Assembly: GCA_963751455.1 (NCBI GenBank)
Contig: CAVVUN010000001.1
Coordinates: 656,669-720,668 of the forward strand
DNA length: 64,000 bases
Direction: 5' to 3'
Source of the DNA: Nitrospirota bacterium
GTDB lineage: Bacteria; Nitrospirota; UBA9217
The notes under the pieces were generated by a model that did not search any database, was not told the DNA's origin, and worked only from the letters and a program-made list of their open reading frames with translations. The translations under genes were made by a program, and so were the position numbers. Within the stretch, counting starts at the first letter, position 1. Each line of letters starts with the position of its first letter. Shown piece by piece: positions 1 through 64,000 of the stretch.

Positions 1-347
1 TCGTTTATCTGCAGCTATTGCACCGGCAGCCGCTTCAGATTCGATATAGAGGGCTGGATGCAATCTGTAAAGAAAGCTTGTCAAAGGGAGATTATGAAAC
101 CGACCGGGTCACTGAGAGGTGAAGGGAGAGAGGAGAGTGTGAACAGTCAGGGCGATCGAGAGGCATGGTAACGGTTCCAGGAAACGTTCCTCTTATAAGG
201 AAGGCTGTATCTCTTGCGGGAAAGCGCGACCAAAGTGGGAACAGAGATAGTTAAGGTGGGGTCTATCGGAGATGTATGGATGTATGGATGAAGTCAGGAT
301 AAATTACAGGAAGAGGCCCGGACCTGCTCCCGGGCCACTTCAAGGCC

Positions 348-725
348 TCACGCCGCTTTCTTCAACGCATATTCAACCATGCCCTGAAAATCCACTACCA
401 CGGCCGGTTCATCCCCGACCACCCAGGCGTCATGTCCTGTCGGCAACAGGGACACATCACCGGCCTTGCATTCGATCTGCGTCCCGTCATCCATCTGCAC
501 CATGATCGTTCCCGACACATGATACTGGAAATGTGGCGCTTCACAGCTCTTTGTCTTTGCCAAAGGCTGCACGGACGTCGACCATTTCCAGCCAGGGTCG
601 AACGTAGCGCGGCCGATCATGGCCCCTCCTATATTTACGAGCTCCAATTTTCCTTTTGGAAAAGTTCTCACTTCGTCGGGTTTTGTAAAATGCTTGAGTT
701 CCGCATTGGCTGCCTTTACCGGCAT
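348..725 (-). CDS. Cupin-domain protein
   Basis: Motifs PGWKWS...CEAPHFQYHVSG...GDVSLLPTGHDAWVVG. AAGGAG RBS precedes ATG 725; the 893 start overlaps the divergent gene. Confidence 0.85.
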   Translation of the reverse strand: MPVKAANAELKHFTKPDEVRTFPKGKLELVNIGGAMIGRATFDPGWKWSTSVQPLAKTKSCEAPHFQYHVSGTIMVQMDDGTQIECKAGDVSLLPTGHDAWVVGDEPAVVVDFQGMVEYALKKAA

Positions 726-891
726 TGAACTCATCTCCTTATCAGTAAAGCGGCGAAACTTCATAATCTCCGCCTCCTTCAAGCATACCCGAATAATACC
801 GCATCCGTCTCTAACCTCTAACAAGGACATGGTGCGGTTTTTACCATAACGGTTTATAATGAACAGTAAAAAGACTATTTGAAGGAGCAAC

Positions 892-1410
892 ATGGCTTAT
901 ATAATGGTCGATATAGAAGCAGATGGACCGATTCCCGGAGATTATTCGATGATATCTTTTGGCGCGGTCCTCGTTGAACCGGGTCTAAACCATGTTTTTT
1001 ATGGGCGATTGAAACCGATTTCTGACAAGTGGGCCCCCCCTTCTCTTGCGATAGCAGGTTTTTCCCGAGAGGAAACGCTGAAATTCGATGAACCGAAGAC
1101 GGTGATGGAAAATTTTACTATCTGGATCAAGAACGAAGTGAAAGCCGAACCGATGTTCATTTCAGATAACACAGGGTTTGATTGGCAGTTCATGAGCTGG
1201 TACTTTCACCATTTTATGGGATCAAATCCGTTCGGATTCAGATCCACTGATCTTGGATCACTTTACAAGGGCCTGCTCAAAGACACCCGTGCGAATTTTA
1301 ACCATTTAAGAAAAACGAAACACACGCATCATCCGGTGGACGATGCCAGGGGCAATGCCGAAGCACTGCTGCATATGAGAGACGAGCTGGGTCTTAAGAT
1401 CATGCTGTAA
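892..1410 (+). CDS. DEDDh 3'-5' exo(ribo)nuclease, Rv2179c/RNase AS-like
   Basis: VDIEADGP...FDWQF...HHPVDDA catalytic motifs; GAAGGAG RBS. Confidence 0.85.
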   Translation: MAYIMVDIEADGPIPGDYSMISFGAVLVEPGLNHVFYGRLKPISDKWAPPSLAIAGFSREETLKFDEPKTVMENFTIWIKNEVKAEPMFISDNTGFDWQFMSWYFHHFMGSNPFGFRSTDLGSLYKGLLKDTRANFNHLRKTKHTHHPVDDARGNAEALLHMRDELGLKIML

Positions 1411-1497
1411 GTGGATCCCCTCCCTGGAGCCGGAGGCTCCTTTTCACGTCGCATTACCCCGGCAGGAGTCGGGGATTGCAAGTCGCGGGATTCTGCT
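1411..1497. repeat. Short hairpin-rich dispersed element, internally deleted copy of 57300-57455
   Basis: GTGGA.CCCCTCC..GGAGCCGGAGGCTCC and ACCCCGGC.GGAG.CGGGG are shared with 57300-57455. Confidence 0.6.
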
Positions 1498-1520
1498 ATT
1501 GAACAGTGTAAACCTTGCCC

Positions 1521-1720
1521 CTATTTCCCGCTCTCGATAATTTCCCGGAACTCGTCAGCAGGAAGCGGCTTGCTGAAGAGAAATCCCTGAATCTCGTCGC
1601 ACCCGGCGGTCTTGAGGAATGAAAGCTGCTCGACCGTTTCAACCCCTTCGGCGATAACGTCCAATCGGAGTTTGTGCCCCATCGCGACCATGGCGTTCAC
1701 AATCGCCTGGCGGCACAAGC
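1521..1720 (-). pseudogene. EAL (c-di-GMP phosphodiesterase) C-terminal fragment
   Basis: AIVNAMVAMGHKLRLDVIAEGVET...GCDEIQGFLFSKPLP; the N-terminal EAL motif is missing. Confidence 0.85.
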
Positions 1721-1911
1721 TATTCTCCGCCTTTTGTAACATCGAGAGCTCTATCCTGGAATCTTGTGCTAATATATTTTCCTGATCCTTCGATCGCTTT
1801 TTTAAAGACATTTCGCAATTACATTTAAACGGTTTATAATTATATTGATAAACTTACAGATGAGGACTCGTTTTATCCGGCAATTCATTTTCTTCTCAAA
1901 AAGGATAATTT

Positions 1912-2388
1912 ATGGATCACGAAAACAATATCAACAGTATCAATGAACGGCACCGCGAATTTCGGAGAAGAAGCGATATCGATAAAAACAATGCAAGCGC
2001 TCTGACGAGCGATGACGAATTCAGGACCGCGATCGAAGCGACCGGCCTCGGCATCATGGACTATTATCCGTTGACCGGAGAACTGTACTGGAACAGTTCA
2101 GCTAAGGAACACTTCGGACTTGCTCCGGATGCACAGGTAAACTACAACGTGTTTCTTGTCGGTCTGCACCCAGAGGACCGGGAGCGTATCGAGCTGCTAT
2201 TTCAGAACGCGCTTGAGCCCATAACCGAAGGCAACTTCAGGGCGGAGTATCGGACGATCGGCATTGAGGACGGGAAGGAACGCAGGATTGCGATGCGCGG
2301 CAAAGCGTTTTTTAATCGTCACGGAGAAGCTGTCCGATTCATAGGGACGACTCAGGATTTAACCGAGTTTAGACCGGAAGGACGATGA
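1912..2388 (+). CDS. PAS/PAC domain protein, probably a truncated sensor kinase
   Basis: AIEATGLGIMDY...LHPEDRER...EYRTI...GEAVRFIGTTQD; no output domain. Confidence 0.7.
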   Translation: MDHENNINSINERHREFRRRSDIDKNNASALTSDDEFRTAIEATGLGIMDYYPLTGELYWNSSAKEHFGLAPDAQVNYNVFLVGLHPEDRERIELLFQNALEPITEGNFRAEYRTIGIEDGKERRIAMRGKAFFNRHGEAVRFIGTTQDLTEFRPEGR

Positions 2389-2576
2389 CGGCGAGCGTGA
2401 TCATGATTGATGTAAAAGAAGAAACGAGAACGGCAGAAATACTTCTCGTAGAAGACAATCCAGCTGACGTCGTCCTGATGAAGGAGGCGCTCAAGCGGGG
2501 TAACATCTCGAATAATATTTCAGTAGCCGTCACGGGTGATGAGGCCTTCGATTTCCTGCATAAGAGAGGCAAGTAT
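2385..2576 (+). pseudogene. Response regulator receiver N-terminal half (Rcp1-like)
   Basis: EILLVEDNPADVVLMKEAL...[14 protein letters not shown]; homology stops before the phospho-Asp. Confidence 0.75.
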
Positions 2577-2710
2577 GATGGCAAGGCCGACCCCGGCGCC
2601 GGAATACTCCTCACGCGTATGCAGCCTCTGGAAGATGGAGAAAATACGGTCGTAATAATCCGGATCTATCCCGATCCCGTTGTCGTGCACGCGGTGGCCA
2701 AATAAGAATT
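2577..2710 (-). pseudogene. Histidine kinase HATPase fragment
   Basis: [38 protein letters not shown] (G1/F/G2 boxes), truncated at both ends. Confidence 0.8.
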
Positions 2711-2724
2711 CTGCAGTCCCGGCG

Positions 2725-3114
2725 CTACGCCGCTTTTCCTGTCCGCATAAAAAGGTTCCGTATTTCTTTGGGAAGCTGTTCAAACGTATCGACCAATTCG
2801 TCTTTCGGCGCATTATCAGCGAGCGTCGACAGTACTGCACGTGCATGTTCTTCTGCCGTCGCCGGGTCAACACCCTCCCTATCCGCGATCTGGGCAAGAA
2901 ATTCATCGATCCCGAACGGTTGCGCCAGCGGGGATTGCTTGAGAAACCGCTTGAAGTCTGCAGGTAGCGCGGCAGCCAGGTCATCGGCCTGGCCGAATGT
3001 GATCCGTTGTCCGAGAACTTCAAGAGCTGCTCGTATCGCCTTCACTACATCGATATCGGATGTGAACCGGGCCCGGTCGCGCACTGACTTTATATAGTTA
3101 TTATAATAATCCAT
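2725..3114 (-). CDS. DUF2267-family protein
   Basis: [26 protein letters not shown]...EFLAQIA...ARAVLSTL...[10 protein letters not shown] pattern. Confidence 0.8.
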
Positions 3115-3148
3115 CGCTGTTCTCCTGCGCGGTCAACCTGAAATCGGG

Positions 3149-3634
3149 TCATGCGGCCCTTCTCCGTTCTGCCTGGACCGAGAAGTCCATGATAGTCGGA
3201 TTCACCATTCTCATGTAGTCGTCAAAGGAAAGCCTTACCAGTTCCGAAAAGGAGCATGCATTAAAGGCTATTTCCTTGTCTTGCGTCAGCGCCCGTGAAA
3301 CAATAACATCCATGCCATACAGGTTTCCGAAAGGAGGCTGCGATCCAGGCTGGCAATCAGGAAACATATCTTTATATTCGTCCTCCGGCATCAGCACCGC
3401 CTCGCGGGCGCCTGAATTGTCTTTCAAGAGGGCGAAATCAATATAGTGAAATGCGGGCAGGATGCACATGACTATCTTCCCGTCAAGTTTGACAATCACC
3501 GTTTTTGCCAGATCCTGCCCTTTTACGTGGGCCGATGCAGCGATCTCCTGGGCAGTGTACGCGGGAGAATGAGCAATACTTACATACTTCACGTTCTGAC
3601 CGTTCAAGTAATCCTTTATTTTAATTGAAGGCAT
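3149..3634 (-). CDS. YbaK/EbsC-family aminoacyl-tRNA deacylase
   Basis: HSPAYTAQEIA...LAKTVIV...FPDCQPGSQPPFG; GGAGG RBS. Confidence 0.9.
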   Translation of the reverse strand: MPSIKIKDYLNGQNVKYVSIAHSPAYTAQEIAASAHVKGQDLAKTVIVKLDGKIVMCILPAFHYIDFALLKDNSGAREAVLMPEDEYKDMFPDCQPGSQPPFGNLYGMDVIVSRALTQDKEIAFNACSFSELVRLSFDDYMRMVNPTIMDFSVQAERRRAA

Positions 3635-3758
3635 GACACACCTCCTTATGTTCCTTGGCGTTCGTCGCCCTCATGTTGCTTTAAATCAGGAGGCTCAATC
3701 CGGATGCGGTAAATAATTCAAATCCGGCAAACCGTCTAGGTTGAAGACGGGAAGAACA

Positions 3759-4280
3759 CTATGCAGCTTTCTTCTTTACGGCTTTCTCGCCTTCCGGAAG
3801 ACTCGGCGTCTCGATCTCGATCTTTTTAGGCTTCACCTCTACCGCCGAAGGAACGGTGATCTCAAGCATGCCGTTGACGTATGTTGCCTTCATCTGATCG
3901 ATCTTGGCGCCCGTCGGCAGCGTGAACCGCCGCTCGAACTTGCCATAGGAGAGTTCCCGGCTGATATAGTCCTCAGTCTTGGTTTCTTTATCCTGTTTCC
4001 TCTCCCCCTTGATGATGAGCTGACGCGAGTCTTCATCGAAGGAGACGTCGACGTCCTTGGGATCGATGCCGGGCAATTCGCATTTCATAATCAGGTTGTC
4101 GCCTTTAATGTACGTCTCGGCCAGCGGCGTCCGTGCTCCTGTGACTTCCGGGGCTGGTATATTTGCGCCAAGGAACTGGCTGAACATTCTCGCCATATCG
4201 CGCTGCATTTGCTGTAGCTCGCTCAACGGGTTTCCTCCTCTTAAAATATTGAAAGGATCAAAAAGGCTCAGGTTTGCCAT
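3759..4280 (-). CDS. Hsp20/alpha-crystallin small heat-shock protein
   Basis: ELPGIDPKDVDV...GER...ELSYGKFERRFTLP...ATYVNGMLEITVP; AAGGAG before ATG 4280. Confidence 0.93.
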   Translation of the reverse strand: MANLSLFDPFNILRGGNPLSELQQMQRDMARMFSQFLGANIPAPEVTGARTPLAETYIKGDNLIMKCELPGIDPKDVDVSFDEDSRQLIIKGERKQDKETKTEDYISRELSYGKFERRFTLPTGAKIDQMKATYVNGMLEITVPSAVEVKPKKIEIETPSLPEGEKAVKKKAA

Positions 4281-4499
4281 GTTATTCACTCCTTTCGATC
4301 AGCTATCTGGATTGAAGCACCCCACCCGATGGAGCAAATAACTTTAACAATTATATTGTCCATCCATGAGAAACTACACCTTTCGCTGAACAATCTCATT
4401 CTTGTATTCTAATTCAACTTTATCGCCCTCTTCCGGGAATGGTCAAGCGGTCTTTAGTATCCGGCTGCGACTATATTTTCGGGCGTGCGGGGAACCTCA

Positions 4500-4622
4500 T
4501 CAGCTGTATATTCCCTGGATATCCGCCCTTCGCAGCCTGAGAGCATTTCCTATAACGGACACCGAACTAAAGCTCATTGCGGCAGCGGCGAAGACAGGGC
4601 TCAGCAAGATGCCCAGAAACGG
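4500..4622 (-). pseudogene. C-terminal remnant of a Cu(I) P1B-type ATPase (CopA-like)
   Basis: Manual translation [32 protein letters not shown] (MxxSS motif of the last TM helix); not in the ORF track. Confidence 0.8.
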
Positions 4623-4830
4623 AACTCAGGGGTTACTTTATTAAAGCATAATATCCCTACAGAAGCTGTCAACCTGCTCTACACCTAAGGTTTTCTGCTT
4701 CTTGAAAAATAAGACAATGTGTTTCGAATCTATGTGAGAATTCCAGGAATTAGTTACGATTTTCATACTTTGTTTCAAAACTCTTTTCTTCATTCCTTGA
4801 CTGCTTTTGCTCTTATGGTAGGTTTTACCT

Positions 4831-5214
4831 ATGAAGATAATCAGCACTGTATTTTTTTTCTTTTTGGTTTTATCTTCGTCCGTTCTGGCCGACGACAGAC
4901 ATACATGGACAACCGGCGATTCGCTTCTGCAGTCGGCCCTGATCGGCCTGATAGTCGTCGACTGGCACCAAACCAGGGAGTTTACAAGTAAGCGGCAAAA
5001 ATATCCGACCAAATATGAAAGCAATCCGCTGCTGAAGGCGCATCCCTCCGCTCGCGAAGTTAACAGTGTAATAGTCGGGTGCATACTAGTGCATACCGGC
5101 ATAGCATACCTGCTGCCGAAACCCTACCGGACAATATGGCAGAGTTTATGGCTCGGCGTCGAAGTGGACGCGGTCTATGCCAATTACAGGGCCGGAATCA
5201 CTTTCAGCTTTTAA
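4831..5214 (+). CDS. Hypothetical exported/membrane protein, paralog 1
   Basis: Signal peptide; DWHQTREF...ESNPLL...HTGIAYLLPKPYRTIWQ; C-terminal Phe. Confidence 0.75.
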   Translation: MKIISTVFFFFLVLSSSVLADDRHTWTTGDSLLQSALIGLIVVDWHQTREFTSKRQKYPTKYESNPLLKAHPSAREVNSVIVGCILVHTGIAYLLPKPYRTIWQSLWLGVEVDAVYANYRAGITFSF

Positions 5215-5245
5215 CAGTGCGACTTCAACGAGGGGACCGGAAACA

Positions 5246-5644
5246 ATGAACATCAAGCAGCGAGCTGCCAGCGTCCCGTTATTGTTACTTTGTTTATTGC
5301 TTGCTGCGCCGGTCTCTGCCGCTGATAACCATGCGTGGTCGGCATCCGACACTGCGCTGCAAGCTACATTCATTCTGCTCACGGCCATGGAATGGCGGCA
5401 AACAAGGGAATTTACAAATCATCGAAGCAGATATTCCGAAACGTACACCGTCAGCCCGTTCTTAAGCGAGCATCCCACAGCCCACGATGCTAACAGGCTG
5501 GCTGCGGCTTCAATAATTGTTCATACAGGCCTGGCCTACGCGCTTCCCAGGCCGTACCGTACGATCTGGCAAAGCTTCTGGATCGGCGTCCAGGGAGGCT
5601 CGGTTCTTTCAAATTACGTGGCCTGCATCAGTGTCAGATTTTAA
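5246..5644 (+). CDS. Hypothetical exported/membrane protein, paralog 2
   Basis: Signal peptide; EWRQTREF...HTGLAYALPRPYRTIWQ, homologous to 4831-5214. Confidence 0.75.
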   Translation: MNIKQRAASVPLLLLCLLLAAPVSAADNHAWSASDTALQATFILLTAMEWRQTREFTNHRSRYSETYTVSPFLSEHPTAHDANRLAAASIIVHTGLAYALPRPYRTIWQSFWIGVQGGSVLSNYVACISVRF

Positions 5645-5686
5645 ATCACTCAATTTATTGTTCAGATAGATGCGAAATCTCTCGAA

Positions 5687-5800
5687 CGTCATTGCGAGAA
5701 GCGCTTTTTACGATGTGGCATTCTCGAAGTTTTGATTGAACCCGGGTTCGAGAGTTATCGAGATCGACCAGTCCAGCTCGCTTCGCTGCGCGCAATGACG
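5687..5800. repeat. REP/MITE-like palindromic element (CGTCATTGCG...CGCAATGACG)
   Basis: Perfect 10-bp terminal inverted repeat at 5687-5696 and 5791-5800. Confidence 0.65.
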
Positions 5801-5837
5801 GCGAGGGGCCTGATCGCAAGAAAGGATTTTTTCAACG

Positions 5838-5865
5838 TTGACAATGAATATTAAATGCATACAAT
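5838..5865 (+). promoter_or_regulatory. Sigma70-like promoter of the M20 peptidase gene
   Basis: TTGACA-16 nt-TACAAT about 35 nt upstream of the start. Confidence 0.6.
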
Positions 5866-5900
5866 GAGAGTATTTCGTTCCTGATATGCGGAGGCACTTG

Positions 5901-7295
5901 ATGAATAATAACCTCACTGAAGCCCTTGATCATTTCGCGCAACACCAGACCAGGCATTTAGACGACCTCAAGGAACTGGTCCGAATCCCGAGCATCAGTT
6001 TCCCAGGCTTTGATCCGGAGGCGGTCAGGAGGAGCGCGGAAGCCGTACAAAGGCTTCTCTCCCGAAGCGGCCTGAAAGATGTCCGCCTCCTGGAAACAGG
6101 AGCCGGCCACCCCTCCGTATTCGGAGAATGGACGGACGCTCCCGGTAAACCCACGATCCTTCTGTATGCTCATCATGATGTCCAGCCTGCCGGCAGAGAA
6201 TCGGTCTGGACAACGCCTCCTTTTGAACCAGTCGAACGAAACGGGAGACTTTTTGCGCGGGGCGTATCGGACGACAAGGCAGGAGCTGTCATGCATGCTG
6301 CCGCAGTAGAATCGTATCTTGCATCAGGGAAACGGCTGCCGATAAATGTAAAAGTGCTGATCGAAGGCGAGGAAGAAGTGGGATCCACGAACCTCAATAA
6401 ACTGCTGGATACGAATCATGAGCTTTTCTCAGCGGACCTCGTCCTGATTGCTGATAGTGAAAACTTCGACAGCGGTGTTCCGTCGCTCACCGCCTCTCTT
6501 CGCGGCATTGTAACCGTGAATCTGGAAGTACGCTCTCTGTCGTCCAGCGTCCATTCCGGCACATGGGGCGGCCCGTTGCCCGATCCTGTGATCGCCCTTT
6601 CTAAAATCCTAGCGACCCTTCTTGATGACGAGGGCCGGCCTGCCATTCCTGGTCTATTAACTAAGGTCAGGAAATTGTCCCCCGCTGAAAAGGCGGAGCT
6701 TGAAGCATTGCCCTTTAATGAGCAGCTTTACAGGAATCAATCCACGCTTCTGGATGGTGTTACTATTACAGGAGGTGAAAGCGGGGTCTATGAAAAGATG
6801 TGGTATGAGCCGTCGATCGCGGTCAACGTTATCGAGGCAAGCAGCAGAAAGCAGGCTTCGAACATCATCAATGATTCGGCATATGCCCGTATAGGCATCA
6901 GGATCGTTCCCGATATGGACCCTTTTGAAACGCTGGAACTCCTGAAGAAGCATCTGATAAAGAATGCTCCCTGGGGCGTACACGTAAACATAGAGCCTGA
7001 AACACCGTCACGCTGGTGGCGTACCGATACGAAGGGCCCCGTGTTCGAAGCAGCGAGAGCAGCACTCGAGAAAGGCTACGGCACGAAACCGGCCGTTGTC
7101 GGCGCAGGCGGGTCGATACCGTTTGTCCAGACCATCACGGATGCGCTCGGCGGCGCCCCTGCCCTGCTCTTCGGCGTGGGAGACCGGTATTCAGCTGCTC
7201 ATTCCGAGAATGAAAGCCTTTTGCTTTCCGACTGGGAAAAGGCCTGTAGGAGCCTTATCTACTTGCTTGCAAAACTCGCAGATCTGAAGATTTGA
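5901..7295 (+). CDS. M20-family metallo-dipeptidase
   Basis: YAHHDVQP, RGVSDDK, EGEEE and AAHSENE metal-binding motifs; GGAGG RBS. Confidence 0.93.
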   Translation: MNNNLTEALDHFAQHQTRHLDDLKELVRIPSISFPGFDPEAVRRSAEAVQRLLSRSGLKDVRLLETGAGHPSVFGEWTDAPGKPTILLYAHHDVQPAGRESVWTTPPFEPVERNGRLFARGVSDDKAGAVMHAAAVESYLASGKRLPINVKVLIEGEEEVGSTNLNKLLDTNHELFSADLVLIADSENFDSGVPSLTASLRGIVTVNLEVRSLSSSVHSGTWGGPLPDPVIALSKILATLLDDEGRPAIPGLLTKVRKLSPAEKAELEALPFNEQLYRNQSTLLDGVTITGGESGVYEKMWYEPSIAVNVIEASSRKQASNIINDSAYARIGIRIVPDMDPFETLELLKKHLIKNAPWGVHVNIEPETPSRWWRTDTKGPVFEAARAALEKGYGTKPAVVGAGGSIPFVQTITDALGGAPALLFGVGDRYSAAHSENESLLLSDWEKACRSLIYLLAKLADLKI

Positions 7296-7329
7296 TTGTC
7301 TAGACATATAAAAGATGCAAACAAAAAAC

Positions 7330-7364
7330 TAGGGAGGCTTCAGAATAATTCTAAAGCCTCCCTA
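7330..7364. terminator. Intrinsic terminator between convergent genes
   Basis: TAGGGAGGCTT...AAGCCTCCCTA stem with a T-run on the minus strand. Confidence 0.75.
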
Positions 7365-7377
7365 TCAACGTACATTG

Positions 7378-10300
7378 CTACCTCAACCTGATTCCGGTAT
7401 TCCCGCCTGACACCTTCACCCCATACTTCAAACTATCAGGATACGCAATCAGGTTTCTTATTTCCGTCCCATCAGCCTTGAATATCTTCACTGTCGGATC
7501 GTTCTGCGGACAGGGTCCCGCGCCGGCAATGACTTCATCCACTCCATCGCCGTCAAGATCAGCGCTCGATACGTTCACGCCATACTTCAAGCTCGATTCA
7601 TACGCTGCAAATTCCCGGACCAGGGTCCCATCGGCTTTATATATCCTGATCGCTGATGAATTCTTTGGGTCAGATCCGGCGCCGGCGATAATCTCTGATT
7701 TCCCGTCTCCATCCATGTCTCCAGACGTAATATTTACTCCATAAGTTCCTTCAAATGCGGTGAAGGTGGTTAGCGGAGTAAGGTCGCTAGACTCATATTT
7801 CCATATAGTAACGGATGCGTCGTTATTCGGTCCGGGTCCGGGCGCTGTAATGATCTCAGGTATGTTGTCTCCATCGATGTCTCCGGCTGTTATATTCAGC
7901 CCGTAAGAACTCTGGCTATTCACAGTGTGGGCTATTATCTGAGTGAATCCGGCGCTCGTATATTTAAGCACTTTCAGGATGCCAGGATTCTTCGGGTCAG
8001 GGCCGGCGCCCACGATCAATTCATCGACCCAGTCCCCGTCCAGATCGCCGGACGCAAGCGTCAACCCGTATTTCGTGTCAAACGCCGCGTATTCAGCAAG
8101 GAGCGAACCGTCTCTCTTGAAAGCCCTGAACGTCGCGCCGTTCTTCGGGTCCGGTCCCTGTGCGACGATTATTTCGTCATAACCGTCGCCGTCGATATCA
8201 GCCGAAATTGCATTTGCGCCGTACTTCGTATCGAACGCCTTGAATTCCTTAATAAGCTCCGCGTTGCCGTCATAGAGCCGTACCAGCGCCTCATTCTGCG
8301 GACCCGGCCCGGCTGAAGCGATAATGCCAGGAGCGATATCCGGGTTCTGCTGGATAACCAGATTCAGGTTCAAGTCATGGCGGACTAGTCCATCGTCTCC
8401 AGTCACCGTGAGGGCATACGTGCCCGGCTTAACGTATTTCGATGTCAAAACAGTCAAAGCAGCCTGTCCAGGGACTGAGGTTTGAGCACTATCCAGGGAC
8501 GCTCTTACACCATACGGCAATCCTGTAACTGTCAAACCCACAACGCCTTCGTAACCATTGAGCGCCGAAATGCTTATCGGCAGAGCCGAGGATTCGAGTT
8601 GCTTTATTGTCCGGCTCAACTCCGCTGCTTCCATTCCGAAACCGGACACATCGAGGGTAAGCGGTACTGTATGCGTCACGATTTCGCCCTCATCCGTCCC
8701 CTGCGCAGTCAGGTACAAGGTATGCGTTCCTGTAACCGTCTTGTCCGTTGCAATCACTAAAGTCTCTGACTGGCCGGGTAGCATTAATCTATCCGGGTTG
8801 AACGTTACAGTCGCGCCGGCCGGTAAACCATCAATGTTCATCGACGTTTCATTGTTCCATCCATTCAAAGGTGTCAAAGTTGCGATGAATGAGGCTGTTT
8901 CCCCCTGTTTAATCCTTGCACTGGTTTCGTCGAGGATAATGGTAAAATCTGGCGCTTTGTTAAGAGCTATGAGCTTCGTGCTCGAAATTGAACTTTCGAT
9001 CATGGTATCGGCTATAGTGTATGCGCCGTCCACTGCCAGCCCTGCTGTGTTCCACACTTGTGAGAAGGTGGTCCTCATTGATGGCGGCAGCGCGCCTAGA
9101 TTCGTAATGTTCGTATATGCCGCATTGCCTGAGGAGTCCTTAGCAGTCGTCATTATGGCAGCTCCATTATAGGTGGTTGATGCCGTCAGGTTCATGATGG
9201 TGGAGGTGATGTATACCTTCTGCCTGATCTTATAGGTATCTTTGTCTGTTTCGGTAAGAATCGCAAGCTCAGGTATTTTAACAGCCATGCTTCCGCTGTT
9301 ATTATTTTCATTGAACTCTGTAACTGTATTCCCTTCATTTACTTTTACCGTGATCGAATGATCTCCAGCCTTGCCGAGGATATTCCAAGAAACCGCAACA
9401 GTTTCATATTCTCCCAAATTCAGCGCTCTAACCGATTTAGTGTCAATCAGAGTTTCACCATCATGGAAAGCTACGATCGCATCACCGGAGGCAGTCCTGC
9501 CCTGATTCATGATAGTTGCTGTAATTTGGATGGTGCTATCCGGTTTGATATCAGTCACCCCTACGCTGGTAATTTTCAAATCCGGCAAATCGCTTCCGTA
9601 AATAAAACTTGTCTCTTTTGTGCTGGTGAGACCGTCAGCGGTCAAAACCGCTTTAAGAATATGAGAACCGGGTGATACGTCTGACAAATCATAGCTCACA
9701 GTTGCGAAACCATCGAGCGGGGCCGTTTCTGTGCGAACTAAAGCGCCGTCTACCAGCAGTTCGAGTGCAGCGTCAGCGGTACCGAACATATTCGCCTTTA
9801 CGACAACCGGCTCCGATGTGAGGTTGTAAACCGTCTTATCTGTGCCAATCCCCAGAAGCACCGCGTCACCTACATCGAACGCCTCTGACCCGGATGACAG
9901 AAGCAGATCACCCGAATAGAGACCGTACACCAGGCGATGGATTCCGCTTAATGCAGTTCGGAGTTGTGAGTTCACAGTTGTGAGTAAGGGTTCAGACGGA
10001 GAAAGTATAATCGCGCTCTCCCCTGCAGGTGTATACTTTTCCATTGGATCTACAACCCAGCTCTTAAGGATCACCGGAAGATCGATATTGCTCGTTAGAG
10101 TAAGGTTAGCGGTGATGGCGTCTGTTTTTGTGTATTTGCCCTTATCCAGTTTTGCTTCAATTATCTTGACTTGAATGCCGCTTACGTCAATAGGATGTGA
10201 AACAGTAATGGATTCAGAGTTTTGAGTTTTAAGTTGAACGTTTATGTTATACGTTCCAGCCGTCATTGTTGACGGAAGAGGAATGTGCTTCGATGCCGAT

Positions 10301-11049
10301 CCGGTAAACCCAACAGTCTCAGAATATCCGCCAGGTCCTGTTAAAATCATCTGCCCGCTCACACCCATCCGCACGCTGCTTACTGTGACGTTTACTGTAT
10401 CGCCGGGATTATACACCTGTTTGTCCGCAGTGATCGTCAGTACATCTCCGGCTTTATAGAGATAGATGGAATTCAAATGTATTGACCGGCCTCCAGCGTG
10501 ATAGACGCCGTAGAAAAGCTTCTCTCCGGTGATCTGATCGAGTGGAATGTCAAACGTGAGCGACTGATTGCCGTTTAAGGTCAAGGATTTTTGTTCTTCA
10601 TGACCTGAATAATTGACTCTTGCAAACAGATCGAAGCTGGTCAGCTGCTCTCCATTGTCCTCAATCCGGAGAGTTAATCTCGCCGTATCTCCGACTGAAT
10701 AGATCTGCTTATCCAGCGAAGCGGTAACGGCGATGTTGATTCCCTCGAGATGGTACTTCACTTGACCTTTTGCTACGCCTGCGTCCGCAGTGGAGAGAGC
10801 CGGGGTGAGGGTATACTGGGCAAAGTAATCATTTTCCTCCAAGTCTTCGGGTAAGAGAATCCCGAACGTCACCGTCGTCTCTTCTCCGGGCTTAAGCCAA
10901 ACCGGTTGAGTTGAGTCGATGAGGTCGTATGCATTGAAAGTAAAATCGAAGCTCCCTTCCTGATTGCCGGTGTTCCTGACCCTGAAGTCAAACGTTCCTT
11001 CCTCTCCTGCCCTAAAGGTCTGATATGGCGGCAGCTGAGTAATCTTCAA
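7378..11049 (-). CDS. C-terminal part of giant secreted protein 1 (Ig-like, CARDB, FG-GAP propeller)
   Basis: LPDLKIT...VTEFNENNN CARDB; repeated AGDIDGDxxxEII.G.G FG-GAP; no signal peptide; continues the upstream ORF across a frameshift near 11050. Confidence 0.85.
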   Translation of the reverse strand: MKITQLPPYQTFRAGEEGTFDFRVRNTGNQEGSFDFTFNAYDLIDSTQPVWLKPGEETTVTFGILLPEDLEENDYFAQYTLTPALSTADAGVAKGQVKYHLEGINIAVTASLDKQIYSVGDTARLTLRIEDNGEQLTSFDLFARVNYSGHEEQKSLTLNGNQSLTFDIPLDQITGEKLFYGVYHAGGRSIHLNSIYLYKAGDVLTITADKQVYNPGDTVNVTVSSVRMGVSGQMILTGPGGYSETVGFTGSASKHIPLPSTMTAGTYNINVQLKTQNSESITVSHPIDVSGIQVKIIEAKLDKGKYTKTDAITANLTLTSNIDLPVILKSWVVDPMEKYTPAGESAIILSPSEPLLTTVNSQLRTALSGIHRLVYGLYSGDLLLSSGSEAFDVGDAVLLGIGTDKTVYNLTSEPVVVKANMFGTADAALELLVDGALVRTETAPLDGFATVSYDLSDVSPGSHILKAVLTADGLTSTKETSFIYGSDLPDLKITSVGVTDIKPDSTIQITATIMNQGRTASGDAIVAFHDGETLIDTKSVRALNLGEYETVAVSWNILGKAGDHSITVKVNEGNTVTEFNENNNSGSMAVKIPELAILTETDKDTYKIRQKVYITSTIMNLTASTTYNGAAIMTTAKDSSGNAAYTNITNLGALPPSMRTTFSQVWNTAGLAVDGAYTIADTMIESSISSTKLIALNKAPDFTIILDETSARIKQGETASFIATLTPLNGWNNETSMNIDGLPAGATVTFNPDRLMLPGQSETLVIATDKTVTGTHTLYLTAQGTDEGEIVTHTVPLTLDVSGFGMEAAELSRTIKQLESSALPISISALNGYEGVVGLTVTGLPYGVRASLDSAQTSVPGQAALTVLTSKYVKPGTYALTVTGDDGLVRHDLNLNLVIQQNPDIAPGIIASAGPGPQNEALVRLYDGNAELIKEFKAFDTKYGANAISADIDGDGYDEIIVAQGPDPKNGATFRAFKRDGSLLAEYAAFDTKYGLTLASGDLDGDWVDELIVGAGPDPKNPGILKVLKYTSAGFTQIIAHTVNSQSSYGLNITAGDIDGDNIPEIITAPGPGPNNDASVTIWKYESSDLTPLTTFTAFEGTYGVNITSGDMDGDGKSEIIAGAGSDPKNSSAIRIYKADGTLVREFAAYESSLKYGVNVSSADLDGDGVDEVIAGAGPCPQNDPTVKIFKADGTEIRNLIAYPDSLKYGVKVSGGNTGIRLR

Positions 11050-14000
11050 GTGTTGCGCCTTGAATTACAAGCGATGAGTTTCGTGCCGTTAACTGGGTGC
11101 CGCTTTTGTTCAGGAGTGACATCTTTACCGTAAACGCACCCGGCATCATGGCTGCTGGATTAACGTTAAAAGACATAGTTAGTGAGGTGCCCGTTGTGAG
11201 TTGACTTATAGTTTGTTCAGCATTCCAAACAACATCGCCATTCTCATTTGTAATTTCGCATCTAGCGTTTCCTTCGATCGTGTTGTATCCGTTGTTCAAA
11301 AAATTGACGGAGACAGGGATCAACTCACCATTCTGCGACCCGACAGTTAATGCCATGTCAACCACATTCTCTTTGCGGACAGAGAAATTGACATTCGTTG
11401 TCGCTGTTGGAGATGAGCTTAGAGCCATGAGTTGATAATCGCCTTCGGTAAGATCGTAATACAGCATGTCGGAAATACTCGCGCCTAGCTGTAAATAGTA
11501 AGATTTTGAAGTTACATTCGGCATATCTCCATTTTTACGTAATTCGTAGCTGACGTCGAGCGACGCATCCAACTGTCCTGTATTTACAATCGTTACAGGG
11601 ACGATGATCTTGCCTTCAGGATATACTGTTTGAGAACTGACGGTCATCATCGAAGCAAGACCGTAGGCAACGGTCTTCGTCACTGTCTGGTTTAAATCGC
11701 CGCTGAAAGTAAACGTGTATTCTGTATTACTTGCTATCTGCTGCGAATATTGCAATTGCTTCGTTTCACCGGGCTGCAGCCGAATCTGCTGCACGTCTTC
11801 AAATCCAGCACTTTGAACGCCACATCCTACAGATGCCGCGATCTTTCCCTCGTTCTGGAGTTCAACGTTTATGTCAAACGGCTCGTTTCCCGTCACTTCA
11901 GGCATTGAAATGGCTGTTGAAATGTTGGGGCTAGCCACTTCAAACTGGTCAGCAATCTCCACAAGAGTGGAATTATTTTGCGTCACCCTGCCGGTCAGAA
12001 CGACCGTTCCATCCGTCACTGCTATTGTTGTTGCGGAGAATGGATAATTTCCTCCTGCTGCAACGCTGAACGTTTCGGCGTAGATCGTTTCTGTGGTTCC
12101 ATCTGGCCTCTGTTGGCCAAGCTCTGTCGTCTGATTCACCGCGTCGACACTCGCCAAATTCCGCACTTCTCCGGTTATGGTCACCGCCTCACCCGGTCTA
12201 TAAACTTTTTTATCCGTAGCGACCGACAGGATCGTATTTCCGGAGACAATGTAAAATGGATATTCCACATTGGCTAAGGTCTGACCAAGGCTGTTTTTGA
12301 GTTCCGCTTGGAGGTAAAGCTTTCCTGTAGTATTCACGGCCCCGATATCCGTTAAATAGTCCTGCGTCATATCGCCTTCTTGATTGATCGGTAAGCTTGC
12401 TGCAAAGAGCGTTTCAATTCCTCCTGGTTGTGAAAGAGCCATATTCTGGACACGATTGTTCCCGTTATCCACAGCGTAAATTGAACCATCGGATCCGGCA
12501 GCCAGACCTCCTGGATAAACAAATTGTCCATTGTCACTGCCGTATTCGCCCCATTTGGCTAAAAAAGTGCCATTACTGTCAAATTTCTGGATTCGATAGT
12601 TTCCAGTGTCTCCAACATAAACCGAGCCATCGGAATCTATGGCGACCCCTTCCGGCCAGGAAAATTGACCATCACAAGGCTGGTCGGCCACTCCATCACC
12701 ATCAGAATCAGTACTGCAATAATTACCCAATTTGCTGATGAAGTTGCCGTCGCTGTCAAATTTCTGAATACGGTTATTTCCATCCGATACATAGATGTAA
12801 CCTTCAGGACTGATCGCTAAACCCGAAGGATAATAAAAATTGCCATCACATTCCTTGTCGGGTATGCCATCCCAATTCGAGTCGGCAATACAACGGGTTC
12901 CCCATTTTGATATAAAATTTCCATTCCCATCAAATTTCTGAATTTGGTGATTAATGTAATCAGCAACATATAAAAACCCTCTCTGATCTGCTCCTATGCC
13001 GTATGGGCCAAGGAACCCCCCCTTGCATTCCCTGTCAGGTATGCCGTCCCAATTCGTGTCCACAATACAACGGGTCCCCCATTTTGATATAAAGTTTCCA
13101 TTCGCATCTAATTTCTGGATAAGATTATTATCATAATCGGTAACATACACGGACCCGTCTGTGCTTACAGCAATACCCATAGGCCATGAAAATTTTCCGT
13201 CACATTCTTTGTCAGAAATCCCATCCCAGTTACTGTCTGTACGGCAATAATTACCCGTTTGACTTACAAAATTGCCGCTGGCATCATATTTCTGAATACG
13301 ACTGTTATAACTGTCAGTCACGTAGAGGGAGCCATCTGGCGCTGCTGCTACCCCATATGGCGAATATAACAGACCTTCACATAGATGTTCAGGATTGCCG
13401 TCATAGTTGCTGTCCGTCTGGCAGTAGCTCTCCCATGTAGTAACTAAATTTCCATTATTGTCAAATTTAAGAATATTATCTATCCCCTCAACAGTAGCTT
13501 CAGCATATATTGATCCATCACGAGTAATAGCAATGCCATAAGGCGAACCATCCAAATCCCACGAAGTGACATAGTTTCCATTTTCATCAAATTTCAGGAT
13601 ACGTTTAGCACCGTAATCAGTTGAATATACAGAACCGTCAGGACCTACACCAAGCCCAAATATCCAAGAGAGCCCTCCGTAAGCAGTGTTATCGTCTCCC
13701 CAACTCATTATAAAATTCCCACTGCTGTCAAACTTCTGAATCCGATGATTACCTGCGTCCGCTACATACAAAGAACCATCAACTCCTACACATAAACCTT
13801 CAGGGGTCATAAACTGCCCATCAAGCCATCCCCAATCGCCGATTATCGCAATAAAATTCCCATTGCTGTCGAATTTTTGAACGCGATCATGGCCGGTATC
13901 CGACACATAAACAAAACCGTCAACGCTTACGGCTACACTCTTAGGAGTGTCGAATTGTCCGTTCAGCCATCCTGAAGTGCCCCAGGCAGCGATAAAATTT

Positions 14001-17000
14001 CCGAACGCGTCAAACTTCTGAATACGGTTGTTGCCGGTATCCGCTACATATACAGATCCATCTGGTCCCACAGCAATACCCATTGGGTAATTGAATTGCC
14101 CGTAATTTTCTCCACTGCGACCCCAAACAGAGACCAATTTTCCGGTTTTATCAAGCCTTAAGATGCGGTCGTAAGCGGAATCAGTTACGTAAAGAGAACC
14201 ATCAGAACCAGCGGCTATACCATATGAACCGAAAGGAGGAAACCAGTTTTCATTGGGTAGAAAATGAACAAATCCTCTCGACGATTCCCCGCTTTTTTGC
14301 ATTCTCTTCACGGCGAGTTCTAAACTGCCGCCGTTTATGCCGAATTTCCCATTAGCAATATTCGACAATGCAGTCAGTGATTCATTTTTTAAATAGACAC
14401 CTTTATTCGTACTCGACTGTAATTGAGCCGTCGGCCCTTCGATGTCAAGTTGCCTATAATAAGTGGAATGATTTCCTGTTCTCACATCCTTCACTTGAAC
14501 GTCCAACTGAGCAGGTCCGTTTAAAGTCTGTGCTGGCATTTGAACATCGAGCATCTGAGCTGATCCAGCCAGGATCTCACCGCTGGCATTGCCGGAAAAA
14601 ACAACTATTCCTTTATTGTCATAGACAGCAATTTTTTCCGCTAGATACGTTGTATCCACTCCACCTGTATTTTTTATGCTTAGGTTAATGGAATCACCGG
14701 CGATGATTGAATCGGAACCAGTGTAGTCTATACCTAACAGCGATTCGGGTACTGTGAACACGACATTTTTTGCGATCTCACTTCCGGTCGGAAGTGTCAA
14801 AGCTATAGCGACTGCATGCTGGCCCGGTAAGATAGAAGCAGGGATAGGAATGGCTAGTTTGACTGTTGAAGTTTGGGCAGTGGCGACAGTTTCTATCTCA
14901 CTATGGCTATAGTTTATATCTGGGGCTGCTACTGACACTGAAAGATTGTCAAGATTAAACTTCCCTCCATTGATAATGGCAATGGTGAGATACGATGTTT
15001 CTCTTACACTATAAGATGACTTGTCAAAAGAAGCCATAACTGTAGGAGTATTTGGGATAATAATTCCACCGCTTTGTGTTTTTCCTTGATTGTTCAAAGA
15101 ATAGATTAGGCTATAATCCCCGAAGCGAGGGTTTTCGATTGGTATCGAAACATTAATTGTCGCCGTTTGGCCTGCCTGTAGAGACTGAAGCTGCTCATGG
15201 CTATCCCATATCACGGCCCCATCTGGATCTTTGAGAGATAGTGAAAGGGTAGCACAAGAAACTGGTAAAAGACCATTGTTTTTGATAGCAAAAGTTATAT
15301 AGCTATTCGATCCAAACACGGGAGGGGTAATTGGCGTAACAGAAAGTAGTGTTTTGATCAACTCAAAGCTTGATCTCGTGTAGCCAATTTTTCTTGTCCC
15401 TAAATATGCATCTACTGAAACAGAGTAGAAACCATATTTCGCGGCAGAAGGGAGATAAAAATTTAAGGTCCGCGTGGTTATCTCGTCAGCAAGAAGGTTT
15501 ATATCAAGAGTTGAGCTGAAAATCTCGTCATTGTAAGGATCTGTCACACGCACCTGAAGCGCGGATGGATAACCGATATCCAATTTATTTTGAATGTTCA
15601 GTTCAATCTTTACTTCCTCTCCTGCCTCATAACGGATATCGTTGGTCATCGAAGATACATAAATTGAAGGATTTATCATCCATATTCCTCTTTCGGCATA
15701 TCCAATTTGCATCCCGCGTTCATCTAATAATTTCGCTCTCAATCTGTCTGTACCACGAACATTGTCTAAAATGTAATCAAAGCTGAGATGACTGTTTGCC
15801 GGAATCGTAATGGCCTTATTAAAATAACTATCCCATCCGAAAGAATGATGTGCTAAACCCCAGGTTACGGTAAGGTTTCGTTCGGTACCGCTATTATTCC
15901 AAATATGAAAAGTAAACGACGCACTTGAACCTGCGAAATAATTCTCAGAAGCGCTCTGAACCGATAAATTTAAATCCGGGCTCTTAAACGGATTGCTTAG
16001 CGGATTGTTTACGACAAATCTCCCTGAATCGGTCTCTGCCAGAGACTGAATGATATTGCCATGATTATCTAATAGTGTATAATCAATCTGCCAAATACCC
16101 ACTGGACTTGCGGATGAGCTTGCGAACATGAATGGCACTGAAATCAGTTGCCCTGCGGGAACAAGCTGTGATATGTCCTGTGTCAGCTGAACGTTTTTTG
16201 CTGGATCGAGCACCTTCAATTGAACATAGGAGGCATCTGTAGTGGTAGTGTTCGAAACAACGAGCAATAGCGAAGCTGTTTCACCGGGTTTTATATCCGG
16301 CAGCAGTACGGCTGATTTCGCCCAGGTTATCATGTCCCTTACCAGAGACCGTTCTTCAGCACTGGCCTGTCCGTGCCCAAAAGCCCAATCCGAATACATA
16401 CTGGTTACTATTACTCTACCCTGACCGTGTTCATACATGATCAGTGCAGGCTGCCCATTGGCCGTCCTACGCAAAATTACGGTCGCGGTTGAAGGGAAAC
16501 TCGTAAAGTATCCATCCACATTGATGGTTGGTATGGGCCAACTTTGACCTGACAAAATCTGATGCCAGGTATCAAAGTAAACCGCATTAGTAAAACACGA
16601 TTGATCTTCAGTCCATCCATACCCTGAAATTGGTTTGCCATCGGGCGTAGGCAACACCTCGAATTCATATCCATGCTGTTGTGCAAAAACTATTAACGTG
16701 CCTCCGACTTTCACATACTCATCCAACTGGGTTTTGAGGACAGATGAACCGTTGAGACCGTACAGGCCCGCCGAAGGGACAATCAATACCGGATGGTTTT
16801 GCACGATATCCGGTGAAAATGATGTCTCTACAAGCGTGTATGGTTCACCCATCTTATATAACATCATTTGCAAAGACCCGCTGAACCCGTTTGCAAGGAT
16901 CGCCAGATCGGGAATCGTCTTGAATTCAGACTTCTCCGCTTTATTCAGACCGTCTAATTCTCTGATGACTTGCAGCTTTCGTGCATTCATTTCCTTGAGC

Positions 17001-18595
17001 GTCGGGTCGGTTATCTCTAACACCTGCTTGAGGTCACGGGTTATCGCCTCTTCGCCGTCCAATACAGGTTGATTGCGATAGTATTCTTCCTCACTGCGTT
17101 CCAAATTCTCCAGCTCTTTTTTCAGGAGATAGCTTTTGACTGTTGCAGTCTTGTTTTTCTTCACTGCCAGGCGCACCAGTTTATCTGCGGTAGCCGGTTG
17201 TGCATCTATTATTGAAGTCGAAGCTACATCATAATTATCGTCGGGATGATCATTGCCCGGACAGTCCGGCGGAGGAGCCCCTTCCGCCAGGGGTTTGATC
17301 ACCAAAAAACTCGGTATCAGGGTTCCCTTATCCTGGGAATCGGTTACAAACAGATCCACGTGAAAACTTTTTTGCGTATTCGTAACATTGCACGGGTCGG
17401 ATGCAGGAACTGCCACATTGAATGAGAAATCGTAATTCGGCATAGCGGCAGGATTTATATCGTATGGTGAACCAACAGGGAGAACCTCGGGATCGCTATC
17501 AAGAGTGCTAGCACCCACGCTTTGGTTCACAAAATTGGACACAAGAGATACACTTTTCCATTCAGGAAGATAATGATACCTGCCTATTGCTTTCGACACT
17601 CCTGTTCCATATATCGGTTGCAAAGTGTATACCTTTTGACCAATTCCGGTATTGTCATAGTTCAGCATATAGGATATGGATTTTATCAACAGATCGTTAT
17701 CGTCAAATACTCCTCCCAGTTCTATTGTGGCAGGACCCTGTGTATAAATTACATTCGTCAGATTCGCGTTCATATTTGAATAAATTGCCTCACCGTTGTT
17801 GTCCATGACTTTTACATAAGAAAGCTGCGAAATGGGCGCGCCTGCATCTGGTAGGTATCGCAACGGGTCTTGCAATGTGCCCGCCGCATCTCTTACTTCG
17901 AAGTGGAGATGAGGTCCGCCCAGATTGGCTGAATAGGCGTCGACGCCATAGTTGCTTCCATTCCATGTTACCGTTGCATTGCCTGATGCGCCGCTTCTAG
18001 CCAATCTAGTTCCAGGCGCAACGATTATTAAAGTGGAATCCTGTGTAAACTGAGTGAGATGCGCATATAATGTGCTAAATCCTGAATATTGAGCCGAATT
18101 GTGAGTCACCCTTGCATACAGACCATAGCCTGTATTTATGCGGTATGGGCCCTCTCCGACTTGAAGATTGTTATATTGAAATGTCACTGTGCCAGCATCG
18201 ACTGCATAAACGTCGGTTCCTATAGGCGATGCAATATCCAGACCGCTATGGCTTCCACCTGCCCTGGATCCAAATAGCCCATGAGTGCTTATGGTCCAGC
18301 CGTTCTGTTTATACCAATAAGACTGGTGGCAGGCGGCATTACTGCACTCTCTATAGCCCCGAACCTTATCGACCGCAAAAGTTTCTGAAACGGGTGCCGG
18401 GTCCGGCGTCGCCAGTGAATCCGTTTGATGGTAGGTATAAGCATATCCACTCTCATTTCTGAGCGGGTTATTCAGCTTGATCGTGTCGGGCAAAGGATTG
18501 CTGGGAAAAGCAGCATACGCAACAGAGATAAACGCGTCCAAAATCACGAAAGCTGATAAAACTACTGAGCTATAAAGGCGTTTTGTCCTATTCAT
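11012..18595 (-). CDS. N-terminal part of giant secreted protein 1 (signal peptide, M23 peptidase, GATase-like domain, Ig-like domains, NHL repeats)
   Basis: M23 zinc ligands HSGLD, YAH and PHLHFE are intact; more than 10 NHL repeats (P.GIAV..DGSVYVADTGN.RIQKFD); GGAGG RBS before ATG 18595. Confidence 0.88.
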   Translation of the reverse strand: MNRTKRLYSSVVLSAFVILDAFISVAYAAFPSNPLPDTIKLNNPLRNESGYAYTYHQTDSLATPDPAPVSETFAVDKVRGYRECSNAACHQSYWYKQNGWTISTHGLFGSRAGGSHSGLDIASPIGTDVYAVDAGTVTFQYNNLQVGEGPYRINTGYGLYARVTHNSAQYSGFSTLYAHLTQFTQDSTLIIVAPGTRLARSGASGNATVTWNGSNYGVDAYSANLGGPHLHFEVRDAAGTLQDPLRYLPDAGAPISQLSYVKVMDNNGEAIYSNMNANLTNVIYTQGPATIELGGVFDDNDLLIKSISYMLNYDNTGIGQKVYTLQPIYGTGVSKAIGRYHYLPEWKSVSLVSNFVNQSVGASTLDSDPEVLPVGSPYDINPAAMPNYDFSFNVAVPASDPCNVTNTQKSFHVDLFVTDSQDKGTLIPSFLVIKPLAEGAPPPDCPGNDHPDDNYDVASTSIIDAQPATADKLVRLAVKKNKTATVKSYLLKKELENLERSEEEYYRNQPVLDGEEAITRDLKQVLEITDPTLKEMNARKLQVIRELDGLNKAEKSEFKTIPDLAILANGFSGSLQMMLYKMGEPYTLVETSFSPDIVQNHPVLIVPSAGLYGLNGSSVLKTQLDEYVKVGGTLIVFAQQHGYEFEVLPTPDGKPISGYGWTEDQSCFTNAVYFDTWHQILSGQSWPIPTINVDGYFTSFPSTATVILRRTANGQPALIMYEHGQGRVIVTSMYSDWAFGHGQASAEERSLVRDMITWAKSAVLLPDIKPGETASLLLVVSNTTTTDASYVQLKVLDPAKNVQLTQDISQLVPAGQLISVPFMFASSSASPVGIWQIDYTLLDNHGNIIQSLAETDSGRFVVNNPLSNPFKSPDLNLSVQSASENYFAGSSASFTFHIWNNSGTERNLTVTWGLAHHSFGWDSYFNKAITIPANSHLSFDYILDNVRGTDRLRAKLLDERGMQIGYAERGIWMINPSIYVSSMTNDIRYEAGEEVKIELNIQNKLDIGYPSALQVRVTDPYNDEIFSSTLDINLLADEITTRTLNFYLPSAAKYGFYSVSVDAYLGTRKIGYTRSSFELIKTLLSVTPITPPVFGSNSYITFAIKNNGLLPVSCATLSLSLKDPDGAVIWDSHEQLQSLQAGQTATINVSIPIENPRFGDYSLIYSLNNQGKTQSGGIIIPNTPTVMASFDKSSYSVRETSYLTIAIINGGKFNLDNLSVSVAAPDINYSHSEIETVATAQTSTVKLAIPIPASILPGQHAVAIALTLPTGSEIAKNVVFTVPESLLGIDYTGSDSIIAGDSINLSIKNTGGVDTTYLAEKIAVYDNKGIVVFSGNASGEILAGSAQMLDVQMPAQTLNGPAQLDVQVKDVRTGNHSTYYRQLDIEGPTAQLQSSTNKGVYLKNESLTALSNIANGKFGINGGSLELAVKRMQKSGESSRGFVHFLPNENWFPPFGSYGIAAGSDGSLYVTDSAYDRILRLDKTGKLVSVWGRSGENYGQFNYPMGIAVGPDGSVYVADTGNNRIQKFDAFGNFIAAWGTSGWLNGQFDTPKSVAVSVDGFVYVSDTGHDRVQKFDSNGNFIAIIGDWGWLDGQFMTPEGLCVGVDGSLYVADAGNHRIQKFDSSGNFIMSWGDDNTAYGGLSWIFGLGVGPDGSVYSTDYGAKRILKFDENGNYVTSWDLDGSPYGIAITRDGSIYAEATVEGIDNILKFDNNGNLVTTWESYCQTDSNYDGNPEHLCEGLLYSPYGVAAAPDGSLYVTDSYNSRIQKYDASGNFVSQTGNYCRTDSNWDGISDKECDGKFSWPMGIAVSTDGSVYVTDYDNNLIQKLDANGNFISKWGTRCIVDTNWDGIPDRECKGGFLGPYGIGADQRGFLYVADYINHQIQKFDGNGNFISKWGTRCIADSNWDGIPDKECDGNFYYPSGLAISPEGYIYVSDGNNRIQKFDSDGNFISKLGNYCSTDSDGDGVADQPCDGQFSWPEGVAIDSDGSVYVGDTGNYRIQKFDSNGTFLAKWGEYGSDNGQFVYPGGLAAGSDGSIYAVDNGNNRVQNMALSQPGGIETLFAASLPINQEGDMTQDYLTDIGAVNTTGKLYLQAELKNSLGQTLANVEYPFYIVSGNTILSVATDKKVYRPGEAVTITGEVRNLASVDAVNQTTELGQQRPDGTTETIYAETFSVAAGGNYPFSATTIAVTDGTVVLTGRVTQNNSTLVEIADQFEVASPNISTAISMPEVTGNEPFDINVELQNEGKIAASVGCGVQSAGFEDVQQIRLQPGETKQLQYSQQIASNTEYTFTFSGDLNQTVTKTVAYGLASMMTVSSQTVYPEGKIIVPVTIVNTGQLDASLDVSYELRKNGDMPNVTSKSYYLQLGASISDMLYYDLTEGDYQLMALSSSPTATTNVNFSVRKENVVDMALTVGSQNGELIPVSVNFLNNGYNTIEGNARCEITNENGDVVWNAEQTISQLTTGTSLTMSFNVNPAAMMPGAFTVKMSLLNKSGTQLTARNSSLVIQGATLEDYSAAAISDL

Positions 18596-18610
18596 ATTAT
18601 AACCCTCCAC

Positions 18611-19909
18611 TTAGAAAGCAATTAAGTTATAATTCTTACCGTTCGCGGACAGATATCGTGCATTCTTGGAAAGCGAAAATCCTAAGCTCTTTAAACGAAA
18701 TGCATAAAGCTCGTTATTTTTTACTATCAAAAGAACGTTAGCATAGGGATTCGTTTTATCGTGAACAAATTCAATTCCGTTTAAAGCCCACAAATAAATA
18801 ACTGATCCATCGTCATTCATCGCTATTTTTTCTACTATCAACCCCACAGTCGAAGGATCCCCAAAATTCAGTGGAACCATAATGTTTGTCTTTATACCGC
18901 CATCATTGGCATCAAAGAGATAAAGTTCCATGTACTTTTTGCGAATGGGAGGTTCTGTTTTTCTTTCGGCAATATATTTCAAGGCAAAAATGCGATACTC
19001 GTCATTCGTAATGATTGCGTCATAAAGGTTATCGAGCAAATTTGGGAATAAATTTTCATTGCTCCATACCTTGTCTCCATTTCCGGCTTCAAAAACAGCA
19101 AGTGTCCGTTGTGATTTTACGAGAATCCGTTGTCCATCTTTAAACATCTTTCCCCATGTTTCCGAACTGGTCTCTGATTTGCTTTTCATATACTCTCTAA
19201 TAAATCCACTTTGACATGAAAACAGCTTAACGCCTACCTTTGATGGGAATTTCAGAATCTTCTTCTCAAAATAGTAAGAATGATCCACCGCAAGGCGGGA
19301 CAGGATGAATACATCGGACTCGTTGGCAAAGTGGATTTCGGCTGCAGGATTCGTCAACCCAGGCTCATCATATTTCCAGTGCACTTCGCTCGTCCCGGGA
19401 TCTATGCTTCTGATCCAATCGTGTCTCTGTTTCTTATCATCAAAATAACCTCCAAATTCGACGACACATTTGCCATTTAGACTTTGAATCGCATAGAGAT
19501 GATTATAGTGGCCCTCGTCGCCGAATGCGTCTCTCTCAAGCCACTTTTTTATCTGCTTTCTCTCTTCCGTTTCAGGAAGCTTTACTTCGGGCTTTTTCTC
19601 TTCCTTCGGGAACTCCACTCCGTCAGGAAGTTTATCAACCACTGGAAATACATCATCCAGCGTGGGCAAATCTTTCAGACTGCCCCATGTAACGACCGGC
19701 AACCCTTCTTCACTCACCACTTCCTTGCCGCGAGCACGTTCGAGAGCCGATAGTTGTTGTTTCGCCTTTGCGCCTGCTTGTTGCTCAGACTGTTGAGTGG
19801 CACTATTCTGTGGTTGGACTGGAGTGCCACCCTCTTTTGTTTTCTTACAAGCGAAGGAGAGAAAGCAGATAACAGATAGCGCGATACTAACGAATATGAT
19901 TTTCTTCAT
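18611..19909 (-). CDS. Lipoprotein with probable beta-propeller C-terminus, paralog B
   Basis: Lipobox LSFAC; PQQ/WD-like motifs (GDKVWSN, LSKNARYL); abuts the giant M23 gene. Confidence 0.8.
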   Translation of the reverse strand: MKKIIFVSIALSVICFLSFACKKTKEGGTPVQPQNSATQQSEQQAGAKAKQQLSALERARGKEVVSEEGLPVVTWGSLKDLPTLDDVFPVVDKLPDGVEFPKEEKKPEVKLPETEERKQIKKWLERDAFGDEGHYNHLYAIQSLNGKCVVEFGGYFDDKKQRHDWIRSIDPGTSEVHWKYDEPGLTNPAAEIHFANESDVFILSRLAVDHSYYFEKKILKFPSKVGVKLFSCQSGFIREYMKSKSETSSETWGKMFKDGQRILVKSQRTLAVFEAGNGDKVWSNENLFPNLLDNLYDAIITNDEYRIFALKYIAERKTEPPIRKKYMELYLFDANDGGIKTNIMVPLNFGDPSTVGLIVEKIAMNDDGSVIYLWALNGIEFVHDKTNPYANVLLIVKNNELYAFRLKSLGFSLSKNARYLSANGKNYNLIAF

Positions 19910-19924
19910 TTTTTCTTTCCTCCA

Positions 19925-20464
19925 TCGTCATATGAGCATATAGTGTGCTTACTCCGGAATATTAAACAGAATTGTGAGTCACCCGTACGTATAGACCGTA
20001 GCCCGTATTGATACGGTATGGTCCTCTCCGACTTGTAGATTGTTATATTGAAATGTCACAGTGCCAGCATCGACTGCATAAACGTCGGTTCCTATAGGCG
20101 CTGCAATATCCAGACCGCTATGGCTTCCACCTGCCCTGGATCCAAATAGCCCATGAGTGCTTATGGTCCAGCCGTTCTGTTTATACCAATAAGACTGGTG
20201 GCAGGCGGCGTTACTACATTCTCGGAACCCTTTGACTTTATCGACAATGAAATTTTCAGAAGCCGGCGACGGATTCGGCATAGTAAGAGAATTTGTTGGA
20301 ACGTATGAATACGTATAGCCAGCTTCATTCCTGAGTGGATTGTTCATTTTAACCGTATCAGGTAGCGGGTTATTGGGGAAAACGGCAAAGGCGGGATAAA
20401 CGCAAACAAATAACAGAGAAATAAAAAGAATACCCGGCAGAAAAATTGTATTCATGCTTTTCAT
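19925..20464 (-). pseudogene. Truncated duplicate of the M23 N-terminus of giant protein 1
   Basis: Signal peptide + HSGLD; frameshift near 20022, internal TAA, homology ends at LYAHM just before the RBS of lipoprotein B. Confidence 0.88.
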
Positions 20465-21777
20465 TTTCTCCCCTCCCCTGATATTAATTGCAAACTATAA
20501 TATTTGCCGTCAGCAGCCAAGTATTTACCATCGCTGGAAAAGGCAAAACCAAAAGATTCTATTCGAAATGCATACGCGGCTCCAGCATGAGTCACCAAGA
20601 GTAGGATATTATCGTATGGATTTTTAACGTCGCCTTTAACTTGCCAGGAGGCATATTTATAGTCCATTAACCAAATGCCTGTGAGTAATCCGTCTTTTGA
20701 AACATCAAATCTTGTGTTCGTTAAATACAAGGCGTTTTTGTCACCAAGATTCGTATTTACTTTATTAGACCAGACCTCTTTTCCCGTTTTCAGCTCAAGA
20801 AGTCGATATATATCGCAGCACATGTTCTTCTTTGCATGTTGCGGGTCATGGTAGTCCACAAACAAATACGTCCCATCTGGTGAACTATTAATGGTTTGAA
20901 CAACATAGCCGCTGTATTCATTTTTTTTTTGCCATTCCAAATGCCCGCCAGTATCAAACGACTCAATAGTGCCCTTAGTAGTGGCAATAATCATGTCTTT
21001 ACCTTTGTCGCTCAGTATCCCCGCTACCATGGAACCAACTTCTTCTTCGCTCTTCATATATTCAAAAAGAAGTCCACTCCGGCAGGAAAATACTTTAACC
21101 CCTCTCCTTGGAGGGTATGCAACGAGTTTCTTTTCAAAATAATAAGAATGGGCCGTTCTTACATCGGACAGTAGAAAGATATCTGCTTCCAGTGCAAAAA
21201 CTACCTCTACCCCCGGATTCGTCAGCCCAGGCTCATCGTACTTCCAGAGAATCTCATTCGTTTTTGGGTCGATTGACCTCAACCAGTCTTCTCGTTTTCT
21301 CTTAGCATCGAAGTAGCCGCCAAACTCGACAATGCAATTCCCGTTGGGGCTTTTAAGTGCGTACAAGTGATTGCGACGTCCTTCATCCCCCTCTGCGTCC
21401 CTCTCAAGCCATTTCTTTATTTGCTTCCTCTCATCCGTTTCAGGAAGCTTTACTTCGGGCTTCTTCTCTTCCCTTGGGAACTCCACCCCCTCAGGAAGCT
21501 TATCGACGACCGAAAAGACCTCGTCCAGCGACGGCAAATCTTTCAAGCTCCCCCAGGTAACGACCGGCAAGCCCTCTTCGCTCATTACTTCCTTGCCGCG
21601 AGCGCGTTCGAGAGCCGATGGTTGTTGTTTCGCCTTTGCGCCTGTTTGTTGCTCGGGCTGTTGAGTGGCGCTATTCTGTGGTTGGACTGGAGTGAAACCC
21701 TCTTTTGTTTTCTTACAAGCGAAGGAGAGAAAGCATATAATAGATAGCGCGATACTACAGAATATGATTTTCTTCAT
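20461..21777 (-). CDS. Lipoprotein with probable beta-propeller C-terminus, paralog A
   Basis: Lipobox LSFAC; N-half closely matches 18611-19909, C-half divergent. Confidence 0.8.
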   Translation of the reverse strand: MKKIIFCSIALSIICFLSFACKKTKEGFTPVQPQNSATQQPEQQTGAKAKQQPSALERARGKEVMSEEGLPVVTWGSLKDLPSLDEVFSVVDKLPEGVEFPREEKKPEVKLPETDERKQIKKWLERDAEGDEGRRNHLYALKSPNGNCIVEFGGYFDAKRKREDWLRSIDPKTNEILWKYDEPGLTNPGVEVVFALEADIFLLSDVRTAHSYYFEKKLVAYPPRRGVKVFSCRSGLLFEYMKSEEEVGSMVAGILSDKGKDMIIATTKGTIESFDTGGHLEWQKKNEYSGYVVQTINSSPDGTYLFVDYHDPQHAKKNMCCDIYRLLELKTGKEVWSNKVNTNLGDKNALYLTNTRFDVSKDGLLTGIWLMDYKYASWQVKGDVKNPYDNILLLVTHAGAAYAFRIESFGFAFSSDGKYLAADGKYYSLQLISGEGRK

Positions 21778-22145
21778 TTTCTTCCCTCCATCGATCACTG
21801 ACCGATGATTGATTAACAACTCAGTTTTTTATTAGCTGATTTTTTTGACTCGTTGGTAGGGATACAAGGTGCATTTCAGCAAAGCTTTACAAACGGGTGG
21901 AACGAAAAACGAAAATTTGTATTGCTTGACTTGAATGCTTGTGCGGATACATTCTGGAATGTAACCTGATTATTGTCGAGCTGAACTAGTTTGTCAAGGT
22001 TTTCGATGGTATTATATACGTATGCCTGTCAAATTGAAGATATAGAAAATGTGTTAATGAAGGTATTATGACATGAAAATATCGAAGAAAAAACCCGCCG
22101 GAGAGTTATTAATCCAGCGGGCTCTTAAAGGCTCTAAGAATTTTT

Positions 22146-22838
22146 TTACGAAGCAAGCTCTCTATCTTTAATCTTGATCTCAGCCTTGTTTTTCAGGCTT
22201 TTTACGAAAACATCGAGTGCATCGCGCTGTTTTTCATCGAGAAGCGTCCGCTTGAAACTCTCCTTGTTTTTTTCATAATCGCCCTTTTTGGCCTTCGGAT
22301 TCCTGGCCGCGTATGCCGCAGCAAGCTCTGCATCGATTACCGCTACCCCGTCCTGGACCAGCCGCTCCAGTTTTTGCCTCTTGAGATATTCGCGCTGGCT
22401 CGCCTCAAAAACAGCCGGCGTCATGTTAATATTTTGGAGCGCCCGTTCATATATCCGCTTGTCAAATTTTCCCTGGGGACTGAAGGACGGAATCTGCATG
22501 ATATAGGCCTGGAGTTCTTCATCGGTTATCCGTATACCCTGTTTCTCTGATTCCTGGACGAGCAGCCGGTTTTCGATCAACTGCTGCAAGGCCTGGCTCC
22601 TGAGCATCTTGACCAGATTGTCGTTCATCTGGTCTTTGAATAACTGCCGGTAGTTTTCATACATGTTCTGATAAACGCGGTTGTAGTCATCCGCGGTTAT
22701 CACATACCCGTCCACCTTAGCTACCGTCCTTCCGGCAACATCTGACGGATAAATTCCGAAAAACAAAAACGTTACCGTTACGAGCACCACAATCAGCCAC
22801 ATGATCCATTTCATGTGTCTATGCATTTGTTCAAGCAT
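22146..22838 (-). CDS. SurA N-terminal domain protein (PpiD-like periplasmic chaperone)
   Basis: N-terminal TM; VAKVDG..IT...ALQQLIENRLL...GIRITDEEL...GKFD. Confidence 0.85.
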   Translation of the reverse strand: MLEQMHRHMKWIMWLIVVLVTVTFLFFGIYPSDVAGRTVAKVDGYVITADDYNRVYQNMYENYRQLFKDQMNDNLVKMLRSQALQQLIENRLLVQESEKQGIRITDEELQAYIMQIPSFSPQGKFDKRIYERALQNINMTPAVFEASQREYLKRQKLERLVQDGVAVIDAELAAAYAARNPKAKKGDYEKNKESFKRTLLDEKQRDALDVFVKSLKNKAEIKIKDRELAS

Positions 22839-22914
22839 TCTCTTAACCCCCTATCAAATTCGGATTGCGGAATAAAAAAGCATGCATCCCTGCATCCTGC
22901 ATCAGTCTATCACT

Positions 22915-24342
22915 TCATTCGCTCAGTTTCTTCTTGAGCAATTGGTTCACCAGGTCCGGGTTCGCCTTCCCTTTGCTCGCCTTCATAACCTGTCCCACAA
23001 AGAACCCGAAGAGCTTTTCCTTGCCGGATTTGAATTCGGCAGCCTGGCCGGGGCTGGCCTTGATCACCTCGTCTATGATCTTCTCGATGGCGCCGGTGTC
23101 CGAAACCTGCACGAGGCCCTGCTCCTTGACTATCGTCTCGGCGTCCTTTCCGGATTTGTACATCTCTTCGAACACGGTTTTCGCAATCTTGGTGCTGATT
23201 ACGCCGTTCTCAATCATCTTTATCATGCCCGCCAGCAGTCCCGGCTTGATCGCAGAGTCGTCAATCTCCCTGGACTCCGCATTCAGGAGACGCATCAACT
23301 CTCCCATCATCCAGTTGGACACAACCTTGGGCTGGCCGGAAAGCGCGGCCGCTTCTTCGAAATACGATGCCATGGCCCTGGTTTGCGTCAGCATGTCGGC
23401 GTCATATTCGGGCAGACCGTAATCCTTTGCAAAACGGGCCCGTTTCGCGTCAGGAAGTTCGGGAATGGTCTTTCCTATGCTTTCAACAGTTTCTCTTGAA
23501 ACAACGATTGGTACGAGATCCGGCTCCGGGAAATAACGGTAGTCGTGGGCCTCTTCCTTGCTCCGCATGGAGAAGGTTACGCCCTTGGTGGAATCAAAAA
23601 GTCTTGTTTCCTGGATTACCCTGCCGCCCTCATCCAGTATCTGCGCCTGGCGCTTTATCTCGTACTCCAGCGCCTTTTGAACAAACTTGAAGGAGTTTAC
23701 GTTTTTTATCTCGGCCCTTGTCCCGAACTCTTTCGCCCCGACCTGCCGGATGGATACGTTCGCGTCGCACCGGAAGTTCCCCTTTTCCATATCCGCGTCG
23801 GATACTTCTATATACCGAAGGATCGACCGGAGCTTTTTCAGATACTCCGATGCTTCTTCGGAGCTGCGAATGTCGGGTTCTGACACGATCTCCATAAGCG
23901 GCGTGCCGGCTCGGTTCAGGTCCACGAGACTCGCGCCGCCCTGCCCGTGAAGGTTCTTTCCGGCGTCTTCTTCGAGATGGATACGCGTGAGCCCGACACG
24001 CTTCACCTTCCCGTCGACCACGATCTCGACGTACCCGTGCTCGCAAACCGGAAGTTCGTACTGCGAGATCTGGTATCCCTTCGGAAGGTCCGGATAAAAA
24101 TAATTCTTGCGTGCAAACCTGCTGTAGGGAGTAACCGTGCAATGCGTGGCGATGCCCGTCTTGACAATGTACTCCACGGCCTTTTTATTCAACACCGGCA
24201 GTACGCCCGGCATGCCTATGCAGACCGGACAGGTGTGCGAGTTCGCTTCTTCGCCGAAGCGGGTTTCGCATCCGCAGAATATCTTCGTCTTTGTCTGGAG
24301 CTGCGCATGCACTTCCAGGCCGATCACTGCTTCGTATTTCAC
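22915..24342 (-). CDS. gatB: Asp/Glu-tRNA amidotransferase subunit B
   Basis: [49 protein letters not shown]. Confidence 0.98.
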
Positions 24343-24363
24343 GATGTTTTACCTCTTTGCTTA

Positions 24364-24423
24364 TTTGGACCAAGGCAACCATGTTGCCGTTTGTCTTACG
24401 CCGACACGGTCGGCTTGCTCCAT
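24364..24423 (-). repeat. ~60-nt structured intergenic motif, copy 1 (gatA-gatB spacer)
   Basis: TGGAGCAAGCCGACCGTGTCGGCGT...GGTTGCCTTGGTCCA; second copy at 26348-26408. Confidence 0.7.
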
Positions 24424-24427
24424 ATCA

Positions 24428-25888
24428 CTACAGCTTCGGTTTCACCCTGTGCCACTCGGTCGCCTGCTCGTACGCGTACGCCGCATGCAGAATCGCTTCT
24501 TCATCGAAGTGCCTGCCGAGCAGCTGGAGCCCGATCGGCAGATTCGACGGGGTGAACCCGCAGGGTATTGATATCCCCGGGATGCCAGCCAGGTTCACGC
24601 TTATCGTGAATATGTCCGACAGGTACATCTGGAGCGGGTCAGCTGACTTCTCGCCGATTTTGAACGCCGCGCTGGGCGCCGTGGGTGTCGCGATAACGTC
24701 AACAGCCTTGAATGCTTCATCGAAATCGCGCTTGATAAGGGTCCTCACCTGCTGGCCTTTTTTGTAATACGCCTCATAATAGCCGGCCGACAACGCATAG
24801 GTGCCCAGCATGATTCTTCGCTTTACCTCGGGGCCGAAGCCCTGGTCGCGGGTCTTCTTATACATTTCCAGAAGGTCTTTGTAGCCCTCCGCGCGAAAAC
24901 CGTACTTGACTCCGTCGTATCGGGCGAGATTAGAACTTGCTTCCGATGTGGCCAGGATGTAGTACGTTGCCACCGCGAAACGTGTGTGCGGAAGCGAAAC
25001 ATCGACAACCCTCGCCCCGAGGCCCTCAAGAGTCTTAACTGCGTCCCTGACTGCCTTTTCCACTGCGGGATCCATGCCCTCAATAAAGTACTCTTTCGGA
25101 AGTCCGATCTTCATGCCTTTGACGTCTTTTTTGAGCGCTTTCATAAAATCGGGCGATGGTAAGTCTGCCGAGGTTGAGTCTTTCGGGTCATGCCCGCCTA
25201 TAACGTTCATCAGAAGAGCGCTGTCCGTAACGTCCTTGGTGATGGGCCCGATCTGGTCGAGCGAGGATGCGAACGCAACCAGGCCGAAACGTGAAACCCT
25301 GCCGTACGTCGGTTTCAGCCCCACGACCCCGCAGCAGGCCGCGGGCTGCCTGATCGACCCCCCCGTGTCTGAACCGAGAGAACCGATGCATTCATCGGCC
25401 GCGACCGCAGCAGCCGAACCTCCGCTCGACCCGCCGGGAATCCGTTCCAGGTCCCATGGATTTTTCGTTATGAAAAAACCGGAATTCTCTGTGGACGATC
25501 CCATGGCAAACTCGTCCATGTTCGGCTTACCGCAGAGAACATAGCCTGCCTGCTTCAGGTTTCGGACAACCGTCGCATCATACGGCGGCACGAAGTTGCC
25601 GAGTATCTTGGAAGCGCACGTAGTCTTCACGCCTTCTGTACACATATTGTCTTTTACGGCGATCGGAATGCCGAGCAGGGGCGAAGAATCATCTCCGGAC
25701 TTCAACCGTTTGTCCGCCTCCTCGGCCTGCTGCATGGCTGTCTCTTCAGTAACGGTTATGAACGCCTTCACTTTCCCGTCGACTGCTTTGATCCTCGCAA
25801 GCACTGATTCGGTCACGGCGCGGGATGTTGTCTCGCGCTTCTTAAGCATGTCATGCAATTCATGGATGGTGAGCCGATACAAGTCCAT
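24428..25888 (-). CDS. gatA: Asp/Glu-tRNA amidotransferase subunit A
   Basis: Amidase signature [12 protein letters not shown]...[12 protein letters not shown]; SSNLARYDG. Confidence 0.98.
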
Positions 25889-25982
25889 TAAAAGTCCTCA
25901 TTTCAAATCTCAAGTGAAAATCAAAACTATAAATTTCTTTCCAATAATTTGCGATTTGCAATTTAATATTTGCAATCTGCAA

Positions 25983-26333
25983 TTAGCTTTTGACCTTGTT
26001 TTTCTCATCCACCAGGACGATCCTCGGTTTGAACGTCTTGAGCTCTTCTTCGTTAAAGAACTCGTAGCAGAAAACAATAACCTTGTCGCCTTTGACGCCT
26101 TTTCGCGCTGTCGGCCCATTCAGCACCATCTGTCCGGAACCGGGCTTGCCCGGTATCACGTACGTTTCGAACCGCTCTCCGTTATTCAGGTTTGATACGC
26201 TGACCTTCTCGTACGGCAGAATTCCCGCTTTTTCCAGAAGCAGCGGATCAATGGTCATGCTCCCCTCATACTCGAGGTTCGAGTCCGTCACAGTTGCCCT
26301 GTGTATTTTTGATCTCAACATTACTCTGAACAT
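25983..26333 (-). CDS. panD: Aspartate 1-decarboxylase
   Basis: [19 protein letters not shown] (Gly-Ser pyruvoyl cleavage site), [17 protein letters not shown]. Confidence 0.95.
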
Positions 26334-26347
26334 GTCTTTTATCCTTT

Positions 26348-26408
26348 TTTGGACCAAGACAACCGCATCATCTTATTCTTTCACGCCGACACGGTCGGAT
26401 TGCTCCAT
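26348..26408 (-). repeat. ~60-nt structured intergenic motif, copy 2 (gatC-panD spacer)
   Basis: TGGAGCAATCCGACCGTGTCGGCGT...GGTTGTCTTGGTCCA. Confidence 0.7.
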
Positions 26409-26410
26409 GG

Positions 26411-26698
26411 TTATTCTATGATCAACGGCACTCGATAGTGCCCAGCAGTCTTGTCCGGTGCGTTTGCAAGCGCTTTTTCCTGCGCAAGGCTCTCATGCGG
26501 AATATCTTCACGCATAACATTGCTGATGTCAAGCACATGCGAAGTCGGGTCTACCCCTTTGGTATCCAGCTCATTCAATTGCTCTACATAGGTGAGTATA
26601 TTCGAAAGCTGGTCAATAAGATTTGCCTTTTCGTTATCGGAGAGTTCGAGCCGCGCCAGGCCCGCAACGTGTTCGACTTCCTGTTTCGTTATTTTCAT
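26411..26698 (-). CDS. gatC: Asp/Glu-tRNA amidotransferase subunit C
   Basis: EVEHVAGLARL...LNELDTKGVDPT...ALANAP...YRVP. Confidence 0.96.
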   Translation of the reverse strand: MKITKQEVEHVAGLARLELSDNEKANLIDQLSNILTYVEQLNELDTKGVDPTSHVLDISNVMREDIPHESLAQEKALANAPDKTAGHYRVPLIIE

Positions 26699-26719
26699 TC
26701 TGACTCCTCAGATTTCTTT

Positions 26720-26803
26720 GGACACGGATTTACACGGGAGATTCGGATAATATTTTTCTCTTCTACTTTTTCTCATCCGGTTTTTCAGAACTTATCCGTG
26801 TCC
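26720..26803. repeat. Inverted-repeat element (GGACACGGAT...ATCCGTGTCC)
   Basis: 10-bp perfect inverted repeat in the uvrD-gatC spacer. Confidence 0.55.
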
Positions 26804-26815
26804 CGATTTCAGTTT

Positions 26816-29071
26816 TTATATCACTTCCAGGTTCGCGTACTTCACAGCCAGTGTTTTGACCCCGTGTCCCGGAAAACTTACGCTGATCTTAAGGTCGTCT
26901 CCGGCCCCTTCGGACCGCTGTACGGTCCCAAGCCCGAACTTCGCGTGGCGAACCACAGCCCCTTTATAATACCGCCCGTCCGGGTCTGTTTTCTTTGTCT
27001 GATCCGGGACGCAGGCCGCTTCCTTTGCAGGCTTCGACCCGGTGCTGAACAGGCTGGTGTTCCAGCGCGAATGGTCCCGCATAGCATGGGCATCGAAGCT
27101 GTTTCCGCCTCTCTTCTCCATCGCTTCATCAGGAATCTCCCGGACAAAGCGCGAAACCAGGTTCGCCTGAGGGTAGCCGTACAGTCTCCGTTCGGAAGCA
27201 TGGGTAAGCACGAGTTTTTCCTTTGCCCGGGTAATTCCGACGTAGCAAAGCCGCCGCTCTTCTTCAAGTTCCTCCTCGCTCTCCGCGGAACGCGAGTGGG
27301 GAAACAAGCCCTCTTCCATCCCCGACATAAACACAACCGCGAACTCGAGGCCCTTCGCATTATGGAGCGTCATCAGAGTAACAGAGTCGTCCCGGCCGCG
27401 CCTGTCGTTGCGTGCCGTCTGTTCTTCCGCATCGGTAATAAGGGCGACCTGGTCCAGGAAGGCCGCCAGCGAGGCATCCCTGTTCTGTTCCTGAAAATCC
27501 TCGGTTGCAGTCATCAGCTCGTTCAGGTTCTCGAGCCGTATCCGCGCTTCCACCGTTTTATCATGCTCGAGGGCGGCCCCGTATCCCGTTTCGTGGATCA
27601 CCCTCCGCGCGAGATCGGTTACTGACGCTTTTCCAAGGTCGGACCGCATTCGTTCCATGACTGTGGTGAATTCACCCAGCTTTCTCCTGGCGGAAGGGGA
27701 TATGTCTGCTCCATCCGGATTCAGGACCGCATCATAGAGGCTGCTTCCGGCCCTGTTTGCCGATTTTTCGAGTTTCTCCACGGTCGTATCGCCGATACCG
27801 CGCGCGGGCACGTTGATAATGCGGCGCAGGCTTACGATATCTGCGGTATTCTGCAGGACGCGCAAATACGCGATAACGTCCTTGATCTCCTTGCGGTCGT
27901 AGAACCGCAGACCTCCGAAAATCCGGTAAGGAAGGCCGCGGTTTCTGAGCGCGTCTTCAAGCGCCCGGGATTGCGCGTTGGTGCGATAGAGCACCGCAAT
28001 CTCCCGAAGACTCCTGCCTTCGTCGACTTCCTGCTCGACGGACCTGCAGATAAAACGCGCTTCGTCCTTCTCGTCCTGGGCCTGGTAACAGACAATCTTG
28101 TCGCCGCCCGCCTTGCGGGTCCAAAGCTCCTTGGGTTTTCTTCCCGTATTGCGGGCCACGACCGCCCCCGCCGCGCCAAGTATGTTCTGCGTAGAACGGT
28201 AGTTCTGCTCAAGCTTGATCACGCGGGCATCCGGATAGTCCTTTTCGAAGTTCAGAATATTCGAAATGTCAGCACCGCGAAATTTATAAATGCTCTGGTC
28301 GTCGTCTCCGACAACGCACAGGTTTTTCCGGCTGCCGGTCAGCAGCCGCACGAGCCGGTACTGGGCGTGGTTTGTATCCTGATACTCGTCGATCAGCACA
28401 TGGTGGAACAGTCCCTGGAAATACCCAAGGATATCGGGATGTCGTTCAAAAAGCCGCACGGTGAGCATCAGCAGGTCGTCGAAATCGACTGCGTCAGATG
28501 CCGTCAGCTTTTCCTGGTAGAGTGAATAAACCCGGGATACCGCCTCGTCGAACCCGAACCCGGCATTCCTTTTCTGGAACTCTTCCGGGTCGGTCAAATT
28601 GTTCTTCAGAGCGCTTATTTTAGCGCCGATCGCCCGCGGCTGATACCGCTCGGCGTCTATGTTCAAATCCGCTGCACAGGCCTTCATCAGCGACGACCTG
28701 TCGGTCTCGTCGTAAATAACGAACTGCCGTTTATACCCTATCCGGTCGCTGTATTGCCGCAAGACCCTGACGCAGGCCGAGTGGAAAGTGCTGATCCAGA
28801 GTCCCCCATATCCGATACCGCGACCCAGCCGCACATCGAGCATGCGCTCGAGCCTCTCCCTCATCTCGTTGGCGGCCTTGTTGGTGAAGGTGACGGCGAA
28901 GATATGGCCCGGATCGACCCCGCGCTCCCTGATCAGATGCGCTATCCTGCAGGTGATGACGCGAGTTTTGCCGCTCCCCGCCCCGGCCAGGATCAACAAC
29001 GGACCGTCGCCGTACAGCACTGCCTCACGCTGGGGAGGGTTGAGACTTTCCAGATAATCCATAATTTTCAT
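26816..29071 (-). CDS. uvrD: UvrD/PcrA superfamily 1 DNA helicase (start may be 29062)
   Basis: AGAGSGKT, DEYQDTN, VVGDDDQSIY, LEQNYRS, TLHNAKGLEF, EERRLCYVGITRA. Confidence 0.95.
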   Translation of the reverse strand: MKIMDYLESLNPPQREAVLYGDGPLLILAGAGSGKTRVITCRIAHLIRERGVDPGHIFAVTFTNKAANEMRERLERMLDVRLGRGIGYGGLWISTFHSACVRVLRQYSDRIGYKRQFVIYDETDRSSLMKACAADLNIDAERYQPRAIGAKISALKNNLTDPEEFQKRNAGFGFDEAVSRVYSLYQEKLTASDAVDFDDLLMLTVRLFERHPDILGYFQGLFHHVLIDEYQDTNHAQYRLVRLLTGSRKNLCVVGDDDQSIYKFRGADISNILNFEKDYPDARVIKLEQNYRSTQNILGAAGAVVARNTGRKPKELWTRKAGGDKIVCYQAQDEKDEARFICRSVEQEVDEGRSLREIAVLYRTNAQSRALEDALRNRGLPYRIFGGLRFYDRKEIKDVIAYLRVLQNTADIVSLRRIINVPARGIGDTTVEKLEKSANRAGSSLYDAVLNPDGADISPSARRKLGEFTTVMERMRSDLGKASVTDLARRVIHETGYGAALEHDKTVEARIRLENLNELMTATEDFQEQNRDASLAAFLDQVALITDAEEQTARNDRRGRDDSVTLMTLHNAKGLEFAVVFMSGMEEGLFPHSRSAESEEELEEERRLCYVGITRAKEKLVLTHASERRLYGYPQANLVSRFVREIPDEAMEKRGGNSFDAHAMRDHSRWNTSLFSTGSKPAKEAACVPDQTKKTDPDGRYYKGAVVRHAKFGLGTVQRSEGAGDDLKISVSFPGHGVKTLAVKYANLEVI

Positions 29072-29190
29072 TGCGAATTGCAGATTTCGCCCTGCACTCG
29101 CGCAGTCGCACTCGTAAGCGCCGGGTGCAGGCGGACTGCGGATTTAAACTGCTTTTCAATCCAAAATCCGAAATCCGCAATCCGAAATCG
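29070..29190. repeat. Heptamer-periodic inverted tracts with a nested CCTGCAC...GTGCAGG palindrome
   Basis: ttgcgaa/ttgcaga and atccaaa/atccgaa/atccgca tracts surround a palindrome at 29090-29134. Confidence 0.6.
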
Positions 29191-31020
29191 TTACTCCACC
29201 GTCACGCTCTTTGCCAGGTTTCTCGGCTGGTCCACGTCCGCTCCCCGCAGCACTGCAATATGGTATGCGAGAAGCTGAAGCGGTACGGACATCAGGATAG
29301 GCATCAGCAGCTGATTTGTGGCCGGAATCGGTATTGCGTAATCGAGCATGGTTCGGATCTCGTTGTCCCCATCGGTTATGATCGCGATCACGATCCCGCC
29401 CCGCGCCTTGACTTCCTGAATATTCCCGAGAATCTTGTCGTAAACCCCGTTTTTCCCGGCAAGCACGACAACCGGCATGTTCTCGTCAATCAGCGCGATC
29501 GGGCCGTGTTTCATCTCTCCAGCCGGATAGCCTTCTGCGTGGATGTACGAAATTTCCTTCAGTTTGAGCGCGCCTTCCAGTGCCACGGGGAAATTGGGCC
29601 CCCTTCCGAGATAAAGAAAATCGCTGGATTTAAAATATCGTTTCGCGATCTGGTCAATGTTCTCATTTTCCTCAAGGCACCGCTCGATCAATGAGGGTAT
29701 GTGCACAAGGTCCGCGAGTCTTGTTTTCATGTCGTCGACGCTCACCGTGCCGCGCTGCCGCGCGAAAAAGAGCGAAAAGATATACAGCGCTGTAAGCTGT
29801 GCCGTGAAAGCCTTGGTCGAAGCTACGCCGATTTCAGGCCCTGCGTGAGTATAGACCACGCCGTCGGCCTCGCGGCTTGCGGTCGAGCCCACGACATTAC
29901 AGATCGCAATTACGGTGGCGCCCTTCTTTTTCGCTTCGCGCATGGCTGCAAGCGTGTCGGCGGTCTCTCCCGACTGGGTGATCGCGATGAACAGAGTGTC
30001 TTTGCCGACAAGCGGGCACCGGTAACGAAATTCCGAGGCGATATCGACTTCGGTCGGGATGCACGCAACTTCCTCGAACATATACTTGCCCACAAGCCCG
30101 GCATGCCACGATGTGCCGCAGGCCACGATGAATATTTTTTTCACGCCGCTCAAACGCTCCGGGCCAAGCCCGATCTCTTCCAGGTGGATTTCACCGGTGT
30201 CCTGCGATATCCTGCCCCTGATCGTGTCCATGACCGCCCGGGGCTGCTCATATATCTCCTTGAGCATGAAGTGACGGTAACCGCCCTTCTCCGCCATTAC
30301 CGGGTTCCACATTACGCGCGTGATTTCACGTGTCAGTTCGGTGCCGGCAAGGTCCGTTATCCTGACGCCTTCACCCGACAGCACCACCATCTCGTCGTCG
30401 TTCAGAAACAGCATGTCCCTGGTGCGGTGCAGTACGGCCGGAATATCCGACGCGAGAAAGAATTCTCCCTGTCCCAGTCCGACCACCAGCGGACTGCCCT
30501 TGCGCGCGCCGATCACAACATCGGGTTCCCGTTCATCTATAACAGCCATCGCATACGCGCCTTCGAGGTGTTTGGCCGCTTCCCTCACTGCCTGTTCGAG
30601 CTTCATTCCGTTCCGGGCTATGCTGTCGATCAGATGTGCGATCACTTCGGTGTCCGTCTCAGACTGGAACTTCCTGCCCTGTGCTGAGAGGTCTCTCTTC
30701 AGGGACAAATAGTTTTCAATGATCCCGTTGTGCACTACGACAACGCTGCCTGCCCGATGAGGGTGGGCGTTCTCTTCAGACGGCCTCCCGTGCGTAGCCC
30801 ATCGCACGTGGCCGACGCCGACGCTGCCCGAGAGCGATTCGCCCCGCAGAAGCGTTTCAAGGTTCTGCAGCTTGCCGACGGCCCTGCGTACTTCGACCTT
30901 TCCGTTCTGGAGCACAGCTACGCCGGAGGAATCATAGCCCCGGTACTCAAGCTTCTTCAAGCCTTCAATAAGGATGGGAACCGCTGAATCCCTGCCTATA
31001 TAACCGATAATACCGCACAT
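29191..31020 (-). CDS. glmS: Glutamine-fructose-6-phosphate aminotransferase
   Basis: [40 protein letters not shown]. Confidence 0.98.
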
Positions 31021-31048
31021 TGATCTTTACTCCAATTCTTAGAATCAC

Positions 31049-31177
31049 TAACTACTCACCCAAAAAGACTTTGGTCCGCAGATTTCACAGATGAACGCAG
31101 ATTAATACCGGAATTCTGATTTGCTTTTATCCGCGTAATCTGCGCAATCTGCGGATAAAAAATGACCTGAGCAGTTA
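31049..31177. repeat. Nested inverted repeats in the glmU-glmS spacer
   Basis: Outer TAACTACTCA/TGAGCAGTTA; inner 9-nt periodic CCGCAGATTTCACAGATGAACGCAGATT/ATCCGCGTAATCTGCGCAATCTGCGG. Confidence 0.6.
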
Positions 31178-31203
31178 CAATTTATTTATAATTCAGGTGC
31201 TTG

Positions 31204-32601
31204 TTATTTGGTATTTCTGTCGTTTTTCTGTCTCATGCGCCTTCTCCGGCTGGCAAAACCTTCGCGGACGTCCTGGGGTGCGCGACTGATGGCGAGCGCA
31301 TCCGGGGGAACATTGCGGGTTATGGTTGCGCCCGCAGCGATGAGCGCTCCCTTCCCGATTGTTACGGGCGCAACCAGCTGTGCGTCGCTCCCGACGAACA
31401 CGCCGTCTTCGATCACGGTCGGATACTTATCGAACCCGTCGTAGTTGCACGTGATCACCCCGGCGCCGATATTAACGTCTCTGCCGATTGTAGCGTCGCC
31501 GATATACGAAAGGTGGTTCGCTTTACTGCCTTCACCGACCGTCGATTTCTTTACTTCCACGAAATTGCCGATCCTCGCCCGTTCCCCGATGACGCATCCC
31601 GGCCGCAGGTGTGCAAAGGGACCGATTGAAGCACCGGCTGCAATATCGCTCTCTTCGATCACCGAACAGTCCTTCACGGTGACGCTCCGGCCGATAACGC
31701 TTTTCTCGATGCGGGAACCGGAATACACAATGCAGCCCTCGCCGAGCCTGGTCCTGCCTTCCAGACGGACATTCGGATACAGAATAGTATCTCGACCCAG
31801 CAGGACCTCGTCCCCGATAAAGGTACTGTCCGGGTCGATCATCGTCACGCCTTCGAGCATCCATTTCCTGTTAATCCGATCGCGCATGAGCGCTTCGGCC
31901 CTGCTCAGATCTTCTCTGGTGTTCACCCCAAGAACTTCATCGACAGTGTCGCATACGAGGGCCGAGACCTTTAATCTTCTTTTCCGGGCAAGGGCAATCG
32001 TGTCCGGGAGATAATATTCGCCCTGGGCGTTGTTTTTTCCGAGGCGGTCGAGAGCAGCGAGAAGAAAATTCTTTTCAAAACAGTAGATGCCCGCGTTGAT
32101 TTCCCTGATTTTTTTCTGCGTGCGGCTGGCGTCCTTTTCCTCGATGATCCGGGCAACACCGGATCTGGACCGCACAACCCTTCCGTATCCGAAAGGGTCG
32201 TCGACCTCGGCCGTAATCAAAGTTACCGCAGCCCGGGTCTTTTCGTGAAGCGAGATCGTACGTTTCAACGTGTCCACGGTAAGCAGAGGGGTATCGGCGC
32301 ACAGGATCATCACGGGACCTGAAGCCGCGGCTATCGACTCTTTCGCCTGGCGTACCGCATGGCCTGTTCCAAGCTGCTCGTGCTGAAGCACGTATTCCGG
32401 CTTGTAGTCCTCAACGGCTTTTTTCACCGTGTCAGCCTGATGACCCAGAACGAGGATTATTTTGCCCGGTTCCAACGCGGTTGCGGCGTTCAGTACATGA
32501 TGGACCAGCGGGCGGCCTGCAACAGAATGAAGCGCCTTGGCGGTTACGGACTTCATGCGGGTGCCCAGTCCCGCGGCAAGAACGACGACGGTCGGCTTCA
32601 C
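31204..32601 (-). CDS. glmU: Bifunctional UDP-GlcNAc pyrophosphorylase/acetyltransferase
   Basis: LAAGLGTRMKS, QLGTGHAV, EINAGIY, GNFVEVK, HLSYIGDA, TCNYDG. Confidence 0.97.
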   Translation of the reverse strand: MKPTVVVLAAGLGTRMKSVTAKALHSVAGRPLVHHVLNAATALEPGKIILVLGHQADTVKKAVEDYKPEYVLQHEQLGTGHAVRQAKESIAAASGPVMILCADTPLLTVDTLKRTISLHEKTRAAVTLITAEVDDPFGYGRVVRSRSGVARIIEEKDASRTQKKIREINAGIYCFEKNFLLAALDRLGKNNAQGEYYLPDTIALARKRRLKVSALVCDTVDEVLGVNTREDLSRAEALMRDRINRKWMLEGVTMIDPDSTFIGDEVLLGRDTILYPNVRLEGRTRLGEGCIVYSGSRIEKSVIGRSVTVKDCSVIEESDIAAGASIGPFAHLRPGCVIGERARIGNFVEVKKSTVGEGSKANHLSYIGDATIGRDVNIGAGVITCNYDGFDKYPTVIEDGVFVGSDAQLVAPVTIGKGALIAAGATITRNVPPDALAISRAPQDVREGFASRRRRMRQKNDRNTK

Positions 32602-33287
32602 TGCAGCACACCCCCCGGAACGACATGTCCTGGTGCGGCTTGCTTGGCGCGATTGAAGGTGTCCGGGTCGGTAATAGGAACAAGGCCCAGGGAGATAATA
32701 AATTTCATGCCCTGCTCCACGGTCATATCGAGCTGAATTATCTCGGATTCAGGCAGAATGAGGAGGAACCCGGCGGTCGGGTTCGGGGTGGTTGGGACGA
32801 ACACACTTACAAACTTGCCGTTCAAACCGATCGATGTGCCCTGCATTTCTCCGGTCATGAAACCCATGCTCCAGCAGCCCTTGCGCGGGTATTCGACCAG
32901 TGCCACTCCATGGAAATTATGCTTCACTGAGAAGGTCTCCATGATCTGCTTGATCGTGGTATACACGCCGCGAACCAGCGGGACCTTCTGCATCAGGTTA
33001 TCGCTGTACCGGACAAGGCGGGTTCCCATATAGTTAGCGGAAAGCATGCCGATGGTCAGCACGACGACAATCAGCGTGATTATGCCCAATCCCGGAAATT
33101 TGAGTCCGAAAAAATACGTCGGAACATCGCCTAATATGCCGTCTATAACTCCGAGAAGGGCGGAAAGCACATAATACGTCGCCCAAATAGGAATCATAAC
33201 GAGCAGCCCGGTGATAAAATATTTTTTGAAGAAGTCGTTGATTTTTTTCACGTTGATAATATTACTGATTTTGTCTCCTGGTTGCAA
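32598..33287 (-). CDS. DUF502-family membrane protein (start uncertain, possibly GTG 33251)
   Basis: FITGLLV..P...VPLVRGVYTTIKQ...VEYPRKG...VFVPTTPNPTAGFL. Confidence 0.9.
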   Translation of the reverse strand: MQPGDKISNIINVKKINDFFKKYFITGLLVMIPIWATYYVLSALLGVIDGILGDVPTYFFGLKFPGLGIITLIVVVLTIGMLSANYMGTRLVRYSDNLMQKVPLVRGVYTTIKQIMETFSVKHNFHGVALVEYPRKGCWSMGFMTGEMQGTSIGLNGKFVSVFVPTTPNPTAGFLLILPESEIIQLDMTVEQGMKFIISLGLVPITDPDTFNRAKQAAPGHVVPGGVLQ

Positions 33288-33471
33288 GCTTTTTTTCGGG
33301 AAAAATTGAATGTTTTGCGCTATTTTGCGAAAGAAACGTTTTCAAATTGTAAAAAAAGAAGGCGTCTCCAGACCATCCTCCGGGAAACTAAGCGGGGCGC
33401 CCGCAGCTGTAGCAACAAGGCATTTCTTTTGGAAGGAAATCGGAGAAACTACGAAAAGGAATGACGATAAA

Positions 33472-34002
33472 TTACCATGTATTGTAAGCCGTGCCATCGA
33501 CAGCAAGCAGGTCACTGGCGCTATGCACATCGAATACGCCGCCATCTGCGCCATCGGCCGGACTGACCGTAATCCAGTCGGCTTCACCGGTGAAAGGGTC
33601 CTTCGGCAAATCGCGCAGATAGCTGCGGGAGCGGTCTTCGCTATTTATCAGATCTGCCAGCTGCTCAGGGTACTTGCCGCTGTCCGCGTAAAACTGATCG
33701 ATCGCCTCCCGCATCTGGAACAGGTCCTCTTTCAAAACCGACTCCCTGGCCTTGACAATCGACTGTTTCAGGTTGGGCTGAGCGATCGTAATCAGGATGC
33801 CCATGATCGCCATAACTATCATGAGCTCGAGCAGGGTAAAGCCGTTTGATTTCGGATTGCAGATACTTGCACCCGATGCCTTCGAGTGCGTCGGCGCGAG
33901 AGTGGGGTGTTCGGATTGCGGATTGCTACTGCCAAACGGCGCACGCATCTTTTCCTGCCTGTTTGAGTTTTTCTCGATTATTCTCATAAGCCATCTGATC
34001 AT
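33472..34002 (-). CDS. T2SS pseudopilin (GspG-like) with repeat-extended leader
   Basis: GFTLLELMIV prepilin motif; REAIDQFYAD.GKYP..L; YLRDLPKDPFT. Confidence 0.85.
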   Translation of the reverse strand: MIRWLMRIIEKNSNRQEKMRAPFGSSNPQSEHPTLAPTHSKASGASICNPKSNGFTLLELMIVMAIMGILITIAQPNLKQSIVKARESVLKEDLFQMREAIDQFYADSGKYPEQLADLINSEDRSRSYLRDLPKDPFTGEADWITVSPADGADGGVFDVHSASDLLAVDGTAYNTW

Positions 34003-34056
34003 ATGGACTTGCCGTCTTTCATAGCTATGCTTTATGCAAAGATATTTTTACTCAAT

Positions 34057-34112
34057 CCGCCTGCACCCAGCCTGTGCCCAGCGATTACGAGTGCATTTGC
34101 GCGAGTGCAGGG
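34057..34112. repeat. CCGCCTGCACCC...GCGCGAGTGCAGGG palindromic repeat
   Basis: Matches the reverse complement of 29090-29134; degenerate copies near 33868-33907 and 34384-34400. Confidence 0.6.
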
Positions 34113-34237
34113 TACGTTTATGAGACCCTTGATTCCCGTCTCTGCGGTCATTGATTCCCGTCGCACGTATCTCAGCGCGATGGCCGATAAAGAGTCTAAG
34201 CCTTACTCAGCGAGATGGTACGACAATGAGTCTAAGT

Positions 34238-34369
34238 AGAGTTTGTATTTTAACTTCCATTTCATCATGTACCGTCATTCCAGCGAAAGCTGGAATCCAG
34301 TCTTTTCATAACCTTCTGGATGCCGGATCAAGTCCGGCATGACAAAGAAGACATTTAAAAACAGACTCT
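34238..34369. mobile_element. 132-bp MITE-like element carrying a REP-like core
   Basis: Imperfect TIR AGAGTTTGTATTTTAA / TTTAAAAACAGACTCT, flanked by AAGT direct repeats; internal GTCATTCCAGCGAAAGCTGGAATCCAG...CTGGATGCCGGATCAAGTCCGGCATGAC. Confidence 0.65.
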
Positions 34370-34419
34370 AAGTATTGCGGCATCGCGAGTGCAGGGTGAA
34401 ATTCGAAATGTTTTTATCC

Positions 34420-34998
34420 CTACCACGTCTTGTACGCCGAGCCGTCGATGGAGGTGGCGTCGCTTTTGGAGTATACGTCGAACACGTTATCGCCGCCCCA
34501 CTCCGTTGAATTAGGCTCGTCCTTATAGGAGCGAAGTCCCCAGTTATTCGGATCTTCAGCGGACGAGAGCGGCACCATGGGATCGCGCGGTATACGCCTC
34601 AGATACTTCTTCGTCTTGTCGACGGCCCCGGCCATTTTGAGCGGCTCCGTGAGCAATTCGAGCGATTCCGGGTAATAGTCGAGGTCCGCCTTGCAGTAAT
34701 CCGATGAGAGCTTTTCCGTCCCGGCACCGGGAGTACAATCCTTGCGGAATGCGTCGATCGCTCCGCGAAGAACACGAAGAGCGCTCCTCAGTTCCATCTC
34801 TTTCACTCGCTTCACGGTAATGCGCGATAGGGGCATGGCAGCGCTTGCAAGTATGCCCACGATCGCAATAACAACGAGAAGTTCTATCAGGGTAATCCCC
34901 TTTTCGGCCTTCATTGGAAATTGGAAATTGAAAATATCAAATTTTAAAAGTTTATTGTTCATTGTTTCATAATTCAATTTCCACTCTTCAATCTTCAA
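34420..34998 (-). CDS. T2SS pseudopilin (GspG-like); start may be 34914
   Basis: GITLIELLVV prepilin motif; KEMELRSALR..RGAID; YLRRIPRDPM; DVYSKS. Confidence 0.85.
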   Translation of the reverse strand: MKIEEWKLNYETMNNKLLKFDIFNFQFPMKAEKGITLIELLVVIAIVGILASAAMPLSRITVKRVKEMELRSALRVLRGAIDAFRKDCTPGAGTEKLSSDYCKADLDYYPESLELLTEPLKMAGAVDKTKKYLRRIPRDPMVPLSSAEDPNNWGLRSYKDEPNSTEWGGDNVFDVYSKSDATSIDGSAYKTW

Positions 34999-35028
34999 TT
35001 TTCAATTCGGCATTCTCAAGTGCGTTCC

Positions 35029-37374
35029 TTACTTCACGACAACCTTCGCGCCACGAAGCTCGGCCTTGATCTGCTCGCGGTTGAAGCTTGTCAACTTTGC
35101 GTTCTTCAGGGCAACATCGGTTGAACCGCCCGACTTGCCCTGGAATACCGCGCTGCACAGGTTTCCGTCGCCGGCAATGCCGCCCACGTCGCCGATACGG
35201 GTAAGATAAATGTCAACGGTTCCTGCTTTGATGTTGTTCGAGAACAGGAATGAGGTTTGTTGGCCGTCCTTATTCAGAAGAGTCCCTTCGCTTGCCGCCT
35301 TGAATTCAACTACTTTCGGATCGTAGCTGAGTGTCAGGATCCCGCCGTACAGGTTTCTAACAGCCGACGCGGAAAGATCGAACCTGATTTCCTGTCCGAC
35401 TGCCGCGGATATTTCCAGCGGCTTGATCTCCACGACTGTTCCCGGAACGGTTGCCTGCGGGGCCGCTTGGGGCTGCCCGGGCGCCGGTTTCTGCTCAGCC
35501 GGCATGGGTGGCGCAGCTCCCGGCCCTGCTTTTGCCATATTTTCGAGCACGGTCGACTTATCAAGAGGTTTAGTCGCCGGTTTGGAACTCCTGCTTGTCG
35601 TCGTTACAAACAGCGGTTTTGTAGCATAGGTATCTTCGGTCCCCGACCAGAAGTCTTGTACGTCCTTGGCGGGAATTTCCATGTTGCGGACGATATTGGG
35701 CGTAATCGACATCAGGATATCTGTCTTGATGGTATCATCACTCGACGAGGAAAAAAGCTTGCCGAGAATCGGGATATCGCCGAGGACAGGGATTTTCATG
35801 CGTCCTTTTCGTTCTTCGTCCTTGATCAGCCCGCCGATAATGACCGTCTCGCCGTCGCGAAGATTTATTATCGTGTCCGTATTCCGGGTCCCGAATTTGT
35901 ACTGCCGCTGACCGTTTCCGAAATCCAGCGCATCACCGAGGGTGCTGATTTCCAATCCCATTTTTAGCGTTACCGTATTATTGAGGTGTACGGTTGGTTC
36001 GATATTGAGCTTGATACCTACGTCCTTATACTCGAACGTCGACGTCACTGCCACGGCTGTCGTTGACTGGACGGTCGAGGTCTGGATCGGGATGCGGTCA
36101 CCGATATGAAACTTGGCCTGTTTGTTGTTCAGAACTCGTACCCGCGGATTAGCCAGCGTCTGCGCGTCCGAGTCCTGTTTGATAAGGTTCAGGATAATGC
36201 CGGGGAGCGTCAGAAAAATATTTTCCGACGAGAGGTCCCGTACGTCTGCAAGCGTGAGGCTGGAAACCCCCGAAGTGCTCGTCCCGCTCTTGCCTACCGA
36301 GGCGCTCGCTGAAAGCCCTGGATTGAAGTTCCACCCGTACTTCAAGGTATTGCTCCTCGATATTTCGAGAATTTCCACGTCGAGGATGACTTCTGCCTCT
36401 TTCAGGTCGTTCGCGTTGATTATTTTTTCGATCAGCTTGATTTTCTCGGGAGTGTCCCTCACTGTGATGCAGTTCAGGACATCGTTAACATAGACCTTCT
36501 TGATATCGAGCATGGATCGAACCAGGTTCACGGCTTCCTTCGCCTTTGCATTGTTCAAATAGAAAGTTCTAACCACAAGGTCCTCGTACTGGTTCATCTT
36601 GGCCTTGTTCTTCGGGATAATAATGATTGTGTCCGTGTTCACTTTTTTCATAAAAAGTTTATTGGTCGAAAGCAGCAGGTTCAGGGCGTACTGAAACGAC
36701 ACATCCTTCACAAAAACCGTCACCGGCTGCGCTTTGACTTCTTCGTCAAACATGATATTGATGCCGGAAAGTTTCGAGAGCAGCTCGAAAACCTCCTTGA
36801 TGTTGGTATTTTTAAAGTTCAGGGTAATCGGCTTGTCCGATACCAGCGTGAGCGCATCGTCCGGTTCCACCTCGGCCTTCATTTTCTGGAGTTTGTCGAG
36901 GGCATCGTGGTATTTCGCGTTTTCCGCGTCGAGTTCGACCGCCTGATTCAGTTCCGAAATGGCGTCCGATAGTCTGCCGAGTTCCATGAACGTCAGGGAC
37001 GTTCGGTAGTGTTCCTCTGCCTGCTTTATGTTGAGCACCGATTTCAGCGCGCTCTGAATGGCGGCGTTTGAAGGGTTGAGGAACAGGGCCTGCTGCAGTT
37101 CCACAATCGCCTGGTCGAGCTTGCGCTCCTTCAGAAAGGCCCGGGCTTTTTTATAGTGCTGGTTGGCAGCGGTTTCCTCGGCACGGAGGAGTGCCGATCG
37201 GTACTCGATGTCCTGCGGCTCCTTTTTATTCGCCTCGCGATATTCCTTGACCGCGAGGTCCCATTCGTTTTGCCGGGAGTAATTTTCGCCGCGCTGGAAT
37301 GCACGGGAACCTGCGCACCCGCCGACCGATAAGGCAACCACAAGCGCCATGATCGGAACCGCAATCTTCTTCAT
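35029..37374 (-). CDS. gspD: Secretin (GspD-like) with lipoprotein signal, TPRs and C-terminal cohesin-like domain
   Basis: LSVGGC lipobox; LANPRVRV, YKDVGIKL, GETVIIGGLI, IPVLGDIPILGKLF; LSYDPKVVEF cohesin-like tail. Confidence 0.88.
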   Translation of the reverse strand: MKKIAVPIMALVVALSVGGCAGSRAFQRGENYSRQNEWDLAVKEYREANKKEPQDIEYRSALLRAEETAANQHYKKARAFLKERKLDQAIVELQQALFLNPSNAAIQSALKSVLNIKQAEEHYRTSLTFMELGRLSDAISELNQAVELDAENAKYHDALDKLQKMKAEVEPDDALTLVSDKPITLNFKNTNIKEVFELLSKLSGINIMFDEEVKAQPVTVFVKDVSFQYALNLLLSTNKLFMKKVNTDTIIIIPKNKAKMNQYEDLVVRTFYLNNAKAKEAVNLVRSMLDIKKVYVNDVLNCITVRDTPEKIKLIEKIINANDLKEAEVILDVEILEISRSNTLKYGWNFNPGLSASASVGKSGTSTSGVSSLTLADVRDLSSENIFLTLPGIILNLIKQDSDAQTLANPRVRVLNNKQAKFHIGDRIPIQTSTVQSTTAVAVTSTFEYKDVGIKLNIEPTVHLNNTVTLKMGLEISTLGDALDFGNGQRQYKFGTRNTDTIINLRDGETVIIGGLIKDEERKGRMKIPVLGDIPILGKLFSSSSDDTIKTDILMSITPNIVRNMEIPAKDVQDFWSGTEDTYATKPLFVTTTSRSSKPATKPLDKSTVLENMAKAGPGAAPPMPAEQKPAPGQPQAAPQATVPGTVVEIKPLEISAAVGQEIRFDLSASAVRNLYGGILTLSYDPKVVEFKAASEGTLLNKDGQQTSFLFSNNIKAGTVDIYLTRIGDVGGIAGDGNLCSAVFQGKSGGSTDVALKNAKLTSFNREQIKAELRGAKVVVK

Positions 37375-37412
37375 CGTCCTCCTCCTGACCGTTCTTGTGC
37401 CATTCCCATCTC

Positions 37413-38021
37413 CTATTTCGCCGCTCCGGAAAGTTCAACACGCAATTCGACGCGGGTAGCTGTGTCGAGCAGGATCACAAAATCGTTGCCCGCATCCTTA
37501 ATCGTGTAACTCTTGACGACCGTGTCTCCCCGCTTGTTTATGAACAGCTCTCCGTCCTTGGACAAAAAGAGTGAACTTTCCTTGTCCGTCACGTAACCCA
37601 GGAATCGGAACTTCGCGAGTTCGGCCCGTGCCGCTTCGGCCGCAGCCCGTGCTGCTTCAGCCGCGATCTCCTCGGGCGTCTTGACCGGGGGCGGCGGGGG
37701 CTCAGTGGGGGTAGGAGCGGTCACGGGTACCGGTACAGCTTTGGGCTTCGGCGGCGCAGGGTTCTCCATTCTGAAAATATCACGACTAACACCGGCGTAT
37801 TTTTCCTGCCGGCGGCTGAGGAACATTTGAAGCGGGTCTGTAACGTCCGCCGGAGCTGCTATTCCTGTTCGGAGCGATGAAGTGGCAACCGCTCCCCGGG
37901 TGTATGTGAGAGGGGCAGTGGCCGGCTTATCTGCTGAGATGAAGCGGTATGTTATCAGCGCCGCCAGAACGGCAAACAGTGCAATCAGCGCTTTCTTCTG
38001 TTGTTCAGGGCTCGCTATCAT
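37413..38021 (-). CDS. Hypothetical secretion-system accessory protein (Pro-rich, PilP/GspC position)
   Basis: N-terminal TM, RDIF motif, Pro-rich linker, FRFLGY beta-domain; between pilO-like gene and secretin. Confidence 0.65.
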   Translation of the reverse strand: MIASPEQQKKALIALFAVLAALITYRFISADKPATAPLTYTRGAVATSSLRTGIAAPADVTDPLQMFLSRRQEKYAGVSRDIFRMENPAPPKPKAVPVPVTAPTPTEPPPPPVKTPEEIAAEAARAAAEAARAELAKFRFLGYVTDKESSLFLSKDGELFINKRGDTVVKSYTIKDAGNDFVILLDTATRVELRVELSGAAK

Positions 38022-38593
38022 TGTTCACTACGCCCCTTCACATAGGTCACCAGTTTAATAAGGAGCTTTACCGTGCCCTTGTCTGAATCCATCTTGACGT
38101 CTTGAATCCCGATTGGTCGGTCAGAAGTTTCCACTTCGAAGATAAAGCGCTTCACGTCCGCATACCTGCCTTCGACCGGAAACGAAAAGGTCAGTACCGC
38201 GACCTCTTCTCCGCCGAGATTTGGGATATCGTAATCAATCCCGGAAACAGCGAGATTCAGTCCGCGCGCTTTCTGAACAAGCTCTTTCACAATCAGCGGC
38301 ATATCTTTTTGTGTCGGCATCCCTGACTTGATGCCCATAAGCTGCTGTCTTTGCTTTTGGAAGAGCACCGCTTCGGTGCGCCTTTTTTTAAGCTCGGCGT
38401 ACTGGGTTTCGCTGATTTTCAGCCTCTCGGTTGCCGGAACGATGAACGTAGAATACAGGAGCAGGTCCAGGAAAAGAAGCGCCGCGCAAATGAAAAAAAC
38501 ATTGCGCAGCCCGCTATTTTCCTTGAGCCACGCCGGCACTTTTATTTTCGGAATAGTGTGCGACAACATTAAAGGATATACTCCCCTTGTCAA
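38018..38593 (-). CDS. pilO: PilO/GspM-like protein
   Basis: TM + coiled coil + FPVEGRYADVKRFIFEVE. Confidence 0.75.
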   Translation of the reverse strand: MTRGVYPLMLSHTIPKIKVPAWLKENSGLRNVFFICAALLFLDLLLYSTFIVPATERLKISETQYAELKKRRTEAVLFQKQRQQLMGIKSGMPTQKDMPLIVKELVQKARGLNLAVSGIDYDIPNLGGEEVAVLTFSFPVEGRYADVKRFIFEVETSDRPIGIQDVKMDSDKGTVKLLIKLVTYVKGRSEQ

Positions 38594-39056
38594 TCGACTG
38601 GTGTTTGAGATAGGGATCTTTGAACCGGGCGGACTTTTCCAGTCCTACTATCAGGTTCCTGAGCGATTCAGGCGAGTGCGCCAACCCGTCAAGCGTCAGG
38701 ACACGGTCCCGGGGGTTTAAATCGATATGATCGACCGCCACGCCGACGGGGAAACTATTTTCAATGTCGGTCAAAAGCCTTGTCCAGGAAAACCTGCGCG
38801 TTTCCATGAGGCCCGACATGGAGATGAGGTCCTGCATGACCCGGTCGCGTTCGGCCAGGAGAGGACTCAGGGCCTCCTCGGCGGCTTTAAGTTCTTTGAC
38901 TTTCCGGTCCAGCAACGCGCTTTCCGTGCGCAGCCCGGCGCCGACCCGGATGATCAGCACAGACGCAATAGCCAGCAGAACCGCGCCTATAGTCAGTCCA
39001 TTCTGAATCCGGGTGATAAGACGGTAACTCTTGCTGGAGAAATTGATCGATATCAT
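38514..39056 (-). CDS. pilN: PilN-domain protein
   Basis: MISINF, TM, RFSWTRLL.DIE..FP..V, LTLDGLA, LEKSARF. Confidence 0.8.
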   Translation of the reverse strand: MISINFSSKSYRLITRIQNGLTIGAVLLAIASVLIIRVGAGLRTESALLDRKVKELKAAEEALSPLLAERDRVMQDLISMSGLMETRRFSWTRLLTDIENSFPVGVAVDHIDLNPRDRVLTLDGLAHSPESLRNLIVGLEKSARFKDPYLKHQSIDKGSISFNVVAHYSENKSAGVAQGK

Positions 39057-39994
39057 AGGGCGCCTCCAGCCCCGAAGGCAGCCGCCATTTCCGGTCCGGT
39101 TTCCGCAGCAGAGGGAAAAACCCGGGCCGGAACGAGTACTTCGGCGTTGAGCGTTGAAACCGCCCCCAACTCTTCGACAAGATGGTCACGCAGAGGCGAT
39201 TCGCCTGAAATGTAAAGATGCGGCGCTTCGGCTTGCTGGCCACGGTCAAGATGCGTATAAAAATGAAGCGAATCTTCGATTTCCCGCATCATTCGCGACC
39301 GGATATCGATCGAATTCCCCCGTTTTATCTCCTTAAAGCGGTAAAATCGTACGCTGCCATTCTCCGCGATGATTGTTGTGAGCGAATCCTCGGTCACATG
39401 CATCAAAGCCGCTAATTTTGATTTCTTGATTATGTAGGGGGCATAGAAATTCAGGGTATGAAAGGACGAGAGTCCCACGCTCCAGGGTTCCAGGCCCAGT
39501 CCCTTGAGCAGGGTTTCGTATTGCGATAGTACACTCTGCTTTGCAGCGCAAACCAGGACCGTAAAACCGTTACTCTGGCGCAGAACCTGGTGCCGAACCA
39601 CGCTGTCGGCAATGTCGAATGCAGCTGTCTTTTCCAGACGCCACCGGATGAGTTGCTCGCGCTCCCGCCCGCTTCTGGGAAGTTGATCGAACTCAAGCGT
39701 TTGTACACGAAAAATGCCGTCAGACAGGCTCAGTCCGGCCCGACAGGCGTTTTTTGCGGACAGACTGTCCATGCAATCGTGGAGAACACGGTTCAGCCCT
39801 TCAGGATCCTGGATATTGGGTGATCCGTAATTTTCAGAAACCATGTTCTCCGGCAGGTCGACCTTTTTAACGGAAAGAACACCGGGACGCAGGCCGTTGC
39901 CTGACAGAGCAACCATTCTCACCGCGGCAGAGGTTATTTCTAAACCCAAAACCGGTCTTCTGGTAAAAAGCAATGAAATCGGCAACATTGCCAT
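39053..39994 (-). CDS. pilM: PilM-like actin-fold assembly protein
   Basis: VLGLEITSAAVRMV...IRWRLEK...; first gene of the cluster. Confidence 0.75.
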   Translation of the reverse strand: MAMLPISLLFTRRPVLGLEITSAAVRMVALSGNGLRPGVLSVKKVDLPENMVSENYGSPNIQDPEGLNRVLHDCMDSLSAKNACRAGLSLSDGIFRVQTLEFDQLPRSGREREQLIRWRLEKTAAFDIADSVVRHQVLRQSNGFTVLVCAAKQSVLSQYETLLKGLGLEPWSVGLSSFHTLNFYAPYIIKKSKLAALMHVTEDSLTTIIAENGSVRFYRFKEIKRGNSIDIRSRMMREIEDSLHFYTHLDRGQQAEAPHLYISGESPLRDHLVEELGAVSTLNAEVLVPARVFPSAAETGPEMAAAFGAGGAL

Positions 39995-39996
39995 TT

Positions 39997-40025
39997 ATAA
40001 TATCAAGGTATGAGGGGGAAGTCAA
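39997..40025 (-). promoter_or_regulatory. Sigma70-like promoter of the secretion operon, possibly leaderless at ATG 39988
   Basis: TTGACT-17 nt-TATTAT on the minus strand immediately before pilM. Confidence 0.5.
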
Positions 40026-43000
40026 TTAGTAATACGGGGAATGCTCCCGCAGCCGCGGGTTAGAGAGGGATTTTCGCGCGAAAGCGCCAAGATGCGAAGA
40101 ATGCATAGTCAAGATACTGATGCCTTCGTAAAAAAAGTCCGTCTCACACAAAGTCACGAAGCCACAAAGAAAAAGATACGTCTTTATGGAATTATCTTCG
40201 TGTTTCCGTGCCTCCGTGTGAAAATCTGATTTTATTTTGAAAAATCCGCCCCAATCCGCGTCCAAAGGCTCTTTCCAGGTTCATCGGTTTGAGACATTGC
40301 CTCATTATGGTATCACTCTTATATTGTCCACTCCCTCGAACGTCATCGTCCCCACCCTCCCTGTTACATGCACCGGCACCTGCTCCCCATTCGAGAGAAG
40401 ATTGATGACCTCGCTCCGGTTGAACTTGACCATAAGGTCGGGAATTCGATCTTTATCATGATCTCCGATTGCATACGGCCGCGCCTCGGCCGGTACCTGT
40501 CCTGAGCCTGTCGAAGGGCCCTCCAGCCGGACCGATGAGATATCGATATCTGCCGGCTTATAATCGCCGGGCATTTCAATATAAACCACTACCCAGGTGC
40601 CCTTGCTCGCTCTGTTCAGAGTATCAGGATCGAAATCGATCGTGGCGTTGATGCTGGTTTTCGGCATGTGAATGGAGAACGCAGCCATGCTCATCCAGGG
40701 ACCGTACCCGTCCCCATCAAAGGCCCGTGCCCGCCACTGATACGTCTTGTTATCAGACAGCGGATCATTGAGGGTTATTGATGTGATTCCTGTGTTGTCC
40801 TGGGCAACGCCGCTGATCGATTGCACCAGTATGCCTTCGCTGTAGATCTCGAAATCGCAGGTAAGATCATCGCTGTCCGGATCCACTGCATTCGTTATCG
40901 AGAGCGTGGGCGTCGTTGTTGAAAGGCTGCTCCCTTCAGCAGGCGATGAGAGGCCCGGCGCGCCCGGTGAGTCATTGGCGGTATTTACGGTGAATTGGGA
41001 AAGGGCAGTCCAGGCGCTTACGGCTATTCCGTCAAAGGACCGGGCGCGCCAGTAATAAATCTGGTTTTCAATAAGCGATACCGGCACAGTCCACGAGGTA
41101 ATTTGAGCTGTTTCAGCAAGGCCTGAGGCATTCCGGACCGGGTTCAACATAGCCGCATCACTATAGAGCTCGAATTCGTAAGTGAGAGCGTCTCCGTCAA
41201 GGTCCGCCGAGTTGTGCACGGACAATGTCGGCATGAAAACATTCACGCCGGCATTGTTGGAAGGATTTGCGGGCAGCGGCGCTGTCGGGGCGTCGTTGGC
41301 AGTATTAGCAAAGAAAGATACCACTGACGACCAGGCGCTTTCGGCAGCGCCGTCGCTTGCCTTCGCTCGGAGATAGTATCGGGTATTGTCCCGGAGCCCA
41401 TCCACGTGCCACATTGTCGTATCCTGCCCTGAGCCTGTCGAAGAGGCCTGTCCTGCCATAACAGCGCCCGACCTGATCACATTACCGGAATCGAAGGTCA
41501 TGGCTGTATCAAGCTCGATAAAGTAGTTAATAACCGCAGAATCAGGGTCAGTGCTGTTTGCGACAATAATATCGGCAGTAAGGGCAGACACCGTAGAATT
41601 ATCGGCCGGCATGGTTATCGAAGGCGCAGTAGGCGCGTCATTAGACGTGTTCACGAAGAACCGGGAAGTGACTGACCACGGTCCTTCATCCAGCCAGTCA
41701 TCAGCCTGCGCTCTCCAGTAATACCAAACATTCTCCTCAAGGCTCAGGGTCGGCTGCCACGAAGTATTGCCTTGGCCGCTCAATACGCCTTTTGCAGATA
41801 TCACGATGCCGGCAAAATCAGGATCCTGTGCCACATCGAAATTATACGTGAGGCTGGCGCTGTCCGGATCAGCCGCATTGGTGACAGTCAGAATTGGAGT
41901 AAGAACGGACACATCTGTGCCATCTGCAGGGCTCGTTGGAATAGGCGCAGTCGGCGGATCATTCACGGTGTTGACCCTGAAAGATGCCGGCCTGTCCTGA
42001 GCAGAGTCGATGGACATCCATGGCCCGTACAACTTCCCGTCATATGCTCGTGTACGCCAGTAATAGGTCTGGTTTTCGGAAAGGGCCACGGCTACGATCC
42101 ATTTTGTGATTCCGGCCTGTTCGGAGACCGTGCCGGAGGAACTGGTGATGAGATTCGCTAAGCCGGGGTCGCTGTACACCTCAAACTCATACAAGAGCTT
42201 GTCGTCGTTCGGATCTGACGCATTATTCACAGAAAGCTCAGGAAAGAAGGTCAGGACATCCGCAGCCTGTCCGGGCCCGGCGAGCGACGGCGCGGACGGC
42301 GCCCCTTCGACCCTGAAGTAGGTCCCGGCAAGGGTCTCTTCCACCCCGGCGATATTTGCCCGCAGAATAACCAGGTAATCCCTGGCGCTGTAGTTTGTGG
42401 TGTTGATTGAAGCGGAATTGCTGGACGTTGCACCCATGGCAACGCTAGCTTGATCAGTGATCGTGTCGTATATCGACTCGTTTACTGCATGGACGGTCAG
42501 GACCGAGAGCGCAATGTTCTCAAGATCGGTATTTCCCGTGTTCGTTACGCCATACGAGATCGTCACTGTCTCGCCGGACAGCAGGCTCTGCTTGTCTACG
42601 GCAATCTGGCCCTTGAGCATGGCTGAAGGTTTGAGCGTATTCGCGATCACAACGTTCTGCGTGCCCGTGGCAATGACCGTACCTGTCGCATCTTTTATCT
42701 CAAGAGTTACGGGATATGTCCCCGAAGCATAGGTTCCCGTGTTCCAGTAACTCTTGAACGTGTACGCGGCCCCGGGCATGAGGGTGGATATGGTCTTCGT
42801 TTCGACGAAGACCGGACCGTTTAAACCGATTAAACTGTTTGATCCGCTTGAACTGATCTCTACCCGGGCCGACAGGTTTTCAAAAGCATAGTTCCCGCTC
42901 AAGCTCGTAACTGTCGAAGAAAGCGTTATTGTCTCGTTCGGGCTGTAGGAGATTTTGTCTACAGTCACCATTGCGTCCATCCGCTTGTCCGGGGCAATGG

Positions 43001-44862
43001 TAAAGCCGGCGCTCGCTCGTGATATGATTCGTCCTTCCTCAATGAGCTCCGCAATTAATTTGTAATCCCCTGCCAACGTCTTGCCAGTATTCCATGTCTG
43101 CGGAATGGTCCCGCTCCCGTTCGGCCCAAGGCTGACAGAAACGGCCTGCGCAATCGTCGCAATGAGGTTCCCGGCATTGTCCTGGACAACCAGGTTGAGG
43201 CTGAGGCGCGCGAGGAATCTAAGGTGTTGGCTGCAGCAATGGTTATCCGCGCATTCTCATTAGCCTGGTACCCGGTCTTGTCCAGGCTGATTGACGAAGT
43301 CAATCCCGAGGACTGGATAAAGAGCGCCTGTGACACGCTATTATTTTCCTCTTTGCTTTCCGCTATGGCATTCGCGGGATCAATCGTGATGACAATGCTT
43401 TTCTGACCCGCCATTCCCGTGGTATCGATGACAGCCTGTATTGTCGCTGTCTGACCGAGTTCGAGTACGGGATAAATCGTCTTCGTTTCGCCGAAGACTT
43501 CACTCCCAGCTCCGGAATCATCGCTCCGGACCGATACACGCACGGAAATGTTTCCTGTCCTGCTGCCGCGGTTCGTGATCGTGGCGCTGACAGCGACCTG
43601 ATCGCCCTCCCTTGGAGAAGCAGGAGCGATCACGATGTTTCCGCTACTAATCGAAAGATCCGGAAGCATAGGCGACTGGACGGATAATTCAACAAGCGCG
43701 AGGTTGTTCGCCTTGCCTGATTCAGAGAGGATATTTTCCGGGTCGATCGCGACATACAGCATGTTCGTGCCCGGATGCCCGAGGGTGTCGAAGGTAAATA
43801 ACGCTGCTGCCGATGTTCCGGGATTGAGGGAGAAAATGACCTGGTCCGCTCCGATTCTCTGTCCCCCGTTTAATGGGTTCCCGTTATAAAGTCTGACAGC
43901 GATGTTCGATGCCGCTGATGCGCCGATGTTCCGGATGTTCGCTGTTATGGGAATGATACTGCCTTCTGTATACGGCCCTGCGGGAAGGGTGATGTCCTCT
44001 GATGTTATGGCAAGGTCCGGCAGACCCTCAACGAACGTGATATCAATTGCCGCCTGGTTGTCGTCCTCGCGGCATTCCGGAATCAGATTCGCGCTGTCCA
44101 TAACCGCGTAAACATGATGCAACCCGATGCTGCCGCCTGCCCAGCTGTATCCAAGGTCCTGGTACTCTCCAGGCGCAAGGGCTTTCGTGGTGGATATTGT
44201 ACCGATGACGATATTGGCTGTTGGATTCCGTCAAAGAATGTGACAACCGCGCCGGCAGGCGCCTCTACAGCCCCGCCGTTGCCGATCCTGATTGTGAGGT
44301 CAACCGACACGCCCTTCTGCTCAGCGCGCAGATACGAGGCCGTAAGGTTGGGTGTGAGATAAGGATTCGGATTCGGCGCGATCGCAGCCTGCGTGCGGTA
44401 GGTGTTGTTCAAAAGCCAGCTCGGGGCCTCGTATTGAGGGATAGTTGTGTCGTCGTTCACGTTCGTGACGTGGTAGGAGGGCTGGTTCCATATCTTGCGC
44501 GCTCCGATCCAGGGCATGGATCCGGGCTGGGTGGTGTCCGCCTTGTATACGCGTATGCTCTCTTGATTGCCGTAATAGTCGTACCCATGAGCAATGATCT
44601 CTGCCTGGCCGTCCGCGTCCACGTCCGCGACGATCACGCTCTGATAAATATTCCCGCCGCCGAAAGTCTCTGAATAGAGAAGCTCCCCTGTCTTTCCGTC
44701 GAAGATCCTGAATTTGCCGTGGCCGTTGTCCATGACCTCGGGCCGGCCGTCCCCGTTCAAATCGAATACCGTGGCTGAGGATGCGGAGCCCTCCCAACCT
44801 TCAGCATAGGGCATGGATAGGGTCTTCTTGAGCCTGCCGTTCTTGTCGACGATTAAATATTT

Positions 44863-46251
44863 GGTAGTGTAGAAAAGGAGAGACTTTGGACATGAAGTAA
44901 CAACAAATTGCCCTCCATTTTATGGATAATAGTTTTGGACGAAACTAACCATAAAACAGGAGGGCAATATGGGTGTTACCCCACAAAGGAAAGGTATCAC
45001 CATCAGTTTTGATTGTCAATTTGAAGTGCATTTGAAGGACAGCTCTCTTTCATCAATACTCGCCGCCTTTGCCGAGCTTTTGCCGCAGATTTTGACGGAC
45101 TTCATTCAGAAAGTGCTTGTAGGCTTTGGCGAGCATGTGATGGCTCTTAAGAAAAAGCCTTTTGCCTGCGGGTGCGGCAATGATCGGGAATTCACATGGA
45201 AGACGCGGCACGGGAAAAAGACTAAGATTCATGCCTTTTACCAATGGGTCTGGTTACAGCAGCTCCAGGTTGTTTGCAAACGCTGTGGGAGTAAGCTCTA
45301 CATCACCCGAAAGCTGCTCGGAATGAAGCCGAAAAAGCGAATAGCGGCAGAAATTTATCGAAAGCTTGGGCTTCTGGGTTCCTTGACAACCTTTCGTGTG
45401 GCGGAGAAGATCGGCAAGATGTTCGGCTGGGCCGTGGACAAGATGACGGTCTGGAGCGCTGTCCAAAAGACGGGGTCGGAAATAGAGTTCAAGGTTGATG
45501 AAAAGGAGCTTCCCCAGGGCGAGGCTGACGGGACCGGGATCGGCATCAAGGGAATCAAGAAGCGCGGGAAGGAATTGAAGGCGTTCATACAGTACAAGAA
45601 GGGTGGCGGCGTGCGGGTGGCGGGCCTTGATATCGGGAATTATAACGGGTCCTGGGACAACCTTTTCAAGAAGAGTCTCAAGGCTCTGGGGAGCTTCACC
45701 CGTCCGTTTTCCTTAATCACCGACGGCGACACCTCCATCCTGGATGCTCTTAAGGGGAAGGTGAAGATAATTGTTCAGCGCTGCTTGTGGCATATTCCCT
45801 ATCAAGCGAAGTATGTGTTGTGGCAGGACAAAGTGAAGCGTAAGAGCGAGGACTGGTTGTATGTGATCGTGGAGCTGATGGAAATCTGCGCGATACGGCC
45901 GTTTGTAGACGACAAGCAGACGATAGCCGCGATGATCGCTTCGAAGAAGGCCCGGCTGGATGAACTGATAAAGCGGTGCGCTGAGAGAGAATATACTCAC
46001 ACAGCCGCTTATCTTGAAAATGCCCGCCCGGATATGTTTACGGCGATCAAGAAGAGATTAGACGGTAAGACCACGAGCAAGGTGGAGCGACTCATGCGCA
46101 CGGTCAATATGCGGGTAAACGTGAGCAAGTGGACCGAGGCCGGAGCGCTGAATGTCATGAAAGTCCGGCTGGCTTATTACTATAACGGATTTGATGCATA
46201 ATGCGCGTAAAATGGGGGGCTTTTGTCAGGTCTCCACTTGACAACGCTACC
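44863..46251 (+). mobile_element. ISH6-like insertion sequence, 1,389 bp
   Basis: Imperfect TIRs beginning GGTAG(T/C)GT; 8-bp TSD AAATATTT at 44855-44862 and 46252-46259. Confidence 0.88.
44969..46201 (+). CDS. DDE transposase (ISH6/UPF0236-like)
   Basis: EADGT, ITDGD, QRCLWH, TTSKVERLMR; N-terminal Cys pairs; bounded by TIRs. Confidence 0.85.
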   Translation: MGVTPQRKGITISFDCQFEVHLKDSSLSSILAAFAELLPQILTDFIQKVLVGFGEHVMALKKKPFACGCGNDREFTWKTRHGKKTKIHAFYQWVWLQQLQVVCKRCGSKLYITRKLLGMKPKKRIAAEIYRKLGLLGSLTTFRVAEKIGKMFGWAVDKMTVWSAVQKTGSEIEFKVDEKELPQGEADGTGIGIKGIKKRGKELKAFIQYKKGGGVRVAGLDIGNYNGSWDNLFKKSLKALGSFTRPFSLITDGDTSILDALKGKVKIIVQRCLWHIPYQAKYVLWQDKVKRKSEDWLYVIVELMEICAIRPFVDDKQTIAAMIASKKARLDELIKRCAEREYTHTAAYLENARPDMFTAIKKRLDGKTTSKVERLMRTVNMRVNVSKWTEAGALNVMKVRLAYYYNGFDA

Positions 46252-49200
46252 AAATATTTGTTGAATCCTCTCACCCCGATCTCGGGCACACCGTCGCCGT
46301 CGAAGTCCGCGATGAGGGGCGGTCCCCCGAAGCCGGAAATCTGCGCGCCTTCCAGATTTTTCAGGCTCACCGGCCCCCACAAGACCTTGCCGTTGTGGTC
46401 GAGAAGATACAGATAATAAATACCTGACTGGAACGTGAGCAGAACGACTTCAGGATAAGGATCGTCGTTGAAGTTCGCGACCGCGTTGATCCCGTCGGGC
46501 AGGCTGGTATTCCACCATTTGGTCTTGAGGTCCTTTACGCCGTTAGCGTCGACTGTATAGGTATACGCTGTATTGCCAGCTACTATGTCCGGCGTGCCGT
46601 CAAGGTCCAGATCAGCCGCGATCGGCGTCGTACCCATAAAATTAGCTGCACCAGAGCCGTACTTGTAATCGCTTGCCCAGGTCCTGACGCTCCCGTCGGC
46701 ATTGAACATGGTCACACCCATCAATATCTCCGGCGATCCATTCTTGTCCAGGTCGGCAAGTACGGGTGCGTCGTAGTCAGTAAACGGCGGATTCCAGGGA
46801 GAAGTGGCAATCATCACGTTTTTGACTGCCTGATAATTGTCCCATTTTAGTTTAAAGGCATTTTGAGCGGTATCAAAATCATACGCAAGAAGACCCGGGC
46901 CGGACCCGGTGGACATGTTCCTCGTCGTTATGATCTCGGGTTTTCCGTCACTATCGATGTCACCCACAACCGGATAGGGATAGATTCCGAGCGGGCGCAC
47001 GGGGTCTTTAAGAGAGGTTATCACAGCCCCGGTATCTCCCCGCAAGGCCACCAATGCTGTATCATTAGCATTGGAATAATTTACCCACCCAAAGACAACA
47101 GCGGGAACGTCTTTTTCGTCAGCCTCGCCGTCGCCGTTCGAATCAAAGAAATACGGGACCACGGCGGGGAGGAAAACGCTGCCGAATGCCTTTTTCCAAG
47201 ACCACTTTTTCGTCAATTGTATCCTGCTCTGGGGCGCTGTTTCGCAGTCCTTGCATGAGGCAAGGATGTTGTTCGTCTCATCCTGTTCGCGGACTGCGTC
47301 CCCTGAATCGATCAGGGCGTACAGGGGCGAATGAAGGAAAGCGACGGTTCCTGCGAGCGGAACTGCGGCCGTGCCTGCGCTTTCCGGCCAGAGCGCGGGG
47401 GGGGCCGTCGATGTCCCGTACGTGACGAGAGAAGAGCCGAGACTAAGATCAACGCCGGCGGTATATGCGGCGTCTCCGTCCCTGTCCTCGAAGACGAGTA
47501 CGGTAAACGGCGTGGTGATCTTGTCGTCGCCTTTATTCTGGAACGTGACATAAGCCTTGCCGCCCGCCGAGAGGGTCTGGGTGTCGGTGGTCATGGACGA
47601 AAGATCGATTTTGGTGGGCATAAGATCAGGACCGAGGATCTCGCCGGGGGCTTTTATCCTGAGGGCGCGAATGGCGAAATTATTTTCCTCGTACATTTCC
47701 GTCACGACATTTTCCGTGTCAGCTACTGCATGGAACCGATAGGTCCCGGGCGCTGCCGTGAACGCATAGCTCAGGGTGACTTCCCCATCATCAGTGATGT
47801 TGCTTATTGGGAAGGTCTCGAGCAGGGCGCCGCCATCCGTTGGATCGCCGTTGTACAGCGCGAGGTTGAAGGCCCCGGTTTCCTTGATTCCGGTGTTCCG
47901 CGCGGTGATGAAAAGGACGACAGGATCGTTGCTGACAGGATTGCTGGGCGTAAAGACAAGATCGGCTGCGGAGATCGAGATATCGACCATGTCGGTCATG
48001 ACGCGGACAGAGGCGCTGTTGTTGCTTTCGCTTGCTTCGGCTATCGTGTTTGCCCTGTCCACGACCGCATACACAGTATGTATCCCCTCCGGGATCGGCC
48101 AGTACGCGATCATGGTATGCGAGCCGCCTGCCGGCAGGAAAGAAACGGACTCGCTTGCGATAAGGGTGCCTCCGGCTTCAGGAGCGTTGTCAAAAATCGA
48201 GATCGTGAAGTTGTCAGCCGCCTCGGTCCCGAAGTTCCTGACTATGGTACTGATAGTTACCAGGTCCCCTGCACGCGGCCGGGAGGGTATGAATGTGATG
48301 TCCATGGAGGATACGCTTAGGTCGGCAAGGCTCTGCGTTCCGCCGACATTCACGGTAACTGAGCCGGTGTTGTTCGTCTCGGATAGTTCGGTGACTGTAT
48401 CACCCGTATCCGCAACGAGATACAGCGTGTGACTGCCGTTGCCAGTAAGCGTAACACCGACACTGCCGCTGCGTACTTCGGTCCCTGCAAGACCGGAAAT
48501 ATTGATCGACTGTAATAAGGTGCCCTGCCCTGAGCCTGCCGAAGGGTTGCCGTCGTACAGGCTCACAGAAAATGCACCTGTACCCGACTCACCCAAATTT
48601 CTGATCTTATATCCAAGAGTGAACGGAGTTCCGGATACAGGGACATACGTGGACGGTTTCAGGTCTTCGGAATAAACCGCCAGATCAGGCCCCGTCGCCA
48701 CCCAAATACGGGCGGAGGATTTATTGTCGGATTCAGATGTTTCAGAGATGAGATTGTCAGGATCGACGATAACGAATATGGTCTTGCCGCCAATGCCGGT
48801 GAATGAAGCAGTTACGGAGACAGGAGCTGAGGAGTTCGGGGTAAGAGACGGAATTGTTTGATCAGCACCGATTTGAACACCAGATGGGACCTGCCCTGAG
48901 CCTGTCGAAGGGTCTCCGAGATAAAAGCGAACAGCGATATTCGATGCAGTTTCATAGCCCGCATTCTTGATTGTCACCGTAATCGTCGTCTCCTCCCCTT
49001 CCTGAGGCATGGGTTTGGATAAAGAGATATTGCTGACTGTAACATTCGGTCGAGCCGTTGCTAATGCCTGGAGCGCAAGAGCTGTAGAATATGGGTCGTC
49101 GTTCCAGGAACCATTGGAGAACTGAGCCGTGGTGAGGAAATTGATCGCATTCTGGATGGCGGATGCATACCCCTGCCCCTTTAGAGACGAAGACTCTAAC

Positions 49201-50008
49201 GGGGTGCTTTCGATCAATGACATGACAGATAAGGCTGTTTGATATACGTTTGATGGACTTGATCCAAACCCGCCGTCGGCGTTCTGATGTCCGAGCAGGA
49301 ACGCCGATGCTTGATTGATCGAATTTTGATTGATGAAGACGGAATTGTATGCAGCCAACGTTCTAAGGACTATCGACGTTATATAAGTGCTGCTCGTATC
49401 ATTCGCTGATAAACCCCATCCGCCGTCGGTGTTCTGATTGGCTATCAGGTGGTTCAATGACTGACCGATGAGCGTTGTGTCGGAGTAATTTGCAGCCTTC
49501 AGTGCCTGGAGGGCGAGGGCGGTGTCCAAAGGATTGCTCGGTGTGCTTTTATATCCACCAAAATCGCCATTCTTGTTCTGATACGTTAGAAGCGTTCCTA
49601 AGTCCACAGATACATCACTTCCCGCAACGGCCAGCACACTTATCTTTCCCGAGAGATATTCAGTTGTCTTAACATTCGCGCTTTGCAACCATGTAAGCAC
49701 ATTTTGATAATCCAATGAATTTGAATTATAAATCGCCAGGGCTATAGCTGCTTGCGATGTGTCACGGAAAGCCACAGGAGTTACATCTTCAGCAGTCAGC
49801 TCATCGATATAGGTGCCCGCGGGTATTTTCCGACCCCAATAATCATTGCCCAGCTTATCTTGTAGCAGCCATGACATGCCAACCGAAGCATGTTGTGGCA
49901 CCTCGGCTAAAGATGGGAGTGCGGCAAATGCCATAATTAATACGATAATGAGGGGTATTAAATTATTTTTGAGGTTCATCATCATACTCCTTACACAAAA
50001 TAAACCCG

Positions 50009-51301
50009 TTACATAGTGGGCATCTCGAACACATAGAGATAACCCTGCTTATCCGTTATAATTATTTTATTCTTTCCATCGCCTGTAACATTTGCGACCG
50101 CAAGGTTGCTCACTTTTTCGTCGATGGCTTTTTTACGCCATTTAACTTCGTATTCATTTCCGTTCCATTTTGCTAAAAATACATTGCTCGTTAAAAGTAC
50201 GGGGCCTAATTCATCGCCCGGATGCTTACGGGGTAACATCTTCCTAATTTTTTCTTCAATGCCCACTATCTCGCCTATCCCGTCGCCATCCACATCTGCG
50301 ATAATCATGTATTGGATCATGTCAGAATCAATGCCCTTGAAATAGACCCTCGAAAAAGGAGAGAACCTTTTCCCATCGAATTGCGATACATACAATTTGG
50401 TATGAAATGAGTATTCGCTTGTAGGATATTCAACAAACCATAATTCGCCTCTTGAATTCCTCTTGGTAGCACCGAATATAGGCAAACCGCCACCGAGAGA
50501 CTTCTTACCCAATGCGGTTTTATCAATCGGCAGCATTTCAAACTTTACACCATCACAAGTAAGCATCCCGCTTTGATGATCAATTATAAAAAAAACGTCT
50601 TTAGATACATCAAGGGCTTTTGGCGCTTGGCCGGAAATGAGCCGCCCTCCTGCTCCTGTCGCACTACGCCATTTCTCATTCAAAACAGAACCATCCCAAG
50701 TATATGCCGAATGAGTATAATTTCCTTTTTGATCTCCTCTTCCGAAAAAGACTGCAGTCGAACTATTGGAACACATCCCATAGGAACGAAACCGCCCAAA
50801 TGGCGCCTGCGATTTTTTCTCAAGTTTATATTGGTTATTCTCCCATTTCACTTCGTAGAGATCTAATGATTTATGACCTGTTTTTGCAAAAAACAAGATT
50901 GATTTATTTAATTTATTATCAGACTTATTTCTATAGTAAGTTGGCAAAAGTTCTGATATTTCATGCATAACCATGGGGGCTTGTCTACCTACAAGTGGAA
51001 AATCATATTTGAACTGAGGTGATTGCCAAACTTTTTCAAAATTTGAACGTTGCCATTTATATATTTGAATATAACCACTACCGGTTACAATCACAATTTC
51101 TTTCAGGCTATCATCATCTGCATCCAAGATCGATAACTCACTAATCCGATTTGGACGATTTTTTGATATTCGTGGTAGTGCCGTACTCTTATAGATTAAC
51201 TGCAATTCTTCCTCGCCATAGGCGAAATTAATCGCGCATAGTGTTGAAGATAGAACAATTAAGCAAAAAATCATAACTGCAATAAATAGTTTTCTTACCA
51301 T
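50009..51301 (-). CDS. Secreted FG-GAP-like protein, candidate immunity/partner protein
   Basis: Signal peptide; DADDDSLKEIV, ADVDGDGIGEIV and NVTGDGKNKII motifs; AT-rich; start overlaps the upstream M15 stop (ATGGTAA). Confidence 0.75.
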   Translation of the reverse strand: MVRKLFIAVMIFCLIVLSSTLCAINFAYGEEELQLIYKSTALPRISKNRPNRISELSILDADDDSLKEIVIVTGSGYIQIYKWQRSNFEKVWQSPQFKYDFPLVGRQAPMVMHEISELLPTYYRNKSDNKLNKSILFFAKTGHKSLDLYEVKWENNQYKLEKKSQAPFGRFRSYGMCSNSSTAVFFGRGDQKGNYTHSAYTWDGSVLNEKWRSATGAGGRLISGQAPKALDVSKDVFFIIDHQSGMLTCDGVKFEMLPIDKTALGKKSLGGGLPIFGATKRNSRGELWFVEYPTSEYSFHTKLYVSQFDGKRFSPFSRVYFKGIDSDMIQYMIIADVDGDGIGEIVGIEEKIRKMLPRKHPGDELGPVLLTSNVFLAKWNGNEYEVKWRKKAIDEKVSNLAVANVTGDGKNKIIITDKQGYLYVFEMPTM

Positions 51302-51465
51302 ATTCTCCCTCCTGGGCCAAAATCAACGTGCACTATAGTACCGTACGAAATACCAACGCCACCCTGTTCGCTTATCATGTCGATAGCTATCTCTCCTGCT
51401 GCATCTTGATCATCTGCAATCATCGATACATCCGCTGCGAGTCCATCCATATGATAGCTATTCGG
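51295..51465 (-). pseudogene. C-terminal M15-type (D-Ala-D-Ala/YcbK-like) zinc peptidase fragment truncated by IS3
   Basis: Manual translation PNSYHMDGLAADVS...GGVGISYGTIVHVDFGPGGRIW*, with SxHxxGxAxD and HxD motifs. Confidence 0.85.
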
Positions 51466-51466
51466 T

Positions 51467-52080
51467 TAAGTGGACCCCTCTGTCAAGACAATAAAGGGGT
51501 GAGATTAAGATGGTAACCGACCAAGCCGCAGCTGCATGGCGCTGCCCCGGTTTCTACCTCTCCCTGAGGTTCTTTTCGCTCTTTGAATTTATCCACAATC
51601 CTTGCTCCACCGCCGTTCGCTGTTCGATAGATCACATCCGGTGTGCTGTAGTCCAATGATTGATGTGTTCTTTCCGTGTTGTAGAACATAAAGTATTTCG
51701 TCAGCCCCAGTTGCGCTTCAGGTACTGTGGCGTACCCTTTTAAATATACGTCTTCGTGCTTTACGCTCCGCCATAGCCGTTCCACGAAGATATTGTCCAA
51801 TGCACGGCCGCGGCCGTCCATGCTGATGTTAATGCAGTGCGCCTTGAGCACGCCGGTGAAGGCCTCAGAGGTGAACTGGCAGCCCTGATCGGTGTTGAAG
51901 ATCTCGGGGATGCCGTATGTCTGTAATGCCTGTTCTAGGCAGTCCACGCAGAAGCTGCTATCGAGCGTGTTTGATAATCGCCATGCCAGCACTTTGCGTG
52001 AGTACCAGTCGATCACGGCCACCAGGTACACAAATCCCCGCGCCAGGCGGATGTAGGTGATGTCAGTGCTCCATACCTGG
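51467..52080 (-). mobile_element. IS3-family remnant (3' part of orfB + right end)
   Basis: QVWSTDITY...AVIDWYSR...NTDQGCQF...DNIFVERLWRSVK; end TAAGTGGACCCCTCTGTCAAGACA; 5' part absent. Confidence 0.88.
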
Positions 52081-52910
52081 GGGCGCTCGAATTCTTAAGG
52101 TACATACAGGGCAGCCTCCGCGTTGATATCTGTCGATGACTCTTTCCCGGTGTTCATGGTCGTTCTTGCATTTCCACCACACCAGTCGCGTTGAAAATGG
52201 CGTAACGTCCTTCGGGGTCCAGGAGCCGTTTTTCGCCGGGTGCCACTCACGGGCCAGCTTTGGGTTCACTGCTTTCAGATTGTTGCCTTTACCCACCTTT
52301 CGCAGGCCGCAGCGATAACAGCCATGCCCTTCGTTTCTGCTGGATATGCGGGCTTCCCCACTCATGACCCGCCCTGCACATCCACCACGCGACGTGTATG
52401 ACTGCCTGCGGGGACGTCCTTTGGCGTCAGCGGCGCGTTCCTGGTTGGATGCCATTCTCGGGCCAATTCCGGCTTCATGACCGCCAGGCATTTTCTTTGT
52501 TTCCTGCAATCCGGGCAAGCGCTCCCCTTGACTCTGGTGGTGATGACAGCCTTCCATTCATGGCCTTCCCGGCACACCCACCACACTCGTTTACCGGACC
52601 CGGCCCGCACGTCTTTCGGCGTGAGCGGCGCGTTCTTAGCAGGATGCCATTCTGCGGCAAGTTCGGGATTCGAGGTCTGCAAGCAATTTTCTTTGGTGGC
52701 CAGGCGGCCTGTGCAATAAGGACAACCAGAACCCTGTCGGTTGTAGATAGAAGCTTCCCATGCATGACCTTTTTTACACAGCCACCATACTTTTTTAGTG
52801 GAGCCGGCTGTCACGTCGCGGGGAGTAAGCGGCGCATTCTTCGTGGGATGCCACTCTCGGGCGAGCGCCCTGTTCGTCTTAGCAAATGAAGGTTTTCTGT
52901 TCTTTTTCAT
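52080..52910 (-). pseudogene. Degenerate copy of the zinc-ribbon (DUF4379-like) repeat gene
   Basis: LAREWHPTKN...WWLCKKGH.W...GCPYC repeats split over two frames; C-terminus fused to the IS3 remnant. Confidence 0.8.
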
Positions 52911-53058
52911 AGTGTGGTGTTGTTGGTTTTCGATATCTCGGTGATCGCGTTCCCGGAGTCAATGAGGAGATAGAGCGTATGGCTCCAATCTCCCGCTTGA
53001 ATTTCAGCTTGCAATATGCCCCAAATTGGCTATAATAAATTCAAGGAGATACAGTATT

Positions 53059-53373
53059 ATGCCTGTTGTTCAAACCGGATACGAACACATATCATTGGAT
53101 GAGCGAAAGACGCCCTTTATTGCCGGGACAACGTTGAAAGTCATCGAGCTCATCCAGGAGAAGCTGGCATATGGATGGGGCGCTGAAGAAATTCAATTAC
53201 AACATCCCTCCCTGACCCTTGGCCAGATATATTCCGCCTTGGCCTATTACGCAGACCATTGTGACGAGCTCAATAGCGAGATCGAGCAACGTATGGAGCG
53301 CGCGGACGCGACCCGCCATACTGTCCGGTCTTCTTCCCTCCTGAAGAAGCTGCATGCAAAGGGCCTGCTGTAG
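53059..53373 (+). CDS. DUF433-family antitoxin
   Basis: PFIAGTTLKV...EEIQLQHPSLTLGQIYSALAYY; AAGGAG RBS. Confidence 0.85.
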   Translation: MPVVQTGYEHISLDERKTPFIAGTTLKVIELIQEKLAYGWGAEEIQLQHPSLTLGQIYSALAYYADHCDELNSEIEQRMERADATRHTVRSSSLLKKLHAKGLL

Positions 53374-53729
53374 TGTCGATTTCGTTCTACATGGACGAAC
53401 ATATTCCAAAAGCAATCACGCTCGGCCTTAGATCGCGGGGCATCGATGTCCTGACAGCCCAGGAAGACGGCAGGGAGGGAAATTCCGACCCCGAACTTCT
53501 TGACCGGGCCTGCGTTCTCCGCAGGGTGCTGTTCACCTTCGACGATGACCTCCTGTCCGAAGCCGCTGATCGTCAGCGGACCGGTAAGTCGTTCTGCGGC
53601 GTGCTGTACGCGCACCCGCTTAGAATTTCCATCGCCAAGTGCATCAGTGATCTTTGCATCATCGGACAAGCAGGTGAACTCCAGGACATGGAAAATATCG
53701 TGGAATTCCTGCCGCTCAAAAAAGCATAA
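53373..53729 (+). CDS. DUF5615/PIN-like (VapC45-like) toxin
   Basis: FYMDEHI...LRSRGIDV...SDPELL...VLFTFDDD; coupled to DUF433. Confidence 0.85.
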   Translation: MSISFYMDEHIPKAITLGLRSRGIDVLTAQEDGREGNSDPELLDRACVLRRVLFTFDDDLLSEAADRQRTGKSFCGVLYAHPLRISIAKCISDLCIIGQAGELQDMENIVEFLPLKKA

Positions 53730-53789
53730 CCTCTTTTCCTAAAACCGGCACTATGCTCCACTTGCCCGATCTTTAATTCAGCATCTGAT

Positions 53790-54070
53790 AATCTCTTCGT
53801 TTCGGAGATGAGATTGTCGGAAGCAGCAACAACGAAGATCGTCTTGCCGCAAGTTCCAGTGAATGAAGCAGTTATGGAGATTTGAGTTGAGGAGTCGAGT
53901 GGAAGGGATGGGATTATTTGGTCTGTGCCGATCTGAACACCAACGGATGCAGGATCGCCAAAATAGAAACGTACCACTACAGTGTCTTCAAAACCGGCAT
54001 TCTTTATTGTCGCCGTAATTATCGTCTCCTCCCCTTCCCTCGGCATGGATTTGGAAAGAGAAATATTGCA
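53790..54070 (-). pseudogene. CARDB-domain remnant paralogous to 48735-49030
   Basis: NISLSKSMPREGEETIITATIKNAG...GKTIFVVAASDNLISET closely matches the first CARDB of giant protein 2. Confidence 0.8.
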
Positions 54071-54503
54071 CCTCAGCATCCGCCTTCGCCATTTCTATGC
54101 TGACCAAGTGCGTTTTAAGAACGTTCAGATTCTCGTTATATTTCTTCGTAAAATTCCGATGTCGTTGTTTGACAGTATCCGTAAGGCCACTGATTCTGTT
54201 TTCGGTTTCCTTAAACTGTTTCTGCAATTCCGCGTCGAGCTGTTGTATCGTGTCTCGTTCAGCCCTCAATTTCGCACGGTCCGTTCCCGCTTCCCCTATC
54301 CGGTCGAGACTCTCCTGGAATTTTTCCTCGGTCGTTTTCTGGCGTGCCTGTCCGCTGTGTTCCGCCTTCTGCCCTTTCGTGTCCCGGGCCTCGGTTACGG
54401 CCCAGGCGATCGGGGCATAGGCCTGCCCATAAGACCAAAAAATAAAGAATAAGACAAAACATGAAATGATTCGCAGTAACCGATAGAAGGTCTTCACACG
54501 CAT
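54070..54503 (-). pseudogene. 5' remnant of another large secreted protein (signal peptide + helical region)
   Basis: Signal peptide ending AWA and a coiled-coil-like segment, joined out of frame to the CARDB remnant. Confidence 0.65.
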
Positions 54504-54660
54504 AGTATTCTCTCCGTGTATTCAGTTTTCAGTTTTATAAAACAAAAGCGACGAACCGAGGCAATGCGTTAAAAAGAAATTCCAAGAACTGTCAAACTGG
54601 TACAGTGGCATACTGCGATACGCTGAGCCAGTGAGTGAATTTAGGAAGGTTTCATTTATG

Positions 54661-54727
54661 AATACTTTTGTAGCACAAATTCCAGATTGCCGTCAACAGA
54701 AAAACCTTGAATACCCCAAAAATACCC
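54661..54727 (-). promoter_or_regulatory. Putative promoter/operator, copy 1
   Basis: TTGACG...GTGCTACAAAAGTATT with upstream GGGTAT repeats; 16-bp identity with 57108-57123. Confidence 0.5.
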
Positions 54728-54940
54728 TGCACCGGGGATGTAATCGAAAATTGAGGTCTTATGAATTTGTAGCTTTTGGATCCTCCTCAAAAGCCTCACA
54801 CAACCCTTAGTTGTAAAAGTATTATCATAAAAGTTGTATTGAATATCAACGTAAAATTTGAACTTTAGAGCCATCTTTTGCAGCATTTTGCAATTTCGCT
54901 GATCTGATCCTCAGCCGGTCCATCAGCATGACAATCTCTC

Positions 54941-56014
54941 TTATGCCGTCTCGAACAATCGGGGCACCCGCGCTTTCAAGGTGCAGACCGGGCACCCTCC
55001 TCGTTTATATCTGTCGATGACTCGTTCCTGGTGCTCATGACCCTTTCTGCACGTCCACCACACGAGCCGCGTGGAAAATGGCGTCACGTCCCTCGGCGTC
55101 CACCAAGAATTCTTCGTCGTATGCCACTCGCGGGCGAGTCTCGGGCTTACAGCCTGAAGACAGTTGTCCTCTTTGCAAACCCTTCGCCCTGAACAGTAGG
55201 GACACCCATGACCGTTATTTCGATGCAACACCGTCTCTTTCCATTCGTGACCTTGTTTACACATCCACCAGACCTTTTTTCCAGAGCCGTAGGTCACATC
55301 CCGGGGCGTCAACAGGGCGTTCTTCGCCAGATGCCACTCCTTTGCAATCTTCGGATTTACTGTTTGAAGGCAGTTCTCCTTACACGCTTTTTTCCCCACA
55401 CAGTAAGGACACCCCTGACCTGTGTTTCTATGCACTATTGACGTCTGCCATTCATGGCCTTTTTTGCACAACCACCATACCTTTTTGTTGGATCCGGCTT
55501 TCATATCCATGGGAGTCAAGGGGCCGTTCCGGGTCGCGTGCCACTCACCGGCCAACTTCGGGTTCACGGTCTGCAAACAGTTGTCATGAGTCGCCTTCTG
55601 GCCCGCACAGTAGGGGCAGCCGGAGCCGTTGTTCCTATGGTAAATAGCGGTTTGCCATTCGTGGCCCTTCCTGCATACCCACCACACATTCCTGCCGGAG
55701 TTGGCAGTCACTGCCCGCGGGGTCCACGACTCATTCTTCGTCGGATGCCACTCCTTTGCAATCTTCGGATTTACGGTCTGAAGACAGTTATCTTTAGAGA
55801 CTCTTCGCCCCGTGCAATAGGGGCACCCCTTGCCCGTGCTTCTATTGGATACGGTCGCATTCCATTCATGGTTCTTCTTGCACTTCCACCAGAATCTTTT
55901 ATTGGAATATGGCAGGACTTTCCCCGGAGTCAGCGGCCCGTTTTTTGTCGGATGCCATTCTCGGGCGAGCGCCCTGTTCGCTTTGGCCAGTGATGGTTTT
56001 GCTTTCTTTTTCAT
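54941..56014 (-). CDS. Treble-clef zinc-ribbon (DUF4379-like) tandem-repeat protein without nuclease domain
   Basis: Five ~70-aa repeats EWHPTKN..LTP...KVWW.C.KGHEW...GCPYC. Confidence 0.85.
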   Translation of the reverse strand: MKKKAKPSLAKANRALAREWHPTKNGPLTPGKVLPYSNKRFWWKCKKNHEWNATVSNRSTGKGCPYCTGRRVSKDNCLQTVNPKIAKEWHPTKNESWTPRAVTANSGRNVWWVCRKGHEWQTAIYHRNNGSGCPYCAGQKATHDNCLQTVNPKLAGEWHATRNGPLTPMDMKAGSNKKVWWLCKKGHEWQTSIVHRNTGQGCPYCVGKKACKENCLQTVNPKIAKEWHLAKNALLTPRDVTYGSGKKVWWMCKQGHEWKETVLHRNNGHGCPYCSGRRVCKEDNCLQAVSPRLAREWHTTKNSWWTPRDVTPFSTRLVWWTCRKGHEHQERVIDRYKRGGCPVCTLKARVPRLFETA

Positions 56015-57072
56015 CGTGCGGTATTGTTTGTTTCGTTCGTCTCGTTGATCTGGTTGAGCGGTCTCGCGATCTTCTTCGTTCGTGCTGCCGCTGCTTCGGT
56101 CCTGTGTCCATGAGCGCGGACGCCCGCTTTTCGCTTTTTTCCGGCTGCGGCTTTCCTTAGATTGCTCCAGCCGGGCTTTCCGAACACGCGGATGAGGACT
56201 TTCAGGCTATGGCGGTGCCGGGCGTGAAAATGGGAGTAGCTCGGTTTTCGCCCGATTGCGTGAGCAGTGTCCAAATAATCCTGTATCAGGTGTTCGGCAT
56301 CCAGCCGATAGCTTTTCGGCATGGCTTTCTTCCCAGTTGCTTTTATGAGCCGCCTCCAGCCGGGCTTGCCGAATACGCGATCAAGCACTTTCGGGGTATG
56401 GCACTGATAAGTGTACTCGATGAGCTTCGGCCGCCTTCCCAGGCTATCCTGCAGCTCCAAAAAATCTTTCATAAGATGGACGGCGTTTAGATTGCGATCG
56501 ATAAATGGCTTATTAAATGCGATAAGCGGTTTGTCGCCCGCCGCGCGCACCAAATTTCGCCATCCGTACCTGCCGAATACGGCGGTAATGACACCCTGGC
56601 TATAGCATTCTTTGCAATATTCATTGCATCGGGGCTGTCTGCGGAGTTTCTTTCTCAGTGCGCGATACGCTTGAACTAGAATATCTTCCGAGGGATTGCT
56701 CTTGATAAAAGGCGTGTCGCCTGCCGCTTCGACCAGCCGTTGCCACCCGGGCCTGCCGAATATCCGGTTAATGATCCAATAGCCGTAGCACTCTTCCTCA
56801 TATTCCTTGTAATCGGGTTGACGGCCGAGTTTCTTTTTCAGGTCATGATAGTCTTGAATGAGCATGTCCCTGGTGCCGGCCGGTTTGTGGTGCGGCTTAT
56901 CACCGGCCTCTGCTAAAAACGATCTCCATCCAGGGCGGCCGAAAGCTCCGCAGAGCAGAAAGATGCTGTGATGTCTTTTGGCAAATTCGAGGCACGTGGG
57001 CCGTCTTCCAAGCGTCCTTTTCAATTGTCGATAGTCATTCAGCAGATGTTCTTTTGAAATTTTCCGTCTCAA
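56011..57072 (-). CDS. Homing-endonuclease-associated repeat protein without nuclease domain
   Basis: Five repeats LIQDY..L...LGR.P...EY...VFG.PGW..L..AAG; ATGA overlap with the zinc-ribbon gene. Confidence 0.75.
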   Translation of the reverse strand: MRRKISKEHLLNDYRQLKRTLGRRPTCLEFAKRHHSIFLLCGAFGRPGWRSFLAEAGDKPHHKPAGTRDMLIQDYHDLKKKLGRQPDYKEYEEECYGYWIINRIFGRPGWQRLVEAAGDTPFIKSNPSEDILVQAYRALRKKLRRQPRCNEYCKECYSQGVITAVFGRYGWRNLVRAAGDKPLIAFNKPFIDRNLNAVHLMKDFLELQDSLGRRPKLIEYTYQCHTPKVLDRVFGKPGWRRLIKATGKKAMPKSYRLDAEHLIQDYLDTAHAIGRKPSYSHFHARHRHSLKVLIRVFGKPGWSNLRKAAAGKKRKAGVRAHGHRTEAAAARTKKIARPLNQINETNETNNTAR

Positions 57073-57107
57073 TCCAAACCGCTCCTATTTATATTTAGCA
57101 TTTGAGC

Positions 57108-57156
57108 AATACTTTTGTAGCACGTATAAATTTTCGCGTCAATACCCCATATACCC
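57108..57156 (-). promoter_or_regulatory. Putative promoter/operator, copy 2
   Basis: TTGACG-17 nt-TACAAA preceded by TG; GGGTAT direct repeat at the -35. Confidence 0.55.
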
Positions 57157-57299
57157 GTCTAAAGCTGCGACTTTACTTGTGCGCTATCAACTCCGGACTG
57201 CCGATCATCTTCCGGGCGCTTGTGCGCCGGCGAAGTTCACAATGCTGTTTCCAGCTCCGCGCATTCGTCACTTGGCGTAATGCCGTAATTGGTGCGCTA

Positions 57300-57455
57300 G
57301 TGGAGCCCCCTCCGGCAGGAGCCGGAGGCTCCCCTCAACATCGCGACCTCCCGGGACTGCTTACACGCGACGCCTCATTCTTCACGATCGCGAGGAAGCG
57401 CTTTCCACCCCCGGCGGGAGCCGGGGGATGCCAAGGCGCGGGATCGCTGCATTCC
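57300..57455. repeat. Multi-hairpin dispersed element, longer copy
   Basis: Hairpins TCCGGC-AGGA-GCCGGA and CCCCCGGC-GGGA-GCCGGGGG; related to 1411-1497. Confidence 0.55.
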
Positions 57456-57551
57456 AGGGGAAAATGCACTAATTACCGACGTGAAAGGGGGCTAAGGGTC
57501 AGTAGTCAGAGAGGATGGATTAACCTCAAACGGTCCCGGCACATGGGGGAC

Positions 57552-58001
57552 CTACAACAGTACACCAAGTCCGAGAAACGCCTCGATACAATAGAGGCAT
57601 AGGAGGGCGATGCCAAGGATGAAATGCGGGGTGCGGAACTCGGGACCGGCCTTGATCTTTCGGGAAATAACGAAGGTGGAAACGAGACAGAGGACGATGA
57701 GCAGCCCGACAATAAAATGGAGAGGATATTCCAGCAGGTTTCCGGTATCCAGCAAAACCAGACTGAATCCGATAAAGAACCCCAGCAAACCCATCACCGC
57801 GAAAACAGGGCCGGCCTTCCGGTGTCGTTTAATTTTGGGATAGGGCAGCGGCGCCCCTGCCCTGCGGGCGCGCCTGATGCTGAAGCCGAGCGTCGCATGG
57901 TAAAAGAACAGGAGGATGACGATCGAATTGTAGCCGGCATGAACCAGCCGGAGAGACGAAAGAAGTTCTCTATCAATCAGAGGATATTGCATTGTTTCCA
58001 T
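57552..58001 (-). CDS. DUF4079-like membrane protein with conserved His (possible heme b binding)
   Basis: Four TM segments; LVHAG, KRHRK.G, PLHF, PHFILG. Confidence 0.65.
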   Translation of the reverse strand: METMQYPLIDRELLSSLRLVHAGYNSIVILLFFYHATLGFSIRRARRAGAPLPYPKIKRHRKAGPVFAVMGLLGFFIGFSLVLLDTGNLLEYPLHFIVGLLIVLCLVSTFVISRKIKAGPEFRTPHFILGIALLCLYCIEAFLGLGVLL

Positions 58002-58028
58002 GCAGAGAAAGTCCGTGTATGCTAATCC

Positions 58029-58481
58029 CTACGGCACTACTTCAATGGTTCCTTTCATGCCTCTGTGCTCGTGACTCTTGAAAAAAAGGAGCTTCTTGTC
58101 GCATATCATTTCATATGAGCCGGTCTTCGTGGGAGTGAATTTTATTTTTTTGGGGTCCTTATCACTGAGATCTACTTTGAAATCAATCCCCGCATCCGGG
58201 GCCTTAACCATGATATCATGAGGCACGATTCCCTTGACCTTCATTATGGTAAGCTCGGCCGGTACATTTACCTTTAGAACGATATGGTTCGGATCAAAAA
58301 AGTACTCTCCGCCGATGATTGCGACCCGTTGCACGCCGTCATTGCTTACAGTAGCGACGAAGAGTTTCTCCTTCGTGGTCGACTGGCTTGCAACCGGTAC
58401 TGCCGTTTCCTGTTTGGATTCCTCGGCATAGCCGACAAAGGCGATAGATGCCAGAATCAATGAGAAAACGATGTTTTTCAT
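58029..58481 (-). CDS. Exported cupredoxin-domain protein
   Basis: Signal peptide; FFDPNHI, PHDI, GSYEMIC...HEHRGMKG (His/Cys/His/Met copper ligands). Confidence 0.85.
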   Translation of the reverse strand: MKNIVFSLILASIAFVGYAEESKQETAVPVASQSTTKEKLFVATVSNDGVQRVAIIGGEYFFDPNHIVLKVNVPAELTIMKVKGIVPHDIMVKAPDAGIDFKVDLSDKDPKKIKFTPTKTGSYEMICDKKLLFFKSHEHRGMKGTIEVVP

Positions 58482-58598
58482 GGTTTGCCTCCTCTGGTCC
58501 TGTCCTGCTTTAGTATAGCATTAAAAAATGACTCCGTTGTGGCATCCGGCGGTACGGTTCTTGCGCGTAAAAAGCTGATTCTGTGCCATGCATTAATT

Positions 58599-61178
58599 TT
58601 ACTCAAAGCTGATATACGCCTTCGGGTCTATCTTCCTGGCAAGGTACGAAGGCGCCAGGCCGGCAGCCATCGTGGTTATAAAAAGAAGGGCCATGAGAAA
58701 CAGGAGCGGCATGAAAGGGATACGCAAGCTCACCTCCCATCCGAACGAAATCCTGTTGATAACATGAGTTATCACCATGCTGATTGCAGTACCCATAACG
58801 CAGCCGAGTGCAATCCCGGCAATGCCGATGATGGAAGCTGCGAGAACCATCGACTGGCTGATATGTTTCCATGTAGCGCCAAGGTAGCGCAAAATTGAGA
58901 TCGAGCGCTTCTTTTCAAAGACTAAAATGAGCAGCGCGTTCACCACGCCGATAATAGAAATGATGATCGCAATTACCTCTATGGTATACGTGAGCGCAAA
59001 ACTCCTGTCGAAGATCGTAAGTACAGTCGCGCGAAGCTCCTTGTTGTCAGACACGTCGAGGGCGTATTTTCGTCCCAGTCCCTGTTCGATCGTTCGAATG
59101 ATATTATTTTTGTCCGCATTCTTGGAAAGGTAAAGGCTGAGCTGCGTTGCATCATCCAGACCCCAGTATTCCTTCAACCATCGGTGGTCCATGTAAATGA
59201 ACCCGGACAGTGTCGAATAGCTGATGGAACTGCTGTTGATCGTAAAGCGCGCTCTTCCTTTCGGCGTCTCCAACTCGAGGACGTCGCCCCGCTTAAGGCC
59301 ATATTTTATCTTAAGGTAATCGGAGATTGCAACTTCCCGGTATTGCGCGAGCCGCTGAAGCCTCTCCTTCTCGTCGCGGCTCAGGTTGGGCTGGTACTTC
59401 CATAAGAGGTCGGAATCGCCGAACCCGGCAACTATCTTCCGACCCTGGAAGTCAACCTGCACCGCCCGGTACATACCGAGCCTCTCAACACCCGGCAGGC
59501 TTTTTACCTTGTCTATGACCTCTTCCGGAAGAGGATAAAAACAGAAATTAGACGGGCAGGACGCAGACTGTATATAGATGTCGGCGTTGATATACCGGTG
59601 TATCCAGTCAATGAAGGAGGACTTGAGGGAGAAAACCGAAGTAACAATCGCCACAATCAAGGCGGAGCTGACCGCGACGCTCATGAGCGCCAGGGAAAAC
59701 CGGTATCTGCTGCCGCCGGTGTCCCCCAATGCGATCCTGGCTGAAGCCTTGAACACACGGTAAAGCGGCCGCTTCAGTACGCGCAGGCTGCCCCCCAAGT
59801 ATAGCGGGGAGTTCATGGTGCAGCCCATGATAAAGAGAATGATCGCGGCATACGAAAGCCACGGGAAATCGAATGGCACGAAGCGGTAATCTATAACCGC
59901 AAGCCCCGCAGCAGCCAGTATCGAGAACCCGCCGATGATCGAATACATTCGTTGCCGGCCTTTATAGGTCTTCTCAAGGCTCCCCTCACGCCAGCTTTCG
60001 TTCGGCCTTACTGCGGCCGAGTCAAAAGCGGGAACCAGCGAGGCTAGCAGCGAGACGACCAGGCCCAGGCCAAGCGTGGCAAAAGCATCGGTCCAGGTGA
60101 TGAAGTAATCGGATACGGCCGGGCCGCCGTAAAACCTGGTCATTGTCTTTTCGACCATAACGATTGAAAACCAGGAGAATACCTGGCCGAAAACAATGCC
60201 GAGCACGGACCCAAAAAACCCGAGAATGATCCCCTGGCAGGAAAACAGCAGCACAACGGTCTTCCGGTCCATGCCGAGCCCGCGCAGGGTCCCGATTTCG
60301 GTCCTGCGTTTCACCACGGAGATGAATATGGTGTTGTATAAAAGAAAAACACCGACCAGAACCGCGAGAAACGTTACGAACCTGAGATTGAATCTAAAGG
60401 CATCGATCAGGCCTTTCTGGTTCCGCATGATGTTCTGCTTTTTCTCGATGGCTACATCCGGAGGAAGGATTCTACCGATGGCCTCCGCTGTTTTATCGTC
60501 AGCGGCAAGGTCTATCCTGCTGAGAGACCCGGTCTTCCCGAAAAATTCCTGATAATTGCCGAGGTCCATAAACAGCGTGTTCGAAGAAAGAGAAGGGACG
60601 TCGATGATGCCCACGATTTCCAGGAGGTATTCCTTGCTGTACACGTATGCGACAAGGGTCTGCCCTTTTTTAAGCCCGTGCTCGTCCGAAAATTTCTTTG
60701 TTATCAACACGCCGTTCGGCGTAGTCATGAATCGTTCTATGTCACCCTTGATTCTCGTCTCCTGATCCTCAAGGAGATGTTGAACAAAGGGTCTACGCTT
60801 CCCGTTCGCTTCAGCAGGACCGAAAATAGTTAGTGCCTTGACTGTGTATACACCGGTAATGTCGACGTTTCTTTTTACCGCAGGGATGAAGGCGTCCGAC
60901 GTAAGCAGGGGGAGGCTTTTTTCGGCAATGACATGGACGGTCCGGTAAACCGCTTCGTCGAAGCCCGTGCCGGCCTGGCCGGCAACTTCGTAATTAAAGG
61001 CTGGATTAAGCCCGGTAATGTTTTCTTCGAAGGACTTGACTGCCCTGTTTGTCGCCACGTTGACGCCCATAAACAGGCCGATACCGAGTGCCACGCCCAG
61101 TATAGAGAGGACGGTCAGAAATTTGTCTTCGCGTATGGACCTGATTACGATCCGGTCCAGGAGTTTGAAATATTTCAT
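58599..61178 (-). CDS. ABC transporter permease, double FtsX/MacB type (AttF/G-like)
   Basis: LSILGVALGI, RRTEIGTLRGLG, ISILRYLGA; two permease halves. Confidence 0.9.
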   Translation of the reverse strand: MKYFKLLDRIVIRSIREDKFLTVLSILGVALGIGLFMGVNVATNRAVKSFEENITGLNPAFNYEVAGQAGTGFDEAVYRTVHVIAEKSLPLLTSDAFIPAVKRNVDITGVYTVKALTIFGPAEANGKRRPFVQHLLEDQETRIKGDIERFMTTPNGVLITKKFSDEHGLKKGQTLVAYVYSKEYLLEIVGIIDVPSLSSNTLFMDLGNYQEFFGKTGSLSRIDLAADDKTAEAIGRILPPDVAIEKKQNIMRNQKGLIDAFRFNLRFVTFLAVLVGVFLLYNTIFISVVKRRTEIGTLRGLGMDRKTVVLLFSCQGIILGFFGSVLGIVFGQVFSWFSIVMVEKTMTRFYGGPAVSDYFITWTDAFATLGLGLVVSLLASLVPAFDSAAVRPNESWREGSLEKTYKGRQRMYSIIGGFSILAAAGLAVIDYRFVPFDFPWLSYAAIILFIMGCTMNSPLYLGGSLRVLKRPLYRVFKASARIALGDTGGSRYRFSLALMSVAVSSALIVAIVTSVFSLKSSFIDWIHRYINADIYIQSASCPSNFCFYPLPEEVIDKVKSLPGVERLGMYRAVQVDFQGRKIVAGFGDSDLLWKYQPNLSRDEKERLQRLAQYREVAISDYLKIKYGLKRGDVLELETPKGRARFTINSSSISYSTLSGFIYMDHRWLKEYWGLDDATQLSLYLSKNADKNNIIRTIEQGLGRKYALDVSDNKELRATVLTIFDRSFALTYTIEVIAIIISIIGVVNALLILVFEKKRSISILRYLGATWKHISQSMVLAASIIGIAGIALGCVMGTAISMVITHVINRISFGWEVSLRIPFMPLLFLMALLFITTMAAGLAPSYLARKIDPKAYISFE

Positions 61179-61261
61179 GATTGAGAACCAGCATGGCGCA
61201 AAGCGCATGGATCCAATATCCTTTACTCTGCCCTATGCGCTCTGCTCTATGCAACAGTTTA

Positions 61262-61912
61262 TTACGGCAAAAGCATGCCGTCGTGTATTCTGATTATCCT
61301 GTCAGCGTATTCCGCTACTTCCTGGTTATGGGTGACCAGCACAACGGTCTTCCGGTTTCTTTTTGCCGTGTCCTTGATAAGCTCCACGATCGAAGCGCCT
61401 GTGCGGGTGTCGAGATTCCCGGTCGGTTCATCGGCGAGTATGATTCCCGGTTCATGGATAAGAGCGCGAACAATCGCTACGCGCTGCTGCTCGCCTCCGG
61501 AAAGAGAAGCAGGGATGTCGTTCTCCCTGCCTGCGAGACCAACCTGTTTTATATACGAGAGTATTCTTGGCCGGTGTCCGTCTTCCTGCCCGCTCAGGAG
61601 AAGCGGTATTTCGATATTTTCATAGACGGTAATGTTGGGCAGCAGGTTGAAGAACTGGAATACAAAACCGACCTTTTCACGCCGGTAAGCCGTGAGTTGT
61701 TCATCGGAATAGGAAGAGATGTCCTGGCCGTCAACAACGATCCTGCCGCTGTCAGGTACGTCCATCCCGCCGATCAGGTTGAGGAGAGATGATTTACCGG
61801 ACCCGGAGCTCCCCATGATTGCCAGGAACTCTCCTTTCTGCACGGTAAGGTTGATGCCGGTAAAAACCGTCCGCGTCCCGTAGCATTTTTCGACGTTCTC
61901 AAGCCGGATCAT
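61262..61912 (-). CDS. ABC transporter ATP-binding protein (LolD/MacB-like)
   Basis: GSSGSGKS, LSGGEQQRVA, ILADEPTGNLD, VTH. Confidence 0.95.
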   Translation of the reverse strand: MIRLENVEKCYGTRTVFTGINLTVQKGEFLAIMGSSGSGKSSLLNLIGGMDVPDSGRIVVDGQDISSYSDEQLTAYRREKVGFVFQFFNLLPNITVYENIEIPLLLSGQEDGHRPRILSYIKQVGLAGRENDIPASLSGGEQQRVAIVRALIHEPGIILADEPTGNLDTRTGASIVELIKDTAKRNRKTVVLVTHNQEVAEYADRIIRIHDGMLLP

Positions 61913-61952
61913 ATGACCTCAGGAAGCAGAATATCTCGATGCATAAGTCAGC

Positions 61953-62522
61953 ATCCGCAGATTCCGCAGATGGCGCAGATTTTTCAATATGCCCAAGATG
62001 TTTAACGAGGCAATGCGTCAGACCCGATGAAGCATAAATTCAAAATCAAAAACGGTCTCGCGCAAAGCCGCAAAGGGCGCAAAGAAGACCTTTAAAAACC
62101 TTTACTTCGCATTATCTTTAAATTTGAGTCAAGTTTTTGAGAAGCTAAAAAGCATTTACCGCGAAGGCGCGAGGAGCGCGAAGGAAACCATACGACAAAA
62201 TCTTATTTCTGGTTTAAACCCGTTTCAATTCCTGCTTTCCTCGCGTCCTTCGCGCCTTCGCGGTTCCAAGGTATTTTTTTCATCGGTCTGAGGCCTTGCC
62301 TCGTTAAGTCTTGGTCTAGTTAAAATCAAATGATTGGGCCTTTCTTTGCGAGCTTTGCGCCTTTGCGAGAAAATTGGTTTTTTGTTTGATTCAAAAACTT
62401 GACTCAAAATTAAAGATCTTGGTTTGTAAATTAATTTAATTTAAAGCTCCACGTTTGGTCATGCCTTTTCCATTAAAGCAAAAACAATCTTTTAATCTGT
62501 GAAATCTGCGTCATCTGCGGAT
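61953..62522. repeat. Nested cluster of four inverted-repeat pairs
   Basis: Pairs at 61953/62494, 62056/62342, 62114/62391 and 62158/62236. Confidence 0.75.
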
Positions 62523-62564
62523 AACGGTCTTTGGCTTTCTATTTTGAATGAACGTAATTGTAAT

Positions 62565-63635
62565 TTAGTTGGTTTTCTGATACCCCGTCATTTCCACATA
62601 TGCCCTTCCCTTCGCGTTCCCCTCTATGCGGCAGGTTCCTTCCCAATACGCGTTTCCCATGGCCTCCCCTGCCGGAAACTCCTGTTCCGCGACAAGCGGC
62701 GTAATTAACAGTTTCAGTTTTTCGGAGGGAATGAACACCTCCCACTTCGAGGGATAATCTGTACCGGTCTCCCCGGAGGTATGCCGGCTTTTGACATCCA
62801 CTCTGAAATCAGCTGCAGTAAGATGCCGATAGGAACCGTCCTTCTGCACAAATGTCCCTGATGAATACGCTCCTGTTGTGCCGTTTTTTTCTCGTATTAT
62901 ATAGAGCATGATCTCCCGGCCGTCATCGAGCTGCAGAGAAAACCAGTCCCATCCGGTCTCATTTTTTGTCAATCCCCGTGATGATATCTCGCGGTCAAAC
63001 CAGCTCTTCCCCTTCACCGCGAAAAGCTGATCTCCCAGTTTCAACATTCCCGATGTCTGCAAATCAGTAAAAGAAAAATAAAGCGATGCGATGAGGGGAG
63101 ACTCTTCGGACTTACGTGAATAGCCCCGGTCACCATTCAAGATTACGCGTTTCGACGGCACGAGGATAAGGTCAATAGCCGTGGCTTCAGCTTCAGCCTT
63201 GATATGCATTCGTTCCGATGTTCCTTCCAAAGAGGCCTTATCAACCCAGACATGCAACCGTCTATCATCGGCGCCTGTAAACCCGAATGCTCCGGCATCC
63301 GAATTACTGTAATGATGAAATTTATTGCCTGCAACATCGGAGATAGCAAAATGCGAAAAATAGATTGTATTTATTCCAAATCGTGAGCGATACGGTCTCA
63401 GCTGGACCCCGGCCGCAAAAAAAGTCAGCTCATATCCGAACTCCCTTCCGGCTTCATCATAAAGATGTCCGGTAAAATACCACCACTGAACACGATATTT
63501 TTTTTGATGGAAAAAGTGCGATGGCAATTCCACTGCGTTCCCGGGACCGACTTCCTTCCACTCCTCGCCATATACCGGCATCACGGGCAGACAAAAAAGG
63601 CCTGTTATTGCAGTGAGAAGTAATAATTTATGCAT
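62565..63635 (-). CDS. AttH/CrtC-like secreted lipocalin-fold hydrolase
   Basis: QWWYFTGHL, FGYELTFF, SWFDRE, GWDWFSLQLDDG, YWEG, AYVEMTGY. Confidence 0.9.
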   Translation of the reverse strand: MHKLLLLTAITGLFCLPVMPVYGEEWKEVGPGNAVELPSHFFHQKKYRVQWWYFTGHLYDEAGREFGYELTFFAAGVQLRPYRSRFGINTIYFSHFAISDVAGNKFHHYSNSDAGAFGFTGADDRRLHVWVDKASLEGTSERMHIKAEAEATAIDLILVPSKRVILNGDRGYSRKSEESPLIASLYFSFTDLQTSGMLKLGDQLFAVKGKSWFDREISSRGLTKNETGWDWFSLQLDDGREIMLYIIREKNGTTGAYSSGTFVQKDGSYRHLTAADFRVDVKSRHTSGETGTDYPSKWEVFIPSEKLKLLITPLVAEQEFPAGEAMGNAYWEGTCRIEGNAKGRAYVEMTGYQKTN

Positions 63636-63770
63636 AGAAATGACCTGGAACGCTTTATTAGAGTATAACAGAGCAATCGGGACTGACTGCTGTATCGGGA
63701 TGCATTTAAGTTGTCGGTGCTGATTGCCGGGAGTACAATATCATGAAGGATGCAAAAGGGACGCAGGGAG

Positions 63771-64000
63771 ATGCGCTTTACAATTTTTGCCGACATAGTC
63801 GTTTTTATACATTTTCTTTGGATACTGTTTCTGATAACCGGCGCTTACTGGGCAGCCAGGCACCAGACGGTCATGGCATTTCACGCCGGCGGCCTCTTGT
63901 TTGCGGTGATCATGCAGATATTCAGGTAGTATTGTCCGCTTTTACGCACATAGAGGTCTGGCTCAGACAGAAGCATGATTCGGCGCTTTCCTATCCCGGA
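63771..64000 (+). pseudogene. DUF2784-family membrane protein, disrupted, runs off the window
   Basis: MRFTIFADIVVFIHFLWILFL...QIFR*YCPL, then a frameshift to THIEVWLRQKHD; TAG at the conserved Trp position. Confidence 0.7.

Follow-up and report, generated by a model that had tools for sequence, protein, structure and literature searches.

Two diverged and recombined lipoprotein–M23 peptidase units before a giant carrier gene in a Nitrospirota bacterium: a likely mirror-image polymorphic toxin system

Introduction

Rhs and CdiA proteins are described as constant giant carriers with a variable C-terminal toxin, in which the toxin is followed by its immunity gene, and orphan toxin fragments with immunity genes, homologous to the main gene, lie downstream and are reported to lack start and export signals (PMC3482391, PMC3967940). 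In Salmonella, an orphan toxin is switched in by recombination (PMC3482391, PMC3967940). Tandem immunity paralogues of T7SS, esaG and tipC, have high-identity blocks around their variable parts that drive recombination (PMC9484751), and in the T6SS immunity arrays of Vibrio the immunity genes of displaced effectors are retained (PMC5361080). As described, both contain immunity genes only, which in Vibrio are found downstream of the effector (PMC9484751, PMC5361080).

An N-terminal M23 toxin with an upstream immunity gene also has precedent (PMC12135965, PMC6536674). The X-Tfe effectors of the Xanthomonadales T4SS, whose N-terminal enzymes include M23, NlpC/P60, amidase and lipase types, join a variable N-terminal enzyme to a constant C-terminal XVIPCD of roughly 120 residues, and the X-Tfi immunity gene is usually upstream and often encodes a lipoprotein (PMC6536674). 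Awe1, of the T6SS WHIX subclass II, has an N-terminal M23-like toxic domain, and binding and neutralisation of this domain by its upstream-encoded immunity protein AwiU are reported from experiments; it is delivered by WHIX/VgrG and carries another toxin at its C-terminus (PMC12135965). In Omnitrophota, very large proteins encoded near T2SS genes have been suggested to bind cells and degrade their walls (bioRxiv 2023.11.21.568195).

The locus described here belongs to a window of 64,000 nucleotides of a Nitrospirota bacterium (GCA_963751455.1, contig CAVVUN010000001.1, positions 656,669 to 720,668). It comprises two diverged, recombined lipoprotein and M23-head units in front of a giant carrier and is likely, judging from sequence comparisons, to be a mirror-image polymorphic toxin system.

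Results

Layout of the locus and of the tandem duplication

The features of the locus are listed in Table 1. Read along the minus strand, lipoprotein A is followed by the M23 stub, lipoprotein B and the M23 giant, as the preliminary description had it. The nonamer CGATGGAGG opens both units as stated there, at positions 21794 and 19927 with a spacing of 1867 bp, which gives a duplication unit of 1.87 kb, judged to be real in the assembly. The homology of the stub to the giant stops at the YAH codons, in agreement with the LYAH end given earlier. The proposal that the duplicated cassette has conserved ends has to be corrected, as the identical M23 block is internal and is followed by 98 bp at 81% identity. 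Seven sigma-70-like sites are found in the region against 7.7 expected, so there is no enrichment, and Rfam gives no match in 17500-22300.

Table 1. Features of the locus, in window coordinates
Feature	Position	Strand	Description
Sigma-70-like promoter match	21969..21997	-	Match to the consensus only (11/12 positions), ~190 bp upstream of lipA
Lipoprotein A (lipA)	20461..21777	-	438 aa; lipobox LSFAC (Cys21); predicted beta-propeller; spare (orphan) partner; C-half P0003-type
M23 stub ORF	19979..20455	-	Signal-like N-terminus, extension, HSGLD; in frame for 143 codons, then frameshifted tail
Near-identical block, stub copy	20037..20209	-	Exact runs of 108, 40 and 23 bp, stub versus giant
Dead 3' stub remnant	19927..20024	-	Family D13; 81% identical to giant; ends at YAH, without HxH
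Junction CGATGGAGG	19919..19927	-	Start of unit 2, includes lipB ribosome-binding site; same 9-mer at 21786-21794
Lipoprotein B (lipB)	18611..19909	-	432 aa; shares 54% identity with A; predicted to be the cognate partner for the M23 head of the giant
Giant gene, 5' part	11012..18595	-	2527 aa; signal-like N-terminus, M23 head, chassis start, Ig-like, NHL, MG2, CARDB
M23 peptidase head of giant	17822..18517	-	HSGLD, YAH and HLH motifs; E 4.5e-13
Near-identical block, giant copy	18165..18337	-	Pairs with stub copy
DHPDD motif	17237..17251	-	Border of variable head and shared chassis
Giant gene, 3' part	7378..11049	-	Past the frameshift; MG2, CARDB, FG-GAP repeats

An assembly chimera, in which the alleles of two strains were set in tandem, is very improbable. 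The contamination of genome G000 is listed as 5.37% and a frame change interrupts one housekeeping locus out of 45, both of which favour it; the junction, however, is sharp, falls at the ribosome-binding site of the partner gene inside a 720-kb contig, and the layout recurs in four further genomes and once more, at a second locus, in the window's own genome.

The giant gene and its chassis

The giant had been described as full, and a frameshift near 11045 splits it. The alignment with its homologue P0012 (3708 aa) covers 18595-11045 and continues over 11061-7393 in another frame, which rules out two separate genes; both parts read as one gene of about 3740 codons. The split housekeeping locus indicates that single-base errors occur in this assembly. 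As assembled, with the giant frameshifted, the present function of the locus may be restricted to immunity. An M20 peptidase gene lies downstream of the giant on the other strand. A second giant in the window is interrupted by an insertion sequence.

The border marked by the DHPDD motif is found as D[HNC]PD[DE] in the other headed and headless giants that were read. For the start of the shared chassis there is no match in Pfam or among plasmids, and none below E 0.2 among solved structures. Both the window giant and P0012 end in FG-GAP repeats, and the giant has no C-terminal toxin-like domain.

The M23 head and the stub

The head of the giant matches PF01551 with 49.7 bits (cut-off 28.7). Its HSGLD and HLH motifs align with 18 housekeeping M23 domains, from which it differs by three insertions, and the zinc motifs are intact; it has both HxxxD and HxH, the signature of M23 membership, and the stub has HxxxD only. 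The stub matches PF01551 below the cut-off (E 5.6e-6), and its lesions, a 1-bp deletion at about 20024 and an in-frame TAA, lie at or past the end of the block. The structure model of the giant's head (pLDDT 37) was left unused. With 7994 candidates scored in each search, the only relative of the head among long proteins is P0012 and among short proteins the stub itself; viral contigs hold none.

The lipoproteins

The structure model of lipoprotein A (pLDDT 77) matches a WD40 propeller with Z 15.1 (rmsd 5.9, 247 aligned), and Z is 12.7-15.1 for the WD40-type propellers among the matches listed, with low TM-scores of about 0.3-0.4 by query length. With its lipobox cysteine and its modelled propeller fold, lipoprotein A classes as a predicted beta-propeller lipoprotein.

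The C-half of lipoprotein A is 44-60% identical to the foreign P0003 and only 24-32% to lipoprotein B, so this half did not arise from B by divergence in place. In the C-half tree A groups with P0003 (98/96), an A+B clade is rejected (p-AU 0.0009) and lipB is a long branch. In the N-half tree A+B is weakly supported (83/76) and A+P0003 is not rejected (p-AU 0.22). By these trees, lipoprotein A has a mosaic C-half. Relatives of the lipoproteins with DNA context occur at two metagenome loci, in one of which (L024) the contig ends inside the lipoprotein, and at no locus in genome contigs; there are none in 60 related genomes, and 6 of 400 phylum genomes have weak partial matches only, mostly to the leader.

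Mosaic identity and recombination between the copies

Identity between the copies was computed per 100 aligned columns, the sliding-window check proposed in the preliminary description, and is far from uniform, which rules out an even divergence along the duplication. The lipoprotein 5' ends are highly similar, as had been noticed (93, 90, 81 and 79%), followed by 63-64% and by the divergent middle, also noticed, of 48-57% over the lipoprotein C-half and the M23 signal peptide. The M23 N-terminal extension is 65-67% identical and is followed by 100 and 93%, where the near-identical block expected from that description is found (171/173 bp).

Same-residue codons are identical in 56/58 cases in the block against 13/40 just before it (binomial P 4e-25). 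The comparison of the block with its L023 homologue gives 13/31, so the block is not intrinsically conserved DNA, and its conservation by constraint is ruled out. The two copies have recombined, as these comparisons show, and this much of the cassette replacement suggested at first stands; a single clean replacement does not. The synonymous difference along the lipoprotein 5' end climbs stepwise (0.08, 0.36, 0.46, saturated), and with the internal M23 block this requires several conversion or crossover events. One recent duplication followed by one replacement is ruled out, as the 98 bp after the block are not closer than the 81% given above.

Such patchy conversion would also be expected of an old tandem duplication that decays neutrally, in which gene conversion homogenised only the stretches able to pair and the spare unit has no function; it fits the stepwise gradient and the internal block, and the frameshifted giant and the second giant cut by an insertion sequence are in keeping with it. 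This explanation is nevertheless improbable, because the C-half of lipoprotein A is nearer to P0003 than to B and five other loci, with other head types, show the same layout.

Heads, partners and spare units in related genomes

The predicted N-terminal enzymes carried by one chassis family differ, and every enzyme type comes with a partner family of its own encoded upstream; four head types as well as headless forms share the same chassis start. M23 heads are found in the window, L023 and P0012. Amidase_6 heads are above the Pfam cut-off in 6/7, and an NlpC/P60 head is found in L116. Zn_dep_PLPC is matched in 2 of the PLC-type heads scanned, and the profile A5 of these heads matches solved PLCs with E about 1e-5. 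A C39-like head, with a weak C39 match (E 0.028), sits on a related chassis.

Partner clusters never mix head types in 19/19 pairs from 14 loci, which were chosen by hand and include kin, and are not independent. The propeller partner is found with the M23 head (three pairs), a carboxypeptidase-regulatory-like and TPR partner with the PLC head (eight), a HEAT partner with the Amidase_6 head (six) and a YCF48 partner with the C39-like head (two). The partner gene is upstream of the head gene in all 19, and a loose lipobox pattern is matched by 15. The five Amidase_6 chassis group in a single clade (98/97), and for the M23 (p-AU 0.22) or PLC (p-AU 0.23) chassis monophyly is not rejected, so the pairings count as only about four independent ones.

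Counting cassettes in related genomes, as had been proposed, gives an upstream spare unit of partner and head fragment in six of 13 readable loci; in the other seven none was found by ORF reading, by which small stubs may be missed. ORF reading was used because tblastn overlooked the stubs of L110 and L113 that are visible by Pfam. Apart from the window locus, the layout is seen at five loci, in four other genomes and at the second locus of the window's genome. The partner ORF is open and the head truncated or frameshifted in the window, L034, L108 and L113; the partner ORF of the L110 unit is cut by the contig end. L108 repeats the mosaic, with about 50% identity followed by 85-88% and a 52-bp exact run, which is placed within the catalytic core, close to where the stub ends. 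The earlier idea of a polymorphic toxin locus at the N-terminus of the carrier is strengthened both by this recurrence and by the different hydrolase heads with their own upstream partners in other genomes. Next to related CARDB giants, the window's genome also has toxin-like cassettes of the classical C-terminal kind.

Secretion context

The N-terminus of the giant is hydrophobic, as judged by eye. Headless chassis genes have matches in 21/63 family genomes and, in the five loci read, follow a T2SSE gene within a T2SS-like gene row. The window has a cluster of secretin, PilM/N/O and pseudopilin genes at 33472-39994. This neighbourhood suggests a link of the chassis to the T2SS; against it, the matching gspE gene of G000 has no chassis gene beside it. 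No T6SS families are found in the subset of window ORFs that was scanned. Pfam contains an XVIPCD-type model; this family is absent from the Pfam/NCBIfam matches of the window giant and P0012 at E 0.01, and the giant has no C-terminal XVIPCD of about 120 residues.

The giants could instead be surface adhesins or scavenging enzymes acting on dead cells, prey or the own envelope, with the lipoproteins as head-specific chaperones, anchors or activators and the spare units as by-products of allele exchange. Ig-like, NHL, CARDB and FG-GAP parts make up most of the giant, the headless chassis genes are common and those read are in T2SS-like rows, the T2SS-linked Omnitrophota giants are proposed to digest prey walls (bioRxiv 2023.11.21.568195), and co-variation with head type would be expected of a chaperone or anchor equally well. 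This explanation is a serious one and still rather unlikely, because the spare units keep the partner ORF open beside a broken head, where a clientless chaperone has no obvious use and a spare antidote does, and because every identified head falls in classes that serve as periplasmic antibacterial effectors.

Discussion

The reading as a mirror-image polymorphic toxin system is probably the right one: the toxin would be first in the protein, the immunity gene and the orphans upstream, and export likely by Sec and type II secretion. Among the features of polymorphic toxins (Zhang et al. 2012), the variable enzyme on a constant carrier and the stand-alone cassettes with immunity beside the full gene are present, and the C-terminal toxin and the order toxin then immunity are absent. 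The front enzyme is a predicted cell-wall cutter, the lipoprotein gene upstream a predicted antidote, and the spare pair lies further upstream. The giant would be exported by Sec, so that its peptidoglycan- or lipid-cutting head would cross the periplasm of the producer, where it would be blocked by the lipoprotein, the first product of the operon. More tentatively, the giant may leave by a type II secretion system and be held on surfaces by its Ig, NHL and FG-GAP parts. A new partner and head allele would enter by recombination, for which the mosaic is partial evidence, while the other allele stays as the upstream spare; the intact lipoprotein A would protect against neighbours with an A-type head. 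The stub has its 143 open codons and 173-bp near-identical block ahead of the lesions, and thus block-to-block recombination could switch alleles. Against this reading, the M23 heads share about 80% identity with each other and the C-halves of their partners only 24-32%, an asymmetry that exceeds what a tight lock-and-key pair needs.

The locus resembles X-Tfe/X-Tfi and Awe1/AwiU in its N-terminal enzyme and putative upstream immunity gene. It differs from X-Tfe by a chassis of about 3300 residues, the FG-GAP end, the signal-peptide-like N-terminus and spares with a head fragment, and from Awe1 by the signal-like N-terminus, the adhesin-type repeats and the lack of a C-terminal toxin-like domain. 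With Rhs and CdiA it shares the constant giant carrier, the variable putative toxin and the orphans homologous to the main gene, but toxin position, gene order and orphan position are all reversed and the stub retains a start and a signal-like sequence. It is like esaG/tipC and the Vibrio arrays in its recombining blocks and putative spare immunity genes, but here one homology block is within the catalytic core of the enzyme. The Omnitrophota giants, also near T2SS genes, are far larger, and the available part of the preprint names no M23, lipoprotein, CARDB or immunity pairing (bioRxiv 2023.11.21.568195).

No description of this giant carrier was found in the literature searched. It is possible, though the proposal is tentative, that giant polymorphic toxins of a hitherto undescribed class, exported by Sec and type II secretion, exist in the phylum as mirror images of Rhs and CdiA, with envelope-cutting heads before D[HNC]PD[DE], four unrelated lipoprotein or propeller antidote families, and upstream silent cassettes that could recombine through the catalytic core and switch the allele by one crossover. 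The chassis start, which has no Pfam match, would serve as a marker for finding more heads, and the partner families become candidate inhibitors of M23 peptidases, Amidase_6 enzymes and zinc phospholipases C. If the proposal is true, the orphan-cassette logic of Rhs and CdiA would work in reverse for an N-terminal toxin, and the phylum, whose known roles are mainly in nitrogen and sulfur cycling, would gain a class of interbacterial weapons.

Organization of the duplicated unit

The preliminary description placed lipoprotein A, a dead M23 stub, lipoprotein B and a full M23 giant gene in this order, which holds (see the table of features), as do most of its other observations. Both units open with the same 9-mer, CGATGGAGG, at a spacing of 1867 bp. 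Identity along the duplication, for which it proposed a sliding-window check, is not uniform, and identical positions per 100 columns are 93, 90, 81, 79, 63, 64, 63, 48-57, 67, 65, 100, 93 and 71. The lipoprotein 5' halves are very alike (A and B are 88-90% identical over the first 120 residues) and the C-halves are divergent (24-32%), while the synonymous difference rises from 0.08 through 0.36 and 0.46 to saturation.

The M23 block is nearly identical, as described. The synonymous difference between stub and giant is saturated up to codon 83 and about 0.05 beyond. Among codons for the same residue, 56 of 58 match exactly within the block, versus 13 of 40 ahead of it (P 4e-25), and the homologue from locus L023 has only 13 of 31 over the block, so the block is a recent exchange and its explanation as constrained sequence is ruled out. 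Of the conserved ends that had been proposed, the 5' end is similar, but the M23 block is not terminal, since 98 bp at 81% identity come after it, and there the stub lacks one base and has an in-frame stop codon (TAA). Sequence comparison demonstrates recombination in both the M23 core and the lipoprotein.

The giant is not full: compared with the 3708-residue homologue P0012, it forms one gene with the next ORF, the reading frame changing near 11045. The same kind of split affects one of 45 housekeeping loci in this genome, so the frameshift base may be an assembly error. In this giant the head, the variable N-terminal enzyme, belongs to the M23 peptidases and has the motifs HSGLD, YAH and HLH; about 190 residues without a Pfam match and then a DHPDD motif come after it. 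The chassis, the common remainder of the giant, starts without a Pfam match and continues with Ig-like, NHL, MG2, CARDB and FG-GAP domains.

Features of the window and of related loci in the same genome (G000) and elsewhere
Feature	Position	Strand
Lipoprotein A	21777-20461	minus
M23 stub	20455-19979	minus
Lipoprotein B	19909-18611	minus
Giant gene	start 18595	minus
M23 block (stub; giant)	20037-20209; 18165-18337	
T2SS/T4P-like cluster: PilM, PilN, PilO, secretin with TPR and cohesin domains, two pseudopilins	33472-39994	
Decayed giant locus	40305-54503	
Insertion sequence	44969-46201	
FG-GAP secreted gene	50009-51301	
DUF4379 zinc-finger repeat genes and HNH-repeat gene	52063-57072	
27-nt repeat (CCTGAGCCTGTCGAAGGG core)	40492, 41419, 48520, 48886	
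Nested inverted repeats, intergenic	62092-62439	
Second locus of the window's layout (L034)	G000:C6:46370-61207	
Tandem transglutaminase-like units (L037, L038)	G000:C15:1370907-1404899	
Duplicated transglutaminase/phosphodiesterase genes (L035, L036)	G000:C4:30000-56000	
Carboxypeptidase-regulatory-repeat proteins	L070 8514-11645; L074 3164-4696; L109 377-1279	
HEAT-repeat partners	L072 9434-10705; L079 5023-6327; L082 7064-7870	

Lipoproteins A and B

A Pfam scan gives no family for A or B, nor does an NCBIfam scan of B. A is predicted to fold as a beta-propeller (pLDDT 77; the best structural match has Z 15.1 and rmsd 5.9, with 247 aligned). The family is rare, with 10 proteins including A and B; out of 1.84 billion, 11 representatives match at E 1e-30, and one of these is a long repeat protein. 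The single named homologue and the gene content point to Nitrospirota as the probable phylum. In L023, the only outside locus with downstream DNA, a single lipoprotein lies immediately ahead of an M23 giant.

The C-half of A is 44-60% identical to the foreign protein P0003. In the C-half tree (13 rows; P0010, P0013, P0018 and P0021 omitted as partial or redundant) A groups with P0003 (98/96), an A+B clade is rejected (p-AU 0.0009) and the branch of B is long. A+B receives just 83/76 in the N-half tree (14 rows), where the alternative is not rejected (p-AU 0.22). As judged from these comparisons, lipoprotein A is a mosaic partner.

Heads and partners

The chassis start matches in 38 of 401 genomes of a phylum sample and in 18 of 301 genomes from the order of genome G277. 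A D[HNC]PD[DE] motif marks the end of the heads in the giants read. The zinc phospholipase C-like (PLC) heads have invariant columns HF, HLxxD, H and FE, and their profile matches solved PLCs. The window's genome also has a giant whose distal chassis is related (38-41% across residues 1080-2517); its C39-like head was recognized from motifs by eye and a weak Pfam match (E 0.028). At the sequence level, heads are shown to be modular on the chassis.

Head types from locus reading, with the gene upstream (partner)
Head	Loci	Partner	Pairs
M23		propeller	3
PLC-like	L069, L071, L073, L106, L107, L108, L112, L115	carboxypeptidase-regulatory-like + TPR	8, three clusters
Amidase_6	L072, L073, L110, L111, L113	HEAT	6
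C39-like		YCF48	2
NlpC/P60	L116		
Headless	L070, L074, L109; ~1400-residue type in L075-L078, L084		

Partner BLAST clusters never mix head types among 19 partner/head pairs from 14 loci, which were hand-picked from ORF tables and include kin that are not independent; 15 of the 19 partners have a loose lipobox pattern. The set omits L069, L116 and L118, whose contigs stop short of the partner; L112, which has many frameshifts and shows the same PLC pairing; L114 and L117, in which no frame could be read; the headless loci; and L075, where the PLC-like gene and the chassis are two separate genes. The chassis tree unites the five Amidase_6 rows in a single clade (98/97) and interleaves the M23 and PLC rows, with monophyly of each not rejected (p-AU 0.22, 0.23). 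Because of this kinship and these topologies, the pairs show about four independent head/partner pairings, and repeated head-type switching is not established. A head-specific chaperone in place of an antidote would yield equal co-variation of partner and head.

The HEAT-repeat partners and the propeller family have a common leader, a lipobox followed by a CQKAKE-like, Glu/Lys/Gln-rich linker, which suggests a reused N-terminal module. The L079 and L082 HEAT-repeat genes have no head or chassis within the stretch examined.

Spare units

A second partner with a head fragment lies in front at six of the 13 loci where the head is fused, the partner is visible and the sequence extends upstream for another 2 kb or more (the window, L034, L108, L110, L113, L073), and none was seen in the other seven (L023, L071, L072, L106, L111, L112, L115). 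The L108 spare repeats the window's pattern, with about 50% identity, then 85-88% including a 52-bp exact run, which lies within the catalytic core and close to where the stub ends. Identity close to that end climbs to 73-90% in L034 and only to 58-66% in L113; when spare and main head are compared, L110 and L073 have no such high-identity block. The L073 spare is an amidase head with truncated chassis ahead of the PLC unit, its partner lying beyond the contig end. L034 begins with a YCF48 propeller and a C39-like head that is frameshifted and stops after a PKD domain; an insertion sequence separates these from another YCF48 propeller and a giant of 2501 aa.

Related giant loci

L037 and L038 hold three tandem transglutaminase-like carrier units with NlpC/P60, hydrophobic helical and NlpC/CHAP C-termini. 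Behind each unit lie a small gene, different in each case, and a prenyltransferase-like/CARDB gene or giant, and the locus also has an orphan NlpC/P60 C-terminal fragment; as read here, this is a classical-orientation polymorphic toxin locus. The L035/L036 duplicates (78% over 4.4 kb) are followed by paralogous secreted genes of 290 aa, two or three in number; a CARDB giant of 6167 aa is also present. The decayed locus of the window includes a transglutaminase-carrier N-terminal remnant, the FG-GAP secreted gene and a prenyltransferase-like/CARDB giant broken by the insertion sequence and a frameshift, whose 3' part is 90% identical to a giant on C15. The DUF4379 and HNH-repeat genes lie within it, and similar genes occur in the C15 and C4 loci. 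The 27-nt repeat is an in-frame insertion in giant ORFs, and the inverted repeats have 49-nt arms 250 nt apart and 29-nt arms 49 nt apart.

The carboxypeptidase-regulatory-repeat proteins ahead of headless chassis genes are possibly separately encoded cargo; in L070 two of them have a C-terminus bearing HExxH, and in L074 one has a hydrophobic hairpin, with a membrane protein after it. In the family relatives L075-L078 and L084 a 1400-aa headless chassis is flanked by a gspE-like ATPase on one side and a pseudopilin-like gene on the other; L075 has an insertion ahead of it, consisting of a lipoprotein and a PLC-like gene.

Comparison with known systems and proposed function

In the available text of Zhang et al. 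2012 (PMC3482391), a C-terminal toxin defines polymorphic toxin systems, the toxin-then-immunity order predominates, and "M23" is absent. X-T4SS (PMC6536674) and WHIX (PMC12135965) effectors have an N-terminal enzyme and upstream immunity as here, but the carrier differs, and the large hydrolase-bearing proteins of PMC12419801 and bioRxiv 2023.11.21.568195 are different from this giant. By the features tested, the locus falls outside the classical and X-T4SS families and probably outside the WHIX family. No description of the carrier was found in searches of open-access literature; it may be listed in papers behind subscription or in supplements such as Additional File 1 of Zhang et al.

An envelope hydrolase exported by Sec, as predicted here, would encounter its own substrate while in the periplasm. 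This would explain why the lipoprotein partner comes first in the operon, an arrangement established for the immunity proteins X-Tfi (PMC6536674) and AwiU (PMC12135965). More tentatively, the giant might be exported by a type II system, because headless chassis genes follow a T2SSE gene in five loci and the window holds the secretin/PilMNO/pseudopilin cluster; G000 has a matching gspE without an adjoining chassis gene.

The preliminary description likened the locus to a polymorphic toxin cassette at the carrier N-terminus, and varied heads, head-specific partners and the spares support this. Counting against a toxin/immunity reading are the frameshift of the giant, the seven loci without a spare, and heads about 80% identical versus partner C-halves at 24-32%. 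On balance we lean towards a locus that works like a polymorphic toxin/immunity locus. Tandem immunity genes are reported to recombine through conserved blocks (PMC9484751) and displaced immunity genes to be retained (PMC5361080), and switching-in by recombination is reported for a Salmonella rhs orphan. The spare lipoprotein would confer immunity to another allele, and natural recombination could switch in the stub, which has 143 open codons and lesions after the common block.

Follow-up and report, generated by a model that had tools for sequence, protein, structure and literature searches.

Systems of the REPIN/RAYT and IS200/IS605 types, discussed in PMC11893778, recognise hairpins in single-stranded DNA and insert without regularly duplicating the target. 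Enzymes of the GIY-YIG type act by hydrolysis and are not known to join strands. The cyanobacterial small dispersed repeats (SDRs) of Elhai et al. (2008) are reportedly 21-27 nt long, nest in themselves and in other repeats and show compensatory changes that support their structure, and they are said to be confined to one cyanobacterial group and to have no partner enzyme. One of them, SDR5, is inserted precisely in HIP1 according to a later account (PMC4390886). Proteins with no relation to each other contain GTAG and CGTC REPs or Rickettsia palindromic elements (RPEs) in frame (Di Nocera et al. 2013, PMC3733652), and NTS repeats lie within genes only rarely (2%), their accumulation being raised only as a hypothesis by Chenal et al. 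(2025, PMC11893778).

The stretch of DNA analysed here, 64,000 nt of a Nitrospirota genome and called the window below, has five sites in one host gene at which a 23- or 24-nt unit is present (Table 1). The 23-mer matches four of them, one (site 2) with 1 mismatch and all in the same orientation, and 100 shuffles gave 0 matches; the fifth copy (site 3) is degenerate and reads CCTGTCCTGAGCAGAGTCGATGGA. These positions agree with those listed in an earlier note on this DNA, as do the encoded peptides (PSTGSGQ, SSTGSGQ and PSAGSGQ, with IDSAQDR as the second reading frame), the empty CARDB control and the sister CARDB loops GDPTDGG and GNPLNGG.

Table 1. Features of the host gene region (positions in the window)
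Feature	Position	Strand	Description
Host gene 3' piece	40305..43256	-	Ig/fn3-like domains; 89% identical to C15 paralogue
Unit site 1	40496..40518	+	23 nt; gene reads EGPSTGSGQVP; net +18 nt
Unit site 2	41423..41446	+	Reads ASSTGSGQ; net +24 nt
Unit site 3	41991..42014	+	Degenerate; second frame SIDSAQDR; net +21 nt
Host gene middle pieces	43055..44862	-	FG-GAP, CARDB; frameshifts near 44230 and 43240
Multicopy IS	44863..46251	+	410-aa ORF, no Pfam hit; 8-bp target duplication AAATATTT; interrupts host gene
Host gene 5' piece	46155..49985	-	Prenyltransferase/squalene-cyclase-like toroid, CARDB domains, FG-GAP repeats
Unit site 4	48524..48546	+	Second CARDB loop, NPSAGSGQG; net +9 nt
Unit site 5	48890..48912	+	First CARDB loop, DPSTGSGQVPSG; net +18 nt
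Palindrome of separate CCCC[GT]TTAG family	49176..49204	+	29 nt; TPLESSSLKG; net +27 nt
Empty-site control	53927..53959	-	CARDB fragment, GDPASVGVQIG

The net gains in Table 1 were obtained from codon alignments with paralogues and orthologues, the 5' part of the gene being matched in 26 of 61 genomes and the 3' part in 15 of 61, and all of the insertions in the window, including that of the separate palindrome, keep the reading frame. Site 1 is empty in the C15 paralogue (EGTVP) and in 9 alignable rows from other genomes (EG(T/V)(I/V)). At site 2 the unit is followed directly by CCTGTCC, a repeat of its own 5' end, and 7 orthologue rows have 8 aa less; at site 3, 5 orthologue rows have 7 aa less and 1 has 6 aa less, and a decayed copy is present at the same place in locus L098 of G013, a relative of another genus. 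The unit at site 4 overlaps native P-S-x-G codons. Sites 2 and 3 are identical in the C15 paralogue, whose site 5 loop is filled as well (+24 nt), and the C4 paralogue has a near-copy of the motif without net gain. Since three sites are filled in C15 and one is decayed in G013, five sites do not amount to five events in this copy. The earlier note had proposed five in-frame insertions into one protein; the gains are indeed in frame, and the protein was a single one only ancestrally, the window gene being split by the IS and two frameshifts and its C15 paralogue being an intact ORF of 3,224 aa. The orthologues lack the peptide, contrary to the first of two outcomes that the note had named as refuting its reading. 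AlphaFold, applied to the pair of CARDB domains (mean pLDDT 91.7), places both inserts in loops between strands, with model residues 55-58, at site 5, below a pLDDT of 50. Seven of the 12 copies of the unit in this genome sit in the window gene and C15, and the only copies in two other genomes, G011 (2 copies) and G022 (1 copy), which are independent hits, are in CARDB loops of orthologues; the host gene family is therefore a hot spot for the unit.

The ends of the unit can be placed from alleles in which its flanks are joined as follows: an exact 9+9-nt empty allele was found in the sequences compared for 82 of 236 filled sites, and this gives boundaries of YCCTTCGRC-N2/3-GCTCAGGRCAGG, or 23/24 nt. 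At 64 of the 82 the gain was the unit plus 0-2 nt (30 with the unit alone, 18 with one and 16 with two more nt), with the caveat that some empty alleles counted once may be tandem neighbours or chance matches. Sister forms in this genome gave exact empty alleles for 24 of 109 cores, 10 of them with gains of 24 nt and 7 of 25 nt. The earlier note had the element targeted to CCTG/CAGG. We rejected this, since CAGG is part of the unit and travels with it, occurs at the left flank in just 6 of 128 occurrences (among the matches listed) and is absent from empty alleles such as TTA/CAAAGG and GTGAG/CTT (the slash marks the junction); site 2, where CCTGTCC was already present in the target, is an exception. 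The target preference that is seen is a weak one: the right flank begins with C in 111 of 128 cases, and the left flank reads G-R-Y in 49 of 126 versus a 15% background (again among the matches listed). Many non-coding copies are nested, either in other repeats or in the hairpin, and some are arrayed in tandem with a period of 23-24. The unit has defined boundaries, inserts into unrelated sites, other repeats and itself, and is linked to a nuclease clade (below).

Is the unit a REP-like hairpin, as the earlier note also held? Among 90 distinct cores of this genome (TGAGC-N2/3-GYCGAA) three flanking positions pair in 70-74%, in 8 stem types, versus 17-43% in slid controls and with 0 of 2000 permutations as high, although copies of one subfamily are not independent. 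The 23-mer and the window copies fold no better than shuffles in ViennaRNA, so it is the covarying stem that carries the claim. A DNA hairpin stabilised by tandem sheared G-A pairs and a GNA mini-loop would go unseen by the energy model, which would account for this result.

Contrary to the second refuting outcome that the note had named, the motif also occurs at other places in this genome, and other phyla carry it. The exact 22-mer was found at at least 123 loci in species genomes, with 128 distinct occurrences among the matches listed, and by record titles its carriers are Chloroflexota, Acidobacteriota, several proteobacterial groups, Patescibacteria and others, isolates included; within the same phylum the unit is present in 67 of 301 genomes. 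By the gene model used here 73 of the 109 cores in this genome are intergenic. We scanned 71 open frames across the listed loci, and 23 gave a Pfam hit (19 with PSTGSGQ and 4 with LRQAQ), several with the insert outside the matched domain. These Pfam-supported copies are 23 of 55 ORFs on the same strand as opposed to 0 of 16 on the opposite strand, and in all of them CAGG is the downstream end when the coding strand is read. Thymidylate synthase has an in-frame unit that adds 6 aa at its ADGK turn, and alanyl-tRNA synthetase also has the unit in frame. The coding-strand bias may come from selection, sense targets falling at Asp/Gly/Asn-Pro codons in turns and antisense targets at Val/Ala/Ile codons, and a bias by replication strand was absent (35/56 and 37/68, with dnaA as origin, the terminus taken opposite and genome lengths approximate). 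As with RPEs, insertion is in frame at loops of unrelated proteins, and these observations support the earlier note's idea of a DNA-level micro-element, comparable to the RPEs, that adds loop residues; in all likelihood these peptides are passengers that the proteins tolerate.

The same note suggested a nuclease flanked by inverted pairs of the motif, and such a gene was found, in other genomes. Loci of this clade were collected with three core-flanked GIY-YIG genes (L157, L172 and L299) as seeds. The core lies <=600 nt from 57 of 80 metagenomic clade loci and forms an inverted pair at 32, and it is near 0 of 20 Ssn-type loci (from genome searches), 0 of 18 housekeeping loci and 0 of 19 viral loci taken as controls; a looser pattern matched one Ssn-type locus, and a control scan of viral sequences with an Ssn-type protein gave no match. 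Within the phylum the looser core is at 18 of 19 clade loci, 3 of them seeds, and the CCTG form adjoins four (L454, L456, L457 and L469). The exact CCTG form flanks just 2 of the 80 metagenomic loci, where the usual flank has a CCGTTCG leader, and it is present in 10 of 17 genomes with the clade gene versus 57 of 284 without, kin being treated as independent and two seed genomes included. The nearest solved structures to the clade are UPF0213 proteins, and in a quick tree (98 of 101 rows, 40 of the 80 metagenomic loci, SRM-flanked proxies standing for Ssn) a branch with a support of 100 parts it from Ssn-type proteins, not from housekeeping UPF0213-like ones. NCBIfam had no family for the clade, Rfam gave no match on four partner loci, and a plasmid search with a partner locus gave no match. 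That the unit is a short form of the hairpin flanking these UPF0213-like GIY-YIG genes is well supported. The clade gene was not found in this genome, and among 13 genomes with >10 copies it was found at E<=1e-25 in G265 and G131 only; in G205 (56 copies, one contig, 100% complete) no clade gene, Ssn-type gene or Y1 transposase was found.

We infer that the unit has probably been spread by the GIY-YIG nuclease of this clade, through a nick in single-stranded DNA followed by repair that copies the unit into the break. Because this genome and most of the high-copy genomes are without the clade gene, mobilisation driven by the nuclease needs a transient presence of the gene. By analogy with SsnA and NTS, the enzyme would bind the hairpin as single-stranded DNA and cut beside its 5' tag, and strand capture or template switching would then bring the unit in, with 0-2 bases gained or a few lost. 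Within genes, only outcomes that keep the frame and fall in surface loops would survive, which would leave net gains of 9, 18, 21 and 24 nt, and CARDB loops encoded by GRY-CCN would be favoured since their sequence suits the weak target preference and is similar from the outset to one of the unit's ends.

A host route, by repair or a reverse transcriptase and through an RNA or oligonucleotide intermediate, has reportedly been proposed for cyanobacterial small dispersed repeats, and the same element could have spread in this way with the nuclease gene as a mere neighbour. We consider this unlikely: the frequent absence of the nuclease gene from high-copy genomes, the single gene-relative orientation of all 23 Pfam-supported coding copies and the clustering of copies in other, perhaps break-prone, hairpin repeats speak for it, but the physical link to one nuclease clade is tight, and target preference together with selection on the peptide could also produce the strand bias. 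An HUH Y1 transposase (RAYT/TnpA-REP) that cuts and pastes single strands, guided by the tetranucleotide CCTG, could have moved the unit as a REP-type element. This would suit the tag-plus-hairpin anatomy and the near-precise insertion without regular target duplication, and this genome has 33 Y1 matches; yet the CCTG form is beside none and the core at 3 of the 34 Y1 loci examined, the cores at L022 have empty alleles and were inserted into other repeats, and 3 of 5 high-copy genomes have no Y1 match. On the CCTG count and these missing Y1 genes we rejected a RAYT partner, and a Y1 mechanism as a whole appears improbable.

Two further explanations do without a mobile unit in these loops. The peptide might be a Gly/Ser linker selected by convergence, as its occurrence as PSTGSGQ in 19 of 23 Pfam-supported copies and the P-S-x-G of native CARDB loops could suggest. 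The non-coding copies already contradict this, and identical DNA in two frames, nesting, exact empty alleles and the old shared copy in L098, decayed by non-synonymous changes, count against it too, so that we give it very little credence. An assembly artefact is scarcely conceivable: the two frameshifts of the host gene could be sequencing errors, but the unit is also in the paralogue, in the homologous loops of relatives and in isolate and chromosome-level assemblies.

The different palindrome that the earlier note saw abutting CAGG is real (Table 1), and none of 200 shuffles folds as well (z -3.5). It belongs to a separate family, CCCC[GT]TTAG, whose members lie beside 5 of 5 loci of another GIY-YIG clade, one of these being a frameshifted gene of this genome. 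The CAGG beside it is likely to be a coincidence.

How, then, does the unit relate to the systems described above? With Ssn/SRM, as portrayed in PMC11893778, it shares a single-domain GIY-YIG gene of ~95 aa with tagged hairpins in a set orientation on its flanks and further copies of them scattered through the genome (for the unit's clade, in other genomes and not in this one). The published SRM pattern fits none of the 6 window sites and none of the 80 clade loci, whereas 7 of 20 Ssn-type loci match it, and the clade differs from Ssn (cd10448) in its position outside the Ssn-type proteins of the quick tree and in its UPF0213 structural neighbours. Like the GTAG/CGTC REPs and RPEs, as PMC3733652 describes them, the units are short tagged hairpins in frame in unrelated proteins, with some genes hit twice and loops or linkers as the suggested location. 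The unit is also a dispersed stem-loop in the 20-40-nt range of these REPs and mostly intergenic, with covariation and a fold energy that is not significant, but its tag is (G)CCTG, with leaders of the GCCTG/GTTCG/GCTCA type and not GTAG or CGTC, its partner is a GIY-YIG clade and not a RAYT, and it spans many phyla. It resembles the SDRs, as these are reported, in its length of 23-24 nt, its self-nesting and its embedding in other repeats. It resembles REPIN/RAYT and IS200/IS605 in the proposed recognition of a single-stranded hairpin and in insertion without regular target duplication, and differs from them in that its CCTG form flanks no Y1 gene (0/34). In-frame intragenic repeats are already known (RPEs, intragenic REPs), and this unit family was not found in the literature searched: five DNA forms of the unit and PSTGSGQ had no match there (subscription papers, figures and the Ssn paper supplements, outside the search, could list the motif), and the unit had none in four supplements of PMC3733652.

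A wider view, which we offer tentatively, is that the unit may be a pan-bacterial mobile element which, with 23-24 nt, is about as small as mobile DNA can be, and which owes its movement to a GIY-YIG single-strand nuclease and not to a transposase; it would parasitise other repeats and itself and put ready-made Gly/Ser linkers into essential enzymes. Every small GIY-YIG clade would then have given rise to a unit of its own, as the second palindrome in the same gene suggests. With defined ends, many empty alleles and a candidate enzyme, the unit makes the spread of repeats of <30 nt directly testable. It explains why PSTGSGQ and LRQAQDR insertions recur in proteins unrelated to each other, and its insertions map loop positions that tolerate insertion. 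It also draws attention to another group of nucleases, distinct from the Ssn family, that are likely to be specific for sequence and for single strands.

Sister forms of the unit (the 23-24-nt insertion motif) are also present in G000, the genome of the window; they are 24 and 25 nt long, are of the types GACTTCG..GAGTC and GTTCGACTGAGCTCACGCCGAAGTC, and are inserted precisely into other repeats, exact empty alleles of which exist within the same genome (examples in the table). The GTTCGACTGAGCTCACGCCGAAGTC type also flanks L463, one of the UPF0213-like GIY-YIG nuclease clade genes. In another genome, G055, several hairpins of the SRM type (the kind linked to Ssn nucleases; Chenal et al. 2025) at L117-L154 have a CTCC-tailed 28-nt variant in place of their GAA loop, almost always in the same orientation and with a 3-nt loss.

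GIY-YIG genes lie amid repeats at other loci as follows: L004 is a frameshifted gene inside several CCCCGTTAGAG inverted repeats, whose ends also delimit about 12 MITE-like pairs in G000, and L170/L172 (G033:C47) is a tandem pair of different small GIY-YIG genes with direct CTGCCCTGAGC-form copies on either side. Numerous further short repeats are abundant across G000, among them ATCTGCG-rich arrays and two CRISPR-like repeats.

Seven more near-identical copies of the IS that interrupts the host gene were found elsewhere in G000, and a Pfam search of its 410-aa ORF gave no match. The window also holds ORFs that consist of repeats of a CxxC unit (WHPTKN...WWxCxxGHEW), with a helical-repeat ORF adjoining them.

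Finally, the unit is present in frame and at an identical site in three copies of a gene reading DDGMSYGDY...EQLTYLLF, which we take to be the type I methyltransferase HsdM. Its presence at the same site in G000 and G033 suggests that the insertion spread via gene transfer.

Locations of the insertions, genes and ORFs described
Feature	Location
IS with 410-aa ORF	window 44863-46251
CxxC-unit ORFs and adjoining helical-repeat ORF	window 52063-52958, 54941-56206, 56011-57084
Sister-form insertions (examples)	G000 C8:317637, C12:401229, C15:1055298
GIY-YIG gene L004	G000 C15:1133832
Unit in putative HsdM gene	G000 C15:1426955, C15:1430153; G033 L095
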